Assembly (NCBI RefSeq): GCF_000023205.1
Contig: NC_012803.1
Span: 570,001-602,000 of the forward strand
Length of the DNA stretch: 32,000 nucleotides
DNA from: Micrococcus luteus NCTC 2665
GTDB lineage: Bacteria; Actinomycetota; Actinomycetes; Actinomycetales; Micrococcaceae
Direction of reading: 5' to 3'
Below the pieces are notes generated by a model, which saw only the letters and a list, made by a program, of their open reading frames with translations, had not been told where the DNA came from and did not search any database. The first letter of the stretch is position 1; each line of letters starts with the position of its first letter. A program made the translations under genes and the position numbers. Positions 1-32,000 of the stretch are shown here, piece after piece.

Positions 1-1556
1 TGGCCCAGGTCCTCGGCCGTCATCAGGTCCTCGGCGGTGAAGGGCTCGCCGTCGGAGCGGGTCGGCGGGGCCGGCCACGTGGCCGGGTCATCCTCGTCGA
101 CGTCGGGGGTCTGCGTCTCCTGCGCGACGACGGCCAGCGCGGTGAGCAGCGGCGTCGCCGTGACGCCGGTCGGGTCCGACCCGGCGGTCACGGACTCGTC
201 GGCCAGCATCTCGTCCACGCGGCGGTGGACGAGGTCGTAGTCGGGATAGGTGGTGAAGTGGGTGCCCGTGTCGCCGAAGTCGGGCGGGCCGACGGTCAGC
301 CGCCGCATCCTCTGGCCGCGCGAGCGCTCGGCGAGGTCCACGAACGTGCCCAGCTGGGACTGCGGCAGGTCGGTGGTCACGATCTGCTGGCCCGCCGCGA
401 GGATCTCCTCGAAGCGGGTGAGCACGGTGGCGGGGCTGAACTGCTCCAGCATCGCCGCCTGCATGCACTGCTGCCGGCGGATGCGGGCGTAGTCGGTGGA
501 CCAGTGCCGGGAGCGGGCGAAGGCGAGCGCATCGTCGCCGTTGAAGTGGTGGGTGCCCGGCTCCCACCAGATGTTGCCCCAGGCGCCGTCGGGCCGGACG
601 CCGCGGTGGACCACGTAGCCGCCGCTGACGACGTCCACCCCGCCCATGGCGTCGATCAGCTGGGCGAAGCCGCCCATGTCCATGAGGGCGTAGCCGGAGA
701 TGTCCAGCCCGAGGATGCCGCCGGCGGCGTCCTTCATGGCCTCGGCGCCGGGGTGTTCGGCGTCCGGGTAGAGGTCTGCGTGATGCTCCTCCACGTCCGT
801 GTAGAGGGCGTTGAGGATGCACTCGTCGCCGCAGTCGAAGCCGTTCGGGTAGACGTCCCACAGCGGGGAGCCCTCGATGAACGGCACGTCCTGGAGGTTG
901 CGGGGCAGGGAGAACATCACGATGGCGCCGGTGCGGGCGTCCACGGAGACCACGTGCATGGAGTCCGGGCGCAGCCCCTGCCGGCCCTCGCCGGCGTCCG
1001 CGCCCAGGACCAGGATGTTGTAGCGGCCCTCGGCCTCCGGGACGGCCGGTCCCTCCTGGAATACCTCGCCGAGCGCCCCGCGGCTCGTGTTCGCGGCCCA
1101 GCCGCCGTAGAGCAGGGCGCCGCTGGTGAGCACGAGCGCGAGCGCGGTGACCGCCGCCGTGATCTTCCGCGCGCCGGGGGCGAGCAGGTGCAGCCGGATC
1201 AGCCGGAACGTGTCCACCCACAGCACCGCCCAGCCCACCGCCAACGCCGCCAGGACCACCGCCAGTCCGAGCAGCACGCCGTCCCGGGCCATGAGTGAGA
1301 TCAGGCTCGCGCGGGAGACCAGCCACCACAGCAGCCCGAGGAGCAGCACGGCCCACACGGTGACGGTGACCCGCAGCGCCACGCGGCCGAGCCGGCGGCT
1401 GCCGGCGACGAGCTGGGCGCCGCCGGGGACCAGCAGGGTCAGGGTGGTGAGGATCAGCGCCCGGCGGGTGCGCTCGGTGGGGGAGGCGACGCGCGGGTCC
1501 CGAAGCGGGTCGGGCTGCGCGTGACCGGCGGGCACGGATCCGGGGGCGGTCGACAT
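1..1556 (-). CDS. LytR-CpsA-Psr (LCP) family cell-wall glycopolymer ligase, 3' end outside the window
   Basis: Own translation of a minus frame that is absent from the ORF track because it has no stop in the window. It reads [12 protein letters not shown]..., then a TM segment (LILTTLTLLVPGGAQLV, WAVLLLGLLWWLV), then the LCP core GRYNILVLGADAGEGRQGLRPDSMHVVSVD...SLPRNL...GGILGLDISGYALMDMGGFAQLIDAMGGVDV. The ATG at 1556 overlaps the purE stop as ATGA. Confidence 0.75.
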   Translation of the reverse strand, partial: MSTAPGSVPAGHAQPDPLRDPRVASPTERTRRALILTTLTLLVPGGAQLVAGSRRLGRVALRVTVTVWAVLLLGLLWWLVSRASLISLMARDGVLLGLAVVLAALAVGWAVLWVDTFRLIRLHLLAPGARKITAAVTALALVLTSGALLYGGWAANTSRGALGEVFQEGPAVPEAEGRYNILVLGADAGEGRQGLRPDSMHVVSVDARTGAIVMFSLPRNLQDVPFIEGSPLWDVYPNGFDCGDECILNALYTDVEEHHADLYPDAEHPGAEAMKDAAGGILGLDISGYALMDMGGFAQLIDAMGGVDVVSGGYVVHRGVRPDGAWGNIWWEPGTHHFNGDDALAFARSRHWSTDYARIRRQQCMQAAMLEQFSPATVLTRFEEILAAGQQIVTTDLPQSQLGTFVDLAERSRGQRMRRLTVGPPDFGDTGTHFTTYPDYDLVHRRVDEMLADESVTAGSDPTGVTATPLLTALAVVAQETQTPDVDEDDPATWPAPPTRSDGEPFTAEDLMTAEDLG

Positions 1557-2113
1557 CAGCGGTCGGCGGCCATCCGCTCGCGCAGGCGGGCTCCCTTGGC
1601 CCGGGCCTGGGCGTTGAGCTCGTCGGCGTGCTCGGCGAGGGCGGCGCGCAGGCGGTCGCCCTCCGCGGTGTCGGCCGAGGCGAGGATGCGGGCGGCCAGC
1701 AGGCCGGCGTTGCGGGCGCCGTCGATGGAGACGGTGGCCACCGGCACGCCGGCCGGCATCTGGACGATCGAGAGCAGGGAGTCCATCCCGTCCAGGCTCT
1801 TGAGCTTCACGGGCACGCCGATCACGGGCAGGGGGGTGACGGCGGCGAGCATCCCGGGCAGGTGCGCCGCGCCGCCCGCGCCGGCCACGATCACGCGGAT
1901 GCCGCGCTGGTGCGCGCGGGCGCCGAACTCCACCATCTCGTGGGGCATGCGGTGCGCGGAGACCACGCCGACCTCGACGGGCACGTCGAGCTCGCGCAGG
2001 GCCTCGGCGGCCGCGCTCATCACGGGCCAGTCGGAGTCGGAGCCCATCACGACGGAGACGACCGGGGCGTCGTCCTGCAGGGGCTGGGCAGGGGTCTGGG
2101 GCGTGGCGGTCAT
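1556..2113 (-). CDS. purE: N5-carboxyaminoimidazole ribonucleotide mutase
   Basis: C-terminal 185 aa of track ORF 1556..2656, starting MTATPQTP. Motifs present: [35 protein letters not shown]. The ATG at 2113 overlaps the purK stop (ATGA). Confidence 0.9.
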
Positions 2114-3315
2114 GGGCGGGCCTCCGTCTCGGTGCCGGTGGTGGGGGCGTCGTCGCGCAGGAGTGCGGCGGCGGACTCGGCGGTCCGCACGGCCTCCTCG
2201 AGGCTGAGGCCGTGGTCCGCGACGACGTTGACGTGACCGACCTTGCGTCCCGGGCGCACGTCCTTGCCGTAGAGGTGGACCTTGGCCTGCGGGTGGGCGG
2301 CGAGGGCCGCGACGCTGCCGGCGTGCAGGTCCTCGCGGGCGCCGCCGAGGACGTTCTTCATCACGACGCCGGCCCCGCGGGGGGCCGTCTGGCCCAGCGG
2401 CAGGTCGAGCACGGCGCGGACGTGCTGTTCGAACTGCCCGGTGACGGCGCCGTCCATGGACCAGTGGCCGGAGTTGTGGGGGCGCATGGCCAGCTCGTTC
2501 ACCTGGAAGCCGGGGCCGACCCCCGGCGTCTCGAACAGCTCGACCGCGAGCATGCCGGTGACGTCCAGCTCCTCGGCGAGGCGGACGGCCGCGGCGGTCG
2601 CGGCCGCGGCGACGGCCGGGTCGAGGTCCTGGGCCGGGGCGACCACGAGGTCGCACACGCCGGCCACCTGGACCGAGTCGACCACGGGGTAGACGGCCAC
2701 CTCACCGGAGGGGGTGCGCGCCACCTGCGCGGAGAGCTCACGGGAGAAGGGGACGAGGGCCTCGGCCAGCAGCGGGGTGATGCCGGCGCCGAGCCACGCG
2801 GCCAGGGTGCCGTCCGCGGCGGAGGCGCGGGCGTCGTCGGCGTCGTCGAGTTTGAGCACACCCTTGCCGTCGTAGCCGCCGCGGGGGGTCTTGAGGATCA
2901 TCGGCCAGCCGTGCTCGTCGCCGAAGGCGAGGACGGCCTCGAGGTCGTCGACCGGTGCCCACGCCGGGTTCGGCAGGCCCATCCGCTCGACGGCGGCGCG
3001 CATGACCAGCTTGTCCTGGGCGTGCTGCAGGGCCTCGGGGCCGGGGCGCACGGCGACGCCGGCCTCCTGCAGGGCCCGCAGGTGCTCGGTGGGCACGTGC
3101 TCGTGGTCGAAGGTGACCACGTCCACCGTGGCCGCGAACGCGCGCAGGTCCGCCAGGTCCGCGTGGTCGCCGACCATGTGGGGGGCGACCTGGGCCGCTG
3201 ACGCGTCCGGGGCCTCCGCGAGCACGCGGAAGGGCACACCGAGCTCCGCGGCGGCGCCCGCCATCATGCGGGCCAGCTGCCCGCCGCCGATCACACCGAG
3301 TCGAGGGGAAGTCAC
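2110..3315 (-). CDS. purK: N5-carboxyaminoimidazole ribonucleotide synthase (ATP-grasp)
   Basis: Lower part of track ORF 2110..4218, from GTG at 3315: [18 protein letters not shown]...[18 protein letters not shown]...[12 protein letters not shown]. The upstream part of that ORF is Arg/Gly-rich read-through. Confidence 0.85.
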
Positions 3316-3483
3316 CCGCACAGGGTAGTCGGACCGGCTGAGAACTCCGTCACGGAGGGGCGGCCGATGCCGGATCCGAGGAGGGCGCGCGCCGGGGGCG
3401 CGGCTACAGTGTTCCCCAGCCCTGCGCGGGTCCGCCTCGCGTCCACACCCCCGTCCCCGTCCCGAACCGAGGAGTCCACGCCC

Positions 3484-4092
3484 ATGCTGTCCGATCTCTG
3501 GGGCCGCCTGACCGGGATGGTCGCCCTGCTGTGGCGGGAGGTGGCCAAGTTCGGCACCGTCGGTGCGGCCGCGTTCGTGGTGGACTCGCTCGTCTTCTGG
3601 TGGATGATGACCGGCCCGCTCGAGGGGTCCAACGTCAAGGCCAAGATCGTGGGCGGCGTCGTCGCCACCCTGTTCAGCTGGGTCGCCAACCGCTACTGGA
3701 CGTTCCGCGAGAAGCGCTCGTCCAACAAGACCCGCGAGCTCGTCATGTTCCTGCTGATGAACGCGATCGGCCTGGGCATCCAGGCGGGCTGCGTGTTCAT
3801 CGCGCAGTATTTGATGGGCGTGACGGACCCGGGCGGCCTGTTCATCGCCGGCAACGTGGTGGGCCTGTTCTTCGGCACCGTGTTCCGCTACTTCGCCTAC
3901 CGGTTCTGGGTGTTCAAGGAGGAGCTGGACGTGGAGCCCGGCTTCGCCAACGACATCGCGATCATCACCGGCCAGATGCCCGTGCTGCGCGACGAGCAGC
4001 TGCACCCGCACGGCCGCCACGAGGCGCGGGGCCGCCCGGCCGAGCGCCACGTCCGTCGGGACGATGGCCCGGCCCGCCACCGCGCCTCCTGA
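3484..4092 (+). CDS. GtrA-family membrane protein
   Basis: MLSDLWGRLTGMVALLWREVAKFGTVGAAAFVVDSLVFWWM...VATLFSWVANRYWTFR...FRYFAYRFWVFK, the typical four-TM GtrA pattern. A GAGGAG Shine-Dalgarno lies about 9 nt upstream of the ATG at 3484. Confidence 0.75.
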   Translation: MLSDLWGRLTGMVALLWREVAKFGTVGAAAFVVDSLVFWWMMTGPLEGSNVKAKIVGGVVATLFSWVANRYWTFREKRSSNKTRELVMFLLMNAIGLGIQAGCVFIAQYLMGVTDPGGLFIAGNVVGLFFGTVFRYFAYRFWVFKEELDVEPGFANDIAIITGQMPVLRDEQLHPHGRHEARGRPAERHVRRDDGPARHRAS

Positions 4093-4151
4093 GCCCGGAG
4101 CTCTGAGCCCGGTGCGCTGAGCCCGGCGCGCGGGTCCGCAATCCCGCCCCG

Positions 4152-4805
4152 TCAGGGGTGCACCTGCACCGCCCGCCCGGCGTCCCACGCCTGCAGCACG
4201 GCCCGCATCCCCGCCCACGTGAGGCGGGGGCGCGGGCCGTCGTCGTCCTGGTCTTCGTCAGTTCGGGCGTCCCCGTCCGCCGCGGCGACGTCGGCGGCCG
4301 GCAGGGCCTCGGGGCGCACGTGGTCCACGGGGCCGGGCAGGGCGTCGGGCTGGCCGAGGATCTCGGCGGCCACGTCCACCACGGACGGGTCGGCCGCGGT
4401 GCCGCCGGTCGGGAGCTCGAGCCCGCGGGGCAGCGCGACGGCGAACACGGCGGTGGCCGGGTCGGTCCAGCGCTCAGGGCGGTCGGTGAGGACGGCCGCG
4501 GGGGTGGCGCCGTCGTCGGCGGGCTTGGCGCCGGCGCAGAGCACGCCGAGGGCCAGGGCGTGGGAGAGCCAGTGGGCGGGCAGGTCCAGGGCCACCGGGT
4601 CGCCGGGGCCGAGGCCCTCGTCCGCCAGCAGGCCGGCCGTCTTGGCCGCCCAGTTCACGGTGACGCGGCCGGAGAGCTCGATGCGCTGGTCCACGGCGCC
4701 GTGCTCGCCGGGGGCGCCCGGTTCCTGGACGAGCGCGGGGCGCGGTGAGGAGGCCAGGCGCAGCACGAGGGGGCCGGTGGAGTGGGGCGCGGAGAGGGAG
4801 ACCAT
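4152..4805 (-). CDS. Conserved actinobacterial protein resembling the TIGR03089 family (acyl-CoA-synthetase N-terminal-like)
   Basis: MVSLSAPHSTGPLVL...RIELSGRVTVNWAAKTAGLLADEGLGPGDPVALDLPAHWLSHALALGVLCAGA matches my recollection of that family. The start is uncertain; the track ORF extends to 4910. Confidence 0.55.
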   Translation of the reverse strand: MVSLSAPHSTGPLVLRLASSPRPALVQEPGAPGEHGAVDQRIELSGRVTVNWAAKTAGLLADEGLGPGDPVALDLPAHWLSHALALGVLCAGAKPADDGATPAAVLTDRPERWTDPATAVFAVALPRGLELPTGGTAADPSVVDVAAEILGQPDALPGPVDHVRPEALPAADVAAADGDARTDEDQDDDGPRPRLTWAGMRAVLQAWDAGRAVQVHP

Positions 4806-4898
4806 GCACCCAGTCTGGCACCCCGATCCCGCGCCGCGGCGGCCCCCGGGGTCGGCCCCGGGGCCGAGGTCCGGGGCCCCGGCGGGCCCGTGCTCGGC

Positions 4899-4928
4899 TT
4901 GACGGGACACGAATCACACCGATGTAAT
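4899..4928 (+). promoter_or_regulatory. Candidate sigma-70-type promoter for whiB (TTGACG-N18-TGTAAT)
   Basis: TTGACG at 4899-4904 and TGTAAT at 4923-4928, in an unusually AT-containing patch about 120 nt upstream of the whiB ATG. Confidence 0.3.
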
Positions 4929-5046
4929 GAAGGCCGGGTCAGCGGCCTCTCACAGGGGCCGCACCGGCTTGTCCGGGGCCCGCGCGGACCGGCAGGAGAA
5001 CGGGATCCCGCGTCAGCCACGTCGATCCCGGGAAGAGGCGTCACAC

Positions 5047-5577
5047 ATGGAGCAGACCCAGCGAGTCGAGGACGCGCACCGCGCCGAGTCGGCGCAGGCG
5101 GCGGCGCCTCGCCCGCGCGGAGTCCCCAGTGACTGGTTCCTGGACCCGGCCGATCCGCTGGCCGGCGCCGACGCCGCCACCCTGGAGGACCAGGCCACCG
5201 CCCTGCTCTCCGCCCACGACCTCGAGGACGAGGCCGGCACCCCGTCCGCCACCGTCACCGCCCTCTTCCCGGGTGACCCCGGCCGGCCGGTCGAGGCCGC
5301 GCCCGTCGCGGACGACTGGGCCGCGATCCCGGGCCTGGTCACCGAGCCCGTCGAGGGCGAGCTGGCCTGGCAGGTGGACGCGCTGTGCGCCCAGACGGAC
5401 CCCGAGGCGTTCTTCCCGGAGAAGGGCGGCTCCACGCGGGACGCCAAGCGCGTGTGCGAGGCCTGCGTGGTCAAGGACCAGTGCCTCGAGTACGCCATGG
5501 AGAACGACGAGCGCTTCGGCATCTGGGGCGGCCTCTCCGAGCGGGAGCGCCGCCGGCTGCGCCGCGCCCGCGCCTGA
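5047..5577 (+). CDS. whiB: WhiB-family Fe-S redox-sensing transcription factor (WhiB2/WhmD-like, long N-terminal extension)
   Basis: C-terminus VDALCAQTDPEAFFPEKGGSTRDAKRVCEACVVKDQCLEYAMENDERFGIWGGLSERERRRL carries the four Cys of the WhiB cluster and the GIWGG turn. The ATG at 5047 is preceded by GGAAGAGG. Confidence 0.85.
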   Translation: MEQTQRVEDAHRAESAQAAAPRPRGVPSDWFLDPADPLAGADAATLEDQATALLSAHDLEDEAGTPSATVTALFPGDPGRPVEAAPVADDWAAIPGLVTEPVEGELAWQVDALCAQTDPEAFFPEKGGSTRDAKRVCEACVVKDQCLEYAMENDERFGIWGGLSERERRRLRRARA

Positions 5578-5602
5578 CGCCCGGCGGCCACCCGGCCCCG
5601 GC

Positions 5603-6187
5603 TCAGCCGCGGCCCCAGCTGGGGTCGAGCACCTGCGGGTCCACGCCCAGGGCCTCGGCGCAGCGGCTCAGTGCTACCCCGTAGACGGCCCCCTCGAGGT
5701 CGGCCGGGTCGGCCGCGTCCCGCAGCGGCCGCTCGAACAGGGTGATCAGCACCCCGTCCCGGCCCTGCCGCTCGGCCCGCGCGAACAGCGCCTCCTCATC
5801 CCGTTCCCGGCCGGCGTGCAGCTCGCGCAGCCGTTCGTCGAGCCGGTCCGGGATGCGCTCCACCCGCGCGGTCACGTGCCGCAGCCCGGGGGCCTCCAGC
5901 GCCGCCAGCCGGTCGACGGCCTTCTCGACGGCGGTCAGCAGTGCCTCGCCGCGGCCCCGCTCGGAGCGCAGGCCGAAGGGGCGGGGGTGGCGCAGCCCGC
6001 GGCCGCGGCGGTCGCGCGTGCGCCGCGCGCCGTGGCCGCCCGCGCCGGACGCGGCGGCGCCCGGCTGAGGGGCTCCCGTCTCGACCGGGCCGCCGGACGT
6101 GCCCCGCTCCGGGCCCGCGGCGTCGCCCGCCCGGAACGGCAGGGGGTCGAGGGGATCGGAGGCGGCGGACGCGGTCATGCGCGCCAT
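5603..6187 (-). CDS. Conserved hypothetical, probably the metallopeptidase-family protein usually found next to whiB2 and DUF3499 genes
   Basis: RRTRDRRGRGLRHPRPF...LLTAVEKAVDRLAALEAP...GVLITLFERPLRDAADPADLEGAVYGVALSRCAEALGVDPQVL resembles that family as I remember it. It is convergent with whiB and divergent from the DUF3499 gene. No intact HExxH motif was seen. Confidence 0.5.
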   Translation of the reverse strand: MARMTASAASDPLDPLPFRAGDAAGPERGTSGGPVETGAPQPGAAASGAGGHGARRTRDRRGRGLRHPRPFGLRSERGRGEALLTAVEKAVDRLAALEAPGLRHVTARVERIPDRLDERLRELHAGRERDEEALFARAERQGRDGVLITLFERPLRDAADPADLEGAVYGVALSRCAEALGVDPQVLDPSWGRG

Positions 6188-6218
6188 GGTAGGCCACCGC
6201 CCCGGGCCGTCCGCCGAG

Positions 6219-6224
6219 TAGGGT
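6219..6224 (+). promoter_or_regulatory. Putative -10 box TAGGGT, 7 nt before GTG 6232 (leaderless geometry)
   Basis: TAGGGT-ggcgggc-GTG. The same TAGNNT-N7-start geometry recurs at ahcY, tatD and rsmA. Confidence 0.35.
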
Positions 6225-6231
6225 GGCGGGC

Positions 6232-6543
6232 GTGGGACCCATGCGACGCTGCAGCAAGACCGGATGCCAGAGCCCTGCCCTGGCCACGCTGACGTACAAC
6301 TACGCGGACTCGCAGGTGGTCATCGGGCCTCTGTCGCGCCGGGCGGAGCCGCACACGTACGACCTCTGCGGCGAGCACGCTCGGCGCACCACGGCCCCGC
6401 GCGGCTGGGAGGTGCTGCGGCTGGAGCTGCCCGAGCACTATGAGGCCCTCGACGCGGACGGCGGAGTGCGCACGGTCCCCACCCGGCCCATGGCCGCCCC
6501 GCCGGCCCGCCCCGGGCTGCGCGTGGTGCGTGACGGGGACTGA
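6232..6543 (+). CDS. DUF3499-family protein
   Basis: MRRCSKTGCQSPALATLTYNYADSQVVIGPLSRRAEPHTYDLCGEHARRTTAPRGWEVLRLE is the characteristic DUF3499 signature. The start could be GTG 6232 (leaderless geometry), ATG 6241 or GTG 6223. Confidence 0.8.
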   Translation: MGPMRRCSKTGCQSPALATLTYNYADSQVVIGPLSRRAEPHTYDLCGEHARRTTAPRGWEVLRLELPEHYEALDADGGVRTVPTRPMAAPPARPGLRVVRDGD

Positions 6544-6573
6544 CGCGGCACGTGTCGTGCCGTCCGGGGCGTC

Positions 6574-6579
6574 GCTAGG
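6574..6579. repeat. Target-site duplication GCTAGG (left copy) of the IS481-family element
   Basis: An identical hexamer lies at 7697-7702, directly abutting the inverted-repeat ends. It matches the NCTAGN target known for IS481. Confidence 0.8.
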
Positions 6580-7582
6580 TGTAGGAGGTCATGACGTTGT
6601 TGACTCGGGCCGGGGCCAGTGAGGCCGGAGGAGCGTCTCCGCAGGAGGTATGAGGCCGATGGTAGTTGTAGTGGTTCACCCACACTGCCAACGCCTCACG
6701 CCGAGCTGTCTCTGAGGTATACGGGCGGGCGTAGAGGACCTCATCGACCATCAGCCGGTTGTAGCGTTCGACCTTCCCGTTATGGCGGGGCGTGTATGGG
6801 CGGATCCGGTGGTGCCGGCCCCCGAGCGAGACCACCTTGGCGGTGAACTCCGCGGCCCGATAGTTGTTCCCGTTGTCCGTGACCACCCGGTCCACGGTGA
6901 TGCCGTGGGCGGCGAAGAACGCCCTCGCCCGGCAGAAGAACCCGATCGTGGTCACCGCTTTCTCATCCTCCAACGCCTCGGTGTACGCCAGGCGGGTGTA
7001 CCCGTCGATCGCCGAGTGCAGGTAGGTGTACCCGACCCGCCGGCCAGGCCCGCGCTTGGCTGCTCGCGCGTTCTCGGAGTCCCGTCCGTGAGCACGCCAG
7101 CCGCCCCCCTCGGGGATGCGCCCGATCTTCTTCACGTCCAGGTGCACCATGTGCCCCGGGCCGCGGGCGGTGATCTTCTGCGGTCGTTGGCGCAGGTCCT
7201 CACCCGTGGGCGCGAGGTCTGGCAACCGGGAGATGCCCAGCCGGTGCAGCCACCTGCCCACCGTTCGGAGGCACACCCGGTGGCCTTCAGAGACGAGGTG
7301 GTGATGGATCCGGCGGGCCGACCACTTCTCCCTGCGACGCAGGGTCTGGATCTGGGCCACCACCTCGGGGTCGAGCTGGGCAGGTGAACGGTGCGGCCGG
7401 CTGGGCAGGTCCTGAAGGCCGGCCTCGCCTTCGGCACGGTAGCGGGCCACCCAGGTGGCCACCGTGGGCCGGCTCACCCGGAACTCGGCGGCCACGTGCG
7501 CCTGTGGGATCCCGTCGTGCAGGTGGCGGTGGACCATCCTGAGACGGCCGGTGGGAGTCAGGGGTGCATTAGCGTGAGTCAT
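6575..7582 (-). CDS. IS481-family DDE transposase (rve integrase core)
   Basis: [17 protein letters not shown]... has an N-terminal HTH and DDE residues in [17 protein letters not shown] and NGKVERYN. The stop TAG (6575-6577) lies in the flanking CTAG, outside the inverted repeat. Confidence 0.9.
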
Positions 7583-7696
7583 GAGTGGGTCTCTTTTCGG
7601 GCAGGTGGGTGGTGTAGGAACTTCCATCCTGCGGGAGAGGCCCACTCGTCTCATCTCAGCCCGGCCCTCGTGCCAAGAACCTCATGCCCCACAACA
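6580..7696 (-). mobile_element. IS481-family insertion sequence, 1117 bp
   Basis: Imperfect terminal inverted repeats: TGTAGGAGGTCATGACGTTGTTGAC at 6580 versus the reverse complement TGTTGTGGGGCATGAGGTTCTTGGC ending at 7696 (about 20 of the first 28 positions match, TGT...ACA termini). It has a single DDE transposase ORF and a 6-bp GCTAGG direct repeat on both sides. Confidence 0.85.
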
Positions 7697-7702
7697 GCTA
7701 GG
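7697..7702. repeat. Target-site duplication GCTAGG (right copy)
   Basis: See 6574-6579. Confidence 0.8.
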
Positions 7703-7704
7703 CT
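7699..7704 (+). promoter_or_regulatory. Putative -10 box TAGGCT, 7 nt before the ahcY ATG (leaderless geometry)
   Basis: TAGGCT-gaggtgc-ATG(7712). The first four bases are part of the IS target duplication. Confidence 0.35.
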
Positions 7705-7711
7705 GAGGTGC

Positions 7712-9271
<1,560 letters not shown>

Positions 9272-9318
9272 TCCCCGACGCCCGCGGGCGGACGGACCCA
9301 CTCGAGAGAGGCACGGAC

Positions 9319-10539
9319 ATGGCTTCCCATCAGGCCGGCCGCGGGCGCGACGAGCGCGCCGGGGCGGAGGACTTCGAATCCGGGCTGGACTACGGCGCGT
9401 TCGTCCAGGACGACGCCGCGGACGACGCGAACCGCACCCAGGCGCTGCCCGCCATGGGCCGGGACGACGACGGCGGCGCCCAGCACACCTCGGCGCTCAG
9501 CCCCGAGGACCTCGCCGCGCTGCGCGGCGGGGACGCGGCGGCCGCAGACCGACGCGACGCCGGCCGCCCGGCCGCGGACGCCGACCGCGACATCGTCGCC
9601 TCCCGGGCCGTGCCCGAGGGCGACCGGCGGCCGCTGCCCGGTGCCGACGAGCTCGGCCCGCTGAGCGCCGCCGTCGGGGCCCGCGCGGCAGGGTCGAGCA
9701 CAGCCGCCCCGGTCGACCGCTACCCCGAGGACGGCACCGCCGCCCCCATGGCGCAGGCGGCGGCCCTGCAGGGCCCCACGCCGGAGGAGCGCGCGCGCCT
9801 GCCCAAGGCGGGCCCGCGCTTGGCGCAGGTGCTGCTGGCGATCCTCGCCCCGCTCGCCCTGCTGCTGGCCGCCGTCCGCCTCGTGGCGAGCCCGGTGTTC
9901 CTGTGGCTGGAGTACCACCGACCCGGGTTCCCCGCGGACCGGTTCGGCTTCACCCTCGCCGACCGCATGCACTACGGCTCCGCCGGGCTGGACTACGTGA
10001 CCAACCTGGCCGGGCCGCGGTACCTCAGCAGCCTCACGCACCAGGGCGCGCCGTTGTTCACCGAGGTCGAGGTCGACCACATGACGGACGTGAAGACCGT
10101 GCTGTGGATCGCCGCCGCGGCGCTCGTGCTGCTCGTGGTGGTGTGCGCCCTGCTCATCGCGTCCCTGCTGCGCACCAGCCCCGGCGGGGTGCGCCGCGCC
10201 CTGTTCGCCGGCGCCGTGTGGCTGCCGCTCGCGGTGATCGCGCTCGCGGTCCTGGCGGTGCTGGGCTGGGAGACGTTCTTCGCCGGGTTCCACTCGCTGT
10301 TCTTCGCGGACGGCACGTGGACGTTCTCCGTGCGGGACGCCCTCATCCGCCTCTACCCCGAGCAGTTCTGGGTGGACGCCGCCGTGGTGGTCGGGCTGGT
10401 GACCCTGCTGGCGTCCCTCGTGACGCTCGTGGTCACGTGGCCCACGCGACGCCGTCGTGAGCTGAGCGCGGACCGCCGCGAGCAGCTGCTGCGCACCCGC
10501 CTGCGGTGGGCCCGGGAGGACGACGCCGAGGTGCGCTGA
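9319..10539 (+). CDS. Integral membrane protein, TIGR01906/DUF1461-like, with a long acidic Ala-rich N-terminal region
   Basis: Part of track ORF 8014..10539 from MASHQAGRGRDE. The C-terminal half VFLWLEYHRPGFPADRFGFTLADRMHYGSAGLDYV...FHSLFFADGTWTFSVRDALIRLYPEQFW has four or five TM segments. GAGAGAGG lies upstream of the ATG at 9319. Confidence 0.7.
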   Translation: MASHQAGRGRDERAGAEDFESGLDYGAFVQDDAADDANRTQALPAMGRDDDGGAQHTSALSPEDLAALRGGDAAAADRRDAGRPAADADRDIVASRAVPEGDRRPLPGADELGPLSAAVGARAAGSSTAAPVDRYPEDGTAAPMAQAAALQGPTPEERARLPKAGPRLAQVLLAILAPLALLLAAVRLVASPVFLWLEYHRPGFPADRFGFTLADRMHYGSAGLDYVTNLAGPRYLSSLTHQGAPLFTEVEVDHMTDVKTVLWIAAAALVLLVVVCALLIASLLRTSPGGVRRALFAGAVWLPLAVIALAVLAVLGWETFFAGFHSLFFADGTWTFSVRDALIRLYPEQFWVDAAVVVGLVTLLASLVTLVVTWPTRRRRELSADRREQLLRTRLRWAREDDAEVR

Positions 10540-10561
10540 CCGCCGCCGGACGGCACCGGGA

Positions 10562-10596
10562 ACGGGCCGGGAGGACGAGGCGTCCTCCCGGCCCGT
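10562..10596. terminator. Bidirectional intrinsic-terminator-like hairpin between convergent genes
   Basis: ACGGGCCGGGAGGACG-agg-CGTCCTCCCGGCCCGT is a perfect 16-bp stem with a 3-nt loop. It lies between the stops at 10539 (+) and 10616 (-). Confidence 0.6.
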
Positions 10597-10615
10597 CGTC
10601 GTCCGGGGGGCGGGG

Positions 10616-12454
10616 TCAGCGGCGGTAGAGGGCCTCGACGTCCTCGGCGTGGTCCTCGATCACCTGGGCCCGCTTGAGCTTCTGGGACTGGGTGACGTGC
10701 CCGGAGTCCTCGGTGAACGGGTGGTCCAGGATGCGGAAGCGGCGGATGGACTCGGCGCGGGAGACGCCCGCGTTGACCTGGTCCACCGCCTCCTGGATCG
10801 AGGCCAGCACGGTGGGGTCCGTGGCGGCCTCGGCCGGAGTGAGGCTGAGCTCGCGGTCCAGGGCCCACTGGGTGAGGGCCTCGGCGTCCAGGGTGATGAG
10901 GGCGCCCACGAACGGGCGGTTCTCCCCGACCACCACGACGTGCTCGATGAGCCGGTGCTGGCGCAGCGCCTCCTCCATGGGTGTGGGGTACACGTTCTTG
11001 CCGCCGGCGGTGATGATCACGTCCTTCTTGCGGCCGGTGATCCGCAGGAAGCCGTGCTCGTCCAGCGCGCCGATGTCCCCGGTGCGGAAGAAGCCGTCTT
11101 CCATCGCCTCCGCCGACGCCTTCGGCATGCCGTGGTAGCCGTCGAACACCACGGGCCCGCGGATGAGGATCTCGCCGTCCTCGGCGATCTTCACCGTCAC
11201 CCCGGCCACGGGCAGGCCCACGGTGCCCACGCGGTGCGCGCCGGGGATGTTCACGGTGGCCGGCGCGGTGGTCTCCGTGAGGCCGTAGCCCTCCACGATC
11301 GGGATGCCGGCGCCGCGGAAGAAGTGCACCAGCTCCGGGGAGAGGGCGGACGCGCCGGACACGCACGAGATCACCTCGCCGCCGAGGGCCTCCCGGATCT
11401 TGCGATAGACCAGCCGGTCGAACAGCGCACGCCGGGCGCGCAGCAGGGCCGAGGGGCCGGGGCCGTCCCCGAACTCGGCCTCGTCCACGGCCGTGGACCA
11501 CTCGATGGCGGTGCGCTTGGCCGCCGCGTAGATCCGCCCGGTGCCGCCCTTCTGGGCCTTGGCCTCGATGCCGGCCTCGACCTTCTCGAACACGCGCGGC
11601 ACGGCCAGCAGCCACGTGGGGTGGAAGGAGGCGAGGTCGCCGAGCAGCGTGGCCGGGGAACCGGAGTGGGCCACCTGGATGCGGGCGTACAGGCAGATGA
11701 CCTGGACGGCGTGGGCGAGCACGTGGGCCAGCGGGAGGAAGAGCAGGGTGCGCGACGTCGTCGTCTCCGGGGACCACTGGACCACCTCGCGCGCGAAGTG
11801 CAGCACGTTGATGGCCGCGCCCACGAAGTTGCCGTGCGTGATCACGGCGCCCTTCGGGCGGCCGGTGGTGCCGGAGGTGTAGACGATCGAGGCGGGGCTG
11901 GCGAGGGTCGCCAGGGAGCGGGCGTGCTCGACGGCGTCGTCCGACACGAACGCGCCGGCCTCGGCCAGCTCCGCCAGCCCCGCGTCCGTCAGCGGGAACG
12001 TCGCCACGTCCACGCCCGCGTGCCCGGCGGCCTCGGCGACACGCTCGTCGAGCTCCTCGCTGCCGACGGCGACCACCCGCAGCCCCGAGTCCGTGACGAT
12101 GTGCTCCACCTGGTGGGCGGAGGAGGTCTCGTAGATCGGCACGGAGACGGCGCCGGCGAACCACACGGCCTGGTCGAGGACGGCCCACGCGTAGGAGGTG
12201 GGGGAGAACAGGCCCACCCGGTCCCCGGGCTGGACGCCGCGGGCGATGAGGCCGGCCGCCACGGCGCGCACCTGGGTCAGGAACGCGGTGAAGTGGACGT
12301 CCACCCAGCCGCCCGCGCCGTTGCGCTGGGCGTACACGGGGGCGTCCGGCCGATCGGCACAGGAGGCGACGATCAGGTCCGTGATGTTGGAGTCCGCCGG
12401 CGGCATGCCGACGAGCTCGGTGGCGGACTCATGGACGGGGCTCTGGTTCTGCAC
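10616..12454 (-). CDS. fadD: Long-chain fatty-acid--CoA ligase (AMP-binding, FadD15-like)
   Basis: IVYTSGTTGRPKGAVITHGNF (AMP-binding motif), EGYGLTETT, FRTGDIG, ITGRKKDVIITAGGKNVYP. The GTG at 12454 is preceded by TACGCT-N6; the alternative start is ATG 12406. The track ORF 10616..14023 continues upstream as Arg-rich read-through. Confidence 0.85.
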   Translation of the reverse strand: MQNQSPVHESATELVGMPPADSNITDLIVASCADRPDAPVYAQRNGAGGWVDVHFTAFLTQVRAVAAGLIARGVQPGDRVGLFSPTSYAWAVLDQAVWFAGAVSVPIYETSSAHQVEHIVTDSGLRVVAVGSEELDERVAEAAGHAGVDVATFPLTDAGLAELAEAGAFVSDDAVEHARSLATLASPASIVYTSGTTGRPKGAVITHGNFVGAAINVLHFAREVVQWSPETTTSRTLLFLPLAHVLAHAVQVICLYARIQVAHSGSPATLLGDLASFHPTWLLAVPRVFEKVEAGIEAKAQKGGTGRIYAAAKRTAIEWSTAVDEAEFGDGPGPSALLRARRALFDRLVYRKIREALGGEVISCVSGASALSPELVHFFRGAGIPIVEGYGLTETTAPATVNIPGAHRVGTVGLPVAGVTVKIAEDGEILIRGPVVFDGYHGMPKASAEAMEDGFFRTGDIGALDEHGFLRITGRKKDVIITAGGKNVYPTPMEEALRQHRLIEHVVVVGENRPFVGALITLDAEALTQWALDRELSLTPAEAATDPTVLASIQEAVDQVNAGVSRAESIRRFRILDHPFTEDSGHVTQSQKLKRAQVIEDHAEDVEALYRR

Positions 12455-12522
12455 GGTCCGAGCGTATCCATTTCCGGGCGTGCGGCGCGCGGTCGGGCAC
12501 ACCCGCGCCCGCTCCGCGGCCG

Positions 12523-14145
12523 TCAGATCCAGCTGCTGAACCACATCCGCCAGCGCCACTGGTCGTACGGGATGACGTCGCCGATCCACACGGGAAGGAA
12601 GAACAGGGACACGGCGACGGCGATCGTCACGTACGCCAGCACCAGGGCCGAGCCCCAGCGGGGCCCGGGCCGGCGGCCCGGCCGCAGCAGCAGCGAGAGC
12701 GCCAGGGCGATCATCATCACGAGGAAGGGCTCGTAGGCGATCGTGTAGAAGAAGAACATGGTCCGCTCGGGCCACAGGAACCACACCAGCTGCCCGGCCG
12801 CGTAGGCGCCGAGCAGGGCGCCGGCCCGCCAGTCCCGGTGGCGCACCAGCAGCCACACGCACACGAGGACGGCGGCCAGGCCCGTCCACCACACGAACGG
12901 GTTGGCGATGTCCGTGATGGCCGACGAGCACGCGCCCGCGGCGTCCGCCGGGCAGATCCCCTCGCCGGGCTCTGCGCCCTCGTAGTAGTAGCTCACGGGC
13001 CGGCCCATGAACGGCCAGGTCCACGGGTTGGCGGCGTAGTCGTGGGGGCTGGTGAGGCCCTGGTGGAAGGTCGTGGACTCCTCGTGGTAGTGCCACAGGG
13101 AGCGCAGCGGGCCGGGGACCAGCCCGGCGAGCAGGCCCTCCGGCGGGTTGTCCCGGTGCCAGTCCCGGTAGTAGCCGCCCCCCGTGACGAACCAGCCGGT
13201 CCACGAGGCCAGGTAGGCGACCAGGCCGCCGCCCACCACGGCCACGAACGCGTACAGGCCGTCCTTCTCGACGCCGGCCCACGCCCAGTGCCGCACCCCG
13301 GCGGTCCGGCGCGCGGACATGTCCCACAGGACCGTGAGCAGGCCGAAGGCCGCCATGAACGCCAGCCCGGAGAGCTTCACGGCGCAGCCGGCGCCCAGCA
13401 GCACGCCCGCGAGCAGTCGCCACGGGCGCCAGCCGAGCCACGGCCCGCTGGCCAGGGCGTCGCGTCCCCGCCGGGCGACGTCGAGGGCGAGCCGCTCCGC
13501 GAGCAGCCGCCGCCCGTGCACGCGGTCCGCCAGCAGCGCGGCGAAGGCCGCGAGCACGAAGAACGAGAGGAAGATGTCCAGCAGCCCGATGCGGGACATC
13601 ACCAGGTGGTGGCCCTCCACGGCCAGCAGCAGCCCGGCGACCGCGCCCAGGGACACCGAGCGCAGCAGGTGCTGCGTGGCGAGGGCGACCAGCAGGACGG
13701 AGAGCGTGCCGGCCACCGCGGCGCTGAACCGCCAGCCCACCCCGTTGTCCGGGCCGAACGCGAGCATGCCCAGGCCGATCAGCCACTTGCCCAGCGGCGG
13801 GTGCACCACGTAGGCGGCCCCCTCGAGCGGCTCCGCCTCGCCGCGCGCGAACGCGTCGTTGACGTCCTCGTCCCACCGCCGCTCGTAGCCGGACTCCAGG
13901 AGGGAGTAGGCGTCCTTGGGGTAGTAGGTCTCGTCGAAGATCAGCTGATCCGGGTGGGCCAGGTTCGTGAACCGCAGGACGCCGGCGATCGCCGTGACCA
14001 GCAGCGGCAGGATCCAGTGCCACCGCGTCAGGGGTGCCGCACTCACCCCGAGGCGGGCGCGCAGGGCGGCGACGCCGAAGGGGCCGTCGTCGGCCGCGAC
14101 GGCGGCGGGGCGGGGGGCGAGGGCGGTGGCGGGCACGGGCTCCAT
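12523..14145 (-). CDS. pmt: Dolichyl/polyprenyl-phosphate-mannose--protein O-mannosyltransferase
   Basis: MEPVPATAL...LIFDETYYPKDAYSLLESGYE...VVHPPLGKWLIGLGM... has many TM segments and the C-terminus YDQWRWRMWFSSWI. It is divergent from rsmI, as in mycobacteria. The start is moderately uncertain. Confidence 0.85.
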   Translation of the reverse strand: MEPVPATALAPRPAAVAADDGPFGVAALRARLGVSAAPLTRWHWILPLLVTAIAGVLRFTNLAHPDQLIFDETYYPKDAYSLLESGYERRWDEDVNDAFARGEAEPLEGAAYVVHPPLGKWLIGLGMLAFGPDNGVGWRFSAAVAGTLSVLLVALATQHLLRSVSLGAVAGLLLAVEGHHLVMSRIGLLDIFLSFFVLAAFAALLADRVHGRRLLAERLALDVARRGRDALASGPWLGWRPWRLLAGVLLGAGCAVKLSGLAFMAAFGLLTVLWDMSARRTAGVRHWAWAGVEKDGLYAFVAVVGGGLVAYLASWTGWFVTGGGYYRDWHRDNPPEGLLAGLVPGPLRSLWHYHEESTTFHQGLTSPHDYAANPWTWPFMGRPVSYYYEGAEPGEGICPADAAGACSSAITDIANPFVWWTGLAAVLVCVWLLVRHRDWRAGALLGAYAAGQLVWFLWPERTMFFFYTIAYEPFLVMMIALALSLLLRPGRRPGPRWGSALVLAYVTIAVAVSLFFLPVWIGDVIPYDQWRWRMWFSSWI

Positions 14146-14233
14146 GCTAGGGGGACGGGTGGACGGCGAGACGTGCACGGTGACCGGGGCCGTAGGCTCG
14201 GGGCAGCCGTCCCGTCCGTCGAAAGGTCGTCCC

Positions 14234-15091
14234 ATGCCCGAGGGCCGCATCGTCCTGGCCGCCACCCCCATCGGCAACCTCGGGGACGCGTCCGCGCGCC
14301 TGCGTGAGCTGCTGGCGGAGGCGGACGTGATCGCCGCCGAGGACACCCGGACCGCGCGGCGCCTGTGCGCCGGACTGGGCGTCACCCCGGCGGGCAGGGT
14401 GGTGGCCCATCACGAGCACAACGAGGCGGCCTCCGCCCAGGGGCTGCTGGACCAGGTGCGGGGCGGTGCCACGGTGGCGGTGGTCTCGGACGCGGGCATG
14501 CCCACGGTCTCGGACCCGGGGTACCGGCTCGTGGCGGCCGCGGTGTCCGCAGGGCTGCCCGTGACCTGCGCGCCCGGCCCCTCCGCCGTGACCACCGCGC
14601 TCGCCCTCTCCGGCCTGCCGACGGACCGGTTCGCCTTCGACGGCTTCGTCCCCCGCAAGGACGGGGAACGACGGCGATGGCTCACCTCCCTGCTGACCGA
14701 GGCGCGCACCGTGGTCGCCTTCGAATCGCCGCAGCGTCTGGCGGACGCGCTGGCCGTCGTCGTGGAGGTCCTCGGACCGGAACGGCCGGTGTGCGTGGCC
14801 CGCGAGCTCACCAAGCTGCACGAGGAGGTGGTGCGCGGCACCGCGGCCGAGGTGCAGGCCTGGGCTGCGGAGCGGCACGCGGGGGAGGGGATCCGCGGGG
14901 AGATCGTGCTGGTGATCGGGCCGCCCGCGCCCGGCGCCGAGGGCGAGGCGTCCGAGGCGGACGCCGTCGCCGAGGTGGCGGTGCTGGTGGAGTCCGGCAC
15001 CCGGCTCAAGGAGGCCGTGGCCGCGGTGGCCGGAGCCCACGGGATGCGGAGCCGGGAGCTCTACCAGGCGGTGCTCGCGGCCCGGGGCTGA
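14234..15091 (+). CDS. rsmI: 16S rRNA (cytidine1402-2'-O)-methyltransferase
   Basis: MPEGRIVLAATPIGNLGDASARLRELLAEADVIAAEDTR...VSDAGMPTVSDPGYRLV...ARELTKLHEEV. GAAAGG lies upstream of the ATG. Confidence 0.9.
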   Translation: MPEGRIVLAATPIGNLGDASARLRELLAEADVIAAEDTRTARRLCAGLGVTPAGRVVAHHEHNEAASAQGLLDQVRGGATVAVVSDAGMPTVSDPGYRLVAAAVSAGLPVTCAPGPSAVTTALALSGLPTDRFAFDGFVPRKDGERRRWLTSLLTEARTVVAFESPQRLADALAVVVEVLGPERPVCVARELTKLHEEVVRGTAAEVQAWAAERHAGEGIRGEIVLVIGPPAPGAEGEASEADAVAEVAVLVESGTRLKEAVAAVAGAHGMRSRELYQAVLAARG

Positions 15092-15264
15092 CGCGTCCCC
15101 GGCTACACAGATGCTCATGCGCGGGGGCGCGGCCCCGGGGCCTGGCTAGGATCAGCCGTGGAGCCGCCGCTGGGCGGCGTCGGAATAGCCGTGGCCGTCC
15201 ACCCGTTTCCTTTCAGGACGCGGGGCGTGCCGCCTCCGACCACCGACCCCGAAAGAGGTGCATC

Positions 15265-16752
15265 ATGACCGTGACCGCTGAGCGCGAGAAGGCGCTGCTG
15301 GAGTCCGTCCCCACCGGCCTGCTGATCGACGGCGAGTGGCGAGATGCCTCCTCCGGCAAGACCTTCGACGTGAAGGACCCGGCCACCGGCAAGGTCATCG
15401 CGAGCCTGCAGGACGCGAACTCCGACGACGCCATGGCCGCCTTCGACGCCGCCTGCGCCGCGCAGGCCGAGTGGGCCCGCACCCCGGCCAAGGAGCGCGC
15501 CGACATCCTGCGCCGCGCCTACGACCTGATCAACGAGCGCGCCGAGGACTTCGCGCTGCTGATGACCCTCGAGATGGGCAAGCCGCTCGCCGAGGCCCGC
15601 GGCGAGGTCACGTACGGCAACGGCTTCCTGCGCTGGTTCTCGGAGGAGGCCGGCCGCCACTACGGCCGCACCCTCACCGTGCCCGAGGGCACCCTGCGCA
15701 TGCAGGTGCACCACCGCCCGGTGGGCCCGTGCCTGCTGATCACCCCGTGGAACTTCCCGCTGGCCATGGCCACCCGCAAGGTGGGCCCCGCCGTCGCCGC
15801 CGGCTGCACCATGGTCCTCAAGGCCGCCAAGCTGACCCCGCTGACCACCCAGCTGTTCGCGCAGGTGATGCAGGAGGCCGGCCTGCCCAAGGGCGTGCTC
15901 AACGTCGTCGCGGGCTCCTCCGCCTCGTCGATCTCCGGCCCGATCCTGCAGGACCGGCGCCTGCGCAAGGTGTCCTTCACCGGTTCCACGCCGGTCGGTG
16001 TGCGCCTCATGAAGGACGCCGCGGACAACGTCCTGCGCACCTCCATGGAGCTCGGCGGCAACGCCCCGCTCATCGTCTTCGAGGACGCGGACCTGGACGC
16101 CGCCGTCGAGGGCGCCTTCGCCGCGAAGATGCGCAACATGGGCGAGGCCTGCACCGCCGCCAACCGCTTCCTCGTGCACGAGGACGTGGCCGAGGAGTTC
16201 ACGCAGAAGTTCGTGGCCAAGCTCGAGGCGCTCAAGCCCCTGCGCGGCACCGACCCGGAGTCCACCCTCGGCCCGATCGTGGACGAGGGCGCGCGCGACG
16301 ACATCGACCAGCTCGTCCAGGACGCCGTGGCGGCCGGCGGCGAGGTGCTCACCGGCGGCCACAAGATCGAGGGCGACGGCTACTTCTACGCGCCGACCGC
16401 GATCAAGGTGGAGAAGGGCAACCCGATCCTCCAGCAGGAGATCTTCGGCCCGGTGGCCCCGATCGTGACCTTCGCCTCCGAGGAGGAGGCCATCGAGATG
16501 GCCAACGACACCGAGTACGGCCTCGCCTCCTACGTGTTCACGAAGGATCAGGCCCGGATGTACCGCGTGGCCGAGAGCATCGAGTTCGGCCTCATGGGCT
16601 ACAACGTGGGCATCATCTCCAACCCGGCCGCGCCGTTCGGCGGCGTGAAGCAGTCGGGCCTGGGCCGTGAGGGCGGCGCCGAGGGCATCGAGGAGTACAC
16701 CTCGGTGCAGTACATCGGCATCGCCGACCCGTGGGCGGCCGCGAAGGCCTGA
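15265..16752 (+). CDS. gabD: NAD(P)-dependent succinate-semialdehyde dehydrogenase (aldehyde dehydrogenase superfamily)
   Basis: ITPWNFPLAM, FTGSTPVG, MELGGNAP (catalytic Glu), GEACTAANR (catalytic Cys), EIFGPV and EEYTSVQY. GAAAGAGG Shine-Dalgarno upstream. Confidence 0.85.
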   Translation: MTVTAEREKALLESVPTGLLIDGEWRDASSGKTFDVKDPATGKVIASLQDANSDDAMAAFDAACAAQAEWARTPAKERADILRRAYDLINERAEDFALLMTLEMGKPLAEARGEVTYGNGFLRWFSEEAGRHYGRTLTVPEGTLRMQVHHRPVGPCLLITPWNFPLAMATRKVGPAVAAGCTMVLKAAKLTPLTTQLFAQVMQEAGLPKGVLNVVAGSSASSISGPILQDRRLRKVSFTGSTPVGVRLMKDAADNVLRTSMELGGNAPLIVFEDADLDAAVEGAFAAKMRNMGEACTAANRFLVHEDVAEEFTQKFVAKLEALKPLRGTDPESTLGPIVDEGARDDIDQLVQDAVAAGGEVLTGGHKIEGDGYFYAPTAIKVEKGNPILQQEIFGPVAPIVTFASEEEAIEMANDTEYGLASYVFTKDQARMYRVAESIEFGLMGYNVGIISNPAAPFGGVKQSGLGREGGAEGIEEYTSVQYIGIADPWAAAKA

Positions 16753-16775
16753 CCCTCGCGCCGAGCCGTGCCCTC

Positions 16776-16828
16776 CGGGGGCGGTATCGGGTGGTATCCG
16801 ACGTGGATACCACCCGATACCGCCCCCG
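16776..16828. terminator. Perfect 23-24-bp-stem palindrome (51-53 nt) directly downstream of gabD
   Basis: GGGGGCGGTATCGGGTGGTATCC-gacgt-GGATACCACCCGATACCGCCCCC (16777-16827) has no mismatch. It starts 25 nt after the gabD stop and ends about 33 nt upstream of the tatD -10 box. There is no U-tract. Confidence 0.6.
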
Positions 16829-16859
16829 AGGCGTGTCGGGGGCCCCGGGCTCGTCTCCC

Positions 16860-16865
16860 TAGAGT
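16860..16865 (+). promoter_or_regulatory. Putative -10 box TAGAGT, 7 nt before the tatD ATG (leaderless geometry)
   Basis: TAGAGT-ggggtgc-ATG(16873). Confidence 0.35.
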
Positions 16866-16872
16866 GGGGTGC

Positions 16873-17826
16873 ATGGCCCACGCATCCGAGACCCCGCTCG
16901 CCTACCGCGCCCCCGCCCCGCAGCCGGACGACGACGGCGGCCCGCGCCGGGACGCCCACGAGGAGAAGTCGGGCCGCAAGCGTCGTCTCGAGTACCCGCC
17001 CGCACCCGAGCCGCTGCCGGTGCCCGTCGTGGACAACCACACGCACCTCGACTTCCGCGACGGCCTGGTCCGCGTGGACGTCCACCAGGCGATGGACGCG
17101 GCGGAGGCCGTGGGCGTGACCGGCGCGGTCCAGGTGGGCTGCGACGTCGCCTCGGCCCGGTTCACGATCGCGGCGATCGAGGCCGAGCCCCGCCTGCTCG
17201 GCGCCGTGGCGCTGCACCCCAACGACGCGGCCCGCCTGGCCGAGCGCGGCGAGTTCGAGGACGCGTTCGCGGAGATCGCCGAGTTCGCCCGTCACCCTCG
17301 CGTGCGCGCGGTGGGTGAGACGGGCCTCGACTACTTCCGGACGCAGGACGAGGCCGGCCACGCGGCGCAGCAGGAGTCCTTCCGCCGGCACATCCGACTC
17401 GCCCGCGAACTCGGCACGGCTCTGCAGATCCACGACCGGGACGCGCACGACGACGTCGTCCGGATCCTGCTCGAGGAGGCGTCCGACGGCGGGCTGCCCC
17501 CGCACGTGGTGTTCCACTGCTTCTCCGGCGGCCCCGATCTGGCCCGCACGTGCACCGAGCACGGCTGGCACATGTCCTTCGCCGGTCCCGTCACCTTCAA
17601 GGCCAACGACGAGCTGCGCGAGGCGCTGCGGATCGCCCCGGCCGAGCTGCTGCTCGTGGAGACGGACGCGCCCTTCCTCACGCCGCATCCGCACCGGGGC
17701 CGCCCCAACGCGCCCTACCTGGTCCCGGTGACCCTGCGGGGCATGGCGGAGACGCGCGGAGACGACGTGGCGGCCCTCGCCCGCGCGGTGAGTGAGAACA
17801 CCGCCCGGGTGTACGGCTCGTTCTAA
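16873..17826 (+). CDS. tatD: TatD-family metal-dependent hydrolase/DNase
   Basis: VVDNHTHLDF, GETGLDYF, LQIHDRDAHDD, FHCFSG, LLLVETDAPFLTP. There is an N-terminal extension of about 50 aa. Confidence 0.85.
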   Translation: MAHASETPLAYRAPAPQPDDDGGPRRDAHEEKSGRKRRLEYPPAPEPLPVPVVDNHTHLDFRDGLVRVDVHQAMDAAEAVGVTGAVQVGCDVASARFTIAAIEAEPRLLGAVALHPNDAARLAERGEFEDAFAEIAEFARHPRVRAVGETGLDYFRTQDEAGHAAQQESFRRHIRLARELGTALQIHDRDAHDDVVRILLEEASDGGLPPHVVFHCFSGGPDLARTCTEHGWHMSFAGPVTFKANDELREALRIAPAELLLVETDAPFLTPHPHRGRPNAPYLVPVTLRGMAETRGDDVAALARAVSENTARVYGSF

Positions 17827-18052
17827 GTCGATCCAGACCCGGTGTCTGGGGTGGACGGCCTGCTGACCCGACTCCTCAAAACCCGGCCTCCCGTGTGGGC
17901 CAGTTCCGGATGGACCTGGTCATCGGCCCGGGCACGTTCGCCGGGCTGCAGGGGACGAGTCCCGAGTTCCGCGGGCTCGTCCGGCTCGGTGACCTCTCCA
18001 CCTGAGCGGAGCCCGCGCCGCTGCGCCCCGGTTACCCCGTCCGGTACCCCGA

Positions 18053-18058
18053 TAGACT
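18053..18058 (+). promoter_or_regulatory. Putative -10 box TAGACT, 7 nt before the rsmA ATG (leaderless geometry)
   Basis: TAGACT-cgcgggc-ATG(18066). Confidence 0.35.
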
Positions 18059-18065
18059 CGCGGGC

Positions 18066-18989
18066 ATGGTCCAGCCCTCCCCGCACCCCGTTCCCGCCCC
18101 GCTGCTGAGCGCCGCGGACGTGCGGCGCATCGCCGCCGAGCTGGACCTGCGTCCCACCAAGCAGTGGGGCCAGAACTTCGTGATCGACCCGAACACGATC
18201 CGGCGCATCGTGCAGGCCGCGGACGTGAGCGCGGACGAGCACGTGCTGGAGATCGGCCCCGGGCTGGGCTCGCTCACCCTCGGCCTGCTGGACGCGGCCG
18301 CCGCCGTCACCGCCGTCGAGATCGACCCGGTCACCGCCGCCCGCCTGCCGCGCACCGCCGCCGAGTTCCGCCCCGGGGCCGAGGACGCCCTCGCCGTGCT
18401 GCACGCGGACGCCATGACGCTGAGCGAGCAGGCCCTGGCCGAGGTCCGGCCCGCTGCCGCTGCCGGCAGCCCCACCGCGCTCGTGGCGAACCTGCCCTAC
18501 AACGTGGCCGTGCCCGTGCTGCTGCACGCGCTCGCGGTCCTGCCGGGGCTGCGGCACGGCCTGGTGATGGTGCAGGAGGAGGTCGCGGACCGTCTCGCGG
18601 CCGGGCCCGGATCCAAGGTCTACGGCGTCCCGTCCGCCAAGGCGGCGTGGTACGCGGACGTGCGCAAGGCGGGCACCATCGGCACCCAGGTGTTCTGGCC
18701 GGCTCCGCGCATCCACTCCGGGCTGGTCGCCTTCACCCGGCGCGAGCCGCCGGCGGGCAGCGCGTCCCGCCGGGAGGTCTTCGCCGTGGTGGACGCCGCC
18801 TTCGCCCAGCGCCGCAAGACCCTGCGCGCCGCGCTCGCCTCCTGGGCGGGATCGCCGCCGGCGGCGGAGGACGCCCTGGTGGCCGCCGGCGTGGACCCGC
18901 GGGCCCGCGGCGAGGCCCTGGACATCGCGGCCTTCGCGCGGATCGCCGAGCACGGCCCGCGGCGTGCGGCGGAGGAGGTGAGCGCATGA
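18066..18989 (+). CDS. rsmA: 16S rRNA (adenine1518/1519-N6)-dimethyltransferase
   Basis: [33 protein letters not shown] (SAM motif), [15 protein letters not shown]. The stop overlaps the ispE start (ATGA). Confidence 0.9.
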
Positions 18990-19954
18990 CGACGGAGGAC
19001 CTCGGCCTCGACCCCACGGCCCGGCACGTCACGGTCAGCGCCCCCGGCAAGGTGAACCTGTCCCTGCGGGTGGGGCCGCCCGGCGCGGACGGCTACCACC
19101 CCGTGGCCACCGTGTACCTGGCCGTCAGCCTGCGGGAGACCGTCACGGCGATCGCGCGCACGGACGGGAGGATCACCGTCGGCCCGTTGGGCCGCCACAT
19201 CAGTCTGGTGGACACCGAGGACGTGCCCTGGGACGAGCGCAACCTCGCGCACCGCGCCGCCGCGCACCTGCGGCGCACCCTCGGGCTCGATCCTGACACC
19301 CACGGCGTCCACCTCGAGGTCGCCAAGCAGGTCCCGGTCGCGGGTGGCATGGGCGGCGGCTCCGCCGACGCGGCCGCCGCGCTGCTCGCGTGCAGCGTCC
19401 TGTGGGAGACCGGGCACACCCGCGCCGAACTCGCCGAGCTGGCCGCCCCGCTGGGCGCGGACGTGCCCTTCAGCGTGCTGGGCGGCGCCGCCGTCGGGCT
19501 CGGGACCGGGGCCGAGCTGACCCCCGTCGCGGCCCGCACCCCGCTGCACCTCGTCCTCGTCCCGGCGGACGCCGGGCTGTCCACCCCCGCGGTGTTCCAG
19601 ACCCTGGACGAGCTGCGCCGGGAGGGCCACCTGCCCGACGGGCCGGCGCGCCCCGAGGTGAACGAGGCCGTCCTGCGGGCCCTCACCGCGGCCGACCCGC
19701 TCGCACTCGCCACCGCCATGGACAACGACCTGCAGACCCCGGCCGTCGTCCTGTTCCCCGAGCTCTCGGACGTCCTCGACCTCGGTCTGGACGAGGGCGC
19801 GCTGCGCGGCATGGTCTCCGGCTCCGGCCCCACCCTGCTCTTCGTGGTGCAGGACGAGGCCTCCGCGCTGCGGCTGGCCTCGGCCATCGAGGAGCGCACG
19901 GGCGTGCGCGCCCTCCCCGTCCACGGCCCCGTGCCCGGCGCCCACGTGCTGTGA
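18986..19954 (+). CDS. ispE: 4-(cytidine 5'-diphospho)-2-C-methyl-D-erythritol kinase
   Basis: [12 protein letters not shown]...[22 protein letters not shown] (GHMP kinase motif), VSGSGPT. In frame within track ORF 18164..19954. Confidence 0.9.
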
Positions 19955-20019
19955 CACCCGGCGGCGCACCCCGCCGCACCCGACCACCCCTCCTCCGTCC
20001 GGAAAGGACCACTCCCTCC

Positions 20020-21861
20020 ATGGCCCACCTGCTCGGCGCCGAGAACATCGGCATCGCCTTCGGCACCCGCACCGTCCTCGAGGGCCTCTCCCTCGGCGTG
20101 GATGAGGGGGACCGGATCGGACTCGTGGGCCGCAACGGCGACGGCAAGTCCACCCTCATGCGCATCCTCGCCGGCCTCCAGGAACCCGACACGGGCCGCG
20201 TCACCCGTCGCGGCGGCGTCCGCGTGGGCGTGCTGGACCAGCAGGACCGGCTCGACCCGGAGCACACCGTGCGTCAGGCCGTGGTCGGGGACGTGGACGA
20301 CCACGTGTGGGCCTCGGACCCCAAGGCCCGGGACGTCCTGGGCGGTCTCCTCGACGGCTTCGACCTCGAGCAGTCCGTGCGGGGCCTCTCCGGCGGCCAG
20401 CGCCGTCGCGTGGCCCTGGCCCGTCTGCTCGCCGGGGACGACGACGTCCTCTTCCTCGACGAGCCCACCAACCACCTGGACGTGGAGGGCGTCGCGTGGC
20501 TCGCCCGCCACCTGACGCAGCGCTGGCGCCCCACCGACGGCGGCCTCGTGGTGGTCACCCATGACCGGTGGTTCCTCGACGAGGTCTGCACGCGCACGTG
20601 GGAGGTGCACGACGCCACGGTGGACCCGTTCGACGGCGGCTACGCGGCGTGGGTGCTCGCGCGCGCGGAGCGCTCCCGGCAGGCGGCGGTGACGGAGCAG
20701 AAGCGTCAGCAGCTGGTGAAGAAGGAGCTCGCCTGGCTGCGCCGTGGCGCCCCGGCGCGCACGTCCAAGCCCAAGTTCCGCATCGAGGCGGCCAGCGCCA
20801 TCATCGAGGACGTCCCCGCCCCGCGCGACTCGGTGTCCCTGGCGAAGATGGCCACGGCCCGGCTGGGCAAGGACGTCCTCGACCTCGAGCACGTGAGCCT
20901 GGCGCTGGGGGAGAAGCCGATCCTCGACGACGTCACGCTGCGCCTGGCACCCGGCGAGCGGCTCGGCGTGGTCGGCGTCAACGGTGCCGGCAAGTCGACC
21001 CTGCTGCGCCTGCTCGACGGCCGCATCGCCCCGGGCTCGGGGCGGGTGAAGCGCGGCAAGACGGTGGTCTCGGCCACCCTCACCCAGGACGTGAAGGAGC
21101 TCGACGACGTCGCCCACCTGCGCGTCGCCGAAGTCATGGCCCGCGAGGGCTCGTCCTTCCAGGTCGGTGACCGCGAGATGTCCTCCGGCCAGCTGCTCGA
21201 GATGCTCGGCTTCGGCACCTCCCGGCAGTGGACGCAGGTCTCCGAGCTCTCGGGCGGCGAGCGCCGGCGCCTGCAGCTGCTGCGCCTGCTCGTGGGCGAG
21301 CCCAACGTCCTCCTGCTCGACGAGCCGACCAACGACCTGGACACGGACACCCTGGCCGCCGTCGAGGACGTGCTGGACGGGTGGCCGGGGACCCTGGTGG
21401 TGGTCTCCCATGACCGTTACCTGCTCGAGCGCGTCACCGACCACCAGGTCGCCCTGCTCGGGGACGGCAAGGTCCGCGGCCTGCCGGGCGGGGTGGACCA
21501 GTACCTCGAGCTGCGCGCCGCGATGGACGGCGCCGGCGGCCCGGCCCGGGGAGCCGGCGCGGCGCGAGGCCGCAACGACGTCGTCGGGACGTGCGCCGGC
21601 ATGGGCGGGCCGGAGGAGGACACCGGACCCACCGAGGCGGAGCGTCGGCGGGCCCGCAAGGAGACGGCTCGGCTTGAGAAGCAGATGACCCGGCTGCGGG
21701 ACCGCAGGTCCGGCCTCGAAACGCGGATGGCCGAGCTGGGGCAGGCGCAGGACTTCGACGCCCTCACCGCGGCCTCCGCCGACCTGAAGGACCTCGACGC
21801 GCAGCTGGACGCCCTGGAGGAGGAGTGGCTGCAGGCCGCTGAACTCGCCGACAGGGACTGA
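20020..21861 (+). CDS. ABC-F family ATPase (two ABC domains, no TM domain, C-terminal coiled coil)
   Basis: Walker A motifs GRNGDGKST and GVNGAGKST, signature motifs LSGGQRRR and LSGGERRR, and Walker B motifs LFLDEPTNHLD and LLLDEPTNDLD. GGAAAGGA lies upstream of the ATG at 20020. Confidence 0.85.
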   Translation: MAHLLGAENIGIAFGTRTVLEGLSLGVDEGDRIGLVGRNGDGKSTLMRILAGLQEPDTGRVTRRGGVRVGVLDQQDRLDPEHTVRQAVVGDVDDHVWASDPKARDVLGGLLDGFDLEQSVRGLSGGQRRRVALARLLAGDDDVLFLDEPTNHLDVEGVAWLARHLTQRWRPTDGGLVVVTHDRWFLDEVCTRTWEVHDATVDPFDGGYAAWVLARAERSRQAAVTEQKRQQLVKKELAWLRRGAPARTSKPKFRIEAASAIIEDVPAPRDSVSLAKMATARLGKDVLDLEHVSLALGEKPILDDVTLRLAPGERLGVVGVNGAGKSTLLRLLDGRIAPGSGRVKRGKTVVSATLTQDVKELDDVAHLRVAEVMAREGSSFQVGDREMSSGQLLEMLGFGTSRQWTQVSELSGGERRRLQLLRLLVGEPNVLLLDEPTNDLDTDTLAAVEDVLDGWPGTLVVVSHDRYLLERVTDHQVALLGDGKVRGLPGGVDQYLELRAAMDGAGGPARGAGAARGRNDVVGTCAGMGGPEEDTGPTEAERRRARKETARLEKQMTRLRDRRSGLETRMAELGQAQDFDALTAASADLKDLDAQLDALEEEWLQAAELADRD

Positions 21862-21926
21862 CCGGCGGGCTCGCACAGCAGAGTGTGGCAGGTGGCCCAG
21901 CCGACAGTTGTTTCCGCCCTATAATC

Positions 21927-21957
21927 GGGGTCGGGGCACAGCATCATGCCCGACCCC
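21927..21957. terminator. Hairpin after the ABC-F gene
   Basis: GGGGTCGGG(G)CA-cagcatca-TGCCCGACCCC is an 11-bp stem with one bulge, 66 nt after the stop. It immediately follows a perfect TATAAT at 21920-21925, so its role (terminator or 5'-UTR structure) is ambiguous. Confidence 0.4.
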
Positions 21958-22001
21958 ATGTGACGTGGACCATCCCCCGCGTCAGGACGGAGGAGCAGAG
22001 C

Positions 22002-22274
22002 GTGATCGCGAGTCCCGGTGATCAACTGACCATGCCCCGGAGGGGATCGACCGTCCGCGGTCGTGTCCTGGGTCGGCCCTGGGAGCGCGGCCTCCCGCTG
22101 CTCGTCCTCATCGTGGACCTCGTCGCGGTGCTGCTGGCCACCTTCGTCTCGGCCCAGCTCCGGTTCGGCGCCTCGCGAAGCATCACCCTCCCCGGCGCCG
22201 AACTCATCGACTACGGCACCATCAGCCTCACGCTGAGCGCGGCGTGGGTGCTCGCGCTGGGCATCCAGGGGTCG
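22002..22274 (+). pseudogene. N-terminal fragment of a polyprenyl glycosylphosphotransferase (exopolysaccharide/undecaprenyl-phosphate sugar transferase), truncated by IS256
   Basis: GTG at 22002 follows GGAGGAG. The TM-rich N-terminus reads LPLLVLIVDLVAVLLATFVSAQLRFG...ISLTLSAAWVLALGIQGS. The reading frame then runs 8 codons into the IS and stops at 22298. Confidence 0.8.
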
Positions 22275-23698
22275 GTCAAGTCCCGAGTAGTGGTGTAACG
22301 CTCTGATCCTCCATTGGTGCTGTTAGGCGCTGAGTTCGAGGGTGGTTTCCGGTTCGGCGTTCACCTCGTTCCCGGTGTCGTCCACGGTGGTGAGGCGGCA
22401 GCGGGCCAACACCTCGAGGCCGAGGTAGCGGCGGCCCTCGGCCCACTCATCGGTCTGCTCAGCCAGCACCGCCCCGACCAGGCGCACGATCGCTGCCCGG
22501 TTCGGGAAGATGCCCACGGCGTCGGTGCGACGCCGGATCTCGCGGTTGAGCCGTTCGGCCGGGTTGTTCGACCAGATCTGGGTCCACACGTCCTTGGGGA
22601 ACGTGGTGAACGCCAGGATGTCCGCCCGGGCACCATCGAGGTGTTCGGCCACCGCGGGCAGCTTTTCGCTGACGTAGTCCAGCAGCCGGTCGAACTGGGC
22701 GTCCACGCTGGCGGCGTCGGGCTGGTCATACACCGAGTGCAGCATGGCCTTCACGGCCGGCCACATGGACTTGGGGGTGATGCCCATCAGGTTCGCCGCG
22801 TAGTGGGTCCGGCACCGCTGCCAGGTCGCTCCGGGCAGGTTCGCGGCGATGGCGTCCTTGAGCCCGGTGTGGGCGTCGGAAGTGACCAGGCGGACTCCGG
22901 TCAGGCCCCGGGCCACCAGGTCGGCGAAGAACTCGTTCCACGCCGACCCCGTCTCCGAGGTGGCCACCCGCAGGCCGAGGACCTCGCGGTGGCCGTCACC
23001 ATTGACCCCGGTGGCCAGCAGCACCACGGCGTTGACCACGCGCCCGCCCTCACGCACCTTCATCGTCAACGCGTCCGCGGCAACGAACGTGAACGGTCCC
23101 GCCTCCCCGAGCGGCCGGTGGCGGAAGGCCTCCACCTGCTCATCGAGGTCCGCGGCCATCCGGGACACCTGGGACTTCGACAGGGCATTGATGCCCAAGG
23201 TCTTGACCAGCTTGTCCATCCGCCGGGTAGAGACACCGGCCAGGTAGCAGTCTGCGACCACGGTGATCAGCGCCGATTCGGCCCGCTTGCGCCGCTCGAG
23301 CAGCCATTCCGGGAAGTAGGTGCCCGAGCGCAGCTTCGGGATGGCCACGTCCACGGTGCCGACCCGGGTGTCCAGGTCCCGGTGCCGGTACCCATTGCGC
23401 TGGGCCGTGCGGTCACGGGAGGGTTTGCCCCATTCGGCGCCGACCACCGCATCGGCGTCAGCGCAGAGCAGGGTGTTGATCATCGTCTGCAGCAGGTGGC
23501 GCATCATGTCCGGGGAGGCCTCGGACAGGGCTTCGCCCAGCAGGCCGGCAGGGTCGACAATATGAGGAGCGGTCATCGTGATGACTCCATTCGAGGATTC
23601 TGTGAGAGGTTGACTCGAAGGATCACACGGTGGCCGCGTCCACGTCTGGAACGACGTGCCCGACCACCGGGCGCTACACCACTATGCGGGACTCAACT
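22275..23698 (-). mobile_element. IS256-family insertion sequence, about 1424 bp
   Basis: Terminal inverted repeats: GTCAAGTCCCGAGTAGTGGTGTAACGC at 22275 versus the reverse complement (A)GTTGAGTCCCGCATAGTGGTGTAGCGC ending at 23698. A 9-bp direct repeat CAGGGGTCG lies at 22266-22274 and 23699-23707. It has a single Transposase_mut-type ORF. Confidence 0.85.
22323..23576 (-). CDS. IS256-family (MULE/Transposase_mut) transposase
   Basis: 417 aa: MTAPHIVDPAGLLGEAL...TAQRNGYRHRDLDTRVGTVDVAIPKLRSGTYFP...FVAADALTMKV...VTSDAHTGLKDAI...QRCRTHYAANL...SNNPAERLNREIRRR. Confidence 0.9.
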   Translation of the reverse strand: MTAPHIVDPAGLLGEALSEASPDMMRHLLQTMINTLLCADADAVVGAEWGKPSRDRTAQRNGYRHRDLDTRVGTVDVAIPKLRSGTYFPEWLLERRKRAESALITVVADCYLAGVSTRRMDKLVKTLGINALSKSQVSRMAADLDEQVEAFRHRPLGEAGPFTFVAADALTMKVREGGRVVNAVVLLATGVNGDGHREVLGLRVATSETGSAWNEFFADLVARGLTGVRLVTSDAHTGLKDAIAANLPGATWQRCRTHYAANLMGITPKSMWPAVKAMLHSVYDQPDAASVDAQFDRLLDYVSEKLPAVAEHLDGARADILAFTTFPKDVWTQIWSNNPAERLNREIRRRTDAVGIFPNRAAIVRLVGAVLAEQTDEWAEGRRYLGLEVLARCRLTTVDDTGNEVNAEPETTLELSA

Positions 23699-24928
23699 CA
23701 GGGGTCGCGGGACATCCGGATCCTGGGGGCGGGCAGCGAGGAGTACAAGCGGGTCCTGCAGAGCACTCTCTATCTCTTCGGCACCTTCGCGATCCTCGCC
23801 TATGCGGCAGGTCTCGAAGTGGCGCGCGGCTACGTGGGCCTGGCTCTGCCGCTGGGTGTCCTCCTGCTCCTGCTGGGCCGGTTCCTCGTGCGCAGGTGGG
23901 TGGCGCGGCAGCGACACCGCGGCAGGTTCCGGCGGCGGCTCCTGCTCGTCGGCGGCCCGAAGGCGGTCCGGCACATCTTCCAGACCCTCGACTCCGAGGC
24001 CGGCGCCGGCTACGCCCCCGTGGCGGCGGCTCTCCCCGGATACAAGGCCCGGCGGGAGGACTACCTCCCGATACCGGTCTCCACGGACCTGGACACCGTG
24101 GAGGACCTGGTCGCCCTCGTGGAAGAGCGCGACCTCGAAGCGGTGGTGATCACCTCGGGCCACTCGTTCGTCCCCGGGGACGTCCGCCGGCTGGGCTGGG
24201 AGCTGCAGGAGCGCGGCGTCTCCCTGATCATGGCGCCCGCCCTCGTGGACGTCGCCGGACCCCGTCTCCACACGCAGCCCCTCGCGGGTCTGCCGCTCAT
24301 CCACCTCTCCACCCCGCGCCTCTCCGAGGGCAAGGCATTCGTCAAGCGGGGGTTCGACGTCGTCGCGTCGGGTCTGGGCCTGATCATCATCTCGCCGCTG
24401 CTGATCGCCGTCGCGATCGCGGTCAAGGCCACGGACGGCGGGCCGGTGCTGTTCCGGCAGGAGCGCATCGGTCTCGGCGGCAGGCCGTTCACCATGCTCA
24501 AGTTCCGCTCCATGGTGGTGGACGCCGAGAAGATCCGGCAGCGGCTCGTCTCGGATGGCGGGGATGCGGACGTGCTGTTCAAGATGAAGGACGACCCGCG
24601 CATCACGAAGGTCGGCAGGTTCATCCGCCGCACCAGCATCGACGAGCTGCCCCAGCTCGTGAACGTGCTGCGGGGGGACATGTCCCTCGTGGGCCCGCGG
24701 CCCCACCTGCCGCACGAGGTCGAGGCCTATGACCAGTACGTGCACCGCCGGTTCCTGGTGAAGCCCGGCATCACGGGCCTCTGGCAGGTCTCCGGCCGGT
24801 CCGACCTCCCGTGGGAGGAGGCGGTCCGCCTGGACCTCTACTACGTGGAGAACTGGTCCATCCTGGGCGACCTCGTGATCCTGGGGCGGACCGTCAAGGC
24901 CGTGATCGCCGCCGACGGCGCCTATTGA
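23699..24928 (+). pseudogene. C-terminal fragment (catalytic Bac_transf domain) of the same glycosylphosphotransferase
   Basis: QGSRDIRILGAGSEEYKRV..., then the catalytic domain FVKRGFDVVASGLGLIIISPLLIAVAIAVKATDGGPVLFRQERIGLGGRPFTMLKFRSM...DELPQLVNVLRGDMSLVGPRP...PGITGLWQVSGRSD. Removing the IS and one repeat copy restores one ORF of about 497 codons. Confidence 0.85.
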
Positions 24929-24992
24929 CCCCGGATCCGCACGACCTGTGTGGAAGAATGGGCCGTCGTCGCCGCCCCCTGGGGCCCGGCGC

Positions 24993-25064
24993 TCCGCCCT
25001 GGTGTAATGGCAGCACGCCGGCCTTTGGAGCCGTGCGGTCTAGGTTCGAATCCTAGGGGCGGAA
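24993..25064 (+). tRNA. tRNA-Gln (anticodon TTG)
   Basis: Manual cloverleaf fold: acceptor TCCGCCC/GGGCGGA, D arm GTGT-AATGGCA-GCAC, anticodon arm CCGGC-CTTTGGA-GCCGT, T arm CTAGG-TTCGAAT-CCTAG, discriminator A. No encoded CCA. Confidence 0.85.
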
Positions 25065-25101
25065 CCCCCGTCCTCTGACCCCCACCGGTGCAGGAGCCCC
25101 C

Positions 25102-26595
25102 ATGTCCCAGCCGTCCGCTCGTCCCTCCGCCGTGATCGTCCTGGCCGCGGGCCAGGGCACCCGCATGAAGTCGACGACGCCGAAGATCATGCATGCGATC
25201 GGGGGACGCTCCCTCGTGGGCCACGCGCTCGCGGCGGCGTGGTCGCTTGCGCCGGAGCACCTCGTGGCCGTGGTCCGGCACGAGCGGGCCCGCGTGGCCG
25301 AGCACATCGAGACGGTGGCGGCCCAGCTGGGCATCGACGCGCTGGCGATCGCCGACCAGGACGACGTGCCGGGCACGGGCCGCGCCGTCGAGCTGGGCCT
25401 GGCCGCCCTGCCCGCGGACCTCGAGGGCACCGTCGTGGTGACCTACGGCGACGTCCCGCTGCTGACCCCGGAGACGCTCGCCCGCCTCGTCGCGGACCAC
25501 GAGGCGGACGGCAACGCCGTCACCGTGCTCACCGCCACCCTCGAGGACGCCACGGGCTACGGCCGCATCGTCCGCGACGCCGAGGGCCTCGTGGAGCGGA
25601 TCATGGAGCACAAGGACGCCCTCGCCCACGCCGAGTCCACGGGGGACGACTCCTTCGTGGCGATCCGCGAGGTCAACTCCGGCATCTACGCCTTCGACGC
25701 CGCCCTGCTGCGGCGCACGCTCCCGGCGATCTCCACGGACAACGTGCAGGGCGAGAAGTACCTCACGGACGTGCTGGGCATGGCCCGGGACGAGGGCGGC
25801 CGCGTGGCCTCCGTGGGCACGCAGGACGTGTGGGAGGTCGAGGGCGCCAACGACCGCCGCCAGCTCTCCGACCTGGGCCGTCGGCTGAACGAGCGCGTGC
25901 TGCGCCACTGGATGAAGGAGGGCGTCACCGTGGTGGACCCCTCCTCCACGTGGGTGGACGTCACCGTCACCTTGTCCTCGGACGTCACTCTCAAGCCGGG
26001 CACGCAGCTGCACGGTGCGACGTCGGTGGCCACCGGCGCCGTGGTGGGCCCGGACTCCACCCTCACGGACACGCAGGTGGGGGAGCGCGCCGTGGTCAAG
26101 CGGACCGACGCCACGGAGGCCGTGATCGGCGCGGACGCGAGCATCGGCCCGTTCACCTACCTGCGCCCGGGCACCGTGCTGGGCGAGGAGGGCAGGATCG
26201 GCGCGTTCTACGAGACGAAGAAGGTCACCATCGGCCGCGGCGCCAAGCTCTCCCACCTCGGCTACGCCGGCGACGCCGAGATCGGCGAGTACACGAACAT
26301 CGGCTGCGGCAACATCACCGCCAACTACGACGGCGTCAACAAGCACCGCACGGTGATCGGCGCGCACGTGCGCACCGGCTCCAACACGGTGTTCACGGCC
26401 CCGGTGACCGTGGGCGACGGCGCCTACACCGGCGCGGGCGCCGTGGTCCGCGAGGACGTGCCCGCCGGGGCACTGGCGCTGAACGCCGTGAGCCAGCGCA
26501 CCCTCGAGGGCTGGGTGCCGGCCAAGCGCCCGGGCACCTCCTCGGCCGAGGCCGCGCGGGCCGCCGGCGCGGAGGGCTCCGGCGCTCAGGGCTGA
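25102..26595 (+). CDS. glmU: Bifunctional UDP-N-acetylglucosamine diphosphorylase / glucosamine-1-phosphate N-acetyltransferase
   Basis: VIVLAAGQGTRMKSTTPKIMH, YGDVPLL, NSGIYAF, and a C-terminal left-handed beta-helix hexapeptide region (IGAFYETKK...IGCGNITANYDG...). GCAGGAG lies upstream of the ATG. Confidence 0.92.
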   Translation: MSQPSARPSAVIVLAAGQGTRMKSTTPKIMHAIGGRSLVGHALAAAWSLAPEHLVAVVRHERARVAEHIETVAAQLGIDALAIADQDDVPGTGRAVELGLAALPADLEGTVVVTYGDVPLLTPETLARLVADHEADGNAVTVLTATLEDATGYGRIVRDAEGLVERIMEHKDALAHAESTGDDSFVAIREVNSGIYAFDAALLRRTLPAISTDNVQGEKYLTDVLGMARDEGGRVASVGTQDVWEVEGANDRRQLSDLGRRLNERVLRHWMKEGVTVVDPSSTWVDVTVTLSSDVTLKPGTQLHGATSVATGAVVGPDSTLTDTQVGERAVVKRTDATEAVIGADASIGPFTYLRPGTVLGEEGRIGAFYETKKVTIGRGAKLSHLGYAGDAEIGEYTNIGCGNITANYDGVNKHRTVIGAHVRTGSNTVFTAPVTVGDGAYTGAGAVVREDVPAGALALNAVSQRTLEGWVPAKRPGTSSAEAARAAGAEGSGAQG

Positions 26596-26607
26596 CCCCG
26601 CGCGCCC
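26553..26607. repeat. 55-bp direct repeat, copy 1 (last 14 glmU codons, the stop, and 12 nt beyond)
   Basis: CGCGCGGGCCGCCGGCGCgGAGGGCTCCGGCGCTCAGGGCTGACCCCGCGCGCCC. It matches 28223-28277 at 54 of 55 positions; the single G/C difference at 26571 versus 28241 is synonymous. Confidence 0.9.
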
Positions 26608-26621
26608 GACAAGAGGTCGGC

Positions 26622-26659
26622 GTGTCACAACCGTACCGATTCCGGTACGGTTGTGACAC
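26622..26659. promoter_or_regulatory. Perfect 17-bp-arm inverted repeat upstream of abiEi, a candidate operator and/or glmU terminator
   Basis: GTGTCACAACCGTACCG-attc-CGGTACGGTTGTGACAC. It starts 14 nt after repeat copy 1 and ends 21 nt before the abiEi GTG. Confidence 0.5.
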
Positions 26660-26680
26660 CAGAGATGAGGTGGTGATCCC

Positions 26681-27250
26681 GTGACGTATCGTGACGATCT
26701 GTGGGACGTGGCTGCGGGGAACCACGGGGTCATCACCACTACGGAAGCGGAGGAGGCGGGCGTGCCCGCCGTCGAGGTCCGCAAGCTCGCCCAGCGCGGC
26801 GTTCTGCGGAGGCTGGCCCACGGGGTGTACCTCCATCGCCAGGTTCCCCGCGACCGGTTCACGGACGCGGCGGAGGCCGTGGCCACGGTCGGTGAAGATG
26901 CATTCCTGGACTGGGACGCAGTGCTGTCACTGTACGACCTCGCCCTGGTCGATCCCTCCGTCGTACGGGTGGGCGTGACGAGGCGGTACCGCGGCTCGCC
27001 GCGCGCGCATGTACGAGTGACACGACGCCGTCCCCCGCCGGGCGACGAGGACCTCACCTTTCACGGCGGCGTGCGAGGCCTCACGATCAACCAAGCCCTT
27101 CGTGAGGCACTCGACCGCATCCCTCTCGAGCGCGTCGCCGCTGCGATCGAGGAGGCCCGCGCGCGCGGGCTGCTCACGGTGGGCGAGGCGAGGAGCTTGA
27201 AGAGGGACCTGGAGGCGCGGCAGAACGGTGGACATCGTGGCGGTCGCTGA
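26681..27250 (+). CDS. abiEi: AbiEi-family antitoxin / transcriptional regulator (type IV TA, COG5340-like)
   Basis: N-terminal winged-HTH pattern GVITTTEAEEAGVPAVEVRKLAQRGVLRRLAHGVYLH, then SLYDLALVDPSVVRVGV...LTINQALREAL. The GTG start follows GAGGTGG. It overlaps the next ORF. Confidence 0.75.
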   Translation: MTYRDDLWDVAAGNHGVITTTEAEEAGVPAVEVRKLAQRGVLRRLAHGVYLHRQVPRDRFTDAAEAVATVGEDAFLDWDAVLSLYDLALVDPSVVRVGVTRRYRGSPRAHVRVTRRRPPPGDEDLTFHGGVRGLTINQALREALDRIPLERVAAAIEEARARGLLTVGEARSLKRDLEARQNGGHRGGR

Positions 27251-28265
27251 CGTGGTCGTGGGCCTGGGCGATCTGGGAGCTCGAGGTGCGCCCAGGAGCG
27301 AAGGCCAACTCAACCGTCGACTGGAGGCGATCGCTGACGCGATGGGCGTTCCGGTGGACCGGGCGCGCCGGTTGCTGGGAGCAGTGATCGTGGCGCAGAT
27401 GTTGCCGGAAGGCGTCGTAGTCAAGGGTGCAAATGGCGTTCGACTCCGCCATGGAGCCACCGGGACGCGGGCGACCCGGGATCTCGATCTACTGGCTCGC
27501 GATCCCCAGCAGGCGCTGAAGGACTTGACCGGGTTCGTCGACCGGGGATGGGGGGCCGCGCCCGGGAGCAAGAGAGAACTCAAGGCCGACCCGGCTGCGA
27601 CCCGGGTGGCCTTCTTCGGCACGGTGCATGAGGACGATCCTGCGGAGCCTCTCGGAGTGCCCGATCCCTACGTCCTGTCACGAGCGAAGGTGACCCTGCA
27701 TTTTCTCTCCCCGAGGACAAGTTGGGTGTCGGTCCCGATCGAGATCGGGCGCGACGAATTCGAGGGCAGCACGCTGGCGCAGCCAGTCGAGGTCGTGGCA
27801 CCCCAGGTCGCGGAGGCGGTCACCGCGTTGGGATGTGGAACACCGCGGTCTGTGGCCGTGATGGCTGTCGAGCAGCAGCTCGCACAGAAGATCCATGCCG
27901 TCACGGATCCACATCAGACGCGAGGCCACGATCTCGTGGACATCCAGTTGCTCTGGCATGGGGCGGAGGCCGAGGGTGGTGTCGACATCCCGTTGCTCGC
28001 AGATCTCGTCAGCCGTACTTTCATGTTTCGGTCACCCGGCCGGACTGCGGCAGGACACACACCGCATGAGTGGCCGCCTCCGGTCGCTCACGTCCGGACT
28101 CTCGAGCAGGGGTACCTGGATGCGCTGGAGGAGACACGAGTGGGTGCGGAGGGACAGGCCAGGCTCCTGCAGCCGCGCGTGTCCGACGCGGCGGATTGGC
28201 TGGAGTCGTTGATCACAAGGATCGCGCGGGCCGCCGGCGCCGAGGGCTCCGGCGCTCAGGGCTGA
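27228..28265 (+). CDS. abiEii: AbiEii/AbiGii (DUF1814) nucleotidyltransferase toxin
   Basis: VVVKGANGVRLRHGATGTRATRDLDLLA (G..x..RxTxDLDL NTase motif), VPIEIG, VEQQLAQKIHAVTD (conserved Lys), TRGHDLVDIQLL (RxxDxxD). The start is ambiguous (GTG 27228, 27252 or 27258). The last 14 codons lie in repeat copy 2 and are identical to the glmU C-terminus. Confidence 0.75.
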   Translation: MDIVAVADVVVGLGDLGARGAPRSEGQLNRRLEAIADAMGVPVDRARRLLGAVIVAQMLPEGVVVKGANGVRLRHGATGTRATRDLDLLARDPQQALKDLTGFVDRGWGAAPGSKRELKADPAATRVAFFGTVHEDDPAEPLGVPDPYVLSRAKVTLHFLSPRTSWVSVPIEIGRDEFEGSTLAQPVEVVAPQVAEAVTALGCGTPRSVAVMAVEQQLAQKIHAVTDPHQTRGHDLVDIQLLWHGAEAEGGVDIPLLADLVSRTFMFRSPGRTAAGHTPHEWPPPVAHVRTLEQGYLDALEETRVGAEGQARLLQPRVSDAADWLESLITRIARAAGAEGSGAQG

Positions 28266-28277
28266 CCCCGCGCGCCC
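28223..28277. repeat. 55-bp direct repeat, copy 2
   Basis: See 26553-26607. Confidence 0.9.
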
Positions 28278-28381
28278 TAGGATGGGTGCGAGGACCGGGC
28301 CCCTCAGGCGGCCCGCTGGACGTCGGCCGCGCGCCGCCGCCGGGCATGGAACGTGCAACCACGAAGGATGATGAGGACGTC

Positions 28382-29362
28382 ATGACGGAGCTGAGCCGCA
28401 GCGAGGACAAGCGACTGGTGCTGGCCACGGGCCGCGCCCACCCCGAGCTCGCGCAGGAGATCGCGGAGGAGCTCGGCACCGAGCTGCTGCCCATGAGCGC
28501 CTACGACTTCGCCAACGGCGAGATCTACGTGCGCTCGGGCGAGTCGGTGCGCGGCAAGGACGTGTTCATCATCCAGTCCCACCCCGCGCCGCTGAACAAC
28601 CACCTGATGGAGCAGCTGATCATGGTGGACTCCATGAAGCGCGCCTCCGCCCGCCGCATCACGGTGGTCTCCCCGTTCTACCCGTACGCCCGCCAGGACA
28701 AGAAGGGCCGCGGCCGCGAGCCGATCTCGGCCCGTCTGGTGGCGGACCTGTACAAGACCGCCGGCGCCTCCCGCGTGATGAGCGTGGACCTGCACACCGC
28801 GCAGATCCAGGGCTTCTTCGACGGCCCGGTGGACCACCTCTTCGCCATCCCGCTGCTCGCGGACTACATCCGCACCCGCGTGGAGGGCGAGGAGGTCACC
28901 GTGGTCTCCCCGGACACCGGCCGCGTGCGCGTGGCGGAGCAGTGGGCGGACCGCCTCGGCGGCGTGCCCCTGGGCTTCGTGCACAAGAGCCGCGACCTCA
29001 CGGTCCCGAACAAGGCGGAGTCGAAGACCGTGGTGGGCGACGTCGAGGGCCGCGTGTGCGTGCTGATCGACGACATGATCGACACCGGCGGCACGATCGC
29101 CGGCGCCGTGCGCATCCTGAAGGACGCCGGCGCCAAGGACGTCATCATCGCCGCCACCCACGCGGTGTTCTCCGAGCCCGCCGCCCAGCGCCTGAGCGAC
29201 TGCGGCGCCCGCGAGGTCGTGGTGACCAACACGCTGCCCATCCCCGAGGAGAAGCGGTTCGAGTCCCTCACCGTGCTCTCCATCGCTCCGCTGATCGCCC
29301 GCGCGATCCGCGAGGTGTTCGAGGACGGCTCCGTCACCAGCCTGTTCGACGGCGACGCCTGA
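28382..29362 (+). CDS. prs: Ribose-phosphate diphosphokinase (PRPP synthetase)
   Basis: FANGEIYVR, VVSPFYPYARQDKK, VDLHTAQIQGFF, VLIDDMIDTGGTI (PRPP-binding loop). GAGGA lies 6 nt before the ATG at 28382. Confidence 0.92.
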   Translation: MTELSRSEDKRLVLATGRAHPELAQEIAEELGTELLPMSAYDFANGEIYVRSGESVRGKDVFIIQSHPAPLNNHLMEQLIMVDSMKRASARRITVVSPFYPYARQDKKGRGREPISARLVADLYKTAGASRVMSVDLHTAQIQGFFDGPVDHLFAIPLLADYIRTRVEGEEVTVVSPDTGRVRVAEQWADRLGGVPLGFVHKSRDLTVPNKAESKTVVGDVEGRVCVLIDDMIDTGGTIAGAVRILKDAGAKDVIIAATHAVFSEPAAQRLSDCGAREVVVTNTLPIPEEKRFESLTVLSIAPLIARAIREVFEDGSVTSLFDGDA

Positions 29363-29364
29363 GC

Positions 29365-30117
29365 ATGGCCGAGCGCGTGGAGCCGGTCCGCGGGGACGAG
29401 GCCGACGGCGGGGCCACGGCCGCGCCGGAGCGGCGCGGCCCACGCCTGCCGTTCTGGGCCTCCCTGCTGCTGAACGTGGTGGTGGCCCTCGCGGTCGTCG
29501 CCGTGGTGCAGGCCCTGTGGGTGAAGGTGTACTCGGTGCCGTCCGGCTCGATGGAGAACACCCTCGAGGTGGGGGACCGCATGCTGGTCAACCGCACCGC
29601 CTACCCGGACGGGATGGCCGACTCCCAGGACGTGGTGGTCTTCACGGCCAACGAGGACTGGGCGCACCCCATGCCACCGGAGGGGGCCGTGGAGAACGCC
29701 GTCCGCACGTTCGGCGACCTCACCGGCATCGGCCGCTCGCACGAGCAGGCGCTGGTCAAGCGCGTGGTCGGCACCGCGGGGCAGACCGTGGAGTGCTGCA
29801 CCGCCGAGGGCGCCGTGACGGTGGACGGGGAGCCCCTGGACGAGCCATACATCCACAACGATCTGCCATTCATCCGGGACGAGCTGGACTGCGAGTCCGA
29901 GGTGATGTCCGCGCGCTGCTTCGGCCCGGTCACCGTGCCGGAGGACTCGATGCTCGTGCTCGGCGACCACCGCTCGAACTCGGCCGACTCCGTGATCGCG
30001 TGCCGCGGCATCCCCGCCGACCAGGCCGGGGACTGCGCGCGCTTCGTCACCCGCGAGGACATCGTGGGTGAGGTCTTCGTGACCGTCTGGCCGCCCACGC
30101 ACTGGGGCGGGCACTGA
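29365..30117 (+). CDS. lepB: Signal peptidase I (S26 family), Cys-rich paralogue
   Basis: TM anchor LLLNVVVALAVVAVV, catalytic Ser box VPSGSMENTL, Lys box LVKRVVG, and box E GDHRSNSADS. It starts 2 nt after the prs stop. Confidence 0.8.
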   Translation: MAERVEPVRGDEADGGATAAPERRGPRLPFWASLLLNVVVALAVVAVVQALWVKVYSVPSGSMENTLEVGDRMLVNRTAYPDGMADSQDVVVFTANEDWAHPMPPEGAVENAVRTFGDLTGIGRSHEQALVKRVVGTAGQTVECCTAEGAVTVDGEPLDEPYIHNDLPFIRDELDCESEVMSARCFGPVTVPEDSMLVLGDHRSNSADSVIACRGIPADQAGDCARFVTREDIVGEVFVTVWPPTHWGGH

Positions 30118-30163
30118 TCTCCTGAGGCGCGGGGCCTCCTGGGCGACGGCGGACCGTGCCGGC

Positions 30164-31303
30164 TCAGCCGGTCGTGGCCAGTTCCGCGGTGACCAGGGCG
30201 TCCATCGCCTCCCGCACCCGGGCCTCGGCGTCCTCGGGCACGGGCCCTTCGGCGCGGAGACGGCCCACCACGTCGGCGGCCGTCCGCGGCTCGTCCAGCA
30301 GGAGCCAGACGGAGGGGCCCAGACCTTCGAGCACGACCAGGCGGTCCGAGGCGAGCAGGACCAGGCGGCCGTCATCGAGCTGGATTCCGCACTCCGCACC
30401 GTGGCGCCGGACGGTTGCGCCGTCACCGCCCGGTGTCCCGGCGGTGGAGACTGTCCTCGGGCTGGCGGAGAGCTCCGGGTCATTGAGAGGCGTCCATGAC
30501 GGGCTCATCGGTGCGGGCTGCTGCGCGAGCAGCCCGTCTATCACGGGACGCAGGTCAGAGGCCTCCGAGTAGACGAGCCGGAGGGCGCCGCCCAGCCTGT
30601 CGAGCGTCCGGCACAGGGCGACCAGTCCACGCGGAAGATGGGCGACGGAGGACGTCTGGGGCACGAGGAGGGTCAACGCCTCCAGCAGGGGCATCGGCTC
30701 GGCACGCGCCGTCACGCGCTCGCCCGGCTCCCGGACACGCTCCAGCACGCAGATGCGCTGCAGCGTCGCCTCCGGGGCTTGACCGAGCCCTATCTCGTCC
30801 GGACTCACCTGATGCTTCGGACGGCTTCCAGACGGACTGAGCACGGAGAGCGGCTTGGGGTAGGGGGTGACGGCGAGATCCCCGGGGTGGACGATCGCCG
30901 TCTCGTCTGAGAGGTAGCCGTAGTGGGGTCCCAGGGTCCGAGTCGCCGTGGTCTTCCCCGTCCCCGACGCCGCGACCAGGACGACGGCGGCACCGGTCTC
31001 AAGGTCAGCCAGGCAGGCCGCATGGAACATCAGGTGGCTCCCGCGCCCCGCCTCGATGGCGTGGCGCGTGGCCCGGTGGACCAATTCCTCGTGGAACTGG
31101 TCCCACGACAGCGAGGCCAGACTCACACGGTCCACGTCCCCCCGTGAGGCCTCGCACGGTGTCGGGGTGCACCGTGACCACGCGCGGACGATGGCGGCAG
31201 ACTCGACCTCGTCGAGCGACGAGACGAGCAGGGACCCGGCCCCGGTCTCGATCGACCAGGTGGACGTGTCCCGGTGCTGGCAGTCGGTGGGATGCGCGGG
31301 CAT
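30164..31303 (-). CDS. Fusion protein: HPr-kinase-like P-loop domain plus C-terminal PqqD/RRE-like domain
   Basis: MFHAACLADLETGAAVVLVAASGTGKTTATRTLGPHYGYLSDETAIV has the HprK C-domain-like core. The C-terminus IQLDDGRLVLLASDRLVVLEGLGPSVWLLLDEPRTAADVVGRLRAEG...EARVREAMDALVTAELA has a PqqD-like pattern. The ATG at 31303 is preceded by GAGGAG. The track ORF extends to 31531, but that part has poor codon usage. Confidence 0.65.
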   Translation of the reverse strand: MPAHPTDCQHRDTSTWSIETGAGSLLVSSLDEVESAAIVRAWSRCTPTPCEASRGDVDRVSLASLSWDQFHEELVHRATRHAIEAGRGSHLMFHAACLADLETGAAVVLVAASGTGKTTATRTLGPHYGYLSDETAIVHPGDLAVTPYPKPLSVLSPSGSRPKHQVSPDEIGLGQAPEATLQRICVLERVREPGERVTARAEPMPLLEALTLLVPQTSSVAHLPRGLVALCRTLDRLGGALRLVYSEASDLRPVIDGLLAQQPAPMSPSWTPLNDPELSASPRTVSTAGTPGGDGATVRRHGAECGIQLDDGRLVLLASDRLVVLEGLGPSVWLLLDEPRTAADVVGRLRAEGPVPEDAEARVREAMDALVTAELATTG

Positions 31304-31581
31304 GGGGCTCCTCTGACGGGGGCAAGGCACTGAGGCAACTCTAGGGCGTGCGGCGCCGGCCCGCTGGGCCTGTGCGCTCGGCAGAGGGCGCTCCCGCGGT
31401 GACGAGGACGGCGGTGGTATCCTTGACGGGTTGCCCAGGCGAGGGAGCGCGCGCTCCGTGATCGACGAGGCCGCCGCCTGCGCGTCAGCATGCTGACCCG
31501 CTGCGGCACTGAAGCCCCCTCCTGGCCGCATCCCGCGCCGCCCCCGGCTGCGCGGCCGAGACCCCCACAGGAGGACGCATC

Positions 31582-32000
31582 ATGTCTGACCAGCTCAAGA
31601 TCAAGGTCACCCGCCGCACCGACTTCGGCAAGGGCGCCGCCCGCCAGGCCCGCCGCGCCGGCCTGATCCCCGCCGTCGTCTACGGCCACGGCCAGGAGCC
31701 CGTGCACCTGCTGCTGCCGGCCCAGGAGACCACCCTGGCCGTCCGCAACCCCAACGCCCTGCTCACCGTTGTGAACGAGGCCGGCGAGGAGCACCTGGTC
31801 CTGCCCAAGGACATCCAGCGCCACGCCATCAAGGACACCGTGGACCACCTGGACCTCATCGAGGTCCGCCGCGGCGAGAAGGTCGTCGTCGAGGTCACCG
31901 TGCAGGTCGAGGGCGAGGTCGCCCCCGGCACCGAGTACGTGCTGGACTACGTCACCGTGCCGGTCGAGGCCGACGCCACCGACCTGCCCGAGGCCGTCAC
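31582..32000 (+). CDS. rplY: 50S ribosomal protein L25/general stress protein Ctc, 3' end outside the window
   Basis: Own translation; absent from the track because there is no stop in the window. MSDQLKIKVTRRTDFGKGAARQARRAGLIPAVVYGHGQEPVHLLLP...LPKDIQRHAIKDTVDHLDLIEV. AGGAGG lies 7 nt upstream. Confidence 0.88.
   Translation, partial: MSDQLKIKVTRRTDFGKGAARQARRAGLIPAVVYGHGQEPVHLLLPAQETTLAVRNPNALLTVVNEAGEEHLVLPKDIQRHAIKDTVDHLDLIEVRRGEKVVVEVTVQVEGEVAPGTEYVLDYVTVPVEADATDLPEAV

Follow-up and report, generated by a model that had tools for sequence, protein, structure and literature searches.

An AbiE toxin–antitoxin islet that separates glmU from prs in Micrococcus luteus, lies between 55-bp copies of the glmU 3′ end, and has apparently spread by recombination in neighboring genes

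The window analyzed here is a 32,000-nucleotide stretch of the Micrococcus luteus NCTC 2665 chromosome, in which glmU and prs, both essential, are separated by an AbiE-type gene pair. The features of the locus, in window coordinates, are as follows.

24993–25066, + strand: tRNA-Gln (UUG), identified by ARAGORN; conserved context upstream of glmU, outside the insert
25102–26595, + strand: glmU, 497 aa (Pfam NTP_transferase and Hexapep; orthologues L001–L010); its last 40 coding nucleotides and stop codon lie in the left repeat
26460–28371, no strand assigned: the 'W' haplotype block, defined by difference positions and mosaic tracks, comprising the end of glmU, the cassette with both repeats, and most of the spacer upstream of prs
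26553–26607, + strand: left repeat copy, containing glmU codons 485–497, the stop codon, and 12 nt
26608–26621, + strand: 14-nt spacer from the left repeat to the palindrome; no other insert DNA on the left side looks non-functional
26622–26659, no strand assigned: perfect palindrome of 17 + 17 bp with a 4-nt center (arms GTGTCACAACCGTACCG and CGGTACGGTTGTGACAC), from an inverted-repeat scan
26681–27250, + strand: abiEi, encoding a predicted 189-aa antitoxin and regulator of transcription and starting with GTG (PF13338; PADLOC AbiEi)
27228–28265, + strand: abiEii, predicted nucleotidyltransferase toxin, 345 aa (PF08843; PADLOC AbiEii)
28223–28277, + strand: right repeat copy, whose reading frame is that used in glmU
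28278–28285, + strand: TAGGATGG, with a –10-like TAGGAT, abutting the right repeat (junction alignments)
28382–29362, + strand: prs, ribose-phosphate pyrophosphokinase, 326 aa (Pfam Pribosyltran_N and Pribosyl_synth)

The original prediction described a direct repeat identical at 54 of 55 positions with a start-to-start spacing of 1670 bp, and direct comparison of the two copies gave exactly these values. The repeat sequence had just two matches with three or fewer mismatches in the 32-kb window and none in 100 shuffles. The sole mismatch, a G at 26570 versus a C at 28240, is synonymous in both reading frames, and the repeats were near-perfect in every strain that carries the islet. Because the first ~20 nt of the left repeat aligned with the orthologous glmU tails of other species and the 3′ end of the repeat abuts TAGGATGG, which is itself conserved upstream of prs in seven Micrococcus species and has a putative promoter role, the 55-bp sequence is host-derived. 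Its predicted secondary structure was not above that of shuffled sequence (z = –0.36).

Only two open reading frames, abiEi and abiEii, lie between the repeats, with the antitoxin gene first and an overlap of 23 nt; the unique insert, which carries both genes, is 1615 bp long. AbiEi matched the N-terminal winged-helix family PF13338 (AbiEi_4) with an E-value of 2.6e-13 and 50.3 bits (curated cut-off 25) and the PADLOC AbiEi profile at 3.6e-48, and its start (MTYR...) was kept in relatives. AbiEii matched PF08843 at 4.7e-11 and 43.5 bits (curated cut-off 22.5) and the PADLOC AbiEii profile at 8.2e-61. These matches uphold the predicted assignment of a winged-helix antitoxin and a DUF1814 toxin, and we conclude from the profiles that the pair is, in all likelihood, a type IV toxin–antitoxin or abortive-infection module. 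In an alignment, the family-invariant residues Asp85, Asp87, Lys221, Asp235, and Asp238 of AbiEii were all present; residue 68, an invariant glycine of the KGG motif elsewhere in the family, is alanine in the window, and this G68A substitution may attenuate the copy.

The perfect palindrome also occurred 20–30 nt upstream of abiEi in four related loci (L048, L052, L055, and L056), making five cassettes with that of the window. By analogy with AbiEi autoregulation, it is a probable operator for AbiEi and would overlap the promoter of abiE. DNA similarity to the cassette of L048 began only at 26623, in the palindrome and 15 nt from the left repeat. The cassette is minimal, because this similarity starts at the palindrome and homology among the toxins stops at the edge of the right repeat.

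The toxin gene does not end within the unique insert. The count of two open reading frames had been predicted correctly, but their placement inside the insert holds for abiEi only, as abiEii runs into the right repeat, which encodes its residues 333–345 (13 codons; the last 43 coding nucleotides) and its stop codon. Family conservation in the AbiEii alignment ended at ...WLESLITRI, precisely the left edge of the right repeat, so the final 13 codons of the toxin gene, together with its stop codon, come from the duplicated end of glmU.

Base composition sets the module apart from its neighbors. Third-position GC content was 0.81 in abiEi and 0.75 in abiEii, whereas glmU, prs, and lepB had values of 0.98, 0.99, and 0.97, respectively, in keeping with the excess of A/T-ending codons noted previously, and the pair is evidently foreign to its host. 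In a word-indexed search of 5.8 billion proteins, in which eight scored at E ≤ 1e-10, the nearest relative beyond the M. luteus copies was 54% identical and occupied a different locus. A 48%-identical relative in L052 was located directly upstream of a tyrosine integrase (PF00589). The pair thus appears, by its protein similarities, to belong to a small divergent clade.

Sites that lack the module support its insertion. As the original prediction assumed for the usual state of the locus, glmU was followed directly by prs in eight further species of Micrococcus, as well as in Nocardioides and Marmoricola, two Nocardioidaceae. Empty sites were also found within M. luteus (L058–L062, including the complete genome CP186573.1), each with one homologous glmU tail (72–75% identical). 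The closest counterpart of the predicted empty site was contig L051, in which the identical 55-mer occurred once and was followed by the sequence from 28278 onward, beginning with TAGGATGG. This target matched the upstream repeat copy at 55/55 and the downstream copy at 54/55 positions, and carried the left-copy variant G. L051 is a metagenome contig of 4x coverage that starts 17 nt before the repeat and is the sole empty site with the identical 55-mer; its structure may be an assembly artefact or a secondary deletion between repeats. Islet carriers (L031–L041 and L068–L071) all had the same flanking core genes. Together, the M. luteus empty sites and the single 55-mer of L051 bear out an insertion that duplicated the glmU 3′ end, and comparison of these loci indicates that the islet is a real insertion, polymorphic for presence and absence within M. 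luteus.

The islet was more uniform than the genes around it. The W block was 99.5–99.7% identical among M. luteus lineages whose flanks differed by 5–6%, and divergence was 0.4% in the cassette versus 5–9% in flanks. In L068–L071, glmU and prs were 94–95% identical to the window, with only 6–9 differences across 26473–28464, and the flanks of L068–L070 grouped with those of empty-site strains. The block of L068 spanned 26406–28357 (switch points 26382/26406 and 28357/28371), whereas that of L069 began at 26460 (switch points 26454/26460 and 28371/28465). The common block therefore reached 90–170 nt into glmU and 80–190 nt on the prs side, past the repeats, with strain-specific breakpoints. 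Because the near-identical block passes both repeats and its breakpoints differ by strain, we infer that the islet now spreads by homologous recombination in its flanks, for which no recombinase of its own would be needed. PMC7890812 describes M. luteus as having high homologous recombination and reports the AbiE operon as an accessory region.

A dedicated mobility mechanism was sought in several ways. The 1615-bp insert contained no integrase, transposase, or terminal inverted repeats, as had been predicted; abiEi and abiEii were its only genes. No tyrosine or serine recombinase was present among the ten long open reading frames scanned in the 1–17.7-kb part of the window or among the called genes of matching contigs, which cover about 19.2–32 kb of it. 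The same scan found transposases of the IS481 and IS256 families only, far from the islet. None of 73 loci contained a circular or tandem junction, database searches returned no second insertion site or other DNA-level copy of the cassette, the cassette region had no plasmid or phage match, and the 55-mer was absent from viral contigs. Att-like mobilization through the end of glmU, as originally proposed, is thus not supported, given transfer tracts that pass the repeats and the lack of a circle, a second site, or a plasmid or phage copy in these searches.

We consider it fairly probable that the AbiE module inserted once, with a long target duplication, and has since spread by homologous recombination in its flanks. 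In this proposal, the module would have entered the 111-bp glmU–prs spacer a single time, in an ancestor within the M. luteus complex, duplicating 55 bp of target across the glmU stop codon, perhaps by template switching or illegitimate joining. Because the target was duplicated, the 3′ end of glmU would have remained intact on the left and the native sequence upstream of prs intact on the right. The incoming fragment would have been cut within the variable C-terminal tail of abiEii, so that the toxin would end in the 13 codons and stop codon of the duplicated glmU tail. Later, the presence/absence allele would have moved between M. luteus lineages on ~2-kb tracts; the crossovers would have fallen within glmU on one side and, on the other, within or close to the sequence upstream of prs. 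By family precedent, AbiEi would repress the operon at the palindrome and neutralize AbiEii, and freed AbiEii would arrest growth, for example upon phage infection.

Some integrative elements, for example actinomycete elements of the pSAM2 type, target the 3′ ends of genes with att identities of 40–60 bp, and their integrase-less derivatives are termed CIMEs; 55 bp is a typical length of attL/attR identity for elements with a tyrosine integrase whose integration leaves the target gene with a complete 3′ end. A CIME-like relic of such an element is a possible, if rather unlikely, origin of the islet. An attP with the glmU 3′ end would have undergone Campbell recombination to yield 55-bp attL and attR sites, internal deletions in a tyrosine-integrase prophage or integrative element would have left only the addictive AbiE module, one of these deletions would have fused abiEii to the attR copy, and the remnant could perhaps be mobilized in trans. 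In length and position, the repeat fits 3′-end-targeting integrases: it starts within the coding part of glmU, ends 12 nt beyond the stop codon, and restores the gene. Empty sites with a single copy, the related abiE pair beside a PF00589 integrase in L052, and the expectation that toxin–antitoxin modules outlast island erosion (PMC13617665) also favor a relic. Against such a relic, no integrase was found in the insert, in the scanned open reading frames, or in the genes called in matching contigs, and the insert retains just 14 nt of non-operon DNA at its left end and none at its right, which would require two deletions at or inside the att copies. Moreover, eight species and several M. luteus lineages had no other cargo or element at this site, viral contigs lacked the 55-mer, the region was unmatched in phages and plasmids, and the tracts exchanged between lineages are not bounded by the repeats.

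This last observation also argues against present-day activity of the repeats. That they are functional, with an attP overlapping the toxin 3′ end, a recombinase encoded elsewhere that inserts the pair at the end of glmU and removes it again, and L051 as an excision product, seems to us very improbable. The same holds for an active but non-autonomous att cassette of 1.67 kb, excised and integrated by way of the 55-bp repeats by a recombinase that the host or another element supplies in trans: its minimal content, the near-perfect repeats kept in all strains, and L051, which has the structure expected of precise excision and the left-copy G, would suit such a cassette, but the 73 loci yielded no circular or tandem junction, one genomic site is known without other DNA-level copies, the common block extends beyond the repeats into glmU and toward prs, and the repeat folds no better than shuffled sequence. 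An ancestral glmU–abiE–prs order that was lost repeatedly elsewhere almost certainly does not apply. Contigs whose GlmU, Prs, or AbiEii is identical to that of the window all carry the islet or end at the repeat, as this order would predict, but it is refuted by the absence of the islet from eight other Micrococcus species, Nocardioidaceae, and some M. luteus, by the foreign GC3, by the target duplication that marks an insertion, and by cassette divergence of 0.4% against 5–6% in the flanks. Either a one-off long target duplication or a relic att site best accounts for the repeat.

Under the proposal of a single insertion with target duplication, a defence or addiction module settled between two essential genes 111 bp apart without damage to either, and its toxin gene was completed by host sequence. 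The islet does not reveal a new mobility mechanism. The analysis added two details to the original observation: the completion of AbiEii by a GlmU tail and the palindrome conserved upstream of abiEi.

Several known systems bear comparison. The part of PMC7890812, a comparative-genomics study of M. luteus, considered here describes an accessory AbiEi/AbiEii operon (OG_1985/OG_1986) detected through pan-genome association, drawn next to a tRNA gene in Fig. 6c, variably present among M. luteus and enriched in non-host-associated strains. It is very probably the same locus as the glmU–prs islet, although that part of the study does not mention the repeats, the toxin–GlmU fusion, or the recombination tracts.

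Like AbiE of Lactococcus and Streptococcus agalactiae and the related MenAT of Mycobacterium tuberculosis, the M. luteus module is a bicistronic operon whose genes overlap. Its antitoxin begins with an AbiEi_4 winged-helix domain, its DUF1814/AbiEii nucleotidyltransferase toxin has the acidic and lysine residues conserved in the family, and an inverted repeat just upstream is the putative operator. The M. luteus pair differs in having a single perfect palindrome of 38 bp as this putative operator, a C-terminus of the toxin that is a graft of the host GlmU tail, G68A in the KGG motif of the window's copy, and a place in a small divergent clade.

With integrative elements and CIMEs, the islet shares foreign DNA enclosed by direct repeats of a gene 3′ end, a restored target gene, and a single repeat copy where the site is empty. 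Unlike those elements, the islet has no integrase, arm-type DNA, excision evidence, or repeat-bounded tracts.

Insertion with long target duplication has been described for restriction-modification genes (Nobusato et al., 2000, Gene 259:99; Furuta, Abe and Kobayashi, 2010, PMC2853133). The latter study reports duplications of 46–423 bp, no mobility genes, and targets that often lie across start or stop codons. It considered complete modules in inserts of <20 kb with no other mobile element, and unique duplications of >30 bp with one empty-site alignment; here, the insert is 1615 bp with both genes, and the 55-bp duplication has two copies in the 32-kb window. The islet shares with these cases an addiction-type pair, no mobility genes, a single copy at related empty sites, a spanned stop codon, an intact neighbor gene, and deviant base composition. 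It differs in that its cargo is a toxin–antitoxin/Abi rather than a restriction-modification system, its host is actinobacterial, and the duplicated target continues the reading frame of one cargo gene. Thus, the long-target-duplication pattern would extend from restriction-modification to an AbiE module in an actinobacterium.

Finally, for islets that contain only toxin–antitoxin genes, homologous recombination at the core genes on either side is the proposed route of spread (PMC13617665, Mol Biol Evol 2026). Those islets are type II systems in Photorhabdus, and the main text of that study uses 'duplication' once, for a gene copy, and 'direct repeats' not at all. In both cases, however, a toxin–antitoxin pair stands alone between two core genes with no mobile-element genes, and recombination tracts in flanking core genes carry the pair between lineages. 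Because the M. luteus islet has two sets of breakpoints and 0.4% versus 5–9% divergence, it provides sequence-level support for movement of such islets within a species by recombination in flanking core genes.

Two copies of a 55-bp sequence (26553-26607 and 28223-28277) lie 1670 bp apart in the window and differ at a single position (54/55 identical). This repeat, reported in the original prediction, was recovered by a search that allowed up to three mismatches and gave exactly two matches in the window and none in 100 shuffles. Two overlapping ORFs sit between the copies, and glmU and prs border the resulting islet.

25102-26595: glmU, the left flank of the islet
26553-26607: left repeat copy, containing the last 40 coding bases of glmU, the TGA stop codon, and 12 more bases
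26681-27250: abiEi, the first ORF (Pfam AbiEi_4, 50.3 bits, cut-off 25; PADLOC AbiEi, 3.6e-48)
27228-28265: abiEii, the second ORF (Pfam AbiEii, 43.5 bits, cut-off 22.5; PADLOC AbiEii, 8.2e-61)
28223-28277: right repeat copy

Both ORFs score above the Pfam cut-offs, in agreement with their earlier assignment as AbiEi and AbiEii. GC3 is 0.81 in abiEi and 0.75 in abiEii, compared to 0.98 in glmU, 0.99 in prs, and 0.97 in lepB, and the impression of an excess of A/T-ending codons in the islet was therefore correct. Judging from their families, the two proteins are expected to form a type IV toxin-antitoxin or abortive-infection module, in which AbiEi would repress the operon at an upstream palindrome (described below) and neutralize AbiEii, a putative nucleotidyltransferase whose activity would halt growth.

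Multiple comparisons place the islet as a derived feature of some M. luteus strains. As anticipated for this gene pair, prs comes right after glmU, 130-195 bp away, in species representatives from eight further Micrococcus lineages and in Nocardioides and Marmoricola, and none of these has AbiE genes. Contigs encoding the exact AbiEii, GlmU, and Prs proteins of the window identify the window as Micrococcus luteus, and over this region the window is identical to NCTC 2665 (LS483396.1). Each such contig has the islet, complete with both repeats and their G/C mismatch, or ends at the repeat, and contigs matched exactly by any of the three proteins yielded no empty site. Other M. luteus lineages were reached through the hypervariable ScmC/PqqD-like gene downstream of lepB and its variants, the only lineage search by which empty sites surfaced. 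Strains L068-L071 carry the islet. Loci L058-L061, including the complete genome CP186573.1, and L062 have no insert, 111 bp between glmU and prs, and a different glmU-tail allele that is 72-75% identical to the window across the repeat region. An ancestral glmU-abiE-prs arrangement was rejected based upon the lack of AbiE genes in these five loci, the eight other Micrococcus lineages, Nocardioides, and Marmoricola, together with the foreign GC3, the target duplication, and the low divergence of the cassette relative to its flanks.

A search of metagenomes for the predicted empty junction, with a single repeat copy followed by the sequence from 28278 onward, returned one contig (L051). It contains an identical 55-mer (the left-copy variant) once and then directly TAGGATGGGTGCGAGG..., as expected, but has only 4x coverage and starts 17 nt before the repeat, so that it could also stem from an erroneous join in the assembly or from a later deletion between the repeats. 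Five Logan contigs (k=31; L042, L047, L066, L072, and L073) stop inside the 37-nt exactly repeated part of the 55-mer; these ends were read as assembly breaks at the repeat and dropped as structural evidence. Short-read assemblies thus systematically break the islet locus, and islet presence or absence can be miscalled from them.

The gene used for these searches (30164-31303, minus strand, just downstream of lepB) is itself of note. Its alleles form dozens of clusters in M. luteus and share 55-63% protein identity, versus ~95% in neighbor genes, and the locus reads like one that is diversifying or frequently replaced. Beside it, L058-L061 and L066-L073 (locus positions 1-6900) carry a variable glycosyltransferase/NeuB/CMP-sugar synthetase cluster, in place of which the lineage of the window (L031, locus positions 12355-13561, past the window end) has rplY (L25) and pth. 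The region has in this cluster another presence/absence polymorphism, larger than that of the AbiE islet and ~2 kb away from it.

The edges of the insert are sharply defined. The repeat is host sequence, and its first ~20 nt align to the glmU tails of other species; insertion with duplication of the glmU end, as originally proposed, is borne out by this host-derived repeat and by the empty sites. On the right, the last base of the repeat adjoins TAGGATGG (28278-28285), which places the insertion point exactly at the upstream edge of this motif. The motif is kept upstream of prs in 7 of 8 other Micrococcus species (L001-L007; the exception, L008, is the most divergent), unlike the poorly kept spacer around it, and probably represents the -10 element of prs. 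The left repeat is followed, after just 14 nt, by a perfect 17+17 bp palindrome (26622-26659). This palindrome, TGTCACAACCGTACCG-N4-CGGTACGGTTGTGACA, recurs with few changes 20-30 nt upstream of abiEi in related cassettes from four other genomes (L048, L052, L055, and L056), and it is also where the window begins to resemble the nearest of these (L048) at the DNA level. By analogy with the known autoregulation of AbiE operons, we infer a putative AbiEi operator that overlaps the promoter. Examined as a possible hairpin or terminator, the repeat itself is no more stably folded than shuffled sequence (z = -0.36), and a high z-score nearby stems from the palindrome. A scan of 26400-28450 found no sigma-70 promoter, and its sole terminator-like site was inside abiEii at chance level.

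The C-terminus of the toxin also coincides with a repeat edge. In an alignment of all retrievable relatives, AbiEii family conservation stops at ...WLESLITRI, the exact left edge of the right repeat, beyond which the tails of relatives are unrelated and 3-15 residues long. The AbiEii of the window therefore ends in a GlmU-derived ARAAGAEGSGAQG-stop, sharing its final 13 residues, stop codon, and reading frame with GlmU. Taken together, these boundaries describe an essentially bare operon, clipped within the variable tail of the toxin and completed by duplicated host sequence. Two other AbiEii positions distinguish the clade of the window from L041 and L068-L070: residue 7 (27246-27248) is Ala rather than Asp, and residue 68 (27429-27431) is Ala rather than Gly. 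Gly68, the second glycine of a KGG motif, is conserved across the relatives, other M. luteus strains among them, with no exception in the eight that were aligned, and the window copy may therefore be attenuated.

How did the islet come to be in different M. luteus lineages? In L068-L071, 5-6% of positions in glmU and prs differ from the window, and the flanks group with empty-site strains, not with the window. Across 26473-28464, by contrast, only 6-9 positions differ; this block starts 80 nt ahead of the left repeat, inside glmU, runs through both repeats with the cassette between them and through the 104-nt spacer, and ends 83 nt into prs. That piece of prs is invariant in every strain compared and thus uninformative for the right end of the block. 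Most cassette differences from the window change an amino acid (5 of 6 in L069; 6 of 8 in L068). We mapped breakpoints by scoring each occupied strain at sites where the window and empty-site L058 differ. In L069 and L070 the change from L058-like to window-like sequence falls between 26454 and 26460 and the return between 28371 and 28465, whereas the corresponding intervals in L068 are 26382 to 26406 and 28357 to 28371. These two distinct breakpoint pairs, all outside the repeats, are the hallmark of a ~2-kb tract brought into another backbone by homologous recombination, a mode of spread that requires no recombinase. M. luteus is naturally transformable. Comparison with L058 and L062 showed that the glmU tail and prs upstream spacer (26473-26607 and 28286-28381) exist as two deeply diverged alleles in M. 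luteus, 15-26% different versus 5-9% in adjoining coding DNA, with the islet linked to one. L066 and L072 combine a window-type repeat with the other spacer allele, suggesting further recombinants.

We consider it fairly probable that the AbiE module arrived by a one-off illegitimate insertion with target duplication and later spread by homologous recombination. The main rival, which we regard as rather unlikely, holds that the islet is the relic of a decayed tyrosine-integrase element and the repeats are relic att sites. A length of 55 bp and a gene-restoring position are typical of such sites, and in L052 (869-3152) the AbiE pair, a 48%-identical relative, is immediately upstream of a PF00589 tyrosine integrase; almost no non-operon DNA lies between the repeats, however, and no other element occupies the glmU-prs site in any lineage examined. 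In L056 (2664-3185) and L055 (2317-3381), the pairs adjoin an AbiJ N-terminal-domain protein and a protein with a 5-hmdU DNA kinase helical domain, respectively. These three contexts are of mobile-element or defense-island type, unlike the bare M. luteus islet. The nearest relative (L048) is at a different locus, near tRNA-Ala/Ile and gyrA, with only chance-level short matches as flanking repeats.

That the islet is an active att-type cassette, the unusual mobilization originally envisaged, is highly improbable. The recombination breakpoints are outside the repeats, and no recombinase was found in the insert, in ten long ORFs scanned at 1-17.7 kb, or among genes called in matching contigs. The junction pattern of a circular or tandem form (abiEii end, repeat, insert left end) was absent from the 73 fetched loci, and no second site was seen. 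Searches with the cassette by blastn (DNA) and tblastn (protein) found no match in 72,556 plasmid and 50,697 phage records, and IMG/VR contained neither the 36-nt exact part of the repeat nor relatives of the AbiEii family alignment. Insertion mediated by insertion sequences was also rejected, because the IS481 and IS256 family elements of the window are 3-20 kb distant and elements of these families duplicate just a few bp of target. The IS481-family transposase (6575-7654, minus strand; rve, LZ_Tnp_IS481, HTH_32) is unrelated to the islet. The IS256-family transposase (PF00872; 22323-23576, minus strand) lies inside a Bac_transf sugar-transferase gene (22002-22298 and 23684-24928) upstream of tRNA-Gln, a strain-specific insertion; other strains encode a 497-aa product, where the gene calls of NCTC 2665 give 414 aa and a separate 98-aa fragment.

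The original observation is thus confirmed: the identification and the insertion with duplication were right, and mobilization through an attachment site is not supported. The islet is a new example of two known things, and also shows a neat fusion of a toxin with the host GlmU tail. Toxin-antitoxin-only islets have been proposed to spread via recombination at flanking core genes (PMC13617665), and this islet fits; spread by flank recombination likewise fits the high recombination that is among the findings of an M. luteus study, one part of which lists, as an accessory region, an AbiEi/AbiEii operon that adjoins a tRNA gene and is enriched in strains not associated with a host (PMC7890812). 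In 'insertion with long target duplication', restriction-modification gene pairs without mobility genes are flanked by 46-423 bp duplications of a unique target, which often span a start or stop codon and leave the neighboring gene intact (PMC2853133). The islet shares all of these properties, with repeat uniqueness assessed within the 32-kb window, but its cargo is a toxin-antitoxin pair rather than a restriction-modification system.

Follow-up and report, generated by a model that had tools for sequence, protein, structure and literature searches.

A fused HprK-like kinase and PqqD-type RRE beside a signal peptidase in Micrococcus luteus: a possible reduced counterpart of LPP-type peptide phosphorylation

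What is the role of a gene that joins an HprK-like kinase to a PqqD-type RRE, and does it act alone? The gene lies on the minus strand at positions 30164..31303 of the stretch of Micrococcus luteus NCTC 2665 DNA analysed here (32,000 nucleotides, hereafter the window). A preliminary description had read it as an orphan that forms a self-contained device, able to recognise and phosphorylate a peptide or protein tail. Our analysis keeps the two domains and revises the isolation: by analogy with characterised gene clusters, the kinase-RRE gene and the neighbouring gene for an S26 signal peptidase look like a reduced actinobacterial version of an LPP-type peptide-phosphorylating system.

Two domains in one polypeptide

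The reading frame comprises 379 codons and a stop, and its product, an HprK-like kinase of the Pfam ScmC family followed by a PqqD/RRE domain, is 100% identical to a database protein of the same length, P0001, which is annotated with PF27840 and PF05402. Translation starts at the ATG at 31303, where the N-termini of the homologues line up, and a ribosome-binding site, GAGGAG, can be read from the sequence 4 nt upstream of it (31308..31313, minus strand, as are all coordinates within this gene); a 455-residue version reaching 31531 was rejected because no homologue backs the longer reading. Kinase and RRE thus reside in a single open reading frame, as the preliminary description had proposed. 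In NCBI records such proteins are currently called no more than 'PqqD family peptide modification chaperone' or 'hypothetical protein', names that miss the kinase domain.

In an AlphaFold2 model of the whole protein (pLDDT 94.1, pTM 0.91), the first ~262 residues adopt the HprK/PEPCK-type P-loop kinase fold, as judged with Foldseek. They begin with a subdomain of 85 residues (31049..31303), predicted as strand-strand-helix-strand plus a long helix, which is the most variable part of the protein (32% identical in the M. luteus orthologue) and holds an invariant tryptophan, W42. The kinase core proper (aa 86-262; 30518..31048), assigned to the HprK/P C-terminal or PEPCK-like fold by TIGR04352 and Foldseek, is 45-70% identical to its homologues across genera. 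Over the 69 homologues in which invariance was judged, it keeps His94 in the motif LMFHAA ahead of the P-loop (codon 31022..31024), residues S113, G114, G116, K117 and T119 of the Walker A motif S113-G-T-G-K-T-T119 (30947..30967), and the acidic pair D133-E134 (30902..30907), 16 residues past K117. The P-loop stretch also served as the pattern that retrieved 192 relatives. Judging from its spacing and from the TIGR04352 match, the acidic pair would correspond in position to the DD metal site of HprK-like peptide kinases.

Profile searches place the core near, and below the cut-offs of, known subfamilies. The NCBIfam model HprK_rel_A (TIGR04352) matches aa 88-154 (E 5.4e-9), covering model positions 94-159 of 280, with 35.5 bits against an equivalog level of 200; ScmC (TIGR04249) reaches 20.3 against 125 bits (E 2.8e-4), and ScmD and lasso PqqD models match weakly. 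Membership in Pfam ScmC (PF27840.1) comes from the precomputed annotation of the identical P0001, and Pfam Hpr_kinase_C and Hpr_kinase_N do not match the window protein at E values up to 10. As a profile search of the PDB returned only generic ABC-transporter P-loops for the kinase part, and no HprK structure, fold comparison was required. The best PDB matches in Foldseek are HprK/P structures (3tqf, E 3.2e-4; 2qmh, 1jb1, 1kkl, 1knx and 1ko7; E values from 3e-4 to 2e-2) and ATP-dependent PEPCK, so that the catalytic-domain fold is found. The preliminary description had looked to profiles and fold comparison for both halves; the PqqD profile and the HprK/P fold are there, the Hpr_kinase_C profile is not, and its assignment of an HprK-like kinase stands on the Foldseek matches together with the invariant H94, P-loop and D133-E134.

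With HprK/P and ATP-dependent PEPCK the window protein shares the fold of the catalytic domain (Foldseek probability ~1.0; for 3tqf, TM 0.52 on target length), the P-loop, the upstream histidine and the downstream acidic residues, but only 10-17% identity and no Pfam match. The N-terminal domain of HprK/P is missing, an N-terminal subdomain and a C-terminal RRE are additional, and the gene context is unrelated to the PTS or to carbon-catabolite control. The nearest sequence relatives of the core belong to the HPr-rel-A (TIGR04352 with PqqD_rel_X, TIGR04353) and SynChlorMet systems (ScmC, TIGR04249, with ScmD, TIGR04248), which likewise pair an HprK-like protein with PqqD; there, however, PqqD is a separate protein, and the partners of these systems, a second kinase B and radical SAM/SPASM enzymes, are absent here.

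A poorly conserved segment (aa 263-297; 30413..30517), with 7-37% identity beyond the closest relatives, connects the two halves. Model confidence falls to a pLDDT of 69-78 in the residue blocks of 281-300, compared with ~98 in 261-280, and low values are confined to about aa 281-300 and the first ~10 residues. The RRE (aa 298-379; 30167..30412) is modelled as a winged helix, with strands in 298-325 followed by three helices in 329-372, and its W333 is nearly invariant. Pfam PqqD (PF05402) matches aa 314-375 with 30.8 bits against a gathering cut-off of 23.4; the family profile matches the lasso RRE TbiB1 (5v1u, E 3.8e-5) and LppB (9x8z_B, E 5.8e-5), and in Foldseek the domain aligns with TbiB1 5v1v at TM 0.63 on target length. 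Profile and fold therefore bear out the C-terminal PqqD/RRE domain that had been seen in the sequence. In LppB, Asp70 hydrogen-bonds the leader tyrosine (PMC13381572); the aligned site is hydrophobic in the family consensus and an arginine in the window protein, in keeping with a Trp-type leader.

A gene at the edge of a strain-variable island

The neighbours are as first described. On the plus strand at 29365..30117, convergent to the kinase-RRE gene, lies a gene for a bacterial-type signal peptidase I (S26, 250 aa; PF10502) that scores 100.4 bits with TIGR02227, against a cut-off of 47 and against 18.8 bits with the archaeal model. The protein carries a single membrane helix at its N-terminus, the catalytic boxes SGSM and KRVVG, and 6 cysteines; its gene starts 2 nt past the stop of the upstream prs. 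The 46 nt between the convergent stop codons (30118..30163) contain no detectable terminator-like hairpin; on the other side, 278 nt (31304..31581) separate the kinase-RRE gene from the divergent rplY, which starts at 31582. Rfam, tRNA and promoter/terminator scans returned nothing close to the gene.

In other M. luteus loci (L081-L088), a glycan cluster begins where the window has the rplY intergenic region; it adjoins the gene with GT2, GT1, NeuB, CMP-sugar synthetase and GT4 genes and extends over at least 10 kb in L085-L088. Beside the window gene this cluster is absent, and the sole trace of a polysaccharide locus in the window is a priming sugar transferase gene (Bac_transf) 5 kb away, which is interrupted by an IS256-like element flanked by a 9-bp target duplication. 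The kinase-RRE gene is ~60% identical to its M. luteus orthologues, compared with 94-97% for the flanking genes, and sits at the edge of a strain-variable glycan island with which it diverges. In agreement with the preliminary description, it is richer in A/T-ending codons than its surroundings, with a GC3 of 0.87 versus 0.97-0.99 in prs, S26, rplY and glmU. Horizontal transfer as the cause was rejected, as the overall GC content of 0.718 is the same as that of the neighbours; the better explanation is that the gene is part of the strain-variable island and that its 3' end contains a recombination breakpoint. Purifying selection acts on the kinase core (dN/dS is 0.19 when compared with the closest DNA relative), and several independent assemblies contain copies that are identical or nearly so (P0001-P0003).

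Pfam scans of ~29 window ORFs detected no lasso cyclase (Asn-synthase-like), B2 protease, radical SAM/SPASM enzyme, MsbA-like exporter or NTP transferase, confirming for these ORFs the earlier observation that cyclase, leader protease, exporter and a recognisable precursor are missing. Tblastn searches of the window with Wzz-BYK, NTP_transf_5, small PqqD, leader protein, LMW-PTP, GT2 and UDP-sugar dehydrogenase queries gave no real match: a 'Wzz-BYK' match was an antisense ORF artefact, and a PqqD match was the domain of the kinase-RRE gene itself. A regular expression for the leader motif described below returned wrong-frame noise only, in the window and in all Micrococcus loci. Altogether, the window and the Micrococcus loci examined contain no leader-bearing or other substrate ORF, NTP_transf_5, small PqqD, exporter or BY-kinase.

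Partners of the family

The fusion belongs to a large actinobacterial family (Pfam ScmC plus PqqD) with 192 relatives at species level. It is no exceptional trait, as it had first seemed: fusions account for 116 of the 150 best family representatives, whereas ~30 stop cleanly after the kinase domain and are apparently unfused, and a 274-residue copy in Nocardioides (L060) stands beside a separate PqqD gene. We counted neighbours over 80 related loci, with eight neighbour clusters annotated. A Wzz/BY-kinase gene lies beside the kinase-RRE gene in 52 of them (Arthrobacter 28/29, Pseudarthrobacter 13/13, Rathayibacter 2/2, Nocardioides 2/2, MAGs 5/6), a gene for a leader-bearing secreted protein is a neighbour in 45, NTP_transf_5 in 39 and a separate small PqqD in 34. 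Fuller modules, with a free PqqD, NTP_transf_5, Wzz/BY-kinase and one or two secreted-protein genes, are found in Arthrobacter, Pseudarthrobacter, some Kocuria and Agromyces; in Arthrobacter-type loci the extra PqqD and NTP_transf_5 lie within the kinase-RRE operon. LMW-PTP, Wzy_C, LytR_cpsA_psr, UDP-sugar dehydrogenase and glycosyltransferase genes recur nearby, and a polysaccharide-locus setting is common to M. luteus and most relatives. The 12 Rothia loci and most Kocuria copies are without these module partners; all 12 Rothia loci have a MauE-family gene (~3 kb upstream in L014), and 11 of them, those holding cluster 29, have an alkaline phosphatase gene close by.

No lasso, B2 protease or radical-SAM/SPASM genes were found in the Pfam-annotated related loci or in the eight neighbour clusters of the 80 loci, and no MsbA-like exporter among the annotated neighbours. 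The preliminary description had held that orthologues always placed inside complete lasso or RiPP clusters would make this copy a decayed remnant; lasso clusters were not encountered, while many orthologues do belong to a distinct, conserved LPP-like module, of which the window has a reduced form.

The adjacent S26 gene had been named as a place to look for a partner, and the same S26 subtype indeed adjoins or lies near the gene in six genera (Micrococcus, Zhihengliuella, Neomicrococcus, Arthrobacter, Pseudarthrobacter and Agromyces), in three arrangements. It is convergent and adjacent in Micrococcus, and convergent with gaps of 3-5 nt in Zhihengliuella (L090) and Neomicrococcus (L093); in Arthrobacter and Pseudarthrobacter it is present in 13 of 42 loci by the genus table, convergent with the operon, in L092 directly at the operon's convergent end; in Agromyces (L091) it overlaps on the same strand. 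The linkage is also seen in L096. Given this recurrence and that of the Wzz/BY-kinase gene, neither 'orphan' nor 'self-contained' describes the gene well. Its translational coupling to prs and its 95-97% conservation nonetheless mean that the S26 gene could be a housekeeping paralogue held by synteny in Micrococcaceae.

A candidate leader of the twin-arginine type, RRx(2-5)[KRQA]Gx(1-2)W[SAT]xP[VAI][IVLA]...AxAS, is present in related loci, on secreted proteins of roughly 150-300 aa; its WxxP[V/A][I/L] is invariant and its end is A-x-A-S. Of 48 occurrences of the motif in 1.26 Mb, 44 lie no more than 2 kb upstream of a kinase-RRE gene, in 45 of the 80 loci and in several genera. As this leader type is also found apart from ScmC genes (L094, and L095 at a contig end), it may be a generic actinobacterial signal. 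A protein search with the leader profile, whose matches were biased to very short or fragmentary ORFs, gave no Micrococcus protein among its few source-named matches.

A candidate peptide-phosphorylating system and its alternatives

We found no relevant literature on PF27840, on the pairing of HprK-related kinases with PqqD, or on PqqD with tyrosine kinases in exopolysaccharide settings. The gene set is most closely matched by clusters of Bacillota (LppA/K/B/S/D/N; Popov et al., Nat Commun 2026; PMC13381572) that make LPPs, linear polyphosphorylated peptides, and are described as confined to that phylum. Lying within capsule loci, these clusters bring together genes for an HprK-like kinase, an RRE and an SpI-like leader peptidase with those for an NTP transferase and an exporter (PMC13381572). 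Their precursors, of 35-200 aa, have a conserved N-terminal leader with [Y/W]xxP and a variable C-terminal part, and LppK polyphosphorylates Ser3 of the core (PMC13381572). Across the actinobacterial family, the shared gene set comprises HprK-like kinase, PqqD-type RRE, SPase-I-family leader peptidase and an uncharacterised NTP transferase, and the relatives share the capsule or polysaccharide setting; the likeness of the kinase to LppK is suggested by predicted fold and motifs. The systems differ in that the RRE is discrete in LPP clusters but fused here, with a second, free PqqD in Arthrobacter-type loci; that the peptidase is archaeal/SipW-type there and bacterial-type (Ser/Lys, TIGR02227) here; that an MsbA-like exporter is found only there; and that the leader is YxxPxVLxHQxIxFETxxS there and, as a candidate, the twin-arginine-like RRxxxKGxAWSxPVI...AxAS here. 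The actinobacterial loci also have a near-constant Wzz/BY-kinase neighbour, and the window copy is without precursor, NTP transferase and exporter.

A second precedent are the lasso-peptide kinases PadeK (paeninodin) and PsmK, which have the same P-loop kinase of the HprK C-terminal fold, with an acidic pair after the P-loop, and phosphorylate a serine of a ribosomal peptide, namely its C-terminal one. PsmK phosphorylates serine and is inactive as the D158A/D159A mutant, and PsmN adds a hexose to the phosphate (pseudomycoidin, PMC6993621); the pairing with a PF14907-type nucleotidyltransferase recurs in loci related to the window gene. Unlike in these lasso systems, there is no cyclase or B1/B2 here, the RRE is fused and Pfam Hpr_kinase_C does not match.

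We therefore propose, with about even confidence for and against, that the window protein is a cytoplasmic, ATP-dependent serine kinase that reads the leader of its substrate and, with the S26 peptidase, forms the minimal core of an actinobacterial LPP counterpart. Its RRE would dock onto a conserved part of the leader of a substrate made by the ribosome, most likely by extending its β-sheet with a further strand; the kinase core, through His94, Lys117 and Asp133/Glu134, would phosphorylate a serine near the junction of leader and core, possibly several times; and the dedicated bacterial-type S26 signal peptidase I would cut off the leader. The pair would be tied to cell-surface polysaccharide loci, as LPP clusters are, and in the fuller modules NTP_transf_5 would represent the enzyme class by which the phosphoserine of pseudomycoidin receives its hexose. 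As the module partners are absent from the window, the gene for the substrate must lie in another part of the genome. Presentation to S26 assisted by the RRE, as for LppS, is topologically unlikely, because this bacterial-type enzyme has its Cys-rich catalytic domain outside the cytoplasm, and the leader may simply be removed as signal peptides ordinarily are. The proposal is further weakened by the low equivalog scores of the kinase and its lack of a Pfam Hpr_kinase_C match, by the partnerless Rothia and most Kocuria copies, by the possible housekeeping role of S26 and by the occurrence of the leader type apart from ScmC genes.

A more specific version, which we put forward tentatively and consider somewhat unlikely, is that export signal peptides of one twin-arginine type (RRxxxKGxAW[S/A]xP[V/A]I...AxA-S) double as RiPP-style leaders in Micrococcales, and that kinase-RRE, NTP_transf_5 and S26 yield a phospho(glyco)sylated surface protein. 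The RRE would read WxxP within the signal peptide, the kinase would phosphorylate a serine at the cleavage junction, NTP_transf_5 would then glycosylate the phosphate in the fuller modules, and the Cys-rich S26 would free the surface protein after export. This protein may couple to, or prime, the strain-specific cell-wall polysaccharide made by the adjoining Wzz/BY-kinase locus. Of this system, the window would carry the minimal core of kinase-RRE and peptidase, with substrates elsewhere in the genome.

Could the kinase instead regulate surface-polysaccharide assembly, acting on a component of the Wzz/BY-kinase and LMW-phosphatase system or on a glycan intermediate, with PqqD as a protein adaptor, for example for a co-polymerase tail? 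The BY-kinase adjacency in 52/80 loci, the recurrent LMW-PTP, Wzy_C, LytR_cpsA_psr, UDP-sugar dehydrogenase and glycosyltransferase genes, the divergence of the gene with the M. luteus island that it borders, and a fold in common with PEPCK, a small-molecule enzyme, speak for such a role. We nevertheless hold it to be unlikely: PqqD domains of known function bind peptides, the leader-protein genes are placed more specifically than the BY-kinase (44/48 within 2 kb upstream), and where HprK-like enzymes from comparable gene sets have been characterised, they phosphorylate serines of peptides. LPP clusters, too, reside in capsule loci and are not known to be regulators, and no BY-kinase gene lies within 8 kb of the copies in Micrococcus, Rothia and most Kocuria. 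That Rothia and most Kocuria retain the gene without module partners would suit a stand-alone device that recognises and phosphorylates a substrate in trans, for which a fused RRE makes a separate chaperone unnecessary and S26 is the only partner in the window. However, the S26 linkage across six genera in three arrangements, the additional free PqqD and NTP_transf_5 kept by Arthrobacter-type operons, and the MauE-family (12/12) and alkaline phosphatase (11/12) genes of the Rothia loci make a device without dedicated partners distinctly unlikely.

That the gene is decaying without function, having lost its glycan cluster and module partners, might be read from the missing cluster, the split Bac_transf gene, the lowered GC3 and the ~60% identity to orthologues between flanks of 94-97%. 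Yet the frame is intact with all family-invariant residues, dN/dS is 0.19, the AlphaFold model is very confident, the copies in independent assemblies agree, and in M. lacusdianchii (L005), where rplY is likewise adjacent, the gene is intact; we regard a remnant as very unlikely. Least probable by far is a tailoring kinase that serves a lasso cluster, or a radical-SAM RiPP cluster of the SynChlorMet type, which has been lost or lies elsewhere: HprK-like kinases are known as lasso tailoring enzymes, and Pfam ScmC membership and low-scoring hits to the NCBIfam models of ScmC, ScmD and lasso PqqD point in this direction, but equivalog scores are far under the cut-offs, and neither the scanned window ORFs nor the annotated related loci contain a cyclase, B2 or radical SAM/SPASM gene.

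If the proposed peptide-phosphorylating system is real, LPP-type phosphorylation would extend from Bacillota to Actinomycetota, in a distinct architecture with a kinase-fused RRE, a bacterial-type peptidase and signal-peptide-like leaders on proteins of ~150-300 aa rather than on short peptides. As to what LPPs and phosphorylated lasso peptides do, the tight and recurrent linkage to Wzz/tyrosine-kinase capsule genes points to cell-envelope glycan biology. In the window, an apparent orphan becomes one half of a two-gene unit, kinase-RRE and S26, that borders a strain-variable surface-glycan island.

The kinase-RRE protein and its family

The gene at 30164-31303 (minus strand) encodes a protein of 379 aa, identical (100%) to the database protein P0001. 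A GAGGAG box read from the sequence lies 4 nt 5' of the ATG at 31303, a start with which the aligned N-termini of homologues agree; a longer, 455-aa reading of the frame is unsupported. The preliminary description had seen here an HprK-like kinase and a PqqD-type RiPP recognition element (RRE) fused in one polypeptide, and the profile searches and fold comparison which it called for bear this out. The PqqD domain (residues 314-375) scores 30.8 bits against a Pfam gathering cut-off of 23.4. Residues 88-154 have partial, sub-threshold NCBIfam matches to HprK-related kinase A (E 5.4e-9, 35.5 vs 200 bits) and to ScmC, and the precomputed domains of P0001 are PF05402 and PF27840, the latter being the Pfam family 'ScmC'. 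With 69 homologues as input, AlphaFold2 gives a model of very high confidence (pLDDT 94.1, pTM 0.91); its best PDB fold matches are the catalytic domains of HprK/P (3tqf, E 3.2e-4; 2qmh, 1jb1, 1kkl, 1knx, 1ko7), with ATP-dependent PEPCK also among them. The C-terminal domain matches the fold of TbiB1 (5v1v), and the family profile also finds the RREs TbiB1 and LppB at the sequence level. Among the residues invariant in the 69 sequences are His94, the P-loop S113-G-x-G-K117-x-T119, Asp133-Glu134, P151-L152, K163 and R189.

Relatives retrieved by a protein search number 206. Most bear the name 'PqqD family peptide modification chaperone' or 'hypothetical protein', and their genera are Micrococcus, Kocuria, Rothia, Arthrobacter, Renibacterium, Neomicrococcus, Zhihengliuella and Agromyces; scanning one genome per species gave 192 confirmed relatives. 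With the kinase part alone as query, an exhaustive search gave 1481 cluster representatives (E<=1e-3), of which 1006 have E<=1e-10. The preliminary description had set the fusion against known systems with a separate PqqD partner. Since 116 of the 150 best representatives carry the fused PqqD part, it is no one-off: most members of this large and uncharacterised family of Actinobacteria have it. About 30 of these 150 stop cleanly after the last kinase-domain helix and appear to be genuine unfused forms; in Nocardioides (locus L060), a 274-aa copy is paired with a separate PqqD gene.

Neighbouring genes and the S26 peptidase

For 80 loci, fetched out of the 192 species-level relatives, all ORFs were clustered and the cluster representatives annotated. 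The most frequent neighbour, Wzz with a BY tyrosine autokinase (52/80 loci), lies mostly directly downstream on the same strand, and NTP_transf_5 (PF14907; 39/80) usually follows about 1.6 kb downstream, again mostly on the same strand. Upstream are a small stand-alone PqqD protein (~93 aa; 34/80, directly adjacent) and a secreted protein of median 196 aa (30/80). A low-molecular-weight phosphotyrosine phosphatase (LMW-PTP) is found nearby in 20/80, and an S26 peptidase with ~50% identity to that of the window is convergent and downstream in 17/80. Broken down by genus, the BY-kinase accompanies the gene in Arthrobacter (28/29), Pseudarthrobacter (13/13), Rathayibacter (2/2), Nocardioides (2/2) and MAGs (5/6), and in no locus of Rothia (0/12) or Micrococcus (0/5). 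In the window, no recurrent neighbour other than S26 was found.

The window S26 gene (signal peptidase I; 29365-30117, plus strand), its ATG 2 nt past the stop codon of prs, is convergent with the kinase-RRE gene across 46 nt; prs upstream and rplY, divergent across 278 nt, are likewise placed as first described. The peptidase is bacterial-type (TIGR02227 at 100 bits); it has a membrane helix at the N-terminus, the boxes SGSM and KRVVG, and six cysteines, whose pattern is also visible in the one Arthrobacter homologue inspected. Its linkage was approached from both ends, through S26 homologues and then through kinase homologues in other genera. In Zhihengliuella flava, S26 is convergent with a 43%-identical kinase-RRE gene across 5 nt, with prs, LMW-PTP, BY-kinase, PqqD, rplY and pth a few kb off; Neomicrococcus has a convergent pair with a 3-nt gap. 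In Agromyces, a 33%-identical homologue on the same strand overlaps the S26 start, and MauE, PqqD, Wzy_C, Wzz-BYK and NTP_transf_5 follow. The order in Arthrobacter sp. CC3 is leader protein, PqqD, kinase-RRE, Wzz-BYK, NTP_transf_5 and then a convergent S26. Around a Nesterenkonia S26 homologue, no kinase gene lies in the flanks examined, which measure ~4 kb and 7 kb. As the linkage recurs in six genera and three different arrangements, we argue that the proximity has probably been under selection and that S26 is a partner rather than a bystander; the label 'orphan' thus no longer fits the kinase-RRE gene.

Genes for MauE-family membrane proteins lie near the kinase-RRE/S26 module in Agromyces (L091, 7801-8829), in Neomicrococcus (L093, 15704-16783) and in locus L096 (6685-7497), and also in 12/12 Rothia loci (e.g. 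L041, 5895-6998), where the protein has a CxxC motif as well; with the six-Cys S26, a link to disulfide formation is possible. The Rothia kinase-RRE gene, devoid of the usual partners, lies downstream of alkaline phosphatase and dCTP deaminase genes; convergent to it is the gene for an Atg22-like MFS transporter. This phosphatase is secreted and has PT repeats (L014, 5339-6988; same ORF cluster in 10 other Rothia loci).

Leader-bearing proteins and the likeness to LPP clusters

Clusters for linear polyphosphorylated peptides (LPP) have been described in Bacillota, to which the authors hold them restricted, in the setting of capsule loci (Popov et al., 2026; PMC13381572). They encode a precursor of 35-200 aa with conserved leader and variable C-terminus, an HprK-like kinase (LppK), which polyphosphorylates Ser3 of the core, a discrete RRE (LppB), an archaeal-type SpI leader peptidase (LppS), whose cleavage of the leader requires LppB, an MsbA-like exporter and an NTP transferase, LppN (PMC13381572). 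For pseudomycoidin, PsmK is the serine kinase and PsmN the NTP-transferase that puts a hexose on the phosphate; a PsmK D158A/D159A mutant is inactive (PMC6993621). The actinobacterial module shares with LPP clusters the functional parts and the genomic setting. However, its RRE is fused to the kinase, at times alongside a free PqqD, its peptidase is bacterial-type instead of archaeal-type, it is without an exporter, its leaders resemble twin-arginine signal peptides, and Wzz/BY-kinase is a near-constant neighbour.

The secreted proteins encoded upstream, which are candidate substrates of the kinase, have a common leader, [S/D/N]RRx[V/I]x[K/A/Q]G[V/A]AW[S/A/T]xP[V/A][I/L]...AP..A[S/A]AS, and variable mature parts of roughly 130-270 aa. 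As a regular expression, the leader matches 48 times in the fetched loci (1.26 Mb), and 44 of the matches are at most 2 kb upstream of the kinase gene. They fall in 45 of the 80 loci (Arthrobacter; Pseudarthrobacter; A. ginkgonis, with two tandem copies; Kocuria L007 and L063, divergent; four MAG loci). The leader core, W-x-x-P-[V/A]-[I/L], resembles the [Y/W]xxPx[L/V/I/F/A] form bound by lasso and LPP RREs (PMC13381572), and its A-x-A-S end is a predicted signal-peptidase-I site whose junction carries a serine. In LppB, Asp70 hydrogen-bonds the leader tyrosine (PMC13381572); the profile alignment has a hydrophobic residue there in the family consensus and Arg in the window protein, a pocket change that offers weak evidence of a fit to a Trp-type leader.

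A leader-profile protein search found the leader type elsewhere in Actinomycetota, and three contexts were checked. In L096, ScmC, a PqqD fragment, LMW-PTP, a BY-kinase fragment, MauE and S26 are again together; in L094 no ScmC gene occurs within 6 kb, and L095, at a contig end, is readable on one side only. The leader-motif scan found no leader-bearing ORF in the window or in any Micrococcus locus examined. A leader of the type RRT[IV].KGAAW[SA]VP[VA][IV]A...AAPA.AAS is widespread on ORFs of 33-88 aa, many probably fragments (database proteins P0372-P0463), in Microbacterium, Phycicoccus, Paeniglutamicibacter and metagenomes, a ScmC-family gene not always being near. In one actinomycete MAG (L073), two paralogous kinase-RRE genes (7797-9107 and 10139-11665) lie a few kb apart, each with leader-bearing protein genes and Wzz/BY-kinase nearby.

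The window copy and its interpretation

Protein identity to M. luteus genomes is 94% for glmU, 97% for prs, 95-97% for S26 and 99% for the AbiE cassette, and ~60% for the kinase-RRE protein. At the nucleotide level, prs and S26 are 94-100% identical; the value is 85% at 30148-30290 and 56-79% from there to ~31037, two stretches that cover the 3' two-thirds of the gene, and beyond them the sequences are unalignable. Given this sharp drop within the gene, its 3' end looks like the site of a recombination breakpoint that marks the border of a strain-variable glycan island. Compared with the M. luteus orthologue P0009, identity is 82% in PqqD, 70% in the kinase core and 32% in the N-terminal subdomain. 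The greater use of A/T-ending codons noted earlier is confirmed (GC3 0.87 vs 0.97-0.99 in the neighbours).

In the M. luteus loci L081-L088, glycosyltransferase genes start next to the kinase-RRE gene and diverge from it; in L081-L083 these are GT2 and GT1. The cluster spans at least 10 kb in L085-L088, where NeuB, a CMP-sugar synthetase (cytidylyltransferase) and several GT4 genes belong to it as well, a content suggestive of a glycan with nonulosonic acid. In the window and in M. lacusdianchii (L005) this cluster is absent and rplY lies directly beside the kinase-RRE gene. A Bac_transf priming glycosyl-phosphate transferase gene 5 kb away, whose N-terminal ~90 codons remain at ~22000-22274, is split by an IS256/Mutator-family element (~22275-23698; transposase 22323-23576, minus strand) with 23-nt imperfect terminal inverted repeats and a 9-bp target duplication, CAGGGGTCG, at 22266-22274 and 23699-23707. 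With this gene split and the cluster absent, the adjoining glycan pathway appears to have been lost in the source strain. Between glmU and prs lies an AbiEi/AbiEii toxin-antitoxin cassette (26681-28265; GC3 0.75-0.81) with a copy of a 55-nt direct repeat at either end (26553-26607 and 28223-28277, 98% identical). The cassette is present and 99% identical in M. luteus L081 and absent in L082 and L085. A PMT-family protein O-mannosyltransferase gene (12523-14385, minus), an IS481-family transposase gene (6575-7654, minus) and the remaining GtrA, WhiB, AdoHcy hydrolase, rsmI, tatD, ksgA and ABC-F genes are ordinary housekeeping context.

We give about an even chance to an explanation in which kinase-RRE and S26 are together the minimal core of a system for LPP-like phosphorylation and leader removal, tied to cell-surface glycan loci. 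The kinase-RRE protein would be a leader-guided serine kinase, the adjoining peptidase would pair with it in phosphorylation and leader removal, and the substrate of the window copy would be encoded elsewhere; here we infer the kinase activity, the accepting residue, the binding of leaders and the part played by S26. Foremost among the rivals, though improbable, is a regulator of the Wzz/BY-kinase machinery. Somewhat less probable is a truly stand-alone device, the self-contained fusion of the preliminary description. We consider a remnant gene unlikelier again, as the window copy keeps every family-invariant residue and has a dN/dS of 0.19 vs its nearest relative, both of which argue against decay. 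A lasso or radical-SAM tailoring enzyme comes last, at a very slight chance. Of all family members the window copy is the least informative. As a whole, the kinase-RRE family is a good experimental target.
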